In this document: one piece after another, positions 1 to 56,841 of the stretch
Position numbering within the stretch: the stretch's first letter is position 1
Layout: each line of letters opens with the position of its first letter
From: a virus
Lineage: Duplodnaviria > Caudoviricetes
IMG/VR virus record: IMGVR_UViG_3300023116_000057
Span: 1 to 56,841 of that record
Direction: 5' to 3' (one strand)
DNA: 56,841 nt
Made by a program: the position numbers and the translations under genes
The notes under the pieces: model-generated
What the model saw: the letters and a program-made list of their open reading frames with translations, nothing else
What the model was told of the DNA's origin: nothing
Database searches by the model: none

Positions 1-26
1 TGAAAAAGAAGTCTTTAGCAAAACAT

Positions 27-806
27 ATGAAAAAAAAAAAGATGAAACTCGAAACTAAAACTCTAAGAGAATCAAACAATGAAAGTCCGATAGACAGAGC
101 GATTAGAAAAGTCACATCTAACACTTTCATGCTTGACAAGTCGGCTCTTTCCTCCGCAATTTCACATGCAACCGAACAAACATCCAGTGCAATCAAAAAT
201 CAAGGCATAAAGACATTTAGAACAATGTCCGGCGACAAAGATCCCAACAAGATTGCAGACAACTCCATGAACAATTTTATTCGTATTGCTAAAGAACATT
301 ACAAGAATGCAGTTGATGGAGGATTAGAAAGAGAAGAAGAAAAAGTCTTGAGTGATATTTTGAACATTATTGCAGGGCAAGTAAGTTATTCTTTAAAGGA
401 GAGTAAAACAATGAAAAAGGTTAATTTTACAGAATACGATAGAAAAGAAGTTTTAAAACATTTAGAAAGTTTTCGAGATTATCTTTTCGCAAATGAAGAT
501 TCTCAGGCAATGGAATGTATGGATATTATCGCTCAAACATTTGCAGACTCAAAATACAACGAATTGTATGAAAAAACTTGGCATGAAGTTGAAGATTTTT
601 TCATAATTGGCGACCTTGAAGGTATGAATGAAGCAGTAATGGACTATTGGGATGAAACTGTAGAGGATGCAGAACTTGACCTTAATCAAGGAAATTCTAT
701 ACGTCCAGAAGCATACGAAGATGAATTAGAAGCATACGAAGATGAATTCTTAAACGAAAATTTATTTAAATCCGTCAAGAAAGCAATAATCAAAAGTTTG
801 AATTAA
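27..806 (+). CDS. hypothetical protein, possible internal head/virion protein
   Basis: 259-aa ORF with acidic C-terminus; C-terminal peptide shared with the N-terminus of the next gene; in-frame internal RBS+ATG at 411. Confidence 0.6.
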   Translation: MKKKKMKLETKTLRESNNESPIDRAIRKVTSNTFMLDKSALSSAISHATEQTSSAIKNQGIKTFRTMSGDKDPNKIADNSMNNFIRIAKEHYKNAVDGGLEREEEKVLSDILNIIAGQVSYSLKESKTMKKVNFTEYDRKEVLKHLESFRDYLFANEDSQAMECMDIIAQTFADSKYNELYEKTWHEVEDFFIIGDLEGMNEAVMDYWDETVEDAELDLNQGNSIRPEAYEDELEAYEDEFLNENLFKSVKKAIIKSLN

Positions 807-839
807 CACAAGTAGATTTATTAATATGAAAATAAAACA

Positions 840-1184
840 ATGAAAAAATCAAACGATTTATTTGAATCCGTCAAGAAAGCAATATTAAAAGAAATAAGTG
901 GTAGAAATGAAAATTTTAAAGTGGGCAAAGGTTTAGAGGATGCTGACTTTTGGATTTATGCCACAGGGAGCGAGAAAAATTTAGGAAAGCCATTGAAAGA
1001 ATATGGAAAAAATAGAATTGGCGTTAAAGTTTTAAATACTGAGAGGATATTGCCTGCCTTCATGTATGGTTGGTTTCAAAATTTATACCAACAAGGTTTT
1101 TGGTCACAATACAGCAAAGGCTCAGTCATACAATTCATCACGGTCAATGATGTACGAGAATTGCTAAATGTATGGTTGGTTTGA
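840..1184 (+). CDS. hypothetical protein, weakly resembling a type I RM specificity (HsdS TRD)-like domain
   Basis: 114-aa ORF; pattern ADFWI..GS...GKP...IGVKV..ILP.FMY..GSV..ITV.DV recalls small HsdS-like phage proteins (from memory). Confidence 0.45.
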   Translation: MKKSNDLFESVKKAILKEISGRNENFKVGKGLEDADFWIYATGSEKNLGKPLKEYGKNRIGVKVLNTERILPAFMYGWFQNLYQQGFWSQYSKGSVIQFITVNDVRELLNVWLV

Positions 1185-1263
1185 TAATTTATAACAACAT
1201 CATCTTAGAAGAATATTGAAAATCTGCGTATTGTACGTTTACAAGTGAATAATTATTTATACG

Positions 1264-1289
1264 AGGCTGACATTGTTCAGCCTTTTTTT
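1264..1289 (+). terminator. Rho-independent terminator
   Basis: AGGCTGA-cattgt-TCAGCCT followed by a T run. Confidence 0.8.
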
Positions 1290-1308
1290 ATAAGAGAAAT
1301 TATAACAA

Positions 1309-3618
1309 ATGCCGTCACCAAATCAAATTTTAGAAGATTACAAGAAAAAAATACAAGAAATTAAAGACGAAATTAGCAAAATCACTTTTCCTCCAGAATG
1401 GACTGAAAGTATAGAAAAAAGCATACGGTCTCTAGAAATACAAAGCAGACACATTAGCGACATAATTGAAAAAGTCAACAATCGACAAGCAATCGAAAAA
1501 AAACGATTAGAACAATACGTTGAAATAGAAAACAATATGCAGAAAGAAATCAGAAATTATGACAAATTAAGCGAAAAATTAACAGAACTTAGAGATAAAA
1601 GAGCATCTTATTTGAGTATTTCATGGCCAGGAGACCCAAGAGTTGTCGAATTAAACTTGCAAATAGATTTAACAGAGAAACTAATAAAAAAAGACAAAGC
1701 CAGAATAGATGAATTTAAAAAACACATTAACGATGTCACAAGATTAAGAGAAGAGTTAGAATACACAACCGATTTGAAATCAAAAATTAACGAACTCGAA
1801 AAGAAAAACATTGAATATGGTCGAAAAAACATGGAACAGTGGTTTGGTTTGCGCCAATCTGCCTTCGACTTTCTAAATCATGCTAAAGATATTTCAGAAG
1901 TATTTGGCACTATTACTTTTAGTTTAACGAACATAGCAAGAGGTATGGCCGACATGGTAAAGCCAGGACAAATCATGGCTTTGATTTACGACCAAACCAA
2001 AAAACTTGTCATAGAACTTGAGAATCAAGCAGCAATCACCGCTGCTTTGACCGCAAGAGGAAGAATTTACACAAATGAAGTGTACAATGCTTCCATTGCA
2101 AATCGAGAATTCGCCATATCACTTACAGACACAAACAAGGCATTTGGCGATTTATACTCCAATATGCTTGGTTTCACCGAACTTACGCCAAAAGCAAGAC
2201 AAGAATTGACAAAAATCTCATCTCAGATGTCTTTATTGGGCGTTTCTTCTTCAACGAGTAGTCAGATACTAAACGACCTCACAAAAGGTCTTAGGATGTC
2301 TGCCAGTGCGTCTAGCGACACTCTGTTGGAGATAGCAAACCTCTCAGGGAAAATTGGAATACCAACTTCAAAATTAGCAGAAGAATTCAAATCCACTTTT
2401 TCACAGTTGTCCGTTTATGGAAAAAAGGGGATGGAAGTTTTCAAGGGTCTTGCTGCTGCTGCAAAAATAACAGGGATTTCTATTTCTAGATTAAATAGCT
2501 TATTTGGTGAATCGATGAACACATTCGAAACTTCTGCTGGTGTTGCTGGGAAATTAAATTCAATTCTTGGTCGAGACTTGTTGAATTCTGTAGATTTGTT
2601 GTATGCGTCAGAAGATGAAAGATTAAGGATGATAAAAGAATCTTTAGATGTTAGCGGAAGACAGTTCAAAAATATGAACAAATTTGAGCAAATGGCTATA
2701 GCAAATGCAGCAGGGATAACAGATATGGCAGAAGCCAATAAGATATTCAACATGTCTTTGAGTGCTTATGACGAAGCGAAAGAAAAAGCAAAACAAGCGG
2801 AAGCAAGTCAAAAGGCTTTTCGAAAGGCAATTGAGCCAACAGTAACATTCATGAATAAGTTGAAAGGTATGATGCAAAATTTTGCAATTGCTGTAACTCC
2901 GGTTACATATGTGTTGGGAGAAATAGTTGGATTTTTTTCGCAAGCATGGGCATATATCAATAAAACATCGGATGCAGTTGGTGGGTTTTTAGGTGGACTA
3001 TTGAGATTAACTCCTGTTCTTGCTTTATTTTTGGTGCCACTAGGATTAATGTTGGGAAAAGTAGTTTTAATTGTCGGTGCCATTAGTGGATTAATTGCTG
3101 CCATAGCATCTCTTTGGGGTTGGTTTCACAAATCTGGTTCACCACAATTTTGGGAAATGCCAAAACACATGGCAATGAACATGGAAGATTATGGCGATTC
3201 AATCAAAACAACTGTGCCCCACGTCAATCGCCTCGCAACACAATCTGAAGTCCTTCACAAAGTTCAAACAAAAAAAGGCAGTCCAGCATTGTGGGAAATG
3301 CCAACTGTCATGTCTGATGGGTTAAAATCCTATCGACAAGAATTAATAAAAACAGAACCAGAAATTAGAAAAACCAATATAAGTTCAAATATTCAAAAAA
3401 TGTCTGAAACAAACAACAGCCTGTATCAAAATAAAGTTTCAACGAAAAATGAAACAACAAACAATTTGATGAATAAAATCAGTGCCTTAGAGAAAAAAGT
3501 CAACACAAAAAGACAAACAAGTCCGATTAAAATCGATGTTAATTTTATGGATATAGAAGCAACAAAAAGAAACTTTCAGAATGCAGTTGAACGAGCAATA
3601 GAGGAAAAGTACGGATAA
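1309..3618 (+). CDS. tape-measure-like tail protein
   Basis: 769 aa; coiled-coil N-terminus, Ala/Ser-rich helical core, hydrophobic segment near aa 560-605; directly upstream of baseplate-like genes. Confidence 0.65.
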   Translation: MPSPNQILEDYKKKIQEIKDEISKITFPPEWTESIEKSIRSLEIQSRHISDIIEKVNNRQAIEKKRLEQYVEIENNMQKEIRNYDKLSEKLTELRDKRASYLSISWPGDPRVVELNLQIDLTEKLIKKDKARIDEFKKHINDVTRLREELEYTTDLKSKINELEKKNIEYGRKNMEQWFGLRQSAFDFLNHAKDISEVFGTITFSLTNIARGMADMVKPGQIMALIYDQTKKLVIELENQAAITAALTARGRIYTNEVYNASIANREFAISLTDTNKAFGDLYSNMLGFTELTPKARQELTKISSQMSLLGVSSSTSSQILNDLTKGLRMSASASSDTLLEIANLSGKIGIPTSKLAEEFKSTFSQLSVYGKKGMEVFKGLAAAAKITGISISRLNSLFGESMNTFETSAGVAGKLNSILGRDLLNSVDLLYASEDERLRMIKESLDVSGRQFKNMNKFEQMAIANAAGITDMAEANKIFNMSLSAYDEAKEKAKQAEASQKAFRKAIEPTVTFMNKLKGMMQNFAIAVTPVTYVLGEIVGFFSQAWAYINKTSDAVGGFLGGLLRLTPVLALFLVPLGLMLGKVVLIVGAISGLIAAIASLWGWFHKSGSPQFWEMPKHMAMNMEDYGDSIKTTVPHVNRLATQSEVLHKVQTKKGSPALWEMPTVMSDGLKSYRQELIKTEPEIRKTNISSNIQKMSETNNSLYQNKVSTKNETTNNLMNKISALEKKVNTKRQTSPIKIDVNFMDIEATKRNFQNAVERAIEEKYG

Positions 3619-4523
3619 TGGCTAAATATAAAAAGTTAGATTTAAACAAAGAGGTCAATTCTATCTTAGACAGACCAGAGATTGCAAATTTAATCGAAGA
3701 AACCCTAACAATACAATCAGAAAGAGACCAACTTTTGTTGAGCCATCGAGAATCACTAGCCTCAACAGATAGTTTAGTTGAAGACATATCAAATAAAAAA
3801 AGATGGATGATTGAGTTTGAACATCTTGCAACTAGAAAGCGTGTTAATTTTCATGGCTTTGTTACTCAATGGGGTGATTCTTTTCAGTCTGACTGGAATG
3901 ATGAAGATGTTTTCGGAAGAATGGACCCTATTTCAATTTTTAAAAGCACAAAAAGAACGATGACTTTGGCTTGGTCCATTCCAGCATACTCGGAAGAAGA
4001 AGCAGTATTGAACACAAGGAGAGTCAACCATTTTGTTCAAATGTTGTATCCGAAATATCAACCCATAGATGTAGGGAATGTATCTATGCATGTAGGTAAA
4101 AATGGGAAGACAAGAAAAGCCCCCAAAAGAAAAGTAAAACAAATTACAAATAAGCGCAAACAAGCGATAACCAGAAACGCAGGCAAGTCTAACTATATTG
4201 TTTCGCCCCCTTTGCTTCGCGTTAGATTTGCGAACTTGATTCACAATTCTGAAACTGGACAAAAATCTGGGGTACATAAAGGTGGTTTGGTTGTCAAAGT
4301 TAACGGAAACTTGGGTGTCGAAGCGGATTTGGAAAATGGATTATTTGGAACAGACCCAGGCATGTTGTATCCAAAAATATGGAAGTTGAATTGTAGTTTT
4401 ACAGTTTTTCACACACATCCACTTGGTTTTCACAACAATGTGACATTTGGAAGTAAAAAAACGGTGAATAATAACTTCCCTTATCCTGTATTGTCTGTTA
4501 AAGACCCTGGAGAAGAAGGCTAA
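3618..4523 (+). CDS. tail tube initiator / baseplate-associated protein (putative)
   Basis: W..EDVFGRMDPI..FKSTKRTMTLAW and PPLLRVRF motifs typical of contractile-tail tube-initiator-like proteins; follows tape measure with TAATG coupling. Confidence 0.55.
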   Translation: MAKYKKLDLNKEVNSILDRPEIANLIEETLTIQSERDQLLLSHRESLASTDSLVEDISNKKRWMIEFEHLATRKRVNFHGFVTQWGDSFQSDWNDEDVFGRMDPISIFKSTKRTMTLAWSIPAYSEEEAVLNTRRVNHFVQMLYPKYQPIDVGNVSMHVGKNGKTRKAPKRKVKQITNKRKQAITRNAGKSNYIVSPPLLRVRFANLIHNSETGQKSGVHKGGLVVKVNGNLGVEADLENGLFGTDPGMLYPKIWKLNCSFTVFHTHPLGFHNNVTFGSKKTVNNNFPYPVLSVKDPGEEG

Positions 4524-4528
4524 AGGCT

Positions 4529-4861
4529 ATGAGATATGCAAACAGAACAAAAAAAATTATAGACAGAAAAAGACACAAGCATTTGTTAAAAAAGAGAAAT
4601 TTAGATTTTGCGGAGATATATGAGTCTGCAAAGTTTAAATTTTTAACAGATGATGAAAAGTCTCTAATATCTTCGGATGTAATGATTTGGCAATTTGGTG
4701 ATAAAATGCACAAGGTTGCTTTAGAATATTATGGCAATATGGATGATTGGTGGGTAATTGCATTGTTTAACAATACTCCTACAGAACATCATATAAAGGC
4801 AGGAGATGAAATTTACATACCTTATCCTTTGCACCTTGTTAAAGAATTATATGGAGTTTAA
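4529..4861 (+). CDS. LysM-like / baseplate wedge (gp53/tail X-like) protein
   Basis: GDKMHKVALEYYGNMDDWWVIALFNN...IKAGDEIYIP LysM-like motif. Confidence 0.75.
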   Translation: MRYANRTKKIIDRKRHKHLLKKRNLDFAEIYESAKFKFLTDDEKSLISSDVMIWQFGDKMHKVALEYYGNMDDWWVIALFNNTPTEHHIKAGDEIYIPYPLHLVKELYGV

Positions 4862-4863
4862 CA

Positions 4864-7374
4864 ATGGCTAAGAAACCGCAAAAGTTTTTTACAGAAAAAG
4901 CAGAGATGTCTAAACAAGAAAGACTTCTTGCTCAATGCTTTCTTATCAAGAAAGTTGATAAATTAATAGAATCAAAAAGACAAGAAGGAAAAGAAGGTTG
5001 TTATAAAAATTTTCTTACTGTGCTAGATGATTCCAGTGCGTTTTTAGGAAGAGTTAGAAGAGATAGCAAGCATGAATTGCTCTTAGAAAGCATAACGCCA
5101 GCACAATTGTCTGCTCTGGTCCCAGAGATAAGAATTTTTAAAGTTGTATATGACAGTATAAATTCAAAAAGTTATACACAATATGAATTCAATTTTGATA
5201 ACGCCATGAACAAGTATGATGTTGAAGCGATTACTCAATCCAACAAAAACAGAAGCACAGGAGTTGGGATTAAAAACGTAAATTGGGAATTTATAGGTTC
5301 AAATCCTGCCGAATCAAAAAGGCTAATAAAAGTAAACATGAAAATATTTTTTGCTAGTATGCAAGACATGTTGAAAGAAAGCCAAAGTGGAATTACTTTT
5401 TTAGACCTAATAAAGCCACGTTCCAAAAGTTCACCAATAAATGATTTAAGCCCTGTAGACCATCAAGTGAAAATGGAGGTCGGATGGGCAACTCCAGAAA
5501 AAAATCATCCTCTTTTTAAAGGGCAAGAAGAATTAGTTGATGCAATATCTAGGTCTCGATATTCTATGTTTTTGTCTATTGTAAAGCATGATTTGAACTT
5601 CGAACAGGATGGTCGCGTAACCTTAGATGTTCAGTATTGGGGAAGATTAGAAAGTAGAATGGGTGGTGTTGGAGATTCTAAATTTGACATTCTAGATGTC
5701 ACCTGTGATAAAAAAGACAAACTTAAACAAGAACTTAAAAATAGAAGTAACGCGCTAAATGTATCAAAAAAAGAGTTAAAAGCTAGAATTAAACTTTTGA
5801 ACTGTATAAATAAAAAAGGCAAAAGAGATGTTTTTTTTAAGAGCGGTATGGAACTAGAAAAAAGAGAAATAAAGAAAAGAAGAAGAGAAAATATTGAAGA
5901 AGAAAAAAACATTATATCCGAAAGAAAAAAAAGATATGAAAACATAATGTTATGTTTATTAAAAAATAAAAAAATACATTATATCGGAGTTGACCAACAA
6001 TCGATTGGAATTTACGATGGAAAAGTAAAAACAAGTTTAGAAAACATTGATTCTATAAAAATTGGATGCAAAAACACAAAAGGTCTTGAAAGAAAAGCAC
6101 AAGAAACAATAACAAATTATATTAACATATCTTCTTTGGTTTCTAACAACAAAAATAAACTATCAGCAAAAAATCTATTAGATTCTCGACTTCCAGTTTA
6201 CGACAGCAAGTGCGTAATAATACATTATTTTTTCTTTGGAGATTTAATGGATGTAATACTTGACTATTTTTACAAAAATGAAGGCGAATATTTTACTCGT
6301 TTTTTGTTGGGTTCTGTGACAAATCCTAATGATAACTCTAAAAAAATACCATTAGCAGACATACCCATTTCAGTACAAAGATTTAGCGTCTGGTTCGCAA
6401 ATGCTGTAATTAGAAAATCAAAAGGCATATACCCTTTTAATGATTTTATTAGAGATATTATAGGTGGTTTAATTTCTCCTATAATGAACGAAGATTGTCT
6501 AGAAAATGTTCTTGAAAATCCAAAATCTAAGCAAATAAATTCTCGAATAAAGCCTAGAATTAGTTTGTTTAACTTACCTGGGGGTGGTATAAGTGGAAAA
6601 AGTGACCTTCTTATTGATGGAGGAAATAGCGCACCAAAAACTTACAAAGAGAGACAAAGAGGTACTGGAATTTCATTACATGATTTTTTATCTCCATCGT
6701 GTGTAAATTATATAAAATCAAAAGATGTAGTCACTCTAAGAAAAAAATACAAGAACTCAGGAAAAAACCCTTTATTTTCTTATTATTATATACATGTTAC
6801 AGAAGAATTACCGTACCGAAAGTCAAATTATCGAAAAGATATTGAAGACGGAATATATCACTTTTTTATTGGCACAGACAAAGGGTTGTTAAAAAATGTT
6901 TCATTTACTCAACAAAATCAACCTTATTACAAAGAAGCTATAATGAAAGGCACAGATCTAAAGTGGTTAAAAAGATTATACAATGCAAATATTGAAATGT
7001 TTGGTAACGCCACCTTTATTCCAGGGCAGAAAATATATATTAATCCGACATCAGTTGGACTTGGAGACCCAAAGCAACAAACTTCAATTGCTGGGGATAT
7101 GGGATTAGGAGGTTATTATATTGTTGTAAAAGTGACAGGAGAAATCGAATCAGGAAAATTCAACACTACTATCGAATGCGTGTGGGAATCCAAAGGTGAT
7201 GGCACTGGAATAAAATCAAAGTTTGACAATATTGATAAATGTTTTCAATCTTACAAAAAATCTGTCGGTGGGAAAAACAAAGGAAGATATTTTTACACCG
7301 ACAGTTCGACTGAATGGATAAAATCAATTAGAAGAAAAGGCTACCTTAGTTTTGTCCCCAAAAGGCTACCTTAG
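4864..7374 (+). CDS. baseplate hub-like tail protein (putative)
   Basis: 836 aa; C-terminal YNANIEMFGNATFIPGQKIYI...GGYYIVVKV...FNTTIEC resembles the end of gp27/GPD-type hub proteins; synteny. Confidence 0.55.
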   Translation: MAKKPQKFFTEKAEMSKQERLLAQCFLIKKVDKLIESKRQEGKEGCYKNFLTVLDDSSAFLGRVRRDSKHELLLESITPAQLSALVPEIRIFKVVYDSINSKSYTQYEFNFDNAMNKYDVEAITQSNKNRSTGVGIKNVNWEFIGSNPAESKRLIKVNMKIFFASMQDMLKESQSGITFLDLIKPRSKSSPINDLSPVDHQVKMEVGWATPEKNHPLFKGQEELVDAISRSRYSMFLSIVKHDLNFEQDGRVTLDVQYWGRLESRMGGVGDSKFDILDVTCDKKDKLKQELKNRSNALNVSKKELKARIKLLNCINKKGKRDVFFKSGMELEKREIKKRRRENIEEEKNIISERKKRYENIMLCLLKNKKIHYIGVDQQSIGIYDGKVKTSLENIDSIKIGCKNTKGLERKAQETITNYINISSLVSNNKNKLSAKNLLDSRLPVYDSKCVIIHYFFFGDLMDVILDYFYKNEGEYFTRFLLGSVTNPNDNSKKIPLADIPISVQRFSVWFANAVIRKSKGIYPFNDFIRDIIGGLISPIMNEDCLENVLENPKSKQINSRIKPRISLFNLPGGGISGKSDLLIDGGNSAPKTYKERQRGTGISLHDFLSPSCVNYIKSKDVVTLRKKYKNSGKNPLFSYYYIHVTEELPYRKSNYRKDIEDGIYHFFIGTDKGLLKNVSFTQQNQPYYKEAIMKGTDLKWLKRLYNANIEMFGNATFIPGQKIYINPTSVGLGDPKQQTSIAGDMGLGGYYIVVKVTGEIESGKFNTTIECVWESKGDGTGIKSKFDNIDKCFQSYKKSVGGKNKGRYFYTDSSTEWIKSIRRKGYLSFVPKRLP

Positions 7375-7429
7375 TTTTTTTGTCCCCCGAAAAATCGACT
7401 GAATGGATAAAATCAATTAGAAGAAAAGG
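7306..7429 (+). repeat. nested direct repeats (A-B-B'-A)
   Basis: 35-bp TCGACTGAATGGATAAAATCAATTAGAAGAAAAGG at 7306-7340 and 7395-7429, enclosing tandem AAAAGGCTACCTTAGTTTT(TTT)GTCCCC at 7335-7359 and 7360-7388. Confidence 0.9.
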
Positions 7430-7438
7430 TTTCAAGCG

Positions 7439-8395
7439 ATGAAAAGATATGAAGAATCTTTGTTAGAATTAGAAGACGACAACAGCCTGTCTTTTCTTTT
7501 TAAACTAAACAAAGAAAAAAATCATTTATTCGAGCAAACAAAATTGGATAGCCAACTTGTAACAATAGAAAACCCCATTCTATTTGGAAAAGTGAATTTG
7601 CAAAACAATCCAATTTTGCCTAAAAAAGAACTTCTTGTTCCTCAAAGCGACATGATGGTTTTTTCTTTCGTATCAGAACTTATAGAAAAATTTAGAAACG
7701 ACATGAGTTTTGCTAGAATGAGAGGTGTTGTGTCTGACATGAATCCATCTCTATTTTTAATTGAAGTCAAAAAAGAATTTGTCGATGTCGAGCAAGAATA
7801 TGATAATCACATATCATCAATACTGCAAGCATTTAAAAAACGCTCTCGACATCAACACGTTGTATACAAAGGGTTTAACAAAACTAAGCAAGACGTAAAA
7901 AATAAATATTCTTTTTTAAAATTTGTTGAAGAGGAATTTTTTGTTGGCAATGTTTTAAATGATATGCCATTAACTGATTATTCTTATCACAAAAGCAATA
8001 TAAATTCAAATCTTTTTTCTGGAATTGTGTTTGAGATTGATGATGCTGAGTATGATGATGAACAATATAAGTTCGAAATGTATTATGACAATAGTGATTT
8101 TCAATATTTTATAAATTCTGCCAACAAATTTGGCTTTCGAATCGACAAAAATATCCCTTGGAGACTGTATGTTGACTTGAAATCTTCAATTGTTTCAGAA
8201 ACATTTCAAAAAAAATACCGACAGCCTATTGACAAAATCTTTTGTTCTCTGTATAATACTATTATAATAGATATAAATAATAATTTACTAAATGATTTAT
8301 ATAAATTAGCTAATAATTGTAATATTAATATATATTCTAATAAAGAAATACAAAAGTTTAATCATAGACTATACAATAAAGAAAATAATACTTGA
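7439..8395 (+). CDS. hypothetical protein (likely virion-associated)
   Basis: 318-aa ORF; FGFRIDKNIPWRLYVDL motif; end of structural block. Confidence 0.7.
   Translation: MKRYEESLLELEDDNSLSFLFKLNKEKNHLFEQTKLDSQLVTIENPILFGKVNLQNNPILPKKELLVPQSDMMVFSFVSELIEKFRNDMSFARMRGVVSDMNPSLFLIEVKKEFVDVEQEYDNHISSILQAFKKRSRHQHVVYKGFNKTKQDVKNKYSFLKFVEEEFFVGNVLNDMPLTDYSYHKSNINSNLFSGIVFEIDDAEYDDEQYKFEMYYDNSDFQYFINSANKFGFRIDKNIPWRLYVDLKSSIVSETFQKKYRQPIDKIFCSLYNTIIIDINNNLLNDLYKLANNCNINIYSNKEIQKFNHRLYNKENNT
8229..8257 (+). promoter_or_regulatory. perfect sigma70-type promoter inside a CDS
   Basis: TTGACA(8229)-17bp-TATAAT(8252). Confidence 0.7.
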
Positions 8396-8420
8396 CAAAA
8401 GAATATACAATGTGTATACT
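8392..8420 (+). promoter_or_regulatory. sigma70-type promoter
   Basis: TTGACA-17bp-TATACT with extended TG; AAGGAG RBS downstream. Confidence 0.8.
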
Positions 8421-8452
8421 CTTTCTATATTAGAACAATAAAAGGAGTATAA

Positions 8453-9604
8453 ATGTATATACAAGTATTAGATTATCATGACAATCAATATATATTTTAT
8501 TACGACAATAAGATAAATATTGATACAAATCTTCCATCAGACGCTACTTGTACTTGGAATTATAATACTTTTTTGAAAGATTGCAATCTAAAATTTGCAA
8601 ATATATATGTTCAAGGTGCTGATTCTAAGGATTATTGTCCTGAAAGTTTGGCACATCACTATGATTTTTACTGCACAAAAATAGAAACCTATCAAAATAT
8701 TTATGAAAAAAGAAAAAATGCTCCAAATGCAAAAATTATTGATTTAATCAATCCGTCTATTTTGTTGGATTATTGTAAAATAAGAGAGCAAATCTGCAAC
8801 AATGTTTTGTCAAAAGTAGAAGAACCAAAGCATTATGCTATCATGTCCAAGATTATTAAAATAATAGAAACAATAAAGTTCCAAGATATTAACCTGGAGG
8901 ACAACTCCCCAGTGTCAAAATACGACAATCATATTTATTATAATCCTTGGAATGTGGTTACAGGGAGAATGGGATTGTACCCAAAACATTTTCCAATTAC
9001 AAACTTGTCAAAAAAACTAAGAAAACATGTTCTTTGTAAGAATTCATATTTTTATGAATTAGATTACAACTCAGCAGAAATAAGAGTGATATTGTCTTTG
9101 ATGGGTGTTGAAGTTGAAAGCAATAGAGACATTCATGATTATCACAACAAAATAAAATTTAACAACAATGCAACTCGCGACGAAGTAAAGAGGGATTTTT
9201 ATTCTTGGCTTTATGATGAAAAAAAACATTGTGACTTTTATGAGTCCTTGTATAAGAAAAAAAGCATTTTAAATTTGAAAAGCAAACATTATGTAAACGG
9301 AAATATACATACGGATTTTGGTCGAGTCATAAAGTGTGAAGAAAAAAATTGGTTAAATTATCTTGCACAATCAACTGCCTCAGATTTATTCTTTGAGCAA
9401 GTCTATAAAATATGGAAATTTATTTTGGATTCAAATTTAAAAACAGAGATTTCTTTTTTATTGCACGATTGTTTTGTTTTGGACGTCAAAAAAGAAGAAT
9501 CAGAAATAATAAAAGAAAATATTCCAAAAATATTTGCCAACAATCGTTATGGTGAATATATTGTAAATCAAAAAACAGGATTAAATTACGGGGAAATGAA
9601 ATGA
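8453..9604 (+). CDS. minimal, divergent family A DNA polymerase
   Basis: VTGRM, motif A ELDYNSAEIRV, motif B RDEVKRDFYSWLY, TDFGR, NYLAQSTASD, motif C LLHDCFVLD. Confidence 0.8.
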   Translation: MYIQVLDYHDNQYIFYYDNKINIDTNLPSDATCTWNYNTFLKDCNLKFANIYVQGADSKDYCPESLAHHYDFYCTKIETYQNIYEKRKNAPNAKIIDLINPSILLDYCKIREQICNNVLSKVEEPKHYAIMSKIIKIIETIKFQDINLEDNSPVSKYDNHIYYNPWNVVTGRMGLYPKHFPITNLSKKLRKHVLCKNSYFYELDYNSAEIRVILSLMGVEVESNRDIHDYHNKIKFNNNATRDEVKRDFYSWLYDEKKHCDFYESLYKKKSILNLKSKHYVNGNIHTDFGRVIKCEEKNWLNYLAQSTASDLFFEQVYKIWKFILDSNLKTEISFLLHDCFVLDVKKEESEIIKENIPKIFANNRYGEYIVNQKTGLNYGEMK

Positions 9605-9789
9605 GTAAGAACGAGATGAAGGCAAGCGATATTACTATTTGGTTGGGCGTCATTGTAATGCTTTTGATAGCACTGTTTTATACTTTTTTTGGATTCTCTG
9701 CTGATGAAATAATGTTTTCTCAATTTATTATCTTTATAGTCGCAACATTCGTTAGCATCGTACAGATGAAGAAAGAATATAAAATGTAG
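9601..9789 (+). CDS. small membrane protein (2 TM)
   Basis: 62 aa with two hydrophobic segments; overlaps the upstream stop. Confidence 0.6.
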
Positions 9790-9809
9790 ATTATCAGCGG
9801 AGAAATAAA

Positions 9810-10649
9810 ATGGGATGTGTTTATAGTTCAGAATCGCCAGTAGGAAAATTTTATAAGGGAATGTCCATATATACTATGGAAAAAAGGATGCGTGAACATA
9901 AAAAAAAGATGATGTCAGGTACAAATCATCCATTTTACAATGCTTTGAGAAAATATGGATGGAATAATTTTAAGTGGACTGTTCTATATGAATCTGAATG
10001 CATTGAGGATTTAGAACATGCTGAAAAATTTTATATCAAAAAGTTTAAGACTTACGATAGAAAATATGGATATAACTTGAGACTTGGAGGTGAGGGCGGG
10101 GGAAAACTTTCAGAAGAAACTAAAAGAAAGATAAGTGAAAGTCGTAAAGGTAAAACACTCTCAAAAGAAACGAAAAGAAAGATAAGTGAAAGTCGTAAAG
10201 GCAAAACACTCTCAAAAGAAACGAAAAGAAAGTTAAGTGAACTTAATAAGGGGAAGAAACATTCAAAAGAAACGAAAAGAAAGATAAGTGAAAGTCTTAG
10301 ACAAAATTCGAAGACAAATTGGAATATTGTAAATAATGTCAGACGATTATATTTGGAAGGTTTGAGTCGAAAAGAATTATCAGAGCAATTTAGTTTACAT
10401 TACATACAAATTTGCTTTATTATAAACAACAAAAATTGGTATGACCCAGATTATCAAATCTTTCTAGAAAGAAAGAAAAAAAAACAAGAAGAAATTATAA
10501 ATAATATAAGAAGGGAATTCAAATACATGTCACAAAAAGAATTGGCAACAAAATATAATATGAATACTAGCAATATAAGTAGAATTATAAATAATAAATT
10601 ATGGCATGACCCAAACTACACACCGCCCTCTAAGACAACCAAACAATAG
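9810..10649 (+). CDS. GIY-YIG homing endonuclease with NUMOD3 repeats and C-terminal HTH repeats
   Basis: GCVY...FYKG..R..EH, E..YIK, GYNL..GG; four KxSxETKRK(I/L)SE repeats; duplicated IINNKxWxDPxY module. Confidence 0.85.
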
Positions 10650-10669
10650 ACCTAACAAAGAAAAAAACA

Positions 10670-11554
10670 ATGTATGATACAATAGTCGGACTTGGTAGAT
10701 TTGGCTCTCAAATCGCCTCTAAATTTAAATTTTTATTCAACACTGAGATTCTTATCATTGATGCAGATGATAAATGCAAAGAAAAGAGTTTCATTCGTGT
10801 GGAAAAGTGTGCAACTCACGAAGGATATGAAAAACTTGGGGTTGTTATCCCGAACAAACATGCGATGCAAGACAAACATGTTTTGTTCTGTGTGTGTGGC
10901 GTCAGTACAGTTTCTGGATTGACACTTAGTATCCTTGAACAACTAAAGAAAAACAATAATAAAATAAGCATCTTGTATTTTTATCCTGAGATGTCATTTT
11001 TACCTAAAGTAAAGAAGATGCAACACAATGTTGTTTTTGGTGTTTTGCAAGAATATACTCGTTCTGGCGTTTTTGATGAATTTCTGATTGTTTCGGAAAA
11101 AAAAATATCGAGTATAATTCCAGGCATCACTTTGGTAAACAAATATGATAAAATTGATGATTTTTTGTGTCAGACAGTCGGACAAGTTTTGTATTATCAA
11201 AACCAAGAACAACTGTTGATGGGGAACCACCCTCAGTTTACTGAGCATTATCGAATTGGCACTTTGGGCGTGATGAACCCTGAAACCGGAGAAGAATTTC
11301 CTTTCTTTGATTTGTCTTTAGTGAACGATTTGGACTCTGACAATGTTTTTGTAATGCCTGATGAAAAACATTATTATTACATTGTTCCGCAAAAAGAAGC
11401 TGAAGAAAACACAGAACTTAGTCAAAAATTGTTTGATTTGTTCGACAAAAAAGTCAAAAATAAAGAAAGAATCACATTCTCAGTCCACTCTTCAGAAAAA
11501 AATACTCAAGATTATTCATGCTTTATACATAAAACTTCGAATATTCAAAAATAG
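10670..11554 (+). CDS. divergent tubulin/FtsZ-family (PhuZ/TubZ-like) protein
   Basis: N-terminal IVGLGRFGSQIA; degenerate signature loop CGVSTVSG; size about 300 aa. Confidence 0.6.
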   Translation: MYDTIVGLGRFGSQIASKFKFLFNTEILIIDADDKCKEKSFIRVEKCATHEGYEKLGVVIPNKHAMQDKHVLFCVCGVSTVSGLTLSILEQLKKNNNKISILYFYPEMSFLPKVKKMQHNVVFGVLQEYTRSGVFDEFLIVSEKKISSIIPGITLVNKYDKIDDFLCQTVGQVLYYQNQEQLLMGNHPQFTEHYRIGTLGVMNPETGEEFPFFDLSLVNDLDSDNVFVMPDEKHYYYIVPQKEAEENTELSQKLFDLFDKKVKNKERITFSVHSSEKNTQDYSCFIHKTSNIQK

Positions 11555-11557
11555 TTC

Positions 11558-11585
11558 TTGACAAAAAAATAATTATTGTTATTAT
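11558..11585 (+). promoter_or_regulatory. tmRNA promoter
   Basis: TTGACA-16bp-TATTAT preceded by AAAATAGTTC, a context shared with the promoter at 12057. Confidence 0.7.
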
Positions 11586-11596
11586 AGAGCGTAATC

Positions 11597-12008
11597 GGGG
11601 TTGCAAAGGTTTCGATTGTTTATGTGGATTCTAAAATGCACGTTGAGGTTCTAGGTGGCCTCATTAAAAACCTAGAAAACAATAAATGGCAAAACTTATG
11701 ATGCAAATCAAGTTTGGGATTTTAGTAACATTTTTGTAAACGATTGTGTTTTCCCAAGTATGAGCCAAGAAGTCGTCTTACAAGCATAAGACGCACCTCA
11801 AAATAATATCCTTTGATGTTTTGAGGTAATCTAAAAGGATAGTTGACAATTATTCTCTTTTGAATTGTCAATGAAGTTACAAAAGAGCGATTTCTAATCA
11901 AACCTTGTCTGTAAGGGAATTAGAAATTGTATTCAAATGTACAGAATAAGCGTGTAGAGTTTTTGATGATATATAGATAAGACGTGGGTTCGATTCCCAC
12001 CAACTCCA
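11597..12008 (+). ncRNA. ssrA: tmRNA
   Basis: 5' GGGGTTG pairs with 3' CAACTCC-A (G3-U alanine identity pair); GGTTTCGA D-loop; T-arm GTGGG-TTCGATT-CCCAC; PK1 (TGAGG/CCTCA, TTCTAGG/CCTAGAA); tag ORF 11688-11789; CCA not encoded. Confidence 0.93.
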
Positions 12009-12056
12009 TATTTTCAAACAAAGAAAAATATTTTGAAAAAAAAACAAAAATAGTTC

Positions 12057-12084
12057 TTGACAAAATAACAAAATTGATTATAAT
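12057..12084 (+). promoter_or_regulatory. sigma70-type promoter
   Basis: TTGACA-16bp-TATAAT with upstream A-tract. Confidence 0.75.
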
Positions 12085-12111
12085 GTGTAAAGTAAGTGAG
12101 GGAACATAACA

Positions 12112-12429
12112 ATGTTCAATTTTTTAAACAAATTTTTTTACAAAATGAAGGAGTCAATTATGACAAAGAGTATTACAATCAAACAAGGCAATTACACAAA
12201 AAAGGATGGTACAAGTAGAGTTGTGAGGTTTCTTACACTAAATCAGATGGGACAAATGGGGATTCTACCCAAAACAATTTCTAGCACTGCTCCATCTAAT
12301 TTAAAAGAAGGACAAATCAAAGTTTGGGACTTCGACAAAAATGGAGTTCGAACTCTCAATACTCCACAGATTGACAATCTTGTGGAAGTAAATTATGATT
12401 TGACAGGTTTTCGAAAAAAATATCTCTAG
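12112..12429 (+). CDS. SH3-fold (DUF2693/WYL-like) protein
   Basis: YTKKDGTSR...KVWDFDKNGVRT motif; alternative start at 12160 with GGAG RBS. Confidence 0.6.
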   Translation: MFNFLNKFFYKMKESIMTKSITIKQGNYTKKDGTSRVVRFLTLNQMGQMGILPKTISSTAPSNLKEGQIKVWDFDKNGVRTLNTPQIDNLVEVNYDLTGFRKKYL

Positions 12430-12485
12430 TCGGTGTAAAATTTACACCATTTTTTAAACAAACTTAGATTCAAAGAGGTAATGTT

Positions 12486-13358
12486 ATGGATTTCATGCAA
12501 AAACTTAAGCAAAAGTACGAAAATTTTCAACAACACGGAACAACCAAAAACGTTGGAAGTTCTGATAGGGTTTGGCCTGAGTACAAAACAAAAGAGGGTG
12601 TTGTGGATAATGTGAGGATTTTGCTTTACCCAGATGGGGATGTTGCAAAAGAATTTGAAATTCTAGAAAGAATTGATGTTGAAGAAGTAGAGGGTTGGAA
12701 GTGGCCGAAAGACAACTTGCCTCTTTGTCCTCAAGGTAACTATGGAGAGAGAAGTGCAATTCAAGAATTTGCTTCCTCTCTTTATATTGATGAAAATGGC
12801 AATAGGATTGGAAAGGACGAAATCGACCCAGAAAGTAAAGAGTTGTTTCGTCGCTTGATGCCTCGCAGATATTGGGTTTTTCGTGTTATTGTTCGCGGAA
12901 AAGAGAGCGAAGGTCCAAAATACTTCAAGACTAAAAATCGAGAAGACTACGAGTATATCGTAGGAAAAATCATGGACCCAGACTTTTTTGAAACCGGAGG
13001 GTTCATCTCTCAAGAGCCAGAGCATACCGCTCACGACTTCAAAATGACTGGCAAGAAGAATGCCGGTGGCTACAAGATGAATGATTTTGATGTATCCATC
13101 AAGCCAACTGTTCTTCTTTCAAAAGATTTTGCATCTTCTTTCGAAGAAATGAAAACGCAAAAGACAAGTCCAGAAGAACTGTTTAAGAGAATTTCTTACG
13201 ATGAAAGTAAAGAAATCTTAAATAATTTTCTTAAAGGTTATTTTGAAGAAAAGGGTTTGGAAAGAGAAAACTTTGTGAAGTATTCCTCTTCAGATTCAGA
13301 AGAAGAGTCCGACCTTGACAAAAAAATGAAGTCCCTGAAGGAAAAAGTTAGCAAATAA
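12486..13358 (+). CDS. single-stranded DNA-binding protein, T4 gp32-like
   Basis: VRILLYP, RLMPRRYWVFRVIVRGKESEGPK, acidic C-terminal tail; adjacent to recA. Confidence 0.7.
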   Translation: MDFMQKLKQKYENFQQHGTTKNVGSSDRVWPEYKTKEGVVDNVRILLYPDGDVAKEFEILERIDVEEVEGWKWPKDNLPLCPQGNYGERSAIQEFASSLYIDENGNRIGKDEIDPESKELFRRLMPRRYWVFRVIVRGKESEGPKYFKTKNREDYEYIVGKIMDPDFFETGGFISQEPEHTAHDFKMTGKKNAGGYKMNDFDVSIKPTVLLSKDFASSFEEMKTQKTSPEELFKRISYDESKEILNNFLKGYFEEKGLERENFVKYSSSDSEEESDLDKKMKSLKEKVSK

Positions 13359-13380
13359 ATTCCTTCTTGGCTTGGTTAAG

Positions 13381-13420
13381 ACACCCCCTTTGATGGCCGA
13401 TTCAAAGGGGGTGTTTTTTT
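13381..13420 (+). terminator. Rho-independent terminator
   Basis: ACACCCCCTTTGA / TCAAAGGGGGTGT 13-bp stem followed by a T run. Confidence 0.88.
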
Positions 13421-13450
13421 ATCTATAGTTTATTTTACGGAGTAAAAAAA

Positions 13451-14575
13451 ATGAAAAAAACAGGAAAAATAAATATTTCAGATATTAAATCTAGATTGGA
13501 AAAGACTAACAAGTCTTTGAAGGGCTATTTTTTGAACGACGACAACATCACAGATGTTAAAGATTGGATTCCAACTGGCAGTCGTTGGTTAGATTCGATT
13601 ATTTGTAAAGGAAAAATTGCAGGAATTCCAGTTGGAAAAATAACGGAGATTGCTGGACTATCTTCTTCAGGAAAGTCATACATGGCAATGCAAATCGCCA
13701 TTAACGCACAAAAGAAGGGATATAACGTCATTTATTTCGATTCCGAAGTAGCACTCGACTCTGAATTTATTCAGCGTATGGGAGCAGATTTGAGCAATTT
13801 TTTGTATTATGCCCCTAGTTCAGTAGAAGAAGTATTAGAGACAATTGAAGAAATTTTGAAGCAATCCACTAATAACTTTTTTATTTGGGATTCGATTGCT
13901 TTTACTCCAGCAGAAGCAGACTTGGAAGGTGATTACAATCCTAATTCTTCTATGGCAGTGAAAGCTAGGATTTTGGCAAAAGGTCTGCCGAAACTTATGG
14001 TTCCTTTGGCTCAAAACGACAGTGCGTTACTTTGTCTGAACCAACTGAAAGAAAACATTCCGACTGGTCCTGGAGCCTTTGCGGAAAAAATGAAATTTCC
14101 ATATAAAACTCCCGGAGGTCTAGCACTTGTATATTCATATTCTTTGCGTATTTGGCTTACTGAGAGAATGGCAAAAAAAATGGACATTGAAAATGAAAAA
14201 GGTTTTAAAATCGGAAATGAGTTGAAAGTAAAATTAGTTAAGTCTCGCTTTGGAACTAAAGAGAGAGTTTGTGCTTTTCAGATTGTTTGGGGCGATTCAG
14301 AAAACATTGGCATTCTTGATGAAAAATCGTGGCTTGAAGTCATCAAATCGTCTGAGTATGTTACGGCTGGAGTTTGGTGGAAGATTTTAAACAAGAAAAA
14401 GCCGGAAGGAGACCCAGACTTTACCTTCAGAAGTTCAGAGTTTGAGAAGAAATTGAAAGAGGACAAGAAGTTTAAAAAAAGAGTTTTGCAGATTATGGAC
14501 GAAGAACTCATTGAAAGTTACGCGAAACAAACAAAAAGTGCTGATTTTTTCAAAAAACTTGAAGATGACAAATAA
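13451..14575 (+). CDS. recA: RecA/UvsX recombinase
   Basis: IPTGS..LD, GIPVGKITEIAGLSSSGKS Walker A, YFDSE, IWDSIA, LNQLKE, TPGG. Confidence 0.93.
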   Translation: MKKTGKINISDIKSRLEKTNKSLKGYFLNDDNITDVKDWIPTGSRWLDSIICKGKIAGIPVGKITEIAGLSSSGKSYMAMQIAINAQKKGYNVIYFDSEVALDSEFIQRMGADLSNFLYYAPSSVEEVLETIEEILKQSTNNFFIWDSIAFTPAEADLEGDYNPNSSMAVKARILAKGLPKLMVPLAQNDSALLCLNQLKENIPTGPGAFAEKMKFPYKTPGGLALVYSYSLRIWLTERMAKKMDIENEKGFKIGNELKVKLVKSRFGTKERVCAFQIVWGDSENIGILDEKSWLEVIKSSEYVTAGVWWKILNKKKPEGDPDFTFRSSEFEKKLKEDKKFKKRVLQIMDEELIESYAKQTKSADFFKKLEDDK

Positions 14576-14581
14576 AAACTA

Positions 14582-14610
14582 TTGACTTGTTGTTTTTTTG
14601 TATATATAAT
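14582..14610 (+). promoter_or_regulatory. sigma70-type promoter
   Basis: TTGACT-17bp-TATAAT; AGGAGG RBS downstream. Confidence 0.75.
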
Positions 14611-14655
14611 GTTTTTATAGTTTGAAACGCCGTTATTATCCAAAAGGAGGAAAAA

Positions 14656-14892
14656 ATGTGGCATCTTGTTTTGTTCGTTCTTAAGTGGCTTTTTGTTGGC
14701 AAACCTAAAGTAAAACAATATTATTTTGTACTAAATGAACATAGTTTTTTAGATTTAGACAAAAAAATCAAAGAAGTTTTGAATACAAAAAAATGGGAAA
14801 TTGTTGACGTAAAGAGAGTTGATGTGACAGAAAGACCAGACAATCTTCGAAAACATAGAATTATTTTAACAATTAGACAAAAATATTATTGA
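14656..14892 (+). CDS. hypothetical protein
   Basis: 78-aa ORF with strong RBS. Confidence 0.65.
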   Translation: MWHLVLFVLKWLFVGKPKVKQYYFVLNEHSFLDLDKKIKEVLNTKKWEIVDVKRVDVTERPDNLRKHRIILTIRQKYY

Positions 14893-15012
14893 GAAAAAAA
14901 ATGAAACATTGTAAGATAGATAAAATTTCCGTGACTTCTTTTTTTATGTTCGTAATTTTCATGACACTTACCGTTATGCCGTTTATTTGCGAATAAACAG
15001 AAAGGCTAGAAA

Positions 15013-15915
15013 ATGTTAGGCTATGCTTGTATCAACACAGAACTTCGAGCAAACAATGTTTTTACAAACAGAACTATGCGTAAAAAAACTTTCCTAGAGA
15101 AAGGTTTGCCTTATGTATCTCAACTGTCTCTACAAAACTGTAGAGACCTCCTAAGCATCCTTCAGTGGAATGAAGCAAACAACATACGTTTTTTTCGTAT
15201 TTCTTCAAATTTGTTTCCTTGGTGTTCAGAGTATTCTTTTTATGACTTGCCAGATGTAGATGAGATTTTTGATATTCTACAACAAATCGGCAAGTTTGCA
15301 AAAGAAAAGCAACATCGCCTAACATTTCACCCAGACCATTTTTGTAAACTTGCATCGCCCAAAGAAGAAGTGTTAATCAATACAATCAAAGAATTAGAGT
15401 TTCATTCTTTTTTAATGGATTGTATGGGCTTATCTAACACTACATACAACAAAATCAACATTCATGTGGGAGCGACATACGGTGACAAAGAAGAAACTGC
15501 AAAGCGTTTTTGTTTAAACTTTTGTAAGTTATCTTCCAACTTGCAATCTAGACTAACTGTAGAAAATGACGATAGAGCATCTTTATTTTCTGCATATGAC
15601 TTATATACAATGATTCATAAGTTTATTGACATACCAATTGTTTTTGACTATCACCATCACAGATTCTGCTCGTCTGACCTAAACGAAGTAGAGGCATTAG
15701 AAATGTCTCTTTCGACATGGCAAGATGTAAAGCCAGCAACACATTACAGTGACTCAAGACAAGTAGAACAAAACGATACAAAAATAAAACCACAAGCACA
15801 TTCTGATTATATTTTTACAAAAATCGATACTTACAACTTAGATTTCGACATCATGTTAGAGTCAAAAATGAAAGAAAAAGCGTTACTGTTATACAGGGAC
15901 AAAATACAATGTTAG
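15013..15915 (+). CDS. uvsE: UV DNA damage endonuclease
   Basis: LGYACIN, IRFFRISS.LFP, RLTFHP, INIHVG, RLTVENDD, IPIVFDYHHH, QAHSDY, DIMLESKMKEKA. Confidence 0.93.
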   Translation: MLGYACINTELRANNVFTNRTMRKKTFLEKGLPYVSQLSLQNCRDLLSILQWNEANNIRFFRISSNLFPWCSEYSFYDLPDVDEIFDILQQIGKFAKEKQHRLTFHPDHFCKLASPKEEVLINTIKELEFHSFLMDCMGLSNTTYNKINIHVGATYGDKEETAKRFCLNFCKLSSNLQSRLTVENDDRASLFSAYDLYTMIHKFIDIPIVFDYHHHRFCSSDLNEVEALEMSLSTWQDVKPATHYSDSRQVEQNDTKIKPQAHSDYIFTKIDTYNLDFDIMLESKMKEKALLLYRDKIQC

Positions 15916-16037
15916 GCTTTTTGTGGAAATTTGTAAGCAATATAGGTTGGGCATGGATATTTTTAGCAATGACTTGGTTTATTGGTTATTTTATTATAAA
16001 AATTATTTACACTAGAACAACAAAATAGGAGGCTTTT

Positions 16038-16274
16038 ATGTCTAAGTGGAATGATGTATCTAAGGAAGAAACTCGTTGTTATATTTTTTCTCAAAACGAA
16101 GACGGAACGGAGGTTTCATATTTAATTCACTCTCCTTCCAAACAAAAACAAAGTGAGAATGGGAACGAACTTGTTTACGATGATGAGGGAGTAAAACATG
16201 AAGTGAGAAATCATTGGTTAGCAATTAGAACTACACCAAAAAACAATAACGTATCAGTTAAGAAGGAGCAATAA
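16038..16274 (+). CDS. hypothetical protein
   Basis: 78-aa ORF, GGAGG RBS. Confidence 0.65.
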   Translation: MSKWNDVSKEETRCYIFSQNEDGTEVSYLIHSPSKQKQSENGNELVYDDEGVKHEVRNHWLAIRTTPKNNNVSVKKEQ

Positions 16275-16276
16275 AA

Positions 16277-16525
16277 ATGGAAGTTAAACTCTATCTATCC
16301 GCTGAAGATGTGGCAGCAACAATTGACGAATTAGAAGGAGAAGAAGAAATTGAGTCTTTTTACGATGATTTTGTTTTCTTCATTTCTGACGCTTTGAAAT
16401 CTCAGAATTCTACGGAATTGTATTCAAACATTATAGAAAAGTTGATTTTAGATATGGCTGTTTTGTCTTACGATGACACTCAAAATTTGTTGGAAGATGT
16501 TTGTGCTAAAATGGAGGGAGAATAA
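16277..16525 (+). CDS. acidic hypothetical protein
   Basis: 82-aa ORF, AAGGAG RBS. Confidence 0.65.
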   Translation: MEVKLYLSAEDVAATIDELEGEEEIESFYDDFVFFISDALKSQNSTELYSNIIEKLILDMAVLSYDDTQNLLEDVCAKMEGE

Positions 16526-16526
16526 A

Positions 16527-16919
16527 ATGAAAAAAATAAGTCTCTTCTTCTTTATGACTATCTTTATTTTTATATTTTCTTTGTCGCTGCCTAAGATTGT
16601 GGCTGGTGGTGAAAATAACAATGGCAATGTTCGTGTGTTTGTTTTGATTAGAACTTTAGAAAAAAAACCAAGGAAAATTTTTGGTCAATTTTTGTTAAAA
16701 AAAAGACTTGTCAGTGCGAAAGTGGTGTCTATAAGTAGAGTTAAGTTTTATAGGTATATCAGAATTGCGAGAGATAAACTTTTGAAAGGAAAAAATATTA
16801 GAACAAAGATTTATGCGTTTGTTGTTTGGAAAAACAAAAGATTAAAGTATATTAGGACAGACAAGAAACGAATTTATCTTTTGCTTCCAAAAGGAACATT
16901 AGGTGCAAAAATCAAATAA
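16527..16919 (+). CDS. basic secreted/membrane-anchored hypothetical protein
   Basis: start moved to ATG 16527 after GGAG RBS; signal-peptide-like N-terminus. Confidence 0.55.
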   Translation: MKKISLFFFMTIFIFIFSLSLPKIVAGGENNNGNVRVFVLIRTLEKKPRKIFGQFLLKKRLVSAKVVSISRVKFYRYIRIARDKLLKGKNIRTKIYAFVVWKNKRLKYIRTDKKRIYLLLPKGTLGAKIK

Positions 16920-16961
16920 TCCAGCCACAAAACCCAGCATAAGACATAAAAGGCAAAAAAA

Positions 16962-18008
16962 ATGAAAAAAACAATGACTGATTCTTTAAAAATTGGTTTG
17001 TCATATGATGATGTGACAATTCAAGATACTTGGTCTACGATAAAAACTAGAGATGAGTGCAACATTGCAACACAATTCACAACAAACCACAGAATAAACG
17101 TTCCAATTATTGCTTCTCCAATGAGAACTGTTTGTGGTCCTGAGATGGCTATTGAATTGGCTAAGTTGGGTGCGGTTGGAATTCTTCATCGCAATGTTCC
17201 GATTGAAATTCAAAAAGAAACGTTTGTGAAAATTAGAAGAATGTATCCTGGCTTGTTGGCTTGTACCTCGATTGGAGTTCAAGATTCTGATATTGACAAA
17301 GCGTTGGAATTACGTCCTGACGTTTTGATGATTGATACAGCACATGCATCTTCTGACAGGACACTGAAGATTCTTAAAATTTTAAAATCAGATAGCACCT
17401 TTAAGTCTGATATTATCGTAGGAACAGTGGGTCATCCTATTGCAATTAAAATACTTCAGGATGCCGGTGTTGATGCAATAAGAGTGGGTATTGGAGGTGG
17501 AAGTCTCTGTTCTACTCGCGTAAAAACTGGTGTAGGTATCCCAAATGTTACTGCTTTGATGGAGTGTGTTGAAGAAGCGTGGGTTCCTGTACATGCAGAT
17601 GGAGGAATTAGAAGTCCGGGTGATGTTGCGAAAGCTTTATCTATCGGAGATAGAACAAACGGGGTAACTTGTGTTGTTCTTGGTTCTCTTCTAGCCGGAA
17701 CAAAAGAATCTCCAGGTCCGATACATCGAAGAGGTCAGTGGCCGAATCAGTGGTTGGTGAAAGAATACTATGGAGAGGCATCAGCAAAGGCTCAAGAAAA
17801 CAAAGATAGACCCAGAATCGAAGGTGAGTACAAAGAAATCATGTACAAGGGCAAAGTAAAAAGAATTGTCAATGATATTTGTGATGGGTTGCGCTCTTCT
17901 ATGTCATATGTTGATGCTAAAACTTTGAATCAATTTCGAGAGAATGCCAAATTCATTAGGAATACTCACTCATCGATTAAAGAAGGCAAACCTCACTTGA
18001 TTTATTGA
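16962..18008 (+). CDS. IMP dehydrogenase / GMP reductase family (no CBS domains)
   Basis: LSYDDV, PIIASPM.TV, IDTAH, RVGIGGGSLCSTR catalytic Cys loop, ADGGIRSPGDVAKAL, LGSLLAGTKESPG. Confidence 0.9.
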   Translation: MKKTMTDSLKIGLSYDDVTIQDTWSTIKTRDECNIATQFTTNHRINVPIIASPMRTVCGPEMAIELAKLGAVGILHRNVPIEIQKETFVKIRRMYPGLLACTSIGVQDSDIDKALELRPDVLMIDTAHASSDRTLKILKILKSDSTFKSDIIVGTVGHPIAIKILQDAGVDAIRVGIGGGSLCSTRVKTGVGIPNVTALMECVEEAWVPVHADGGIRSPGDVAKALSIGDRTNGVTCVVLGSLLAGTKESPGPIHRRGQWPNQWLVKEYYGEASAKAQENKDRPRIEGEYKEIMYKGKVKRIVNDICDGLRSSMSYVDAKTLNQFRENAKFIRNTHSSIKEGKPHLIY

Positions 18009-18022
18009 CGTAGAGAAAAAAA

Positions 18023-18994
18023 ATGAGACTCTTAATAATTGATGGGAACAATAGATTTATCAGTTGTTATATTAAAAATCCATCTATTTCTCCTGATGGA
18101 AAGCCAGTTGGTGGGATAGATGGATTTTTAAAGTCTCTCAATAAACTTTTGAGAGAGACAAAACCTGATAAAGTTTTAATATGTTGGGATTCTCCTGACA
18201 ATGCAAAAAAAAGAAGAAGAATAAACAAAAATTACAAATTAAATAGAAAATCTGCTAGATTAAACAGATTTGTTGAAGAAAAATCAGCAAAAAAGAATGA
18301 AGAAAATAGGAATTGGCAACTTTTGAGTTTAATAGGAATTCTGAATTATCTTCCAGTCTCACAGGTATGTTTGACAAATATTGAAGCAGATGATATTATT
18401 GCTTTTGTATGTAATAATTATAAAAACCACGATAAGATTATTGTGTCTTCTGATAAAGATTATTATCAACTCTTAGATGATTCGACCGTGGTTATGAGAC
18501 CCACTCAGAAAGAAATACTTACAAAATATGATGTGACTGAAAAATACAACATTCATCCAAACAATTTTCCTATTGCTAGAGCCATTGAGGGCGATTCTAG
18601 CGACAATTTAAAGGGGGTAAAAGGGTTAGGTATCAAAACTGTTTCGAAGTTGTTTACAAGGCTTAAGAATGAAGATTTTTTTGAACTAAAGGATGTTTTT
18701 AAGATTTGCGAGGAGAAAGTAAAAAATGAAAAGAATTGTGGTAAATCCATTCACAAAATTTTGGAAAACAAAGAATTGATAGAAGAGAACTATGTCCTCA
18801 TGCAGTTGCAAGTGACAAGAATATCAGTTCAAAATCAAAATGTTATACACTCGATTGTAGAACACAACGATTCCGACTTTAATCAAATATTCTTTTTGTC
18901 TGAACTTATCAATTGTGGGTTGGGCAAAAACAATGAATACGAAGAACTGAAGAAGAATTGTAGAATACTTTCTAACAAAAATTGGGAAGTATAA
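18023..18994 (+). CDS. 5'-3' exonuclease / flap endonuclease (Pol I N-terminal, T4 RNase H-like)
   Basis: LLIIDGNN, YKLNR, EADDIIA, SSDKDYYQL, GDSSDNLKGVKGLGIKT. Confidence 0.92.
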   Translation: MRLLIIDGNNRFISCYIKNPSISPDGKPVGGIDGFLKSLNKLLRETKPDKVLICWDSPDNAKKRRRINKNYKLNRKSARLNRFVEEKSAKKNEENRNWQLLSLIGILNYLPVSQVCLTNIEADDIIAFVCNNYKNHDKIIVSSDKDYYQLLDDSTVVMRPTQKEILTKYDVTEKYNIHPNNFPIARAIEGDSSDNLKGVKGLGIKTVSKLFTRLKNEDFFELKDVFKICEEKVKNEKNCGKSIHKILENKELIEENYVLMQLQVTRISVQNQNVIHSIVEHNDSDFNQIFFLSELINCGLGKNNEYEELKKNCRILSNKNWEV

Positions 18995-19020
18995 ATTTAA
19001 AAGCGAGAGGCAACTAAAAT

Positions 19021-20403
19021 ATGTTTTTTAAATCCAAAAAAGATTTTTCAACGCTGGGAACATCCTTTCAAGAAAAATTAGTTCACATCATAGCAAAAGA
19101 TAGAAGTTTTGCCGACCAAATACAAGAAGTGTTGGATTATGATTATTTTGACTTGAAGTATCTGAGAAAGTTTGTAAAAGAACTGTACGATTACCGTAAA
19201 GATAATGATTTTTATCCAACTGAAGACATGATTGATATAATTCTGAAAACAAAATATTCGATAGCAGATGCAAAACCATCGAGTGTTAATGTCCAAATTC
19301 ACAATTTTTACGAAAATATTGTAAAAAATAAAGAAATCAAAAAGGAAGAGGTAAAGTTTGTAAAAGAAAAGTCTTTGGATTTTTGTAAAAAACAAAACTT
19401 TAAAAAAGCCATCGTCCAGTCTGAAAAACTATTAAATAGAGGCAGCTTCGATGACGTTCAAAGACTTGTTAATGAAGCACTGAAGTTAGGTTCTGAAAAC
19501 AATTTTGGATACGACTATCAACTTGATTTTAACGCACGTTATGTAAAGAACCATAGAGCAACTGTTCCTACTCCTTGGAAGGAAATGAATGATGTCGTAG
19601 GTGGTGGTCACGGAAAGGGGGAACTTGGTGTAATTATCGCTCCTACTGGATGTGGTAAGTCGATGATTTGTTGTGCGTTGGGCGCACATGCTGTAAAGTC
19701 TGGCTATAATGTCGTTTACTACACTTTGGAACTACAAGACACAGTTATTGGACAACGTTTTGATTCTTGTATAACAGGAATTGACTTGAATGACCTATTC
19801 GACAACAAGCAACAAGTTTTTGACACAGTAAAGAATATGCCTGGGAAATTAATAATCAAAGAATACCCAGCAAAAAGAGCATCAGTTACAACTTTGGAGA
19901 GGCATCTTGAAAAACTCATAACAACAGGCTTTGAACCTGACGTTGTAATAGTAGACTATGGTGATTTACTTAAGCCTGTTGGATACAACAATGAACTTCG
20001 TATAAGTCTTGGGCAAATTTATGAAGAATTGAGGGGTCTCGCTAAACAATTTAATGTCGCAATTTGGTCTCCAACACAAACCAACAGAAAGGGCTACAAC
20101 AGTCCAGTTGTTACGATGGAAGACATCAGCGAGGCTTTTAATAAGTGTTTCACGGCAGATTTGATTTTTTCTTTTTCAAGGACTGCTGACGACAAAAGTC
20201 AGGGGGGAGGAAGGTTCTTCTTAGGCAAAAATAGAAACGGTAGAGATGGAATACTTTTCCCAGCAAGAGTCAGGCTCGACAATATCTATTTTGAAATACT
20301 ACCTGCAACTCAAGAAACAATTGAAGACTTTCTCAAGAACGAAAGTAAAAAAAATCTATCTAGTTTGCAATCAAAATTTGAAAAATTCAAAGAAAATATA
20401 TAA
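19021..20403 (+). CDS. DnaB-like (T4 gp41-like) replicative helicase
   Basis: APTGCGKS Walker A, YYTLE, IVDYGDLL, PTQTNR, KNRNG. Confidence 0.9.
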   Translation: MFFKSKKDFSTLGTSFQEKLVHIIAKDRSFADQIQEVLDYDYFDLKYLRKFVKELYDYRKDNDFYPTEDMIDIILKTKYSIADAKPSSVNVQIHNFYENIVKNKEIKKEEVKFVKEKSLDFCKKQNFKKAIVQSEKLLNRGSFDDVQRLVNEALKLGSENNFGYDYQLDFNARYVKNHRATVPTPWKEMNDVVGGGHGKGELGVIIAPTGCGKSMICCALGAHAVKSGYNVVYYTLELQDTVIGQRFDSCITGIDLNDLFDNKQQVFDTVKNMPGKLIIKEYPAKRASVTTLERHLEKLITTGFEPDVVIVDYGDLLKPVGYNNELRISLGQIYEELRGLAKQFNVAIWSPTQTNRKGYNSPVVTMEDISEAFNKCFTADLIFSFSRTADDKSQGGGRFFLGKNRNGRDGILFPARVRLDNIYFEILPATQETIEDFLKNESKKNLSSLQSKFEKFKENI

Positions 20404-20416
20404 AGAGGAAAAAGTA

Positions 20417-22861
20417 ATGAAGAGGTACAACAAGGAGCAAGTCTTAGAGGCATCTATTGAATATTTTAATGGAGATAAACTTGCTGCGAATGCATTTTTA
20501 AAATATGCATTGCGAAAAGTGAATGACAAAGGTGAAGATATTTTTTATGAATTGACGCCGGAAGACATGCATCGAAGAATGGCCTGGGAGTTCGCAAGAA
20601 TCGAAAACAAATATCCATCGGAGAGCAAACTCACAGAGGAAGAGATATTTGAATTGTTTGATGGGTTCAAAAAACACTGTCCACAAGGCTCTCCTATGAT
20701 GGGAATTGGAAACAATCACCAGATGTTGTCGTTGGGAAATTGTTTTGTTGTGGATGCTCCAAAAGATAACATGTCGGATATTGTTGAGACAGGTAAAAGA
20801 ACAGCAAACCTTTACAAGCGTAGAGCAGGAGTCGGGCTTTGTGTTTCGAATTTGAGGCCAGATGGGGCCAAGGTTGACAATGCTGCTTTAAAATCAAGTG
20901 GTGCTTGGAGTTTTTGTGACTTCTTTTCCTACATAACTGGATTGGTTGGACAAAACAATCGACGTGGAGCAGAAATGCTGACTATGTTTGTCAACCACCC
21001 AGACATTTTTAAGTTTGTCGAGATGAAAAGTGATTTGGGTAAAGTAACAAACGCCAATGTTTCTGTAAAAATAATGAATCATTTTATGGAAATGGTAGAA
21101 AAAGATGGACAATACCTGTTGCAGTGGCCAGTTGATGTTCCTCCCGAACAAGCACAATATAAAGAAACGATTAAAGCAAGAAAACTGTGGAAGCATATTG
21201 TAGATAAAGCAACCAAGTATGCAGAACCTGGATTGCTATTTTGGGACAAAATTTGCGATTACATGCCATCGCATTCCTACGGAAAAAAATATAAAAATTT
21301 CCTGACGCAGTGTGTCAATCCATGTGGCGAAATCGCTATGGGAACAGACTCTTGTCGCTTGTACTCTCAAAACTTGAAGCACTATGTTATTCATCCTTTT
21401 ACAAACAATGCGTTTTTTGATTTTGACCAGTTTAGACAAGATGTTCGTAAAGCAATGCGACTGTCTGACGACATGGTTGATTTGGAAATTGAAAAATTAA
21501 ATAAACTTATTGACAGTGCAGATACTGAAGATGAAAGGCAAATGTGGAGGGAGTATTGCGAGACTGCCATTCAAGGTAGACGAACAGGCTTGGGTACTCA
21601 TGGTTTGGCAGATGCACTAGCCAGAATGTGTTTGAGATATGATTCCGAAGAATCAATAAATTTAATTGAACAAATTTATTGTACAATGAAAGTGGAAGCG
21701 TACCGTGAGAGTATAAATCTTGCAAAGGAAAGAGGTTCTTTCCCTATTTTTGATTGGGAGATAGAAAAAGACAATGACTTCATTCAGTCTTTACCAGAAG
21801 ACATTAAAAAAGATATTGCCACTTATGGTCGCAGAAATATTTCAATTTTAACTAATGCACCAACAGGTACAGTCTCTTTGTTGTCACAAGTTTCCTCTGG
21901 AATAGAGCCAGTCTTTAGAAATTCATATGTTCGTCGTGTCAAATTCAATCCTCACGATTATGCTAATAGTGTAACGCCGGACTATACAGACGATAACGGT
22001 GTTTCTTACAAAGAATTTGTTGTTTTCCATCACAATGTGGAAGAGTACATGAAGACTTTTGGAACAAAAGAAATACCAGATTTTTTTGTAACCAGTGATA
22101 TTATCGATTGGGAAAAAAGAATCGATGTACAAGCAGCAATTCAAAGACACATGGACCACAGTATTAGTTCAACAATCAACCTTCCAGAAGGCACAAAAAA
22201 TAGTGTCGTTGCAAACCTTTACATGAGGGCTTGGAAGAAAGGACTGAAAGGTGTCACAGTTTATGTCGATGGTTCAAGAAGTGGAATTCTTGTAAACCAA
22301 TCTACAACCAGTGAAGATAGTTTTGATTATTGCGATGCTCACAAAAGACCAAAAATTTTAGATTGTGATATACATCACTCTCGTTCGGGATGGATTTTCT
22401 TTGTTGGTTTGATTGACGGAAAGCCTTATGAAATTTTTGGAGGTCCAAGAGAAGACGTTCCGGTAAGTTTTCATACGAGTAAAGGAAGAATAATGAAGCG
22501 TCCAAATGTTTCTTATCGTCAAACTTCTTCTTATGATTTGTTTTTTATGAGAGGCAAAAAAGAAGTAAAAATAAAAAATATTAATCAGGCGTTTAACAAC
22601 CATTCTTATGTAGATTATACACGTTTAGTTTCTTTATCTTTGCGACATGGAGCGAAGCCAGGATTCATTGCAGATAGTTTGTTGAAAAACAGAGAAAGCG
22701 AAATGTTTTCTTTCCAAAAATGTATTTCTAGAATATTGAGAAAATATGTTGAGAATGGCGAACGTTCTGGAATTATGTGCCAAGAATGCAACGAAAAAAC
22801 AATGGTTTATGAGGGTGGCTGTTCTGTTTGTATGAGTTGCGGAAATTCTCTCTGTGGATAA
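20417..22861 (+). CDS. nrdJ: class II (B12-dependent) ribonucleotide reductase
   Basis: SLGNCFV, RRGAEM, EPGLLFWD, NPCGEI, RRTGLG, APTGTVS, SISSTINLP, KGVTVYVDGSR, C-terminal CxxC..CxxC; no NrdB in window; start moved to ATG 20417. Confidence 0.88.
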   Translation: MKRYNKEQVLEASIEYFNGDKLAANAFLKYALRKVNDKGEDIFYELTPEDMHRRMAWEFARIENKYPSESKLTEEEIFELFDGFKKHCPQGSPMMGIGNNHQMLSLGNCFVVDAPKDNMSDIVETGKRTANLYKRRAGVGLCVSNLRPDGAKVDNAALKSSGAWSFCDFFSYITGLVGQNNRRGAEMLTMFVNHPDIFKFVEMKSDLGKVTNANVSVKIMNHFMEMVEKDGQYLLQWPVDVPPEQAQYKETIKARKLWKHIVDKATKYAEPGLLFWDKICDYMPSHSYGKKYKNFLTQCVNPCGEIAMGTDSCRLYSQNLKHYVIHPFTNNAFFDFDQFRQDVRKAMRLSDDMVDLEIEKLNKLIDSADTEDERQMWREYCETAIQGRRTGLGTHGLADALARMCLRYDSEESINLIEQIYCTMKVEAYRESINLAKERGSFPIFDWEIEKDNDFIQSLPEDIKKDIATYGRRNISILTNAPTGTVSLLSQVSSGIEPVFRNSYVRRVKFNPHDYANSVTPDYTDDNGVSYKEFVVFHHNVEEYMKTFGTKEIPDFFVTSDIIDWEKRIDVQAAIQRHMDHSISSTINLPEGTKNSVVANLYMRAWKKGLKGVTVYVDGSRSGILVNQSTTSEDSFDYCDAHKRPKILDCDIHHSRSGWIFFVGLIDGKPYEIFGGPREDVPVSFHTSKGRIMKRPNVSYRQTSSYDLFFMRGKKEVKIKNINQAFNNHSYVDYTRLVSLSLRHGAKPGFIADSLLKNRESEMFSFQKCISRILRKYVENGERSGIMCQECNEKTMVYEGGCSVCMSCGNSLCG

Positions 22862-23144
22862 TCAAGATAAACAAGCAGGAGTTCCAGTGGTGAACGTAGA
22901 AAACAATTTTTGTTGGTGCGAAACTTGTAATTGTTTTACAAGTCACGAAATATTTTATTTTAGGACGCCATTGGACTCCGATGCTTCTTGGGTTAATGAA
23001 ATTTATAAGTCTTGGACGTGCGAAATTTGCTGCAACAATAGAAAATATAAAATTGATTGTATTGAAAAAAATCAAATTGATTTACGTTACAACCCTTTTA
23101 ATATAAACGGGAAATTTATACAAAAAAAGAAGAGGTCAAAATGA
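22854..23144 (+). CDS. small Cys-rich (Zn-ribbon) protein
   Basis: CETC...CEIC. Confidence 0.55.
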   Translation: MDNQDKQAGVPVVNVENNFCWCETCNCFTSHEIFYFRTPLDSDASWVNEIYKSWTCEICCNNRKYKIDCIEKNQIDLRYNPFNINGKFIQKKKRSK

Positions 23145-23410
23145 AAACAAAAAAGTACAAGCCAGTTCAAAATTATATTTTTGTGGAATTGGTAGAAGAT
23201 GAAGAAAAAGAAAGTATTGTTCTTACAACAAATAATAAAAAAATCAAAGATTATCAAGAGTGTAAGATTTTCGATTTGAGTCAAAATGTTGCAAAGGACA
23301 CCAATTATAAACCAGGAGATTACATTTTGGTGCATGGGTTTTCAATAGAAACATACAAAGATGTAAATTTTGTTAGTAGTCACAACGTAATTGCTCACTA
23401 CGAGGTCTAA
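23141..23410 (+). CDS. GroES-like co-chaperonin
   Basis: 89 aa; KPVQNYIFVE, mobile-loop-like SIVL, KPGDYILV, NVIA pattern. Confidence 0.65.
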   Translation: MKTKKYKPVQNYIFVELVEDEEKESIVLTTNNKKIKDYQECKIFDLSQNVAKDTNYKPGDYILVHGFSIETYKDVNFVSSHNVIAHYEV

Positions 23411-23412
23411 AG

Positions 23413-24192
23413 ATGGAAGTAAAATTTAAGAATAATGTTGTTCTGTTGGGTACTTATGGTGGAGACAAAACTCATTCGATGTCTGCTTGGTGTTCGACAT
23501 TTAAGGAATTTGGAATAGAGATACCAGACGAAATAGATGATAGAATTGATATAATTTTTGACTATATGATGCATACAAAAAAGAAAACCCCAGCAGAATT
23601 GCTGGAAATGCTTGCATCATCTAACCACGGCACACCTTTTGAAAAGTCTTTTATTCATTTTCAGATCGAGACAGATATTGCTTCTCACATTCATCTTTTG
23701 AAACACAGAGTCGGAGTCTCCGTGAATGCTGAGAGCGCGAGGTACAAACGACTGAGTGAACCAAAAATGTATGTTCCGTTCGATTGGCCCAATGAAGAAA
23801 TCGAGAAACATATCGGATATTGCCAAACAGCAATTCGCGAGTATCACAGAAGAATACCAGTGTTAGTGAAGCACTACCAAGAAGCACCATACAATATGGA
23901 GCGCAGCAAGGCGATTAAAAGAGCAAAGGAGACTGCTCGTTTTTGTCTTCCATATTCCAATCAAATTGTTTGTGATGTTTCTTTCAATTGGCGTTCGTTT
24001 TATCATTTTCTTGGCTTGAGATATTCTAAGCATTCACAAACAGAGATACAGCGTATTGCTGAAGAATGTTTAAAGCAATTGTATTTTCATAAATATGATG
24101 AATTCAAACACACAATGAAAGCTTTTGATTTGCTAACAGAGAGTGGTGAATTGAGAAGTCCATTCGCTGAATATCTTATAAAAGCACAATGA
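23413..24192 (+). CDS. thyX: FAD-dependent thymidylate synthase
   Basis: HGTPFE, LKHRVGVSVNAESARY, ETARFCLP, NWRSFYHFLGLR, QTEIQ. Confidence 0.92.
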   Translation: MEVKFKNNVVLLGTYGGDKTHSMSAWCSTFKEFGIEIPDEIDDRIDIIFDYMMHTKKKTPAELLEMLASSNHGTPFEKSFIHFQIETDIASHIHLLKHRVGVSVNAESARYKRLSEPKMYVPFDWPNEEIEKHIGYCQTAIREYHRRIPVLVKHYQEAPYNMERSKAIKRAKETARFCLPYSNQIVCDVSFNWRSFYHFLGLRYSKHSQTEIQRIAEECLKQLYFHKYDEFKHTMKAFDLLTESGELRSPFAEYLIKAQ

Positions 24193-25037
24193 ATTTAAAA
24201 TATGAAAACTTAGTTTTGGGAAATTCCTTAGAATCCCTTATATACGCTGCAATAAACAATTATTTTGTAATTTATGTGAATTCTAGACGACCATTTTTCT
24301 ACGAAAGGTTTGATTCAAGCGATGACTTGTCGTGGTTTGGTATAAACAATATTTCGAAAGAAATGATAACTAACAAAAAAAAATATCATGCAGGACATAG
24401 CAAACAAATTTTTATGCACAAACTTTTGTTTGCTATGTCTTTGTCTGGTTTAGTTTTGAAAATCAAAAGTCAAGATTTTTTGAGTCAGAATGAAAAAAAT
24501 AATTTAATTTTGAGAGTAAAAAACAAAAACAAAGTACACTTTGTTTACGACAATATGTTTGTGTTCGATGATATTTTTATAAATCAATGCAGCACAGAGA
24601 GTGAAATCATAGAAGGTGTAAAAATTTATGACTTTTTAGAACTAAAAACTAGAGGGGGTGGACACAACTACGACTTGTTTCAATTTGATGATAATTTTGT
24701 GAAAAACGTTTGGTTTGGCAATTTTGACGTATATTATAAAAAAAACAAAGGAAGAAGGAAACACGCAATTGCGGTTTCTGAATTTCCAAAATATGACAAC
24801 AACTCAGATGATTATCACGAAGTTTATGTAAAAAATAAAATAGTAAAAGAATTTAAGACTTTAAAGTATCAAGAAAAGTATAATATTGAATATTATCCAA
24901 CAAGAAGACATTTAATCAAAAATAGAAAAGTACACTATGATTACGAAAACATGCACAAGGTTGATATGTGCATCCAAAGTTTGTTGAAACAAAGCCAGAA
25001 CAAACAAAAAAATAAAATAAATTTTTATATGGATTGA
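24189..25037 (+). CDS. hypothetical protein, degenerate Rossmann-like N-terminus
   Basis: ENLVLGNSLESLIYA resembles a dinucleotide-binding beta-alpha start lacking GxGxxG. Confidence 0.5.
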   Translation: MNLKYENLVLGNSLESLIYAAINNYFVIYVNSRRPFFYERFDSSDDLSWFGINNISKEMITNKKKYHAGHSKQIFMHKLLFAMSLSGLVLKIKSQDFLSQNEKNNLILRVKNKNKVHFVYDNMFVFDDIFINQCSTESEIIEGVKIYDFLELKTRGGGHNYDLFQFDDNFVKNVWFGNFDVYYKKNKGRRKHAIAVSEFPKYDNNSDDYHEVYVKNKIVKEFKTLKYQEKYNIEYYPTRRHLIKNRKVHYDYENMHKVDMCIQSLLKQSQNKQKNKINFYMD

Positions 25038-25044
25038 AAACATA

Positions 25045-25995
25045 ATGCATTATCTAGACGGACCACCCAGCAAATATAATATATATACTGCTGGCATCAT
25101 TCCTGCCTTTGATAACAAAAGCATCTCTCCTTTACTTAACCCTTGTGTTACTCTCCCCATTGCAGAAAACTTTACTCCTTTGCACAATAGTGTTTTAGAA
25201 TGTGCTATTGTTGGATGTAGCAATATTTGGATAGTGTGTCCAGGAGAACATGTTTATTTGTTCCGAAAAATAATTGGCGACCACATTCTTAATCCGAATT
25301 ATTCAATATCACAATCAAAAAATAGAGATTCAAATTCAATAAAGAAAGAAATTCCAATTTATTATGTGCCTATCAGACCACTTGACAGAGAAAGAAGAGA
25401 CTCTATACCTTGGACAATCATCCACGGCGCACGTTTAGCCCGATACACGTCGAAAAAACTGTCCAAATGGCTTGTACCTCACGTCTTTTATGTTTCTTTC
25501 CCTATGGGCTTGTATGACCCGTTTTTTTTGCTTTCACACAAGAAACATATAAATCAACATGCTGACAACAACCTCAGATTCTATGTTTCTTATGAAAATG
25601 AGACTGTAAGAGATGGAAAATACTTAGGTTTTAGTTTTTATACCTCAGATTTTTTTGATTTGAAAAAGAACATAGTTGACAAATCGACAAATATGTATTA
25701 CACTGACGCTGGACATACAACTAAGTTGTCTTTGGAAGACAGATATTCAGGGAAAAATCTTTCTTTGGAGGATGTTTTTGATTTTTTGCCCCTCGATAAT
25801 TCCGTTGTGGCAGAAACTAAAAATTATTGTTCTTTGAATTGTTGGCAATCATATCAAGAATATATGAAAAGTGACATGACGGAAATATTTTCTGAATATG
25901 GAAGATGGGCGAAGAAAGGAGAACTTCTTTCGAATTCGTTCTTTAAAAAAGAAAAAAAGGATTTCCAGATGAGACCTTTTGGGAGGAAAACATGA
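25045..25995 (+). CDS. divergent sugar-phosphate nucleotidyltransferase-like (GT-A fold) protein
   Basis: AGIIPA...LPIA...LHNSVLECAIVGCSNIWIV matches the N-terminal layout of NTP transferases. Confidence 0.55.
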   Translation: MHYLDGPPSKYNIYTAGIIPAFDNKSISPLLNPCVTLPIAENFTPLHNSVLECAIVGCSNIWIVCPGEHVYLFRKIIGDHILNPNYSISQSKNRDSNSIKKEIPIYYVPIRPLDRERRDSIPWTIIHGARLARYTSKKLSKWLVPHVFYVSFPMGLYDPFFLLSHKKHINQHADNNLRFYVSYENETVRDGKYLGFSFYTSDFFDLKKNIVDKSTNMYYTDAGHTTKLSLEDRYSGKNLSLEDVFDFLPLDNSVVAETKNYCSLNCWQSYQEYMKSDMTEIFSEYGRWAKKGELLSNSFFKKEKKDFQMRPFGRKT

Positions 25996-26192
25996 AATAC
26001 AAGAAAATAAAAACATTGCCTCAAAGGGGGGATATTAGTTTTATATCGGGAAGTAATATGATAATGCCGACTATAGAGTTAGGTTCTTTTGGATACATGT
26101 TCGTGAAAAATGGTAAAGTTATAATAAGGCGTTATACTAATTCCTACGAACCAGAGAAAGAACTTATGCTGTTCAGAAAAAACGACAGATGA
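25992..26192 (+). CDS. hypothetical protein
   Basis: 66 aa; GGAGG RBS, ATGA overlap. Confidence 0.55.
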   Translation: MKYKKIKTLPQRGDISFISGSNMIMPTIELGSFGYMFVKNGKVIIRRYTNSYEPEKELMLFRKNDR

Positions 26193-26220
26193 ATACAATA
26201 TATTAACTTGGAGAAGAATA

Positions 26221-29200
26221 ATGAAAAGAAAAACATCCCATTTGAAGTTTGTTGGCTTACATGCACACGATGGAATAGGTTCGCCTTTTGATGGGCTGGG
26301 TGAACCAAAAGAACATATGGAATATGCTTGGCAAAACGGAATGGACGCTTTGGCTCTAACAAATCACGGCACAATGACATCTTTCCCCTTTCAGTATTTC
26401 CACGCAAAACAAATGAATAAAGAAGGAAGATTCTTTAAGCCCATCTTTGGGATGGAGGCTTATTATATTGATTCAATCTCTGAATGGAGAAGAGATTTAG
26501 AAAAAGCGAAGGAAGACAAGAAAAGAAAAAAAGAATTAGAAAAAATACAAACAGGAATTGTCTTCGAGGAAGAAGACAGAGGTAAAACAGGACGTGTTAG
26601 AGGTAATTCACACTTCCTTCTGTTGGCTCAAAACAAAGTTGGTCTGTATAATTTATTTGAAATGGTTTCTGAGAGTAACAATCCTAAAAAAGATTATTTT
26701 TACAGAAAACCTAGAATTGATTTTGATTTGTTGAGAAAATATTCTGAGGGGATTATCTCTACGACAACTTGCATATCTGGTGTTTTCGCCAAAATTGTGT
26801 GGGAAAATCCAGAATTGAATCGATATGAACTTAAGGAACTTATGAGACCTTGGATTCACAAATTTTTAGAGATTTTTGGTACAGAGAGATATTTTGGAGA
26901 ATTGCAGTGGAACAATATTCCGCAACAACATGTGCTGAACCAGTGCATTATTGATATTTGCGAAGAAGAAGGTATGAAACTGATTAGTACTGTCGATTCT
27001 CACTATCCATCGCCTGAAAAGTGGGAAGCGAGAGAGTATTTGAAAAGGTTGGCTTGGTTATCTAGAGACAAAAAACCGGAGTGGATTACAAAAGACATCC
27101 CAAAGACAGTAAATGAGATTGGCTACGAACTATATCCAAAAAATGGAGACCAAATGTTTTCTGATTACAAGAAGTATGCAAACATTTGCGGTGTCCAATA
27201 TGACGACGATAAAATAAAAGAAAGTATTGAAAACACACATTGGATAGCGCACAATTTAATTGAAGATGTGGAGCCAAACACTAAAGTTTATTTGCCAGAT
27301 TTTGCATTAGAAACATCCAGTGAAGACAAAGAACTGAGAGATTTGTGCTTGAAATCTCTTGAAAAAATTAACAAAGATAATGACCAAATTTATTTGGATA
27401 GATTAGATGAGGAATTGAAAGTCATATCTGGAAGGAATTTTTCTAAATATTTTTTGCTAGTAAAGAAAATTGTAGAAAGAGCGAAGCAAGAAATGTTCGT
27501 TGGCACATTGCGTGGTTCTGTAGGTGGAGCATTGGTTGCCTATCTGTTGAATATTACTAAAATAGATCCGATAAAGTGGAATCTTTTGTTTTCTAGGTTT
27601 CTGCCTAGATATTCAACATCTTTCCCAGATATTGATTTAGATTTCAGTGACAACGATAGACTTAAGAAACTAATAATGTCAGAGTGGGGAGAAAACAATG
27701 TAGTTGCTATTTCAAACTACAACAAAATGAAAGTAAAATCTTTGCTGAAGGATGTTTGCAAATTCCATGAAATACCTTTTGTTGAGACAAATGCTGTAAC
27801 CAGAGTTATGGATGAAGAAGCAATTCCAAGAGCAAAAGAAAAAAATAATGTGGGTGCTGGAATGTACGTTCCAACATGGGATGAGTATGTTGAGTTTTCT
27901 CCGACACTAAGAAACTTTTTACAGACATACCCTTTTGTTGAAAAAATTGTACCTTCTTTGCTTGGGGAAGTTCGTTCTATTGGAACTCACGCAGCAGGTC
28001 TTGTGATTAGAGAAAATGTAAACAAGCACATGCCTTTGATTAGAAAAATTGATAAAAAAACCAAAAAGTCTTTTTGGCAGACTCCTTTTTCTGAAGGACA
28101 AGCAAACAGACACTTGGAGCCTTTGGGGTTTTTGAAGTTTGATATTTTAGGACTGGATGCTTTGGCGACAATGGAAGGGTGTATTCGGAGAATTTTGGTC
28201 AACAGGTGTGGCTATACAAACCCAACTTTCCAAGACGTTCAACGTTGGTACAATGAAAATTTAAGTCCAGACGTAATAGATTATAATGATTATAATGTTT
28301 ATGAAAATGTTTTTCATAAAGGGAAGTTTGTTGGAATATTTCAGTTTACAAACGCAGGAGCGCAAAAATTCTGTATGACAATCAAACCAACATCCATTAG
28401 TGACGGAGCAATTGTTACGTCAACATATCGTCCAGGTCCGATTGAAGGTGGTGTTTTGAAGAAATTAGAATTCAACAAGAACAATCCAGATGAAGTAATG
28501 TATGTCCACGCCATCGAGAAAGAAGTTTTAGAGGAAACGTATGGGTGTTTAATTTATCAAGAACAAGTTGCTCAATTGATGAGCAAATTCGGCAACGTAA
28601 GCCTTGACGAAGGAAATGAGTTTCGCTCTTTGTTAACGAAAAAAGGATTGTCTCAGGACAAGTTGGACAAACTTTCTTTCTACAAAGATAAATTTTTTGT
28701 TGGGGCGCAAGAGAAAGGTTTGTTCTACGAAGATGCAGAGAAGTTTTACAATGACATGGTGGCGTTTGCTCAGTACGGTTTTTGCAAATCACATGCGATT
28801 GGGTACTTCTTTATCTCTTATCAAAATGCCTTCTTGTCTCATTATTATGAGGAGGAGTGGTGTTGTTCGTTTTTAGACAATGAGCCGGAAAAAAATAAGG
28901 AAGAAGCTATTTCCAGTGTAAGGAGTTTAGGTTACAAACTTGTCTCTTCTTCTATAAACAATTCATGTGAAAATTGGAAAATAATGCCAAATAAGACGAT
29001 TTCTCAACCCCTTTCTTCTCTGAAAGGACTAGGAGGTGGGGCTATCGAAGAAATCGTCTTAAACGCTCCCTTTGGCTCGATAGATGAGTTGATTTTTGGA
29101 GACTCAATAGATAAAAGAAGGTTGAATAAAAAAGTCATATCAGCACTGGCACTTTCTGGTGCGCTAGACGAGTTGATTGATGACAGATTTGAAAACGACA

Positions 29201-29664
29201 AGCATTTTTATTTGTCTATTACTGAACCCAAACCTAAATCTTCTAAAGAATTAGAAAAAAACATTAATGAACATCGAGGATTGAAGCCTTTTACAAAGAA
29301 ACAAAAAATAGAAAACATTCTTGAAATTACGGGTCGCTACCCCTTTCATTTAGTAATAAATTCTGATACTTTGGAATCATTGGAAAAAGTAGATGTCCCA
29401 GCAATATCAAGGTTGAATAATCCAGATGGGGTAGTGTGGTTTATTGTAAAAAGTTTGAATAAAAAAAAGACAAAAAATGGGAAAGATTACTTCTTGTTGA
29501 ATGTTATTGACTCCTATGGTGTTTCGAATGTCATAAAATGCTGGGGTGTCTCCGATAGAGATACAGTAGAAATACACAGACCTATAATGTCGAAAGTTGA
29601 TTTTTCGGAAAAGTGGGGCTTTTCTATGAGAAATCTAAGACGTTCAATAAATTATCTTGACTAA
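26221..29664 (+). CDS. dnaE: DNA polymerase III alpha subunit (family C)
   Basis: PHP domain (LHAH..GS.FDG, ALALTNHG, DSHY), RGSVGG, FPDIDLDF, GTHAAG, KFDILGL, GIFQF, YGFCKSHA, C-terminal OB fold. Confidence 0.95.
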   Translation: MKRKTSHLKFVGLHAHDGIGSPFDGLGEPKEHMEYAWQNGMDALALTNHGTMTSFPFQYFHAKQMNKEGRFFKPIFGMEAYYIDSISEWRRDLEKAKEDKKRKKELEKIQTGIVFEEEDRGKTGRVRGNSHFLLLAQNKVGLYNLFEMVSESNNPKKDYFYRKPRIDFDLLRKYSEGIISTTTCISGVFAKIVWENPELNRYELKELMRPWIHKFLEIFGTERYFGELQWNNIPQQHVLNQCIIDICEEEGMKLISTVDSHYPSPEKWEAREYLKRLAWLSRDKKPEWITKDIPKTVNEIGYELYPKNGDQMFSDYKKYANICGVQYDDDKIKESIENTHWIAHNLIEDVEPNTKVYLPDFALETSSEDKELRDLCLKSLEKINKDNDQIYLDRLDEELKVISGRNFSKYFLLVKKIVERAKQEMFVGTLRGSVGGALVAYLLNITKIDPIKWNLLFSRFLPRYSTSFPDIDLDFSDNDRLKKLIMSEWGENNVVAISNYNKMKVKSLLKDVCKFHEIPFVETNAVTRVMDEEAIPRAKEKNNVGAGMYVPTWDEYVEFSPTLRNFLQTYPFVEKIVPSLLGEVRSIGTHAAGLVIRENVNKHMPLIRKIDKKTKKSFWQTPFSEGQANRHLEPLGFLKFDILGLDALATMEGCIRRILVNRCGYTNPTFQDVQRWYNENLSPDVIDYNDYNVYENVFHKGKFVGIFQFTNAGAQKFCMTIKPTSISDGAIVTSTYRPGPIEGGVLKKLEFNKNNPDEVMYVHAIEKEVLEETYGCLIYQEQVAQLMSKFGNVSLDEGNEFRSLLTKKGLSQDKLDKLSFYKDKFFVGAQEKGLFYEDAEKFYNDMVAFAQYGFCKSHAIGYFFISYQNAFLSHYYEEEWCCSFLDNEPEKNKEEAISSVRSLGYKLVSSSINNSCENWKIMPNKTISQPLSSLKGLGGGAIEEIVLNAPFGSIDELIFGDSIDKRRLNKKVISALALSGALDELIDDRFENDKHFYLSITEPKPKSSKELEKNINEHRGLKPFTKKQKIENILEITGRYPFHLVINSDTLESLEKVDVPAISRLNNPDGVVWFIVKSLNKKKTKNGKDYFLLNVIDSYGVSNVIKCWGVSDRDTVEIHRPIMSKVDFSEKWGFSMRNLRRSINYLD

Positions 29665-29685
29665 ATCACAAAGTATGGTTATAAT
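29657..29685 (+). promoter_or_regulatory. sigma70-type promoter
   Basis: TTGACT-17bp-TATAAT. Confidence 0.7.
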
Positions 29686-29871
29686 TGAAGAGAGTAAGAG
29701 ATGGTTTTAATGATTAGATTTTTATGTGTTACTGCAATATTTTTACTACTAATTATTTTTCTTCAAAAAGGAGTCGAGTTGCAGAATTTTATTTATCTTT
29801 TCTTGTCTGTCAATGTCTTGTTTTATACTAAATTCTTTAAAAATAAAGACTTTTGAAAGAAAGGTTGCAAA

Positions 29872-30192
29872 ATGTCTTCGCAAATTAATAAAAAAAATGA
29901 TGTCAAAAATCAATACTCAGAATTTAAATCTCAACACCTGAAAGGTGTAATTTTAGATGATACAATGAGAGAAAGTGAAGAAAAATATTACAAAAAAATA
30001 AAAAACTTAAATGAAGAGAACAATATCTTAAAAAATATTATAAAAAAAAAAGAAGAACAATTGAAAGATTATGACTACGAGATGTGTATTGCTCTTGCTG
30101 CCATCGGCAAGTTGGCGCAGGAAGTAAGATTTTATTTTTGTATGTCTGTGTTTGCCTTGTTCCTCTTGCTTGTGATTACTATTATTTTATAA
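29872..30192 (+). CDS. coiled-coil protein with C-terminal TM anchor
   Basis: 106 aa, hydrophobic C-terminus. Confidence 0.6.
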   Translation: MSSQINKKNDVKNQYSEFKSQHLKGVILDDTMRESEEKYYKKIKNLNEENNILKNIIKKKEEQLKDYDYEMCIALAAIGKLAQEVRFYFCMSVFALFLLLVITIIL

Positions 30193-30205
30193 AGGAGTAA
30201 AAAAA

Positions 30206-30490
30206 ATGTCACAAAAAACTTACTATCATGCCTTATGGCATAAATTTCACGGTGAGATTTTGAAAAATCAAGCCGAATTGTCCACTTACATTAACACGCC
30301 AGTTGGCGTGGGAGAACACTCTGATATTCTTGAAGAAATTGAAACAAAAGTTAAAAAAATAAACGAATATGAAGGCTATTTGGACACTCTTAATACTATT
30401 TTTTCTGAACATTTTGAAGACCCATTCAGAGAATTAGAAAAAGAAATCGTAAAACAATTAGAAGAAAACTCTGAAGTAGAAGAGGGGTAA
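30206..30490 (+). CDS. conserved phage hypothetical protein
   Basis: PVGVGEHSDILEEIE motif recalled from small myovirus proteins; AAGGAG RBS. Confidence 0.7.
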   Translation: MSQKTYYHALWHKFHGEILKNQAELSTYINTPVGVGEHSDILEEIETKVKKINEYEGYLDTLNTIFSEHFEDPFRELEKEIVKQLEENSEVEEG

Positions 30491-30492
30491 AC

Positions 30493-30942
30493 ATGTTAAC
30501 AGTAAAATATCACCTTGAGACAGAAGAAGCAAAAAAGCCGACAAGAGCCGACAATCTATCTTCAGGTCACGACTTGTATGCAGCAGAAGAAGTTTTGTTA
30601 ATGCCTAATCAAAGCAAACTTATTTCTACCGGGGTAAGAATTCAAATGCTGAGTTCAGGTGACAAATTATACGAAGCGCAAGTCAGACCCAGAAGTGGAC
30701 TTGCACTGAAGCATGGAATTACTGTCCTCAACACTCCTGGAACAATTGACCAAGGCTACACAGGTCCAGTTGGAGTTATCTTGTATAACACATCGCTTCA
30801 GCCGTATACTGTGAATGTTGGAGATAGAATTGCACAACTTGTTTATGTAAAAGTTGAAGTTCCAACTTGGTTGGAGGTCGATTATCAAGAATTCTCTGCC
30901 ACAGAGCGTGGTGGTGGTGGCTTTGGAAGTTCTGGCAAGTGA
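30493..30942 (+). CDS. dut: trimeric dUTPase
   Basis: SGHDL, QVRPRSGLA, NTPGTIDQGYTG, GDRIAQL, RGGGGFGSSG. Confidence 0.95.
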   Translation: MLTVKYHLETEEAKKPTRADNLSSGHDLYAAEEVLLMPNQSKLISTGVRIQMLSSGDKLYEAQVRPRSGLALKHGITVLNTPGTIDQGYTGPVGVILYNTSLQPYTVNVGDRIAQLVYVKVEVPTWLEVDYQEFSATERGGGGFGSSGK

Positions 30943-30956
30943 ATGATAAACAAAAA

Positions 30957-31334
30957 ATGTCTGAAAATTTTTCTGAAAAATTGAAAGACAGGTTTAAAGA
31001 CAAACAATTAAAGAAAATTCAATTCTTCGATACGGACATAAGGTTCGCTCAGTTTATTTTGTTTCTTTATAACTATCAAATAAAACTTGGCGATTTCTTT
31101 AGGTCAGTAATAACCGCATGTAACGAAAAGGACGAAGATTTTTGGAAGTGGTTGAATAAACATAAAAGTCAAAATCAAAATAGAGTCGGCAAAGTTACAA
31201 AACAAATTAAAAAAGAGATAGAAACAACCTCAGAATTACTTCGTCTTTACAGTGGAGAAACATTACATGAAGAAGAAATAAACGAAATTTATTCCATTTT
31301 AGAAATGGAAAATGACACAGAAGAAGAGTGGTAA
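30957..31334 (+). CDS. hypothetical protein
   Basis: ORF trimmed to ATG 30957, after dUTPase. Confidence 0.6.
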   Translation: MSENFSEKLKDRFKDKQLKKIQFFDTDIRFAQFILFLYNYQIKLGDFFRSVITACNEKDEDFWKWLNKHKSQNQNRVGKVTKQIKKEIETTSELLRLYSGETLHEEEINEIYSILEMENDTEEEW

Positions 31335-31566
31335 AGAAATGGAGTGCGTTAAAAAATGTATAAAAAAAAATAACACTTGTGTTGAAAAAAAATGTAGACA
31401 CTGGATTGACTTCCCTAAAGACTTAAATTGCTCGTTAATTTCTATTCAAAATAATAATTTCAAAGGCATGACACTAAAGGAAGTTTCAGACAGGTTGGGC
31501 ATCAGCATTGAGTCAGTAAGAAAAATAGAAAAAAAAGCTTTTATAAAAATAAAAGAGAGAATATAA
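31312..31566 (+). CDS. stand-alone sigma70 region-4-like HTH protein with Cys-rich N-terminus
   Basis: MTLKEVSDRLGISIESVRKIEKKAFIKIK; C..C.....C....C..W.......NC. Confidence 0.75.
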   Translation: MTQKKSGKEMECVKKCIKKNNTCVEKKCRHWIDFPKDLNCSLISIQNNNFKGMTLKEVSDRLGISIESVRKIEKKAFIKIKERI

Positions 31567-31623
31567 AACATTTATCGTCTATTTACTCAAAAATTTGCAA
31601 ATTTTAAGGAGTAAAATAAAAAA

Positions 31624-32247
31624 ATGAAAAAGAATTCGCGAAACAAAGCCCTTCTCAATGAAAAAACTTACCGAAGGTGGGGCAAAATTGCTAAGTTGAA
31701 TCCGTTGTTAGTAGAAAACTTTGTTCATAATAAAATTTTTGAACAAGATGAGGTTGACAAAGATTTGGAAAAAGACATGGATGTTGATATGCCCGACATG
31801 GACGCTGATATGCCCGACATGGACGCTGATATGCCGGATATGGATGACATGGACACTGATATGCCGGATATGGATGACATGGACACTGATATGCCGGATA
31901 TGGATGACATGGACACTGAAGCGACTGGTGGTGAGGTTGAAATTTCTGGCAAAGAAGCAGAATCCATTGGTGATGTTATCAATATTCTGCAACAATTGCA
32001 AGATATGGCAGACGAATCTCCAAATGACATGCAAGAGTTGCAAGAAATGAGTACAAGTGCTGCAATGGAAGGTTATGGTTCTAAAGGAATCAATGAAAAA
32101 TCATGCTCTAGCGTAGATGAAGAAATTGCAGAAGAATTGGCAGAAAGTTTTATTCGTAATTTGGTCAAAGAAGAGCGTAAACGGTCTATTAACCCGGATA
32201 GACTGTCGAGGCGTCTTACTAAAGTTTTGAAAAACTATGTTAAGTAA
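31624..32247 (+). CDS. acidic repeat protein (possible head scaffold/core protein)
   Basis: DMPDMD repeats; AAGGAG RBS; own terminator. Confidence 0.65.
   Translation: MKKNSRNKALLNEKTYRRWGKIAKLNPLLVENFVHNKIFEQDEVDKDLEKDMDVDMPDMDADMPDMDADMPDMDDMDTDMPDMDDMDTDMPDMDDMDTEATGGEVEISGKEAESIGDVINILQQLQDMADESPNDMQELQEMSTSAAMEGYGSKGINEKSCSSVDEEIAEELAESFIRNLVKEERKRSINPDRLSRRLTKVLKNYVK
31786..31917 (+). repeat. coding tandem repeats (2x21 bp + 3x30 bp)
   Basis: GATATGCCCGACATGGACGCT x2 then GATATGCCGGATATGGATGACATGGACACT x3. Confidence 0.9.
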
Positions 32248-32282
32248 TTAGAGATGTAGTATAAATAATGCTATACTCATAG

Positions 32283-32314
32283 ACCCATGTTAAACTTTTA
32301 ACATGGGTTTTTTT
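32283..32314 (+). terminator. Rho-independent terminator
   Basis: ACCCATGTTAA / TTAACATGGGT followed by a T run. Confidence 0.85.
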
Positions 32315-32421
32315 ATAGGTGAAAGATATTATGAACGAAACAATCAACGAATTAATAAAAAAAGAATTAGAGAAAAAAACCTTTAATTTATCCAAGAAAC
32401 AAAAAACAGTTAGAAGATGTA

Positions 32422-33141
32422 ATGTCTAAGCAAAAAAAAGGAAAAAAAATGATAAAGAGTAAGCGATGGAATCAACCAAAAAATCACATTTTGTGTGGTG
32501 AGAATATTGAATTAGAAAAAGAACAAAATGAAGAGCCTGCAAATTATGAATTCATTCAAGATGAAAAATTATTTTTAATTACATTGTATGGCGATTTAGA
32601 CGAAGAAAAAGCTGAGAACACAATCAACGAATTGTATTCTATTAAAGAGTATTGCAGGCAAATGTGGGAAGAGTGGAATGACAGGGAAGAAGAAGAGGAA
32701 GTAGAAGAAGAAGAAGAGTATGAAAAGCCAGTAGTTCACTTGATTCTTTCCACTTTTGGAGGTTCAGTCCACGACATGTTCTCAATTTATGATTGTATGC
32801 AAAAGTTGAAGCAATATTGTGACATTTCGGTTGTTGGTTTGGGCAAAGTGCAATCTGCTGGGGTGGCTCTTTTGTGTGCAGGAACCAAAGGTCTTAGACT
32901 GTTAGGTCCACATTGCAGATTGATGTTGCATCCAGTGATGTTTCAGTCTTTTGGAACAGTCGATGATGTTTCTATCGAACATAAAGAAACCAAAGTGATG
33001 AGCGATTTGTATGAAAAAATATTGGTCGAAAATACGAATATGACTAAAAGACAAGCAAGAAAATATATTAAAAAAGATAAAAATTATTATTTTGATTCTG
33101 AAAAAGCAATTGAGTTTGGAATTGCAGATCGTTTATTCTAA
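32422..33141 (+). CDS. clpP: ClpP-family protease
   Basis: ITLYGDL, LSTFGGSV, GKVQSAG (Ser), RLMLHP (His), AIEFGIAD. Confidence 0.85.
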   Translation: MSKQKKGKKMIKSKRWNQPKNHILCGENIELEKEQNEEPANYEFIQDEKLFLITLYGDLDEEKAENTINELYSIKEYCRQMWEEWNDREEEEEVEEEEEYEKPVVHLILSTFGGSVHDMFSIYDCMQKLKQYCDISVVGLGKVQSAGVALLCAGTKGLRLLGPHCRLMLHPVMFQSFGTVDDVSIEHKETKVMSDLYEKILVENTNMTKRQARKYIKKDKNYYFDSEKAIEFGIADRLF

Positions 33142-33160
33142 AAAAAAATGAGAGGAAAAA

Positions 33161-34723
33161 ATGACAGTACGTTATAAAAACAAATCGGAATTGTACAAAG
33201 AATTGCTGCAAGGTTCGGAACTTCTATCTGAAAATGTCGGATCAACTCTTGGACCAAGAGGACACACAGTGCTTATTGGAGAGAAGGGAAAGAGACCAAT
33301 TATTACAAAAGATGGCGTCACAGTTGCACAGTTTGTAAAGTCTGACAATCCATTTGAACAACTTGCAATTGACGTTATCAAACAATCTTCAGTTCAAACA
33401 AACGTCGAGGCCGGAGATGGGACAACTACTTCTACAATTATTGCAAATGCGATTTTCAAAAAATCACAAAAATACTTGGCAACAGGGGTTCACCCTTTTG
33501 TTCTTAAAAAACAATTTGAAGACGCACTGAAAAAAGCACTCGAAGAGGTTGAAAAAATCTCTTCTCACGTCGATTCTGCGAACGATATAGAGAGCATTGC
33601 ATATATCTCATCCAATGGAGATAGAATCGCCTCTAGAATCATTCGGGAGGCTGTTGAAAGCGCAGGTCAAGATGGAGCAATCACCATCGATGAGTCACAT
33701 TCTAAGGTAACTAAACTTGATGTTGTAGAAGGCTTCTCGTTCCGTTCTGGATTGTTCAATCAGGCTTTTGTGACAGATGAAAAAAGAGGAGTTGCTAAAC
33801 TAGACAATCCTTTTTTGTTGGTTACAGATAAAAAAATATCAAGTTTGGACGAAATCATGGGTGTTTTAGAGATTGCTGCAAGAGCAAACAGACCCTTGGT
33901 TATGATTGCCGAAGACTTTGAAGGAGAAGCGTTTGGTGCATGTATGTTGAACCAAACGCAAGGAAACATTAAGATCTGTTTGATAAAGGCTCCAAACTAC
34001 GGAGAGGAAAGAAGGAATGTGTTGGAAGATTTAGCAATTTCTTCGGGTGCTAAATTTTTTCGAAGAAGCAATTCGGACGATATATCCAAGGCTGACTTAA
34101 GTTCGTTAGGGACTGCAAAATATTTAGAGAGCAACAAATTTGCGACTATTATTGTTGATTTGAAAGGCGATTTGGACAAAGTCAATCAAAGGATTGATTT
34201 GTTAAAGGAAGAAATGAAGGAAATCGAAAGCCACGAAGAATGTAAAAAAATACAAGAAAGGATTGCTAGGCTTGCCTCGACAGTTGCAATTATAAAGATT
34301 GGTGCTGATACTGAAATCGAAATGATAGAAAAGAGGCATCGTTACGAAGATGCCCTAGAAGCGGTAGTGGCAGCGCAAGACAAAGGTTATGTCCCAGGTG
34401 GAGGTGTCACTCTTTTGAGAATCTCCAACAAGTTGAGAAAAAATAAATTACCTGGGTTTCAAGTTTTTTGCGAAGCCATTGAAGAACCTTTCCGAATTTT
34501 GTGTAAAAATTCGGGAGAAAACTTTCATTCTTTAAAACAAAAAATACTCAGAAAAAAAGATTTCTTTTATGGCTATGATTTTAATAAGCAAAAATATGGC
34601 AATATGGTAGAACTCGGTGTTATAGACCCAACAAAAGTTACAATTGGGGCGATAAAAAATGCTACAAGTTCTGCTTCTACTTTGCTCACAACATCTTATT
34701 CAATCGTTACAGAAGAGGATTAA
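33161..34723 (+). CDS. groEL: chaperonin GroEL
   Basis: STLGPRG, ITKDGVTVA, AGDGTTT, KAPNYG, EDAL, VPGGG, GVIDPTKV; no GGM tail. Confidence 0.95.
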   Translation: MTVRYKNKSELYKELLQGSELLSENVGSTLGPRGHTVLIGEKGKRPIITKDGVTVAQFVKSDNPFEQLAIDVIKQSSVQTNVEAGDGTTTSTIIANAIFKKSQKYLATGVHPFVLKKQFEDALKKALEEVEKISSHVDSANDIESIAYISSNGDRIASRIIREAVESAGQDGAITIDESHSKVTKLDVVEGFSFRSGLFNQAFVTDEKRGVAKLDNPFLLVTDKKISSLDEIMGVLEIAARANRPLVMIAEDFEGEAFGACMLNQTQGNIKICLIKAPNYGEERRNVLEDLAISSGAKFFRRSNSDDISKADLSSLGTAKYLESNKFATIIVDLKGDLDKVNQRIDLLKEEMKEIESHEECKKIQERIARLASTVAIIKIGADTEIEMIEKRHRYEDALEAVVAAQDKGYVPGGGVTLLRISNKLRKNKLPGFQVFCEAIEEPFRILCKNSGENFHSLKQKILRKKDFFYGYDFNKQKYGNMVELGVIDPTKVTIGAIKNATSSASTLLTTSYSIVTEED

Positions 34724-34726
34724 AAA

Positions 34727-35209
34727 ATGGATAGCGATGTGAAATGGAATGGAGAAGATAACTTTAAAGAATATGTGACAAGAAAAGAATTTGAAATGTC
34801 ATCGAATCAAACAAGTAGTCTTTTTCTGATGATCGAAAAAAGTTTACTTCAAATACAAAAAGATATAAAAGAAATAAATAAAAAAAGTGAGACTTTCGAT
34901 AGAGAATTCCTGGACAAGATGCATCAACATGAAATCGAAATTACTAAATTAAAAACTAAACAAAGTGACCCTTCACTGTCTATGGTCAATGAAGATTTGA
35001 AAAACATAAACAACGAATTGATAAAAATCAGAGAAGACTTCCAGCAAAAAATTTATGATTTAGATAAGAACGTAGAAGTTTATAATTTAAAACAAGACAA
35101 AGAGTTTGCTCATGAAAAAGGCAAACTTCATGTTTGGTATATGCTGGGAGGTCTGATTGTAGGTTCGATGATTACTGGTTTAATTCAAACATTTGTTAAG
35201 AAAATTTAG
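34727..35209 (+). CDS. coiled-coil protein with C-terminal TM helix
   Basis: 160 aa; VWYMLGGLIVGSMITGLI. Confidence 0.6.
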   Translation: MDSDVKWNGEDNFKEYVTRKEFEMSSNQTSSLFLMIEKSLLQIQKDIKEINKKSETFDREFLDKMHQHEIEITKLKTKQSDPSLSMVNEDLKNINNELIKIREDFQQKIYDLDKNVEVYNLKQDKEFAHEKGKLHVWYMLGGLIVGSMITGLIQTFVKKI

Positions 35210-35258
35210 GTTATTTGTTGAAATTTGTTTAAAATTATAATAAAATAAAGGTGAGAAT

Positions 35259-35534
35259 ATGTTTGTAAAGTTAGTAAAAGTGAAAAAAAACGACAATAAA
35301 TATGTTTTGGAAACAATTGTTGTAAACTCTGAAAAAGTGATTAAAGTTTTACCAATAAACGGAATTTTTAGTGGGCTGGATGAATCTCAAACCCCTCTAG
35401 GATTGGACAAAAATCACAGTTTTTCAGAAATTCACATGCAAAATGGAACCAACGATGAATTTTGTGTGGTGGTTGGTTCTGTTAGTTCAATTAAAGAAAA
35501 ATTAAATTCAAGAAAAAAACTATTACTAGATTAA
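35259..35534 (+). CDS. hypothetical protein
   Basis: 91-aa ORF; RBS and TTGAAA-17-TAAAAT upstream. Confidence 0.65.
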   Translation: MFVKLVKVKKNDNKYVLETIVVNSEKVIKVLPINGIFSGLDESQTPLGLDKNHSFSEIHMQNGTNDEFCVVVGSVSSIKEKLNSRKKLLLD

Positions 35535-35556
35535 ATTTTTATTGTTGGGAGTTATT

Positions 35557-36105
35557 ATGAATTTACGAATTAGTCAGTATGTAAAGAAAGTTAAACTAAA
35601 AAATCCACATTGGAAAAGTAATTCCAGGATAATCGGTGAAGCGATAGAAGAGTGGGCTTGCAACAATCTTTTGTGTCCAAAGTGTTCTGCTGGAAAATGC
35701 GAAAAGTGCGCGAGACCATCTTTAACAAAACTTCCAAACAACTTTAAATCTGCTGACTTTCGTTGTTCTTTTTGTAACACTCTCGTACAAGTAAAAGCAA
35801 AGAAAGAAAGTTTTTTTACAAACAGTGGAGAAATGAAAAAAATTATCGGAGCGGAATACAAAACCACAGTAAATTCTTTAAAGACAAAAAAAATTCATTA
35901 TTATTTGATAGCTTATAGTAATGATTGTGTGCGCGAAATATACCATGTGGAGCCTAAGAGTTTAAAATTTGAACAAATAATTCCTAGAAATCCTTTGCAA
36001 AAAGGCAAAAGGATTGGCTGGCAGGGATGCCACATAAAACTTGAAAAAAGTACTTTGAAAAACAAGATGCCACCTATTCAATTAAACTTTTGGAACAAGA
36101 CGTGA
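35557..36105 (+). CDS. DpnI-like (Dam-replacing family) endonuclease, catalytic domain only
   Basis: E.W..NL.CPKC, LPNN..SADFRC..C...QVKAKK, I.GAEYKT, IIPRNPL, RIGWQGCHI parallel the DpnI motifs. Confidence 0.75.
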   Translation: MNLRISQYVKKVKLKNPHWKSNSRIIGEAIEEWACNNLLCPKCSAGKCEKCARPSLTKLPNNFKSADFRCSFCNTLVQVKAKKESFFTNSGEMKKIIGAEYKTTVNSLKTKKIHYYLIAYSNDCVREIYHVEPKSLKFEQIIPRNPLQKGKRIGWQGCHIKLEKSTLKNKMPPIQLNFWNKT

Positions 36106-36950
36106 ATAAAAAAATAAAAGTTATCATCGCCGGAGCAGGAGCGTTATACCCAATTTACCTTGGTTCGCTCTTGGCTTTGGTGGAAGAAGGATATGAAATA
36201 ACATCTGTTGCTGGTACGTCTGGGGGAGCGATTGCAGCAGCAACTTGGTCGCTTTCAGACGTAGAAAAAAAAATGGAGCCTTTGAAAAAATTTGTTGTTG
36301 AGACTTTGCCGACTAACAATAAAGGAGTGATTTCGTATTCTTTTTATAACTTCGTTAAGAAGTGGGGCTTTATAGATGGATTTTATTTAGAAAAGTTGTT
36401 TGAAAGAATTTTTTACGAAAAGATGTCGGATGCTAAAATACCTACGTTTATATATGCTTCCGACATTGATAGACGAAAAAGCATAGTATTTTCTTCAGTA
36501 GAACATGGGGATTATCAAACAAAGAAAGTTGTAAGAGCAAGTTGTTCAATCCCTCTGATTTTTACACCGACAAAGATAAACGACAAACTGTATGTTGACG
36601 GTGGCTGGTCTCATTTTTTTCCTCTGAGCGATTTTGAATGTTTGGATGGAGAAAACATAATAGGAATGAGAATCGTAAAATCAAACGAAAAAACAATAAA
36701 AAAAAATATAATTGAATATGCTCAAGGCGTCATGTACAGCAAGATTATTGACGACATAAGACAGCAAGAACTCCCAGGTTTTTTCAAAACAATTGATTTT
36801 GTCAGCAATTATAGCAGAGCCAATCTTGGCAAAACAACAAATGAACAAGCAAGCGATATAATTATAGAAGGATATAAACAAACTAAGGAGACTATTGAGA
36901 GGTGGACTATAGAAAACAACACAAAAGATTTATCTTCAACACTTTGTTAG
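36102..36950 (+). CDS. patatin-like phospholipase
   Basis: AGAGA glycine loop, GTSGG (GxSxG), RASCSIP..F.P, YVDGG; GTGA overlap with upstream stop. Confidence 0.88.
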   Translation: MNKKIKVIIAGAGALYPIYLGSLLALVEEGYEITSVAGTSGGAIAAATWSLSDVEKKMEPLKKFVVETLPTNNKGVISYSFYNFVKKWGFIDGFYLEKLFERIFYEKMSDAKIPTFIYASDIDRRKSIVFSSVEHGDYQTKKVVRASCSIPLIFTPTKINDKLYVDGGWSHFFPLSDFECLDGENIIGMRIVKSNEKTIKKNIIEYAQGVMYSKIIDDIRQQELPGFFKTIDFVSNYSRANLGKTTNEQASDIIIEGYKQTKETIERWTIENNTKDLSSTLC

Positions 36951-37282
36951 AGAGCGAGAAAAAGAAAGAAGACAGATTTATTTACAAAATTACCTTAAAT
37001 CTTAGTGTAAAAAAAGAAATTGGTGGCTTTGAGGCTATGGTCAATGATTTGTTGAACGACATAAGAGCGTTGACTAGAGTTACAGTAGTGCAATCTCTGG
37101 AATCTTTCGTGGAAAAAGATAACAAATACATGTCTATAAAAATTAAGTTTAACGTAAAAAATCTCAAACACGAAGGGTATCTAGATATAGCCGATTTCGT
37201 AGAGCAATTCCTCCTACCAACAATTACCAAATTAGAAGCCAAACCAAAAATCCTCAATGTCTCTAACGTCACACACGTCTAA
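36902..37282 (+). CDS. hypothetical protein
   Basis: 126-aa ORF. Confidence 0.6.
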   Translation: MDYRKQHKRFIFNTLLESEKKKEDRFIYKITLNLSVKKEIGGFEAMVNDLLNDIRALTRVTVVQSLESFVEKDNKYMSIKIKFNVKNLKHEGYLDIADFVEQFLLPTITKLEAKPKILNVSNVTHV

Positions 37283-37290
37283 AAAACTTC

Positions 37291-37319
37291 TTGACACTCT
37301 TTGTTGTTTGTAATATCTT
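37291..37319 (+). promoter_or_regulatory. sigma70-type promoter
   Basis: AAAAAACTTC-TTGACA-17bp-TATCTT; same upstream context recurs at 37591. Confidence 0.7.
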
Positions 37320-37327
37320 GACAAAAG

Positions 37328-37594
37328 ATGGTTTTGCAATTTCACAGGAGGTCTATAATGCAAAAAAATTTTCAAAATGTATCATTTCCAGAAGGCAGAT
37401 ATAAATCTGGCGATTTGATTTTATCAAAAGCCGGAGTTTTTATTGCCATGAAGTGTAGAACACTGTGTATATTTAGACTCGACTATTTGGCAGACAATAA
37501 AAAAAGATTGACGATTAGCGATGCGTTCCTTTACAACGAAGGTCTTCCTGTCCTATGCAATAATGTTTTCAGAAAAATAAAAAAAACTTCTTGA
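37328..37594 (+). CDS. hypothetical protein
   Basis: ORF; likely start at ATG 37358 after AGGAGG. Confidence 0.55.
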   Translation: MVLQFHRRSIMQKNFQNVSFPEGRYKSGDLILSKAGVFIAMKCRTLCIFRLDYLADNKKRLTISDAFLYNEGLPVLCNNVFRKIKKTS

Positions 37595-37669
37595 CATGTA
37601 AAAAAAATTGGCTATGATATACACAAGTGGCCGAGATAAAACCTTTACAGCAGAAAAAGAGGAAAAAAA

Positions 37670-37969
37670 ATGAAAAAGGCGACAACAAAAATCTTTGTTT
37701 GGAATTTTGGAGAAGGAACTTACCGATTGCAAGTCGAAAATATCGACGGAAGGAGAATCAAGACTTTAAAAAAGACTCTTGGCGCAAAAAATTGGGAGTT
37801 GGTTGCAGAATCTTGGGGTGGCAATGGTAAAAAATATATATTTTCGAAAGACTTCGAAACAGAACAGGAGGTAAAAAGAGAAACAAAAACACTAGAATTT
37901 CCAGTGTTTTACGAGACTCTTCAGTTGAAGATTAGACCTTGGAATAAACTTGCTAAGTCTTTACGCTAA
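37670..37969 (+). CDS. hypothetical protein
   Basis: 99 aa; GAGG RBS; promoter TTGACA-16-TATGAT at 37591. Confidence 0.65.
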   Translation: MKKATTKIFVWNFGEGTYRLQVENIDGRRIKTLKKTLGAKNWELVAESWGGNGKKYIFSKDFETEQEVKRETKTLEFPVFYETLQLKIRPWNKLAKSLR

Positions 37970-37980
37970 AAGGGAAAAAG

Positions 37981-39207
37981 ATGAAAATTAAAGATTTTTT
38001 GAATATAGCTCACTTTATTCTTGGACCTCCGGTTCGGAAACATTCTGATAAGCCTACGGGATACCCTCTTATGATGAAAGGACACACCGGGATTGGCAAA
38101 TCTGAAATCGCCAAACTTTTGGCTGATTCATATCAATTGCCCATTGTCGAGAGAAGGGTTTCTCAAATGACAGAAGGAGATTTAATTGGCCTTCCAGAAT
38201 TAAACGAAGGAGTAACTTCCTGGTGTCCACCAGACTTTTACATGAAAGCGTGTGAAACTCCTGTTATTTTGTTTTTAGATGAATTGGACAGAGGTGTACC
38301 AGAGGTGCGTCAAGGATGTTTCGAGTTGGCTGACAGTCGAAAATTAAACGGACATACACTTCATCCCGGAACAAAAATTATATGTGCTATAAATGGTGGC
38401 TTGGCAGATAGTTCAAGTTACCAAGTTTATACTATGGATCGTGCAGAATTGGCTAGATGGTGGTCTGTTGAAATCAAGCCTAGTGTAGATGACTGGCTCA
38501 GTTGGGCCTCTGAATCTACAAAAGATAATTCGACAAAAAAGCAAATTCAAGACTCTTTGAAGGAACTAACTATTTCTTATAGAAAGAATCAGATCGAAAC
38601 GAATGTTCACTTTTTTTTCTATGATTTTATTGCTCAAAACCCGGAATTTTTAGAACATAACGGCCCAACTGAGCCGAACAAAATTTATCCAACAAGGCGT
38701 TCTTGGAAGCGTTTGAGCGACACTATGACAAAGGCCGGTCTTTTGCTGTCCAAAGAAAATATTGATTATGGTACGCTACAATCCCTGTCTCAAGGTTTTG
38801 TTGGTCTTGAGGCGTCCCTTGCACTGCAAAAGTTTTATATTGATTATGACTTTTTGTTGGACCCTGAAGATATGATTGCAGGAGAAGGAAAAGATAGGAT
38901 TAAAAGATTCAATATTAACGACCATTCCCTCTTTATCAAAAAATTTGACAACAAAAAAATCCTAACCAAAGAATTGACGAGCGACGAAATCTTTCATCTT
39001 GTAGACTATGTTGCTTGTTTACCGCAAGAATTACTGCTCAGTTTCTTCACTCTCATGGGAACAAAAGACATCGCCCAGCAAAATATTATTCATTTATTCA
39101 CCCATTATATGCCAAAGTGGTCGGAAGCAGGAAAGAAAAATTATTCTGTTGGCGAATATTACGCAGAATGTGTTGAAGAGTCTGAACTGGAATTAACAAA
39201 AACGTGA
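37981..39207 (+). CDS. MoxR-like AAA+ ATPase
   Basis: GHTGIGKS, EGDLIGLP, ILFLDELDR, MDRAELARW, PTRRSW. Confidence 0.85.
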   Translation: MKIKDFLNIAHFILGPPVRKHSDKPTGYPLMMKGHTGIGKSEIAKLLADSYQLPIVERRVSQMTEGDLIGLPELNEGVTSWCPPDFYMKACETPVILFLDELDRGVPEVRQGCFELADSRKLNGHTLHPGTKIICAINGGLADSSSYQVYTMDRAELARWWSVEIKPSVDDWLSWASESTKDNSTKKQIQDSLKELTISYRKNQIETNVHFFFYDFIAQNPEFLEHNGPTEPNKIYPTRRSWKRLSDTMTKAGLLLSKENIDYGTLQSLSQGFVGLEASLALQKFYIDYDFLLDPEDMIAGEGKDRIKRFNINDHSLFIKKFDNKKILTKELTSDEIFHLVDYVACLPQELLLSFFTLMGTKDIAQQNIIHLFTHYMPKWSEAGKKNYSVGEYYAECVEESELELTKT

Positions 39208-40331
39208 AAACAATGAAAAAAAATAACTTCGACTTAGACAAATATTTAGTTACTTTGGTCAAAATTGAGCCTTTTTTCGCTTACTTCAGTCAGTGCATAA
39301 GCAAAGTTGTTGATTATAGTATCCCGACGATTGGAGTTTCAATCAACGATAGAGGTTATTATCAAATTCATTATAATCCAGATTATATGTCAAAATGGCC
39401 TCCAAAAATTGTTGTCGGCATACTAAAGCACGAATTCTACCATATAATATTGGAGCATATTGACAAACGATTGATGGGCGAGAGCATTACAAAAGATTGG
39501 AATGTTGCGACAGATTTGAGTATAAATTCTTACTTGGTGGGAGAACTCCCACCCCAAGCACTCTTCCCAGGAGAGGGGGAATTTAAAGACTTAGAACCAT
39601 TTAGAATGGCTGAATACTATTATCATAAGTTGCCGAAAAACAACAATCAAGAACCTTTTGATTCGCATGGCATGTGGGGCGACGATAATAAATTTAAGGG
39701 AATTGCTGCCGAAAGAGCGAAGCAAGCTTTGGAAGAAGCGGTAAAAGAAAGCGTTTCTACGAACGGCTGGGGTTCTATCCCAAAGCAAATTCAAAGGCAG
39801 ATTGAAGATTCAATAACAAAAAAATTAGACTGGAAGAGTGTTGTAAAGTTTTTTTGCCAAAAAAGCATTAGAGGTGATAGAGTTTCAACCAGAAGGCGAA
39901 GAAACAGGCGTTATGGGTTAGTTCATCCAGGAAGTCGAAGAAACAGATATGGAAGAATTGCTATTGCGAGGGACGAATCAGCCTCAGTTTCGGACTCTTT
40001 TTGGGCAGAATTGACTGCCGAAATGAGAGGTCTTGCTGAAATAATAGAGTTTACAGTGATACCTTTTGATACAGTCGTGCAAGAAGAAAATGTTTTTGTT
40101 TGGAATAAAAACCAAAACATAAAGTCAACAAGAAAACATTGTGGAGGAACTAACTTTAATGCGCCGACAGAGTATGTGAACGAAAGGAACTTCGATGGTC
40201 TGATTATTATGACAGACATGGAGGCTCCAGAACCAATAAAATGCAAAGTCCAAAGACTTTGGATAACGAATAGAAAAGGGTTAGATAGTCATAATTTCAA
40301 AAATAATGAAAAAATTATTTCAATTGACTGA
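39204..40331 (+). CDS. DUF2201-type metallopeptidase + VWA domain protein
   Basis: HEFYH zincin, WNVATDLSIN, MIDAS DESAS, GGTNF, IIMTD. Confidence 0.85.
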   Translation: MKTMKKNNFDLDKYLVTLVKIEPFFAYFSQCISKVVDYSIPTIGVSINDRGYYQIHYNPDYMSKWPPKIVVGILKHEFYHIILEHIDKRLMGESITKDWNVATDLSINSYLVGELPPQALFPGEGEFKDLEPFRMAEYYYHKLPKNNNQEPFDSHGMWGDDNKFKGIAAERAKQALEEAVKESVSTNGWGSIPKQIQRQIEDSITKKLDWKSVVKFFCQKSIRGDRVSTRRRRNRRYGLVHPGSRRNRYGRIAIARDESASVSDSFWAELTAEMRGLAEIIEFTVIPFDTVVQEENVFVWNKNQNIKSTRKHCGGTNFNAPTEYVNERNFDGLIIMTDMEAPEPIKCKVQRLWITNRKGLDSHNFKNNEKIISID

Positions 40332-40357
40332 TATTTACTTTAAAAAGGATTGAAAAA

Positions 40358-41515
40358 ATGAAAGATCTAGAAAGAATTGAAAGTTTACTCAGGAATCTTC
40401 TTTATGGTGAATTCCCAAAAATAACGAAGGTTAAAGTTTTAAAGGAAGACAATGATATTTTACAAGAAAAAGTAGCGACATACAAAGATACAGTTCAAAG
40501 GCAAGCAGAAAACATTAGTCAACTGTCTAATGAAATCAAACGCATACACGAATTTTACAAAGAAAAAGCGAAAAAGTCTCACGCGAATAGTCAAGAATGG
40601 ATTGATAAATACGGAAGTTTATTTCAAGAGTCATCTGAAATTTTGGAAAAAATGCAAAATTTAGAAAAAACTTGCAAAAGACAAGAAAAAATTATTGAAG
40701 ATTTTACTGTGGAATCCTTGCGTTTGATGGCTGAAGTTCAAAGTCTTGAAAACAAAAATGATTTGTTCTCCAAAGATATTTCGGAACAATCTACGACTAT
40801 AGATAATTTGAAAAGCGCACTAGAAGAGTGGAAACATTGTGCCACGCGCTCAAAGGAAGATTTGAACACTTTGCGAAAGACTTGCGAAGACTTGTTGGAG
40901 ATTGTTGGTAAGAAAGAGGAGAAAATTATTGCTCTAGAGAACACAGAACTCCAAGCAAAAAATGATTATGTGACGAAAGAGAAGAAATACAAAAAAGACA
41001 TTGAGAAGTTGAAGCATATTGTGCGCTCTCAAGGGGCCAGTGCTGCTGAATTGTCTAAGACGTTTGGGTGCTTGAAAGAACAAGTTGAGAGACTTTACGA
41101 AAAAAATAATTCTTTGAAAGAAAGTTTGTGTTTGAAAGAAAAAGAAGGGGAATATGTTGCTGAACATATCAGGAATTTAGGCAATCAAGTTTTTCTCTTG
41201 AAAAGTTTGATTTATTTGACTACCAGTGTTGAACTAGAAAATGTTGAAAAAATCACTATCAATGAAAAGTTTGAGTTGATGATGAACAGCCTTCCCCTTG
41301 AATTCACAAAGTCATTGTCCGGCATTGAAATGGAAACTAGGACTGAACAACTTGCTGCCTACCATGTGAACTATAAAGAAGGATTGTCGCCCCTTGATAA
41401 AAAAGAAAAAGACGAATTATATGGCGATACGTTGTCAAATCCGAAGAATTGGGTTCGTGCAATGATTTTGTTTATTACTTTGTTTTGGGTTTGCACGATG
41501 ATGTTGCCGAAATAA
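40358..41515 (+). CDS. long coiled-coil protein with C-terminal TM anchor
   Basis: 385 aa, heptad-rich, hydrophobic tail. Confidence 0.65.
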   Translation: MKDLERIESLLRNLLYGEFPKITKVKVLKEDNDILQEKVATYKDTVQRQAENISQLSNEIKRIHEFYKEKAKKSHANSQEWIDKYGSLFQESSEILEKMQNLEKTCKRQEKIIEDFTVESLRLMAEVQSLENKNDLFSKDISEQSTTIDNLKSALEEWKHCATRSKEDLNTLRKTCEDLLEIVGKKEEKIIALENTELQAKNDYVTKEKKYKKDIEKLKHIVRSQGASAAELSKTFGCLKEQVERLYEKNNSLKESLCLKEKEGEYVAEHIRNLGNQVFLLKSLIYLTTSVELENVEKITINEKFELMMNSLPLEFTKSLSGIEMETRTEQLAAYHVNYKEGLSPLDKKEKDELYGDTLSNPKNWVRAMILFITLFWVCTMMLPK

Positions 41516-41528
41516 CAGAGGTCACAAG

Positions 41529-42101
41529 ATGAAAGTTTATTGTGATATGGATGGAGTTCTTGTTGATTTGGAATCTTATTGGCTTGAACGATACAATTTA
41601 GATTTCGACGACAATTTGAAAATTGAAGATTTGACTGATTATGATTTTACAAAGTTTGTCAAAAGCCCAAATGTTTTCCTAAATTATTTGAAAGAATCTG
41701 GTTTTCATGGACCTGAGCGCAAACCTCTGGGAGACTCTATCGAGATTTTTACTAAAATTTACTCAGAGGTGGCGAATTTGTTTATTTTGACTTCGCCATA
41801 CAAAAATTCAGAAACATGCATTAGAGATAAAAAAGAATGGGTGAAGAAGTACTTGTCGTTTTTTCCTCCTGAAGATATGATATTTTGCCACCACAAACAT
41901 CTCTTGTCCAGACCTGGAGATGTGTTGTTAGATGACAAACCGACTTCTTTGAAGAGGTGGAGTTCCAATGGAGGAATTTCTGTTTGCTACAAAAGACCTT
42001 GGAATGACAATTCAGGGGCAAATTACGAAGTGAAAGGATGGCACGACTTTTATTGGCTCTTAGAAAGAATCAAAGAAGGTACAGCAGACATTCAATTGTG
42101 A
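41529..42101 (+). CDS. 5'(3')-deoxyribonucleotidase (HAD, NT5C-like)
   Basis: YCDMDGVLVD, ILTSP, K..W, LLDDKP, PWN. Confidence 0.88.
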   Translation: MKVYCDMDGVLVDLESYWLERYNLDFDDNLKIEDLTDYDFTKFVKSPNVFLNYLKESGFHGPERKPLGDSIEIFTKIYSEVANLFILTSPYKNSETCIRDKKEWVKKYLSFFPPEDMIFCHHKHLLSRPGDVLLDDKPTSLKRWSSNGGISVCYKRPWNDNSGANYEVKGWHDFYWLLERIKEGTADIQL

Positions 42102-42121
42102 AATAGGATTAAAACATCACA

Positions 42122-42769
42122 ATGTTTGACGTTTTTTTGGAAATATTGAAAGGTTTGAGTGGTATTTTTTTTGGCTTTGTCATCGCAACCTTGGTGGGTT
42201 GGTGGCAATTGAAGAAAGGCCATTTCTGGGGGAGAGTTACTTTCACACACGCATCGTTAACAAAAGATATGAATTTGTGTTTTGATACGATGCTTGACAA
42301 AAGAGCGATAGACGTTTGGATTGACAATTCTGTTCTTAGAAATAGAATCAGAGTGAAGGCAGAAAAATGCAGCAACAAAAAGCCTTTTGTTTGCTTGGAG
42401 AACGCAGAAGACAATCACAAAATATATACTGGTATACGCAATCAAATATCAGCACACTTTTCTAGGGGAATTGTGTACAAGGCATTCCAAAGAAATGTTG
42501 GTGAATGCATTTTCTACTTTTCTTTTTGCTCTCTCAATTCGCCTTCCGACAAGTCAAAGAAACTTCATGTTTTGATATATACTGCCGATTTTATGGAGAA
42601 ATTGATGGCATACAAAAATTTGATTTATAAAAAAAACCCTAGCAAAAAGGAATTAATCGACATCTTTGTCCATTTGTGTGAAAACAAAGCGGAGTCAAAT
42701 TATGTGAGAATTTACTTGCCGATAGACGACATAACAAACAACTATTGTACAATTAATATTGTTGATTGA
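42122..42769 (+). CDS. membrane-anchored hypothetical protein
   Basis: N-terminal TM helix, 215 aa. Confidence 0.6.
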   Translation: MFDVFLEILKGLSGIFFGFVIATLVGWWQLKKGHFWGRVTFTHASLTKDMNLCFDTMLDKRAIDVWIDNSVLRNRIRVKAEKCSNKKPFVCLENAEDNHKIYTGIRNQISAHFSRGIVYKAFQRNVGECIFYFSFCSLNSPSDKSKKLHVLIYTADFMEKLMAYKNLIYKKNPSKKELIDIFVHLCENKAESNYVRIYLPIDDITNNYCTINIVD

Positions 42770-43031
42770 AAGTATGAAAAAAAGAGAAAAATGGAAAATT
42801 TCTATAACAAAGCATGGACCCGCTCTTTTCGACGGCGAAGGTAACTGTCATGGTTCTCTAACAACCCTCTCTCAGTGCGAAAGAAATGGTAGTGTTAGAG
42901 AGTACCTGCAAGCATATTGCGAAAAAAAGAAAAAGACAACAGTCTATTTAGATTTGTCAGAAATAATTGAATTACTTGAGTTTGACGAAGATAATGTGAA
43001 GAAACTTTTCTTTTTTGAAAAAAGGATGTGA
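42759..43031 (+). CDS. hypothetical protein
   Basis: ORF continuing the operon. Confidence 0.55.
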   Translation: MLIESMKKREKWKISITKHGPALFDGEGNCHGSLTTLSQCERNGSVREYLQAYCEKKKKTTVYLDLSEIIELLEFDEDNVKKLFFFEKRM

Positions 43032-43300
43032 AAATGAAAAGAAAGAAAATAAATTATGACGACATCTTTGGGAAAAACAAAACACACGGAGTATACAAAA
43101 GCAAACCCTATAATAGCGTTAAGATTGTAAAGCAATACAATGGGCTGAAACCTGGAACGATTGTTCAAGTTCTATCAACCTCTCGTTACGATGCTTACAA
43201 TTTTGCAGAACACAGAAAATACGTTCAAGCTGTTGACCCTAGTGGAAAAAACATCAATATACCAACAACTCATTTTGATATTTTTGATTTAATTTCTTGA
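43028..43300 (+). CDS. hypothetical protein
   Basis: 90-aa ORF overlapping the upstream stop. Confidence 0.6.
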   Translation: MKMKRKKINYDDIFGKNKTHGVYKSKPYNSVKIVKQYNGLKPGTIVQVLSTSRYDAYNFAEHRKYVQAVDPSGKNINIPTTHFDIFDLIS

Positions 43301-43348
43301 CAACAGCAGCAAGTGCCACTACTGTAAAAAACAGGAGGAAAAAGCAGA

Positions 43349-43642
43349 ATGAAAACAAAAAATATCAACATTGTAATTTTTGTCATGAATATATTTGACG
43401 CATTGTTGACTATTTTTTGGGTACTGAGCGGTCAAGCGGTAGAATCCAACCCCTTTATGAACTTTTTTCTTCAAGTTTCTCCAACGTTGTTTTATGTTGT
43501 GAAAATGGGGATGGTCGGATTTGGGTTGATTTTTCTTGAAAAATATAACAACTTCTTTGTCGCAAAGAGTGGCACTTTTGCATGTTTTTTCTTTTATTCT
43601 TGGGTGATGTGGATTCATTTTAGTTATGCCGTGGGAGCATAA
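43349..43642 (+). CDS. DUF5658-like membrane protein
   Basis: NIFDALLT...AVESNPFM...KMG; promoter TTGACA-17-TACTGT at 43297; AGGAGG. Confidence 0.7.
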   Translation: MKTKNINIVIFVMNIFDALLTIFWVLSGQAVESNPFMNFFLQVSPTLFYVVKMGMVGFGLIFLEKYNNFFVAKSGTFACFFFYSWVMWIHFSYAVGA

Positions 43643-43643
43643 A

Positions 43644-43841
43644 ATGACTGACTTTTATGAAAAATTGGCAAAAGCCTTAGAAGATTATCATCTTTCAATC
43701 AACGAATTACGGAGAGAAGATGTTGAAGATGCAGTTGAGCAAGCAGAATTATATGGCAGAAGCGTTGCAGATGTAGCAGCAGGTTTGCATCTTTTTCATG
43801 TAGGACAAAGTTTGTTCAGCGAATATTTACAGGGAGAATAA
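43644..43841 (+). CDS. hypothetical protein
   Basis: ORF from ATG after GGAG. Confidence 0.55.
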   Translation: MTDFYEKLAKALEDYHLSINELRREDVEDAVEQAELYGRSVADVAAGLHLFHVGQSLFSEYLQGE

Positions 43842-43893
43842 TTCTCTAATTATAAACAATTTAGTTTGATGAAAAATAAGGAGTTAAAATGAA

Positions 43894-44547
43894 ATGCTTG
43901 AGAAACAAATAGAAAGGCTTAAGGCAGAGTTGAAAAAAGCCAGGAAAAACAACAATGAAAAGTTAGAGTCTGCCATCATGGGCAAACTAAGAAATTTAAA
44001 CCATCAATTATACTCCCAGCGAGAGCATTCTGGGAAAACAACCGATGAACTGAAATCAGAACTTGCTGAACTTCGAAAAAAATTAAAAAAAGCCCAAAAA
44101 GAAAATAATTCTCATTTAGAGATTGTTTTAATGGCTAAAATTCGAAGAATCAATGCTGCGATGAGGTCAGCAAAAGAACAAATTGAGGAGACAAAAGAAA
44201 TGGATTGGGATTGGAATTATAAATCTAATAGGTTCGAAAAAGAACCACCACTGGAACCAGATTGGGATTACGAATGGGAGGCGTTTTATGACGAAGCCAC
44301 TGACAGACTATTAGATTTTGAAGACTACGAAGACTATTTTAGCATGAGTTGGGGAGGACATGATTTGTACACTTATGTAGACCGCGACTCTGACCCAGAT
44401 GTTGTTGCCAAAAAACTCTGGCGCGACTATCAAGACAAAAAAGCGAAGGAACCTGGGGATGACCCTAGTGATTTTTATTCATACTCGGATTTTGATTTGA
44501 GTGAAAACAAAAAAACAAAAATTCGGTTGAAATTCATCAAAGGCTAA
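43894..44547 (+). CDS. hypothetical protein with duplicated helical N-terminal repeat (possible virion protein)
   Basis: LKKARKNNNEKLE..IMGKLR / LKKAQKENNSHLE..LMAKIR; acidic C-terminal half. Confidence 0.65.
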   Translation: MLEKQIERLKAELKKARKNNNEKLESAIMGKLRNLNHQLYSQREHSGKTTDELKSELAELRKKLKKAQKENNSHLEIVLMAKIRRINAAMRSAKEQIEETKEMDWDWNYKSNRFEKEPPLEPDWDYEWEAFYDEATDRLLDFEDYEDYFSMSWGGHDLYTYVDRDSDPDVVAKKLWRDYQDKKAKEPGDDPSDFYSYSDFDLSENKKTKIRLKFIKG

Positions 44548-44800
44548 CAATATCAATGATTTCGCTTATGAAAGACCTTACATTTTAACCTACAAATCTC
44601 AACCCACTATAATCTATAATATATCCTATTTTTCACAATATTTTTCCGAAACAACCGCACTTTTTGACAACAAGAGGTAGTTAAATGCTTGTTTTTGTTT
44701 GATTTTCGAGTTTTTTAATTTTTTTTATTTTATCTTCACATTGTAAGATTCAAAAATTTGCTGTAAAAAGTCTAACTTTCTACACATTTGGAGTGAAAAA

Positions 44801-45121
44801 ATGCGAGAAATAATCAAAGAGATAGAAAAGTTCATTGTAGCAATCGGAGTCAGCCGGAAAACAAATGCGAAAATAGAAGTATTTTTTGATGGTCCGAAAA
44901 GTAAATTGAAGAAAATTATAGAACTAATATCCCCCACAGAGTGCGTACAAGAATCACCAAACTATGACTCAGTGTACCCAAAAGATGGTTGCATCAAACA
45001 AGAATCCGTCAACATCTCAGGATACAACCGTGAAGACCCATTAGAATATATAGATTGGGAAATTAAGGTTGTTTTTGAAACTCCGCAAGAAGATAAAGCA
45101 GAAGACATAATATGGATATAA
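44801..45121 (+). CDS. hypothetical protein
   Basis: 106 aa, GGAG RBS. Confidence 0.6.
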   Translation: MREIIKEIEKFIVAIGVSRKTNAKIEVFFDGPKSKLKKIIELISPTECVQESPNYDSVYPKDGCIKQESVNISGYNREDPLEYIDWEIKVVFETPQEDKAEDIIWI

Positions 45122-45125
45122 AACT

Positions 45126-45344
45126 ATGAAATTATATTTTGACATCGGTGGTATGGCCTGGATGGAAACTTACTCTCACGCTGACTGGCAAGTATGGCAT
45201 GAAGGGAAATTCTTTCGACAACTCAATTATGAAGAACTAAAGAAAATAGGAATACTTCATCCCATGCAAGCACCTCAAAAAGTTGTTGAAGAAAAAATGC
45301 CAACGAAAACAAGCGTTTACGCTTTTTTTCAGAAAGAAACATAA
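45126..45344 (+). CDS. hypothetical protein
   Basis: 72-aa ORF. Confidence 0.55.
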   Translation: MKLYFDIGGMAWMETYSHADWQVWHEGKFFRQLNYEELKKIGILHPMQAPQKVVEEKMPTKTSVYAFFQKET

Positions 45345-45486
45345 AAAGGTGTTGACAGGCGAAGCGCAATGAGTATATTATAGCCATACACAATGTCCGA
45401 ACTTACGACGCTTGAGCAACGAGCAAAGAAGTCCGGCTGTCAAAGCATTCTTAACCTTATTGAGTCTGTATTGGAGAACAAAATCA

Positions 45487-45768
45487 ATGAGTAAGCACAT
45501 CCCAAGAGTTTTTATTTGCTGGGTCTCAAGTTCAAGTCACGACCATATCATGTCCCTGACCTACAACAACGGAATGGGGCTTGTCCGAGTCTATCAAAAA
45601 GACCGTTATGACAGTAGGCTCAACTTGGGCCGAACTGAGCCACTTCCTTACTTCGATGAACCGAGTGAGGCTTACATTTGGATGAAAAAAAATCCCGACG
45701 AACAGTGCCAGTGCAATACAAAAATTGCCCCTAGTCTGGGTTGGAAACGAAGCGAACTGGATCTCTAA
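45487..45768 (+). CDS. hypothetical protein
   Basis: start moved to ATG 45487 after GGAG; promoter TTGACA-16-TATATT at 45352. Confidence 0.6.
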   Translation: MSKHIPRVFICWVSSSSHDHIMSLTYNNGMGLVRVYQKDRYDSRLNLGRTEPLPYFDEPSEAYIWMKKNPDEQCQCNTKIAPSLGWKRSELDL

Positions 45769-45869
45769 GACAACAACTGCGACGGTCACGTTTTTGATTA
45801 TCGAAAGACAAACAACACAAGAAACATTCCCTACAGAGGATGTAACTGTTAATTTTATCGGAGGAAAAA

Positions 45870-46148
45870 ATGGAAGACGAAAAAAAAGAAAAAAACATCG
45901 AGCAAGAAATCCCATTCGAAGAGTTCATGCAAGTATTAACAATGCTTGTAATCAAAGACTCAGAAAATGTTTTAGAAGACGAAAACTGTTCTTGGTTTGG
46001 AAACTACAGCATACTGACGACATTTACGAGCCTTTGCAGGCTATACCTCCCCAAAATTGAAGATTTTTACAACAATTCAGAAGAAAATAAGGAAACAAAA
46101 GAAGAAATCAAAGATTATTTGTTTGACCATAGCAAATATGATGCATAA
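45870..46148 (+). CDS. acidic hypothetical protein
   Basis: GGAGG RBS, 92 aa. Confidence 0.65.
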   Translation: MEDEKKEKNIEQEIPFEEFMQVLTMLVIKDSENVLEDENCSWFGNYSILTTFTSLCRLYLPKIEDFYNNSEENKETKEEIKDYLFDHSKYDA

Positions 46149-46151
46149 GGA

Positions 46152-46661
46152 TTGAAAATGAGACAATATATGATTGACGACCACAACTTATTCCCTTACA
46201 CAATTGAAGTAGAACGAGATAACCAACGTGAACTCGGACCAGGAATTTTGAAAGCGAAATACAAAGAAGAAATATTGGAAGAGTTCAAAGTTATTACTGG
46301 TGGTAAAACTTTGAATTCGACAAATTATGGGGGAATTACACCACCTATAACTTGGATGCCTGTAGAACCCTTTGTAGAAAGGTCGCCGGACGGAAATCGA
46401 CCAACCATGCGAATGTCGCGGATTGTTCCAGTTTATCGTAGTTATGCAAATTTGTTTTACCCAAAAAGGACTTTCGCTCTACCACCAGAAAGAAATGACC
46501 CGTTTATGATTCACCTTGGAGAAGCAACTCTTGGAGCCTCGACAGGATGCATCGTGGTGACAGAAAAAAAAGAAAAGTTTTTTAGTTTATTTTACGAAAT
46601 GCAGATGCAATCCAAAGTTTTTGTCCCAATACATGTTCGAAATTATGAAGAAGAAGGATGA
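46152..46661 (+). CDS. L,D-transpeptidase-fold (Tlde1/DUF2778-like) protein, putative
   Basis: GGITPP..W and FMIHLG.....ASTGCIVV (His...S.GC catalytic motif). Confidence 0.55.
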   Translation: MKMRQYMIDDHNLFPYTIEVERDNQRELGPGILKAKYKEEILEEFKVITGGKTLNSTNYGGITPPITWMPVEPFVERSPDGNRPTMRMSRIVPVYRSYANLFYPKRTFALPPERNDPFMIHLGEATLGASTGCIVVTEKKEKFFSLFYEMQMQSKVFVPIHVRNYEEEG

Positions 46662-46667
46662 AGAAGG

Positions 46668-46883
46668 ATGAAAAAAGTTGTCCATGACCTTGAATACCAC
46701 GATTTTAACGAAATGGAAGATAAAATCTATAAAATGTATGACATTTGCAAAGAACTAGCAAATGTAGAAGTAATCCCTGGGTGCGATGAACATCTTGCGC
46801 GACTCAAAGAAGAATCAATTCAAGTCTTGAAGAAGATAGAAACTTGCCCTTCTTCTTATCGAGGTAAACTTCTAATTTGGTAA
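46668..46883 (+). CDS. hypothetical protein
   Basis: 71-aa ORF. Confidence 0.55.
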   Translation: MKKVVHDLEYHDFNEMEDKIYKMYDICKELANVEVIPGCDEHLARLKEESIQVLKKIETCPSSYRGKLLIW

Positions 46884-46902
46884 TTGTTCGTAGGAGGAAC
46901 AC

Positions 46903-47331
46903 ATGAATAATATAGAAAAAATCTCTGACAAGTTACTCGACAAAACGATTGATTGCCTTGTCGAAATCAGAAAAATCACTTCAGATGTTCCTATCTCAAG
47001 GCTAGAAGAAATTCTCTGTCTTGAGTGGAGGAAGCGGTATCCAAACACTATAGCACCATGTCTATACAGACGAGCGAAAGAAAAAGGTGGATTCCCACCA
47101 TGCTACAAAGGACCAACAGAAACCGTCAACATCTATGAGAACGATGAAAGTAGAACCTTACTCGAAGAAATCGAAGAATACCAGGTACACAAACGTGCAA
47201 TGGATCGATTTGCTGCCATGAGTGATGAAGAGAAGTTTCGAACCTTCGTCAAGGCAGGCATCTACACAGAAGAAGGCGAACTGACCGAGAGATACGGAGG
47301 CTCTGCTCCCAACCCTGAGAACGGTCAATAG
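46903..47331 (+). CDS. hypothetical protein
   Basis: AGGAGG RBS; C-terminal AGIYTEEGELTERY motif. Confidence 0.65.
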   Translation: MNNIEKISDKLLDKTIDCLVEIRKITSDVPISRLEEILCLEWRKRYPNTIAPCLYRRAKEKGGFPPCYKGPTETVNIYENDESRTLLEEIEEYQVHKRAMDRFAAMSDEEKFRTFVKAGIYTEEGELTERYGGSAPNPENGQ

Positions 47332-47595
47332 AGTCCACCGCAGGGGATGATTGATATGCTTGCTCCCCAGCCCTTACTCCCAACACCACACCAACTCGGC
47401 CTCGCCTTTCGCATGTTTCAAACTCAACCAAAGGCAGAGTTTGGGCTTTTACTATCATCGAAATGAATTGAACTTAGAAAAGGACACCAAATGCAGCAAA
47501 TGACAGAAAAAGAAATTCAAGAATTCATCGAGAAACACAAAGATAAGGCGAAAAGCTCCATATTTTCAAACACATAAAAAAAAGAAAAAAAATAC

Positions 47596-47672
47596 TTGAC
47601 ATTCTAAGCCAGATTCACTATCTTCAAAACATCGAGGTAATGATGCCTCCCACAACCTCCCAGGAGGAAAAA
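47596..47672 (+). promoter_or_regulatory. promoter-hairpin-RBS cassette 1
   Basis: TTGACA-17-TATCTT; GAGGT-aatgat-GCCTC; GGAGG. Confidence 0.8.
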
Positions 47673-48131
47673 ATGTCAAAATCTTTCTTCGAAGACGCTC
47701 AAACCATCAAATTTTTCCAACCCCACGTTGACGAGTACAACAAACAGATTGAATCTCTTGTAGAAAGACTAAATCACACGAAAACTCACGATTTGAGAAA
47801 CCATGTACAATGGTTCTTGGACAACCCATCCTCAGTCGAGTTTATCGTTGGTTGCCTCTACAAACAAAAAGGAGGTAGACGCAGAAACCAAATCCCAGCC
47901 AAGAAATTTCCAAAAAACCAAGATTGGAACCTCTCTCGCGTTGTATGGGAACGAGCGCAGTGGCACAACATTATTCCAGGTGGAAGTGCTTCTCTGTGGG
48001 GTCCAATGATGTCAATTGGTCGCATCCCAAAAGAAGACATGGACCGCATCGACACACTTTTCTGCGGTATCGCTGCAATGCATGGATTGTACACTGCAAC
48101 ACACCGATGGAAAGAAGCACTCGGAATGTAA
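47673..48131 (+). CDS. hypothetical protein
   Basis: start at ATG 47673 after GGAGG. Confidence 0.7.
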   Translation: MSKSFFEDAQTIKFFQPHVDEYNKQIESLVERLNHTKTHDLRNHVQWFLDNPSSVEFIVGCLYKQKGGRRRNQIPAKKFPKNQDWNLSRVVWERAQWHNIIPGGSASLWGPMMSIGRIPKEDMDRIDTLFCGIAAMHGLYTATHRWKEALGM

Positions 48132-48148
48132 AAAAATAAAAAAAACAC

Positions 48149-48225
48149 TTGACAACCCAAAACACATTCGTTATCTTCAAAACATCGAGGCAATGACGCC
48201 TCCCACAACCTCCGAGGAGGAAAAA
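48149..48225 (+). promoter_or_regulatory. promoter-hairpin-RBS cassette 2
   Basis: TTGACA-17-TATCTT; GAGGC-aatgac-GCCTC; GGAGG. Confidence 0.8.
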
Positions 48226-48552
48226 ATGGCTTATAAATGGGTAATAACAAAGGATGTCGTCGAGTGCGGAGAATGCGAGGGTGTCATGAACATGTACCCT
48301 CGCCTAAACGAAACCCTAGCAGACGTTGAAGTCTCTGCCAAGGGTGCAAGAATAATGTCAAAACTGTCGAATTCGCAATGGGAATATGTGCGATGGAAAG
48401 CATACTGCGGTGATGGTGAACTCATGTACGAGGGCAAGATGATTATGAGTCCTAGTGCAGACGGCTTCGAGCCATTAGATGACTTCTGTATGCCAAATGC
48501 AGGCGCAACAAGTCTAAAACTATGTGAAAAGGGAAAGTGGTCCTGGTTGTAA
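48226..48552 (+). CDS. conserved phage hypothetical protein
   Basis: start ATG 48226; GDGELMYEG...GFEPLDDF.MPNAG motif. Confidence 0.7.
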   Translation: MAYKWVITKDVVECGECEGVMNMYPRLNETLADVEVSAKGARIMSKLSNSQWEYVRWKAYCGDGELMYEGKMIMSPSADGFEPLDDFCMPNAGATSLKLCEKGKWSWL

Positions 48553-48657
48553 AAATTGAACGGTTCAATTTTAAGGGGCGTGGGCGCTATGCGACGTAGA
48601 ATAGACTACCTGTATTCAAGTGGCGTCAACAACAACTCGAAACAAGAGGTGAGAGCG

Positions 48658-48990
48658 ATGAAAAATTATGTTTCTTCAAAAGGACTCAAGTTCAACAAAA
48701 AACACATTGTGAACCCTTCAGATTATGACCCCAGTGGGACTTGGACAAAGGCATTTTTGCTTCACAATGAATTTGGAACAATTTGTGTTGTCTTTGCGAG
48801 TCATCTGCAAGATGCGCTGGAGATTGCGGTTGATGAGGAAAGGTTTGAATGTCAACGCATCGAAGAGTGCTCTAAGGAGGAGGAGGAATACTACACCCGG
48901 TTGGGGAATTACGGGGATCTCTATGACCTGACTTATGTCGGGTTTGATGTCGTGGATACTCCATTCACAGCAGCGTCGAAACCTTGCTAG
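48658..48990 (+). CDS. hypothetical protein
   Basis: start at ATG 48658 after GAGGTG; RLGNYG..YDL. Confidence 0.65.
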   Translation: MKNYVSSKGLKFNKKHIVNPSDYDPSGTWTKAFLLHNEFGTICVVFASHLQDALEIAVDEERFECQRIEECSKEEEEYYTRLGNYGDLYDLTYVGFDVVDTPFTAASKPC

Positions 48991-49113
48991 TCTCGCTTGA
49001 ACGGTTCAAGAAATTGAACCGTTCAATTTTTTGTGCTTCGGGTGGTCTTGTAGAATAGACTACCTGTATTGAGAGAGCGTAACGACAAACTTCAAAACAC
49101 GGAGAACAAGACA

Positions 49114-49404
49114 ATGATTTTCTCAAAGCCTGTGCCTTTTTCTGGAACTGCAACTTGTTCAGCGCATCTCAAGATCGGGATTTCTCCGGCTGGGACTCGC
49201 TATAACGTCTTTACCGAAGACAAAGAACCCGACGAGGTTCGCATGTACGTTGATGCTTACACGGCAAAACTTCATCGCCTTTGGTCCTCTCACTATGAAA
49301 GATGCTTTTCTCTGGAAAAGAAAGCGAGAAGAGAATCAGCGATGAACCAAGAAATTATCAAAAGTATCAGCGAGTACATTGATAATTTCTCGTCGATTGC
49401 TTGA
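49114..49404 (+). CDS. hypothetical protein
   Basis: start ATG 49114 after CACGGAGAAC leader. Confidence 0.6.
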   Translation: MIFSKPVPFSGTATCSAHLKIGISPAGTRYNVFTEDKEPDEVRMYVDAYTAKLHRLWSSHYERCFSLEKKARRESAMNQEIIKSISEYIDNFSSIA

Positions 49405-49434
49405 AAGTGTGAAAAATAGGAAATAGGAGGTAGT

Positions 49435-49683
49435 ATGTTCGGAATGAAAGATGTGACAGCGTCCCAGTCTCTAGCCGACATTCTGAGGCACTATAAAGCC
49501 ATTGGCAATATACAGGGCAGAGAGAGGCTTCTTTCTCGAACTCTAGACTCGCTGAGGTTTGATTATGGGATGAATTATCCCACAATCTTTGCGATGGCCC
49601 AGCGACTGTCTCCCGGTCTGACCATTGCAGATTGGGAAAACTTAATGATGGAGTTTGAAGATTGGGAGTCGGAATCACGCTAA
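49435..49683 (+). CDS. hypothetical protein
   Basis: AGGAGGT RBS. Confidence 0.65.
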   Translation: MFGMKDVTASQSLADILRHYKAIGNIQGRERLLSRTLDSLRFDYGMNYPTIFAMAQRLSPGLTIADWENLMMEFEDWESESR

Positions 49684-49704
49684 CAAAACACGGAGAACAA
49701 AACA

Positions 49705-50166
49705 ATGAAAGAAAAACAAAAAATCACTCGCTTCTGTCAAGAACAACTTGATAAATGGAATCTCAGTCAAGAAGGTTGGACACTCAAGTGGAACAAACGA
49801 CGAAAGTCTTGGGGTCTCTGCTGCTATCGAACAAAAACTATTCAACTCTCTGAAAGGTTTTTGTGTCACGGAGAGCAACTGTACGATACGGTTCTCCACG
49901 AAATTGCACATGCTCTCGCTGGACAAAGAGCAGGACATGGACCAATTTGGAAAAGATACGCAAGACAAGTTGGAGCAAACCCATCTAGGACAAAGTCAGC
50001 AAAAAGAACCAAAAAGTTTATGAAAAACATGGACTACAAATATCAATATTCCTGTAATGGGTGCGATAACACCGGAGGATTCTCCAGGCTCACAAACAAA
50101 TGGACTGAAGAAAGAGTCATCTGCACGAAATGTGGCTCTCGCGTTTCTTATCGACAGAGGCGATAA
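49705..50166 (+). CDS. SprT-like zinc metalloprotease
   Basis: WGLC, DTVLHEIAHAL, GHGPIWK, C-terminal CxxC...CxxC. Confidence 0.85.
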   Translation: MKEKQKITRFCQEQLDKWNLSQEGWTLKWNKRRKSWGLCCYRTKTIQLSERFLCHGEQLYDTVLHEIAHALAGQRAGHGPIWKRYARQVGANPSRTKSAKRTKKFMKNMDYKYQYSCNGCDNTGGFSRLTNKWTEERVICTKCGSRVSYRQRR

Positions 50167-50180
50167 GGGACCAAACAGGC

Positions 50181-50246
50181 ATTCTAAGAGCGTTTTGTCT
50201 TGCGCGAGTATCAAGACAAGGCTCAAAGACAAAACGCTCTTAGAAT
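50181..50246. repeat. 21-bp perfect inverted repeat
   Basis: ATTCTAAGAGCGTTTTGTCTT (50181-50201) / AAGACAAAACGCTCTTAGAAT (50226-50246). Confidence 0.9.
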
Positions 50247-50328
50247 TGCTCTAAATTTGTTATTTTTTTTCTTGACATTTTGAAATGAACTTGTTACCTT
50301 GGATTCTCAAGGAAAAAAGGAGTAAGCA

Positions 50329-50535
50329 ATGAAAAAAACAAACGTAGCAATTTTCGAAATCTTTGTTGGACTAGCCATCGGGCTAGTTCTAGCAATCATC
50401 ACACAACTATGCTGGAATAGCAGCATCGCTCCATTAATCGGAGCAAAAAGTTGCAGTTTCTGGCAAGCCTTCGGCATGAATGTCTTCGGCTCAATCGTTT
50501 TCAAAGACACCGTTACTCTCAAAAAGGAATCCTAA
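50329..50535 (+). CDS. small membrane protein
   Basis: hydrophobic; L.WN...P.....SFWQAFG; promoter TTGACA-17-TACCTT at 50272. Confidence 0.65.
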   Translation: MKKTNVAIFEIFVGLAIGLVLAIITQLCWNSSIAPLIGAKSCSFWQAFGMNVFGSIVFKDTVTLKKES

Positions 50536-50536
50536 G

Positions 50537-50803
50537 ATGAAAAAATTGCTAGAAGCAATACGAGAAGACCAACTGGTGGGAATAGGAAGTTGCTCGTCCA
50601 TCTCAGAAGCATATACAGACGAGGAAATCCTGGAATGCTTGGAAGAAAAAAACATCACAACAAAAAATGGTGCGCTGAAATGGGCGCACGATACCGAAGA
50701 ACTGTTTTTGTCATGCCTCACAACCAATTTTGACCTCTACGATGAATCCACGGTCAAGACTTTTTTTGAAGCAAGAAAAAAATATAACTACGAAGAGGAG
50801 TAA
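50537..50803 (+). CDS. hypothetical protein
   Basis: start ATG 50537; LVGIGSCSSISE motif. Confidence 0.65.
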   Translation: MKKLLEAIREDQLVGIGSCSSISEAYTDEEILECLEEKNITTKNGALKWAHDTEELFLSCLTTNFDLYDESTVKTFFEARKKYNYEEE

Positions 50804-50806
50804 ACA

Positions 50807-51169
50807 ATGAGCATCAAAAATCTGGAAATCAGAGAGTCCGAAATGTGTCATATCAACCAAATTGACCACAAATGGCAAAATAGAATGGAATTCCTTCTAT
50901 ACCCAGATGACATAAAATGGGAGTTCGCTGGACATGACCTCGGAGACATTGTCATCGAAAGACTTGCACACCTGCTGTTCGAAAATCCTACAAAATCTTG
51001 GTACTCAAACCACCCAGCGCAAACCGAAAAATTTCGCCAATCCTTCCTTGAGCAGTTCGAAGAAGCACTCTCCAAGTGTACACTACTAGATGATGACTTC
51101 TTCAATAAGAAAAAAAATCTCTCCCTCTTCCTAACCTTCACACCAAGACTTCAAAACCTAAGCTACTAA
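50807..51169 (+). CDS. hypothetical protein
   Basis: GAGGAG RBS. Confidence 0.6.
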   Translation: MSIKNLEIRESEMCHINQIDHKWQNRMEFLLYPDDIKWEFAGHDLGDIVIERLAHLLFENPTKSWYSNHPAQTEKFRQSFLEQFEEALSKCTLLDDDFFNKKKNLSLFLTFTPRLQNLSY

Positions 51170-51286
51170 AAACATTGAAGAATAACAATTCCCTCCAAAA
51201 AAAAGAAAAAAACACTTGACTCCGCGCCACACAATGTGTACCTTCATAACAAGGCAACAACAACCCACAAACAAAAGGTGAAAACA

Positions 51287-51511
51287 ATGAAGTTTGCAAT
51301 CCTCTACGTTCCACACGATACCGAAGAAGAACCCTGCATCTGCGGTATCTTCAAAAATTGGAGAGCAGCACATGATACGCTCCTCTCCAAAGGATACACA
51401 AACATCGTAAAGCAATCTGGTGAATTCTATACCTCACCAGACCCCAACGAAGATGGCCTCTACACCACAACCAGCATTCCAACAGAAGAAAATATCTTCG
51501 ACCCCATTTAA
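51287..51511 (+). CDS. hypothetical protein
   Basis: start ATG 51287 after AGGTG; promoter TTGACT-17-TACCTT at 51216. Confidence 0.6.
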   Translation: MKFAILYVPHDTEEEPCICGIFKNWRAAHDTLLSKGYTNIVKQSGEFYTSPDPNEDGLYTTTSIPTEENIFDPI

Positions 51512-51565
51512 GTTACCAAAAATCACAAGACAACAAAAAAAAAGAAAAAAACACAGGAGAACAAT

Positions 51566-51877
51566 ATGTACAACACATACTATGTCGGACCTTACCTCAC
51601 ATTCAAACACGCCAACAAAGAATGCTACGGCAATTCATACATCGTCGGCATAGCATACGCATTCGACGCATATGGACTCATCGGACCAGAACATAACGGC
51701 ATTTTCGTACTCGACGATACACACAAAGAAGTCGTACTCGACAGACACTCAGAATCAACAACATTCAGAAATGAACCAACTACAACACAACTCGACGAAT
51801 TTAAACGCATCATGAAAATGAATCAAGACGAATTCATCATCTTCATCCAGCAAAACCCACGCTCCAGACTTATGTGA
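51566..51877 (+). CDS. hypothetical protein
   Basis: AGGAG RBS; strong third-position A/C codon bias. Confidence 0.65.
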   Translation: MYNTYYVGPYLTFKHANKECYGNSYIVGIAYAFDAYGLIGPEHNGIFVLDDTHKEVVLDRHSESTTFRNEPTTTQLDEFKRIMKMNQDEFIIFIQQNPRSRLM

Positions 51878-52008
51878 TAAAATGTTCACAACGCCAAACA
51901 AATAATAAATGAAAAAAAAGAAAAAGTTTTTTCATGGCGTTTCTGTAATTGTTGTGGGGGTTTAAGACCCCTACACACACAAAAGTTACAGAAAATTGAA
52001 AAAAAGTC

Positions 52009-52084
52009 TTGACAAGATGCCCCAGGTCGGTTATATTCAAAACATCGGAGGCAATAACGCCTCTCAAAAACGTCACAGGAGTTT
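52009..52084 (+). promoter_or_regulatory. promoter-hairpin-RBS cassette 3
   Basis: TTGACA-17-TATATT; GGAGGC-aataac-GCCTCT; AGGAG. Confidence 0.8.
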
Positions 52085-52321
52085 GTGATGACTAAGAAAG
52101 AAATGGTTCGACAGTTCGTTCAAAAACAATTCAACAATAATCTGACTTTCGTTACAACCGATGAGGTCAGGCTCAACGTTCCCAGTGTCGCAAAATGGAA
52201 GGATTATCAGATTAAAAAATGCGTACTCCAGGCTGGGGGTTGGCCGAGTGGAAAAGTCATCCTCAGTGTGAAAAACGAGGCTCAGAAAACTCGCGAAAAG
52301 TGGCATTACAAGCGCAGATAA
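52085..52321 (+). CDS. hypothetical protein
   Basis: 78 aa downstream of cassette 3. Confidence 0.6.
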   Translation: MMTKKEMVRQFVQKQFNNNLTFVTTDEVRLNVPSVAKWKDYQIKKCVLQAGGWPSGKVILSVKNEAQKTREKWHYKRR

Positions 52322-52341
52322 GGCGAGTTGACATCTCACCA

Positions 52342-52425
52342 GTCTCTGTGGTGGAACTGGCAGACACGACAGACTTAAAATCTGTTGCCCTAAAAGGCGT
52401 GAGGGTTCGAATCCCTCCAGAGACA
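52342..52425 (+). tRNA. tRNA-Leu(TAA)
   Basis: acceptor GTCTCTG/CAGAGAC-A; anticodon arm ACAGA-CTTAAAA-TCTGT; long variable arm; GAGGG-TTCGAAT-CCCTC. Confidence 0.93.
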
Positions 52426-52563
52426 TTCCAAACTTTCTACACGTTGAGCAGTTTTGAGACAAAAAGCAAAGCTCAACGTTTTCAACGACTTAGTTAAACC
52501 TTCTCTATAAGAGAACAACAAGCAGCAGGTTCCAACTTTTTTCACGCAGAGCGACAAAAAGTC

Positions 52564-52639
52564 TTGACAAGATGCTCCAGGTCTGTTATCTTCAAGGCAT
52601 CGGAGGCAATAACGCCTCTCAAAAACATCACAGGAGTTT
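52564..52639 (+). promoter_or_regulatory. promoter-hairpin-RBS cassette 4
   Basis: TTGACA-17-TATCTT; GGAGGC-aataac-GCCTCT; AGGAG. Confidence 0.8.
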
Positions 52640-52852
52640 GTGATGCACTACACATTTGTTAGAGAATTCATTGATACAAACCCAAACCTACTCTCCAAAG
52701 TCATCCGTCTTGTCGAAGACGGAGATTTTGAAGAGTTTGACCGACTCATATTCCACAGACTCTTTTTTGAGGGAGTCTTGAGTGCTGCGTTGTCCCAAAG
52801 TTTGTTCGAACAATACCAATACGAAATTAAAGAAGGTATATTGCCAACATAG
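52640..52852 (+). CDS. hypothetical protein
   Basis: 70 aa downstream of cassette 4. Confidence 0.6.
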   Translation: MMHYTFVREFIDTNPNLLSKVIRLVEDGDFEEFDRLIFHRLFFEGVLSAALSQSLFEQYQYEIKEGILPT

Positions 52853-52864
52853 TCTCAGAAAATC

Positions 52865-52938
52865 GGACCCGTAGTTCAGATGGTTAGAACTCCCGGCTCA
52901 TAACCGGGTGGTCCTCGGTTCGAATCCGAGCGGGTCCA
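52865..52938 (+). tRNA. tRNA-CAT (elongator Met or Ile2)
   Basis: acceptor GGACCCG/CGGGTCC-A; CCCGG-CTCATAA-CCGGG; CTCGG-TTCGAAT-CCGAG; paired 1:72, so not initiator. Confidence 0.92.
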
Positions 52939-53103
52939 CAAAACGCTCCCCTTTGCTGGTAAACTCCTAAAAAAACAAAGCAAAGGGGAGCAATTTCTCT
53001 CTCAACATTCCAAACTTTCTACACGACAAGCGATTTTCCTCCAAAAAGCAAAGCTCAATATTTTCAACGACTTAGATAGACCCTTCCCATAAGAGAACAA
53101 TAA

Positions 53104-53591
53104 GCAGCAGGTTTCAACTTTTTTCACGCGGAGTGAAAAAAAGTGTTGACAAGACACCCCAGTTTGATTATTGTTGAATTCACGGAGCAATGACGCTCCC
53201 AAATGAAAGGAAAAAACGATGAGACAACGAAAACTGAACAGGACAAGCCTGGGCTGGGCCGTCCACAACCTGATCGCACACCCTCTATCTGAGATGTTGT
53301 GGGTGTGCGCGTTCGTCCTGGAGGCACTCTGTCTGCCGAATCTAGCAGACAGAACCGAGGATCTGGGCCATTGGGTCCACGACGTTACTGTACCTGAACA
53401 CGAGCCAGGCACAGGAAGAGGGTGACGACGATGACATGGTTCTACTTTTGGGAGTGGCTCTTCAGCCTCTTGGCAGCAGGTTTCAACTTTTTTCACGCGG
53501 AGTGAAAAAAAGTATTGACAAGACACCCCAGTTTGATTATTGTTGAATTCACGGAGCAATGACGCTCCCAAATGAAAGGAAAAAACGATGA
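53104..53591 (+). repeat. near-identical ~118-bp direct repeat carrying cassettes 5 and 6 (53104-53222 vs 53473-53591)
   Basis: one mismatch seen (GTGTTGACA vs GTATTGACA); TTGACA-17-TATTGT; GGAGC-aatgac-GCTCC; identity ends at ATGAG. Confidence 0.9.
53219..53425 (+). CDS. hypothetical protein
   Basis: WAVHNLIAHPLSE...WVHDVTVP motif. Confidence 0.7.
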   Translation: MRQRKLNRTSLGWAVHNLIAHPLSEMLWVCAFVLEALCLPNLADRTEDLGHWVHDVTVPEHEPGTGRG

Positions 53592-53782
53592 GCAAATGGT
53601 ATTTTGGGTACGTTGTTTGTCATGATGCGGAAATCATGACGTGGGATGTAAGCCTGAAGATGGCAGCGGAATACATTGAAAGTTCCGATTGGCATCTAAT
53701 CGATGATGGCAGCGAGGTCCACAAAGATGACCTTGATATTATGCCAATCGAAGAGTATGAAATGCTCTTTGGTCCAGGGTGA
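53588..53782 (+). CDS. hypothetical protein
   Basis: 64 aa downstream of cassette 6. Confidence 0.6.
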   Translation: MSKWYFGYVVCHDAEIMTWDVSLKMAAEYIESSDWHLIDDGSEVHKDDLDIMPIEEYEMLFGPG

Positions 53783-53853
53783 AAAGAGTAAAAAGAGGTC
53801 TCCACAGAGTTTCCAGGTACAAGTCCTAATCTTTCTTATAAAAAGGAATAAAA

Positions 53854-54009
53854 ATGAAGAAGTTAACAGGCATGATAGAGTCCCTTGTAACTGCAATGGA
53901 AACTTTTTTATTGGTCACTGTAACAACGTTGTTTGCGATTGGAATCGCAACTCCGTTCGGATTGCTTGTTTATGCCATATGGCGATATTTTATCGTTATT
54001 GTCTTGTAA
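53854..54009 (+). CDS. small membrane protein (51 aa, not in ORF track)
   Basis: AAGGA RBS; MKKLTGMIESLVTAMETFLLVTVTTLFAIGIATPFGLLVYAIWRYFIVIVL. Confidence 0.5.
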   Translation: MKKLTGMIESLVTAMETFLLVTVTTLFAIGIATPFGLLVYAIWRYFIVIVL

Positions 54010-54034
54010 GGTGAAAAAAAAAGAAAAAAAAGTG

Positions 54035-54111
54035 TTGACAAGAGGCTCCAGGTTGATTATTGTTGAATTCACGGAGCAATGATGTTCCCAAACATCACAA
54101 AGGAGAAAGTG
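54035..54111 (+). promoter_or_regulatory. promoter-hairpin-RBS cassette 7
   Basis: TTGACA-17-TATTGT; GGAGC-aatgat-GTTCC; AAGGAG. Confidence 0.8.
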
Positions 54112-55599
54112 ATGAAACCATCGAAATACCAGGAAGCAATCGCCAACGCCATCACCACCAACACAGGGAACCTGCAAGTCGGGGCCGTCGCAGGTTCCGG
54201 CAAGTCAACCACCTTGGCTCAAGTAGTTGCTCCCAGACTTTCCGGGACAACCTGTTTTCTGGCTTTTAACAAAGCCATCGCGACCGAATTGGGCAACAAA
54301 CTGCCCAAAGGAACAGAGGCGAAAACAATCCACTCACTCGCCTATGGTCCTGTGAGAAGGAGATACAAGCAAACAAAGGTGGAAGGGCGTAAATACGCCA
54401 CGATCGTGGGGGATTTTTTGGAGCATCTTCCAGGTGCATCTGCTTCTGTTGTCAATTTAATTGACAATGGAGCCGACTTGCGCTCCCCGTTGGTCAAGAT
54501 GATCGATTTGGTGAGAAATACTCTCACCAACCCAGAGGACGACAAAGCAGTGATTAATCTCGCAAATCACTACGATGTCGAAATGCCAACAGGGAGTCTG
54601 TTGGAGTATTTTTTCGTCGCTCTGAACAAAATCCTGGCTGCCGGTCGCGCAGAATCAAAATTCTGGCTGGATTTTACCGACATGTTGTGGCTTGCTGCCA
54701 CTGACCCAACAATCCAGCCCAAAAAATACGACTGGCTACTTATCGACGAGTGTCAAGACTTGTCAAAGGCGCAACTGGCTGTTGTCTCAAAGGCTCTTAA
54801 GCCAGGAGGTCGAGCAGTTTTTGCTGGGGATGCTCGACAAGCCATTAATGGCTTTGCCGGGGCCGATTGTGACAGTTTTATGAACATTCACAAAGAAATG
54901 GATACCACCATCCTGCCTCTGACCATTTGTTACCGCTGCGATGCCTCCATCATCCGGGAGGCTCAAAAGATTGTCCCGGAAATCGAGGCTCGCGAGGGCG
55001 CAGCAGAGGGAAGTGTCTCCAGCATTTCAGAGGAAAAATTCAGCCCTGTTGAGGGTGACATGGTTCTCTGCCGAACTAATGCTCCCCTCGTAAGCCTTTG
55101 TTTTCGCTTGATTTCAGAGGGCAAGCCTGCTCGAATCAAAGGTCGTGACATCGGCGCAGGTCTCATCTCAACAGCAAAAAAAATAACAAAAAAACGAGGG
55201 TTTGCTGCTTTGGGTTGGGAGAACTTTGGCGAGGCTGTTCAGCAATGGCTCCAAGCCGAGCGTGTTAAACTGGAAAAGAGAAAAGCCGACGAAGGTCGTT
55301 TTCAGGCTCTCTCCGACAGAGCAGAGTGCTTGACGGTCATCTGGTCGTCTTCGACAATAAACACGCTTAGGGACTTCGAGAAGACTGTTAAAGGCATTTT
55401 CTCTGATGACCGTCCCGGCATCCAACTGTCGAGTGTACACCGCTCCAAAGGTCTCGAAAACGAGCGTGTATACATTATCCGTCCTGAACTACTCCCCGGA
55501 CCCTGGGCAGAGGAAGGAACGTGGCAGTATGAGCAGGAAATCAACCTGAAATATGTCGCGATAACAAGAGCGAAACATGAACTCGTTTGGGTTCGCTAA
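54112..55599 (+). CDS. UvrD/Rep-like superfamily 1 helicase
   Basis: YQ Q-motif, AVAGSGKST, LAFNK, TIHS, LIDECQD, GDARQAI.GFAGA, YRC, LCRTN, SSVHRSKGLE, YVAITRAK. Confidence 0.92.
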   Translation: MKPSKYQEAIANAITTNTGNLQVGAVAGSGKSTTLAQVVAPRLSGTTCFLAFNKAIATELGNKLPKGTEAKTIHSLAYGPVRRRYKQTKVEGRKYATIVGDFLEHLPGASASVVNLIDNGADLRSPLVKMIDLVRNTLTNPEDDKAVINLANHYDVEMPTGSLLEYFFVALNKILAAGRAESKFWLDFTDMLWLAATDPTIQPKKYDWLLIDECQDLSKAQLAVVSKALKPGGRAVFAGDARQAINGFAGADCDSFMNIHKEMDTTILPLTICYRCDASIIREAQKIVPEIEAREGAAEGSVSSISEEKFSPVEGDMVLCRTNAPLVSLCFRLISEGKPARIKGRDIGAGLISTAKKITKKRGFAALGWENFGEAVQQWLQAERVKLEKRKADEGRFQALSDRAECLTVIWSSSTINTLRDFEKTVKGIFSDDRPGIQLSSVHRSKGLENERVYIIRPELLPGPWAEEGTWQYEQEINLKYVAITRAKHELVWVR

Positions 55600-55638
55600 C
55601 CTCCCTCCCAGCATCCTCCCAGCATCCTCCCACAATCC

Positions 55639-55756
55639 TCTCCAGAAAATCCTCTCCAGAAAATCCTCTCCAGAAAAACGAGCCTCCAGAAAATTGTCTC
55701 CAGAAAAACGAGCCTACAGAAAAACCTCCTCAGAAAAACGAGCCTCCAGAAAATTG
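55639..55756 (+). repeat. CAGAAAA-core tandem array (8 cores, 14/16-bp spacing)
   Basis: CTCCAGAAAATCCT / CTCCAGAAAAACGAGC / CTCCAGAAAATTGT units. Confidence 0.88.
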
Positions 55757-55808
55757 TCTAGCAAAATCAAGCTCTTGAAAGTTTTTTCTCCCCCAGGTGC
55801 ATTTTTTG

Positions 55809-55885
55809 TTGACAACCTCCGCTGGCTTTGATATGCTTTGAACTCGTCGCAATGTTGCGACCCAAACATCACAAAGGAGAACGTG
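55809..55885 (+). promoter_or_regulatory. promoter-hairpin-RBS cassette 8
   Basis: TTGACA-17-TATGCT; GTCGC-aatgtt-GCGAC; AAACATCACAAAGGAGAACGTG. Confidence 0.78.
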
Positions 55886-56161
55886 ATGAAAAGAGGAACG
55901 CTTTACCTGCTTCATTTTTCCCGACCCCTCAGCCATGCCAAGCACTACCTTGGCTTTACCACACGAACACCCGAAGACCGTCTTCGAGAACACCTCGAAG
56001 GCAAAGGCTCACCACTGGTTAAGGCAGCGGTCGAGGCAGGAATCGACGTGACCATATCTCGCACCTGGCGAGATAAAACACGCTCCGACGAGCGTTCTCT
56101 GAAAAACCAAAAAAACGGCCCCAGGCTCTGCCCCTGCTGTAACCCTCGCCTTAAAGAGTAG
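55886..56161 (+). CDS. small GIY-YIG nuclease
   Basis: GTLYLLHF...HYLGFT...RLREH..G.G...ER.LK, C-terminal CPCC. Confidence 0.8.
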   Translation: MKRGTLYLLHFSRPLSHAKHYLGFTTRTPEDRLREHLEGKGSPLVKAAVEAGIDVTISRTWRDKTRSDERSLKNQKNGPRLCPCCNPRLKE

Positions 56162-56177
56162 CACCCTCCCAGCATCC

Positions 56178-56283
56178 TCTCCAGAAAATCCACTCCAGAA
56201 AAACGAGCCTTCAGAAAATCCACTCCAGAAAAACGAGCCTTCAGAAAATCCACTCCAGAAAAACGAGCCTTCAGAAAATTGTC
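56178..56283 (+). repeat. CAGAAAA-core tandem array (7 cores; 30-bp unit x3)
   Basis: CAGAAAATCCACTCCAGAAAAACGAGCCTT repeated. Confidence 0.88.
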
Positions 56284-56334
56284 TAACAAAATCAATGGCT
56301 TGCAAGTTTTTTTCTCCCCAGGTGCATTTTCTTC

Positions 56335-56409
56335 TTGACATTTTGGAGAAACGCCTTTAACTTGGGTGTTCCGAGGTAATAACGCCTCGCAAACATCACA
56401 AAGGAGAAC
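56335..56409 (+). promoter_or_regulatory. promoter-hairpin-RBS cassette 9
   Basis: TTGACA-17-TAACTT; CGAGGT-aataac-GCCTCG; AAACATCACAAAGGAGAACGTG. Confidence 0.78.
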
Positions 56410-56643
56410 GTGATGGTCTCAATCATTCAGTTTTCTGTCCTATTCTTTGCAGCAATCGCTGCCTTCATCTTCATCGGGGTGACAATTGCATTCATTCCCG
56501 TGGGAGGTCTAGCAGCGCCCCTGCTGGCTCTTTTCCTCATCGTGGGATCGGCCTCCTACCTTTTGGTAGAGGCCATCATACATAATCCCCGGTTTTTTCT
56601 AGCATCCGGCGTGGGGTGTGTCGCCTTCTTTGTGGGGGTGTAA
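56410..56643 (+). CDS. small membrane protein
   Basis: 77 aa, 2-3 hydrophobic helices. Confidence 0.65.
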   Translation: MMVSIIQFSVLFFAAIAAFIFIGVTIAFIPVGGLAAPLLALFLIVGSASYLLVEAIIHNPRFFLASGVGCVAFFVGV

Positions 56644-56712
56644 AATGCTCCTCTTCCTTCTTTGTCTAGCCTGCTTTGTTGGCAGGCTTGCCAGGTTAGA
56701 CGGTCAATTGTA

Positions 56713-56841
56713 AGCACACCTCACACCTCAGCAGAGCACACCTCACACCTCACACCTCAGCAGAGCACACCTCACACCTCACACCTCAGCAGAGCACACC
56801 TCACACCTCACACCTCAGCCGAGCACACCTCACACCTCACA
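56713..56841 (+). repeat. CACACCT heptamer array (29-bp higher-order unit), runs off the window end
   Basis: GCAGAG(CACACCT)3CA repeated about 4 times. Confidence 0.9.

Follow-up and report, generated by a model that had tools for sequence, protein, structure and literature searches.

A repeated promoter-proximal hairpin with a conserved loop in the ORFan-rich arm of a tailed-phage genome

The DNA analysed here (the window) is the whole 56,841-nucleotide stretch of the IMG/VR virus record IMGVR_UViG_3300023116_000057, from a large, uncultured phage assigned to the Caudoviricetes. It encodes a DnaE-type polymerase and a UvsX-like recombinase, and no structural genes were found within it. Ten copies of a unit consisting of a promoter and a hairpin span approximately 12 kb of a plastic, ORFan-rich region; nine of these lie in the window, and the tenth lies about 90 nt past its end on a near-identical metagenome contig, L005, which overlaps the window with 99.95% identity over 4351 nt and 98.4% identity over 632 nt. 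Among 19 proteins encoded behind or around the units, three have a Pfam match and 16 have none, and six match a PHROG, which is annotated as a membrane protein in one case and has no known function in the other five.

The nine units of the window, c1 to c9, are all on the plus strand. In c1 (47596-47649), a -35 TTGACA at 47596 is separated by 17 nt from a -10 TATCTT ending at 47624, and the hairpin GAGGT-AATGAT-GCCTC (47634-47649) is followed by a 152-aa ORFan that starts at 47673. The promoter of c2 (48149-48202; promoter 48149-48177, -10 TATCTT) and its hairpin GAGGC-AATGAC-GCCTC (48187-48202) precede a 108-aa ORF starting at 48226. Units c3 (52009-52064) and c4 (52564-52619) possess the same hairpin, GGAGGC-AATAAC-GCCTCT, at 52047-52064 and 52602-52619, the sixth pair being G-U. 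The c3 promoter (52009-52037, -10 TATATT) is followed by a 77-aa ORFan with its start codon at 52088 and then by a tRNA-Leu at 52342, and the c4 promoter (52564-52592, -10 TATCTT preceded by TG) by a 69-aa ORFan with its start codon at 52643 and a tRNA-Met at 52865. A single hairpin sequence, GGAGC-AATGAC-GCTCC, is likewise common to c5 (53146-53199; promoter 53146-53174, -10 TATTGT; hairpin 53184-53199) and c6 (53515-53568; promoter 53515-53543; hairpin 53553-53568), which lie upstream of ORFans of 68 and 64 aa with start codons at 53219 and 53588, respectively. In c7 (54035-54088), the promoter at 54035-54063 (-10 TATTGT) and the hairpin GGAGC-AATGAT-GTTCC (54073-54088), which contains one G-U pair, precede a 495-aa UvrD-type helicase starting at 54112. 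A tandem array with units of 14, 16 and 30 nt (55604-55754) lies upstream of c8 (55809-55861), where the promoter (55809-55837, -10 TATGCT preceded by TG) and the hairpin GTCGC-AATGTT-GCGAC (55846-55861) are followed by a 91-aa ORF that weakly matches GIY-YIG (start codon 55886). Another tandem array (56174-56279) lies upstream of c9 (56335-56389), whose promoter (56335-56363) has a weak -10 and whose hairpin CGAGGT-AATAAC-GCCTCG (56372-56389) precedes a 76-aa hydrophobic ORFan starting at 56413. Finally, a 29-nt tandem array on the plus strand (56715-56841) continues past the window end and is followed on L005 by c10, with its -35 at position 4975 of that contig, the hairpin GTCGC-AATGTT-GCGAC at 5012-5027, and a 265-aa DUF7227 protein starting at 5059. 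The nine units in the window are found exactly where an earlier, sequence-only reading had placed them, with the stems and loops that it had listed.

Direct repeats of 93-167 nt (families D1, D4-D6, D8 and D9) cover the units in a mosaic arrangement. Identity reaches 99% across 120 nt between c5 and c6 and 92% across 93 nt between c3 and c4. Unit c7 combines a promoter of the c5 type with a leader of the c8 type, the junction lying just past the hairpin, and c9 has c8-type flanks around a c1- or c3-type hairpin. Upstream of the -35, A-runs (repeat family D3) are present in c1 to c7, and T-rich tracts occur instead in c8 to c10.

The hexamer TTGACA alone is not enriched in the window (68 matches versus 61 ± 7 in shuffles). 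When positions 46000-56841 were scanned for the full promoter consensus, the eight top-ranking sites, each with at least 10 of 12 consensus matches and a 17-nt spacer, were eight of the nine promoters described above; the ninth, at 56335, has a -10 of TAACTT and was excluded by the -10 rule of the scan. Over the whole window, the hairpin occurs 4-12 nt after the -10 in 9 of 28 relaxed promoter-like sites, and these are distributed as 9 of 11 sites above 47.5 kb versus 0 of 17 elsewhere (Fisher p = 8e-6), as expected from the earlier claim that promoters of the core region lack the hairpin. No hairpin copy lies away from a promoter within the window. The hairpin is real and is linked to one promoter class. 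Its position is also fixed: in all ten copies 8-9 nt separate the -10 from the stem, which puts the start of the loop at the 14th to 16th nucleotide past the -10, as had been claimed, and the sequence of this gap differs between cassette subfamilies. On the other side, the distance from the end of the hairpin to the ATG is 23 nt in six of nine units, 24 nt in one and 19 nt in two, across leaders that are unrelated in sequence.

A search for stems of at least 5 bp enclosing the loop AAT[AG][ATC][CT] returned 13 sites on the plus strand, of which nine have G+C-rich stems and are those described above and four are A+T-rich, and five sites on the minus strand, none of them G+C-rich. When at least three G-C pairs were demanded, nine sites were obtained, whereas 500 dinucleotide shuffles of 47500-56841 averaged 0.058 sites (never more than 1) and 100 shuffles covering the whole window averaged 0.18 (again at most 1). 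Scored with a covariance model built on the 22-nt core, the nine copies reached 26.4-31.7 bits, and the next match in the window 13.1 bits. The stem is paired in 87.5% of cells, versus 30-56% in slid controls, and two of the stem pairs each occur in three complementary forms (AU/GC/UA and GC/AU/CG). The resulting covariation score, which derives from three stem types in one genome and from two to four events, perhaps as few as two because the cassettes recombine, is 0.601, a value reached by 0 of 500 shuffles, which gave 0.219 ± 0.056. Read on the sense strand, every mismatch (in c1, c7, c9 and at pair six of c3 and c4) is G-T, and none is A-C. The loop is six bases long in every copy, begins with AAU in all ten and is limited to R, W and Y at positions 4-6 (AAURWY), in contrast to the promoter spacers, in which 0 of 26 columns are invariant (p ~0.004 for the comparison with the conserved loop start and closing pairs). 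The sequence-only reading had described a conserved loop on stems that differ yet keep pairing, with G-T as the only mismatch, and in each of these respects its description is borne out, in the case of the stems by two-sided changes at two positions.

The minimum-energy fold includes the hairpin in all ten leaders, with z-scores of -2.1 to -4.1; in isolation its energy is -5.6 to -8.9 kcal/mol, and the stems are short and moderately stable. At the gathering score, Rfam 15 finds only a tmRNA and two tRNAs in the window, and at E ≤ 10 no match overlaps the hairpins. Nor does either strand of the window contain a G+C-rich hairpin with a complementary loop that could act as a kissing partner. Several other functions were considered. 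A terminator was rejected, as no U-tract follows the hairpins and none of the nine is listed as terminator-like on the plus strand. A -10-like pause element within the loop was set aside, the last loop base being C in six of ten copies, and an upstream ORF opening at a loop ATG was rejected, three loops having ATA and the frame being closed in c5 and c6. One strong terminator-like site is present inside the region, at 48997-49026.

Comparison of the region with phage records by megablast gave no match, and tblastn with the DnaE and helicase proteins gave only matches below 60% identity, with no close relative found. A search of IMG/VR and metagenomes with the helicase yielded relatives with 31-57% identity over the best segment as well as one identical contig; the hairpin is absent from 12 of 12 upstream regions of helicase relatives that were inspected. 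A 19-nt leader string had two unrelated matches only. A 205-kb relative (G001), whose DnaE is 46% identical, has a hairpin at only 1 of 35 promoter-like sites, and the best match of the covariance model in it scores 15.8 bits, the top two matches not being behind promoters. Multi-copy use was also looked for elsewhere: in each of five other records with a matching unit, a single promoter-linked copy was found, and 0 of 97 loci have a second copy at E ≤ 1. Rfam gave no match at the hairpin of eight similar loci from other phages. In bacterial genomes, 112 pattern matches were found, 36 of them paired, against an estimated ~130 with ~14% paired by chance, which is a weak excess. Two metatranscriptome runs (X13 and X15) contain 0.35 and 0.22 of the region's sampled words, fractions that are not evidence of expression, transcript starts or habitat.

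The architecture of the units is that of the promoter-early stem-loop (PeSL) cassettes of T4-type phages (Arbiol et al. 2010, PMC2839356; Comeau et al. 2014, PMC4122927). As PeSL cassettes are described there, an A/T-rich tract after the upstream stop codon is followed by a strong sigma-70-type promoter, an adjoining G+C-rich stem-loop with G-T pairs, a Shine-Dalgarno sequence and the start codon of a small ORFan, and many copies are clustered in a plastic region with repeats of ~100 nt and a recombination-like mosaic. The units described here share the strong promoter, the placement of stem-loop, Shine-Dalgarno and start codon, and the clustering of copies with signs of recombination; they do not share the terminator. 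In those descriptions, the PeSL stem-loop occurs at various places in and around the promoter and is read as a terminator or attenuator of upstream transcription, with G-runs pairing C-runs, whereas the present one is invariably placed 8-9 nt past the -10, lacks a U-tract, is not terminator-like on the plus strand, and is presumably inside the transcript. The conserved AAURWY loop and the covarying stems are further differences, as is the host phage itself, which has a UvsX-like recombinase but a polymerase of the DnaE type and is not clearly T4-like. The sequence-only reading had taken the element for an unrecognised family; the absence of an Rfam match agrees with this, whereas the published PeSL architecture (PMC2839356) qualifies it. 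Judged by these features, the element appears to be a new version of the PeSL-type cassette already described in T4-like phages, and the cassettes probably also serve as recombination points, like PeSL cassettes.

The reading that we favor, with a probability of roughly 0.45, is that early transcripts are shielded by an RNA hairpin lying 2-3 nt from their 5' end. Transcripts usually start ~7 nt after the -10. We infer such a start here, leaving 2-3 unpaired 5' nucleotides before the stem, and likewise that the hairpin acts as RNA and that its effect is protective. Each unit would then be a self-contained, early-type expression cassette for a short gene, comprising in order an A-rich tract, a host sigma-70 promoter, a stem-loop of 5-6 bp, a leader of ~23 nt with a Shine-Dalgarno sequence, and the gene. 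Folded 2-3 nt away from the 5' triphosphate, the hairpin would have its 3' edge just upstream of the position of the initiating ribosome, so that little naked RNA would remain. The 5' end would thereby be guarded against pyrophosphate removal and 5'-end-dependent RNases, giving a uniform and longer life to the short mRNAs of this higher-G+C, ORFan-rich arm. The constant spacing from hairpin to ATG speaks for RNA, because a DNA site would not need it. The fixed placement behind the -10, the retained pairing, the G-T mismatches on the sense strand, the folding of all ten leaders and the invariable association with a promoter also favor this reading.

Stabilizing 5' stem-loops of the ompA/papA type are not known to depend on the sequence of the loop, and each is tied to one gene; the present element differs in having ten copies with a common loop motif and exact spacings. 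The two are alike in the short hairpin a few nucleotides from the 5' end, which is here a predicted one, in the short leader with its ribosome-binding site, and in the expected block to 5'-end-dependent decay. The stabilization of bacterial mRNAs by such 5'-terminal stem-loops (Emory, Bouvet and Belasco 1992; Bricker and Belasco 1999) and the requirement of RppH for at least two unpaired 5' nucleotides are both described in PMC3997798. Several observations weigh against a protective RNA hairpin. The predicted transcript start could instead fall within or after the hairpin, and template-switch correction of DNA quasi-palindromes could yield matched changes in the stem independently of selection on RNA. 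The 205-kb relative is without the element, so conservation over evolutionary time is unsupported. Additionally, protection alone does not account for the AAU start of the loop or for the conserved closing pairs.

These last features would be explained by a loop-specific RNA site for a phage or host factor, nut/boxB-like or serving as a regulon tag, an alternative that we regard as possible but rather doubtful. The AAURWY loop and the C-G closing pair would be read on all ten leaders, and the factor would act either through polymerase, as in antitermination, or on the fate of the mRNA class by timed shut-off, cleavage or translational control. The constancy of AAU, the R/W/Y restriction and the retention of the closing pairs, set against 0 of 26 invariant spacer columns, favor such a site, as does the confinement of stem variation to changes in which pairing survives. 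The strong terminator-like site inside the region also counts in its favor, and in IMG/VR post-promoter hairpins of the same form make up 24 paired clusters versus 8 for a permuted-letter loop and 2 for the reverse complement, although this enrichment is confounded by operator-like palindromes. No binder emerged: no RNA-binding or N-like family was detected in a Pfam scan of 79 window and L005 ORF translations, and no RNA-binding or antiterminator annotation in PHROGs scans of 52 of them. A lambdoid nut site consists of boxA and an N-bound boxB hairpin, whose loop is a pentaloop. The present hairpin resembles boxB in its 5-bp stem with a variable middle, its conserved closing pair and purine-rich loop, and its promoter-proximal place in early transcripts; it differs in its hexaloop, in the lack of an adjoining boxA and of an N-like protein, and in the presence of ten sites rather than two. 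In a motif search of 47400-56841 for boxA, rrn-type matches all had at least 3 mismatches, and the lone exact match to the short boxA form, at 50235, is not adjacent to a hairpin. Ten promoters with one to three short genes each are also unlike the known layout of processive antitermination. Antitermination, a role proposed in the sequence-only reading, finds no boxA-like element beside the copies and no N-like or RNA-binding family to carry it out. We consider it unlikely that the AAURWY hairpin tags a phage regulon, with a putative phage or host protein recognizing the loop and setting the fate of the ten early leaders together; such control would consist of antitermination, or of timed stabilization and shut-off. 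If this were true, the hairpins of the form G-NN-GC / AAU... / GC-NN-C that follow early promoters in many unrelated phages would constitute one undescribed class of leader RNA.

Just past the -10 is also a typical location for operators, and the inverted repeat could be a double-stranded DNA operator, centered at approximately +11, through which a dimeric phage repressor would shut the ten promoters together. A loop-free scan of IMG/VR revealed a large class of promoter-proximal palindromes, GTNGC-N6-GCNAC, with very diverse spacers and a matched middle pair in 43 of 51 new clusters. Cro/CI-type HTH genes often follow these palindromes, and 10 of 10 tested proteins of that class have an HTH match, six of them above the curated cut-off. 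Like the present hairpin, these Cro/CI-type operators are inverted repeats of 5+6+5 nt a few nucleotides past the -10; c8 and c10 carry exactly their arms, and the c8 16-mer is identical to one preceding an HTH gene in another phage locus (L100). In that class, however, conserved arms enclose a free spacer and each record yielded one copy, whereas the ten copies of the present phage keep the spacer and differ in the arms. Three arm types around a conserved, asymmetric spacer are the opposite of what a dimer reading half-sites would require. Furthermore, the mismatches are all sense-strand G-T, the constant 23-nt gap to the start codon is meaningless for an operator, and the orientation in other phages is one-sided (24 clusters versus 2). 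The sole HTH-type match in the Pfam scans, the genome being incomplete, is to sigma-70 region 4 (ORF 31312-31566). We think a DNA operator quite improbable.

Promoters of the phage N4 virion RNA polymerase are hairpins with 3-nt loops, located upstream of the start and taking the place of a sigma-70 promoter. Like the present element, they are small DNA hairpins whose loop is conserved and which are associated with early transcription starts; here, in contrast, the hairpin comes after a complete sigma-70 promoter, and no gene for a giant virion polymerase was seen in the window. Very unlikely, lastly, is a hairpin that only rides along with a repeated promoter cassette or serves it as a recombination hot spot, with no regulatory role of its own and a conservation due to recent duplication, gene conversion and palindrome correction, as for PeSL-mediated shuffling: the mosaic pairs c5/c6 and c3/c4, the hybrids c7 and c9, and the PeSL crossovers mapped in and beside the stem-loop (PMC2839356) are in its favor, but between subfamilies the promoter and -10-to-stem spacers have fully diverged (0 of 26 columns invariant) and the hairpin geometry, loop start and both spacings have nevertheless been kept, and selection is therefore favored over recency.

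Our cross-phage scans show that phage contigs very commonly contain similar promoter-proximal inverted repeats of 5+6+5 nt. These seem to be a mixture of two or more kinds of site, among them RNA leader hairpins and Cro-type operators, and the two must be distinguished before either is catalogued. In the phage described here, the transcripts served are most likely those of a set of short genes, mostly of unknown function, with the hairpin as their protected 5' end. The conserved loop provides a handle for finding a possible binding factor over the whole class of early transcripts. If the reading of a protective 5' RNA hairpin holds, this phage would possess a compact, standard expression part, consisting of promoter, 5' hairpin and fixed-length leader, that has been reused for ten unrelated genes. 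In this PeSL-like version the stem-loop would belong to the mRNA, and mobile regulatory cassettes of the PeSL type would extend beyond the T4-type phages.

Nine cassettes of the phage (c1 to c9; -35 elements from 47596 to 56335, + strand) couple a σ70-type promoter to a short hairpin, and a reading of the sequence confirmed the coordinates, stems and loops first assigned to all of them. The hexamer TTGACA by itself is unenriched (68 matches against 61 ± 7). The eight best promoter-like sites returned by a consensus scan of positions 46000 to 56841 are eight of the nine units, the ninth having a weak -10 element, TAACTT. G+C-rich hairpins with the loop AAT[AG][ATC][CT] number nine, against a mean of 0.058 (maximum 1) in 500 dinucleotide shuffles of the cassette region, and a covariance model of the 22-nt core scores the nine copies at 26.4 to 31.7 bits and the rest of the window at 13.1 bits or less. 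The hairpin follows the -10 element by 4 to 12 nt at nine of 28 relaxed promoter-like sites in the window. These comprise nine of the 11 sites above 47.5 kb and none of the 17 elsewhere (Fisher p = 8e-6), which bears out the sequence-only reading that promoters of the core region lack the hairpin. A tenth cassette, c10, located on the near-identical metagenome contig L005 just past the window end, carries a hairpin identical to that of c8. The promoter-hairpin feature is real and statistically solid.

Each cassette runs from an upstream stop codon through an A-rich tract (T-rich in c8 to c10), the promoter, the stem-loop and a Shine-Dalgarno leader to an ATG. The promoter takes the form TTGACA, 17 nt and a -10 element TANNNT, and is separated by 8 to 9 nt from a stem of 5 to 6 bp that closes a six-base loop; if transcription begins, as is usual, about 7 nt past the -10 element, two to three unpaired nucleotides would precede the stem. 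The distance from the hairpin end to the ATG, within which the Shine-Dalgarno site lies, is 23 nt in six of the nine cassettes, 24 nt in one and 19 nt in two, a spacing kept across subfamilies whose leaders are unrelated in sequence. Most of the genes behind the cassettes are ORFans; there are also one for a UvrD-type helicase, one with a weak GIY-YIG match and, on L005, one for a DUF7227 protein. The cassettes sit within mosaic direct repeats of 93 to 167 nt; c5 shares 99% identity with c6 over 120 nt, and c3 shares 92% with c4 over 93 nt. In c7, a promoter of the c5 type is followed by a leader of the c8 type, with the junction just 3' of the hairpin, and c9 has c8-type flanks with a different promoter core and hairpin.

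Several other repeated or structured elements occur in the same region. Tandem arrays lie directly upstream of c8 (55604-55754), c9 (56174-56279) and c10 (56715-56841, continuing on L005 to about 4915); two consist of units of 14, 16 or 30 nt containing CTCCAGAAAA, and the third has a 29-nt unit built of CACACCT repeats. They could serve as factor-binding arrays or iterons, or could have arisen by slippage. Another repeated control region, this one lacking the hairpin, is present in two copies (48556-48642 and 48997-49096), each with a palindrome of the TTGAACGGTTCAA type followed by GTAGAATAGACTACCTGTATT (repeat family D10); the palindrome of the second copy forms a 13-bp terminator-like stem with a T-run. 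This region may represent a different promoter class. In the leaders of c1 to c4 and c7 to c9, a second hairpin is predicted around the ribosome-binding site (e.g. 54093-54114, 55866-55888 and 52070-52090). In c3, c4, c7, c8 and c9 it is formed by CAUCAC/GUGAUG pairing, with the start codon in the stem and the Shine-Dalgarno site in the loop, and in c1 and c2 by CCUCC and the Shine-Dalgarno GGAGG. These second hairpins showed no covariation beyond one G-U pair.

The promoter-proximal hairpin itself bears several marks of a selected structure. In a gap-free alignment of the ten cores, all five core pairs are intact in every copy, and two of the five occur in three complementary forms each (AU/GC/UA and GC/AU/CG). 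Paired cells amount to 87.5% when the sixth, outer pair is counted, as against 30-56% after a shift of the 3' arm by one to three columns, and the covariation score of 0.601 was reached by none of 500 shuffles (0.219 ± 0.056). All ten loops begin with AAT, and conservation extends to the outer G-C pair and the two inner pairs of the stem, whereas none of the 26 columns in the two promoter spacers is invariant. The hairpin is part of the minimum-energy fold of all ten leaders and alone has a predicted energy of -5.6 to -8.9 kcal/mol. Every single-sided change, in three or four events, yields a G-T pair on the sense strand and never A-C, and these wobble pairs lend modest support to a sense-strand preference (roughly p = 0.06-0.12 by our own estimate). 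Because the alignment holds three stem types from one genome with recombining cassettes, the independent compensatory events may number only two.

The best explanation, to which we assign a probability of roughly 0.45, is that the element is the 5'-terminal RNA hairpin of a cassette of the PeSL (promoter-early stem-loop) kind. This reading is tentative and is favored because the hairpin lies at a fixed 8-9 nt from the -10 element and a fixed distance of about 23 nt from the start codon, its wobble pairs fall on the sense strand, and no copy occurs without a promoter. The function we infer for it is protection: placed right at the 5' end of a short leader that ribosomes cover, the hairpin would shield the transcript from pyrophosphate removal and from 5'-end-dependent RNases. 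Its position fits that of the 5' stabilizer hairpins described in a review (PMC3997798), although conservation of the loop does not follow from a stabilizer role. The conserved AAU at the loop start leaves room for a loop-specific factor that reads the hairpin, an alternative that we consider doubtful. The lambdoid nut site likewise has a 5-bp stem with a conserved loop and closing pair, but no boxA adjoins the hairpins described here, their loop has six bases, Pfam scans of 79 ORF translations from the window and L005 showed no N-like protein, and the sites number ten.

A DNA operator is less likely here, and on the whole improbable, since within this one phage the arms vary and the asymmetric spacer is conserved. 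A degenerate scan of IMG/VR (promoter, 7-11 nt, G-NN-G-Y, AATRWY, G-Y-NN-C) returned 97 stretches in 38 clusters, 24 of them paired; both free pairs were complementary in 41 stretches, and another 42 were a single sequence type with one mismatch. Controls with the reverse-complement hairpin after the promoter, or with the permuted loop ATARWY, each gave 11 clusters, of which two and eight, respectively, were paired, so that across phages there is a strong preference for the sense orientation and a moderate one for an AAT start. Arms of the form GT-N-GC/GC-N-AC occur in 15 of the 24 paired clusters. A scan for these arms with the loop left free found at least 107 stretches and at least 51 new clusters, at least 43 of them with the middle pair matched; the spacers of the latter are very diverse, with an AAT start in six of 43 among the matches listed. 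Behind many of these sites lies a small gene of the Cro/CI HTH type: HTH matches were obtained for all ten such proteins tested (six above a curated cut-off) and for none of ten non-HTH cases tested (ORFans, a DUF7303 protein and an ArdA antirestriction protein). The recurrent arrangement is a σ70 promoter, GTNGC-N6-GCNAC with the middle pair matched, and a gene for a Cro/CI-type HTH protein of 65-81 residues that often starts MVN..KLKG (L028, L029, L146, L151, L317, L325 and many more loci). A large family of temperate-phage repressors probably uses such sites as operators; they look like palindromes read by co-evolving dimers, in which case matched arms are expected without any RNA structure. 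These scans show that 5+6+5 inverted repeats just after putative early promoters are common in phages; because operator-like palindromes confound the comparison, they do not prove that the window hairpin belongs to a universal RNA class. In the least likely reading, the hairpin has no role itself and is simply carried along by recombining cassettes.

Five other records each yielded a single promoter-linked copy, and the ten-copy use is particular to this phage. The hairpin was absent from the 205-kb relative and from the 12 regions inspected upstream of relatives of the helicase gene. Upstream of the helicase homologue, L006 and L015 (35% and 57% identical over the best segment, only 37 residues being matched in L015) have a different, longer inverted repeat (TTGTTGTTG ... 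CAACAACA). A further promoter-plus-hairpin family, in other phage contigs of IMG/VR (L124, L128, L130, L136, L139 and L140), combines a nearly identical promoter with differing downstream genes; in most copies the stem is CCGGCCGC/GCAGCCGG, with a single C-A mismatch, and the loop is GATATT, and two loci are short of one stem base. The high-G+C phage contig L094 has a promoter-linked hairpin identical to that of c2 as well as a type II hammerhead ribozyme match (862-925, +; 43.2 bits, gathering score 37).

The phage sequence, a single 56,841-nt contig with all plausible genes on the + strand, is a fragment of a large phage. PHROGs and Pfam identify a DnaE-type DNA polymerase, DnaB-like helicase, UvsX-like recombinase, ribonucleotide reductase, thymidylate synthase, dUTPase, GroEL, Cpn10-like protein, ClpP-like protease, UvdE endonuclease and GIY-YIG homing endonuclease, and there are one tmRNA and two tRNA genes. 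The nearest relative found is the complete 205-kb IMG/VR record, whose DnaE is 46% identical. The full-length tmRNA (11597-12011, +; Rfam 144.8 bits) has an unusual 33-residue tag by ARAGORN and a consensus σ70-type promoter directly upstream (promoter-like site at 11558). The stretch 8453-11554 may be a polymerase gene interrupted by a homing endonuclease: ORF 8453-9604 gives a DNA polymerase A-like C-terminal match, after which come 9810-10649, encoding the GIY-YIG homing endonuclease, and ORF 10670-11554, which is unassigned. G+C content lies between 0.28 and 0.39 over the first 46 kb or so and between 0.40 and 0.49 over the rest of the window; L005 extends 2.9 kb past the window end and, read by eye, returns to A+T-rich sequence after about 1 kb. 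This by-eye reading suggests an island of about 12 kb (46000-56841 plus L005 4911-5950), and its rise in G+C from about 0.33 to 0.40-0.49 suggests an arm that was acquired, or is evolving, separately. All ten cassettes lie in this island, as do the two tRNA genes and the genes for a SprT-like protein, the UvrD-type helicase and a GIY-YIG-like protein. Elsewhere, a small ORF with a σ70 region 4 match (31312-31566, +; Pfam E = 3.5e-9), overlapped by ORF 30867-31334, may be part of a phage sigma factor split over two overlapping frames, which, if true, would fit a switch away from host σ70 promoters later in infection.

The sequence-only reading had recognized no known family. This holds for Rfam 15, in which the hairpin has no match at the gathering score or at E ≤ 10 and similar hairpins at eight loci of other phages have none either; it does not hold for the cassette as a whole, since promoter-plus-stem-loop cassettes have been published. 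According to PMC2839356 and PMC4122927, the promoter-early stem-loop (PeSL) cassettes of T4-type phages comprise a strong σ70 promoter, an A/T-rich upstream region and a stem-loop with G-T pairs, then an ORFan with its Shine-Dalgarno site and start codon (PMC2839356); many copies occupy hyperplastic regions and mediate recombination and mini-circle formation (PMC2839356; PMC4122927). PeSL is the closest published relative of the present cassettes, which have the same architecture and mosaic pattern, but here the stem-loop occupies a fixed, putatively transcribed position, is not terminator-like and has a conserved loop and covarying stems, and its carrier, a phage with a DnaE-type polymerase, may not be T4-like. 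What is new lies in the details: a position that we infer to be transcribed, a hexaloop that is conserved on a covarying stem, a leader of fixed length and the apparent use of such cassettes outside T4-type phages.
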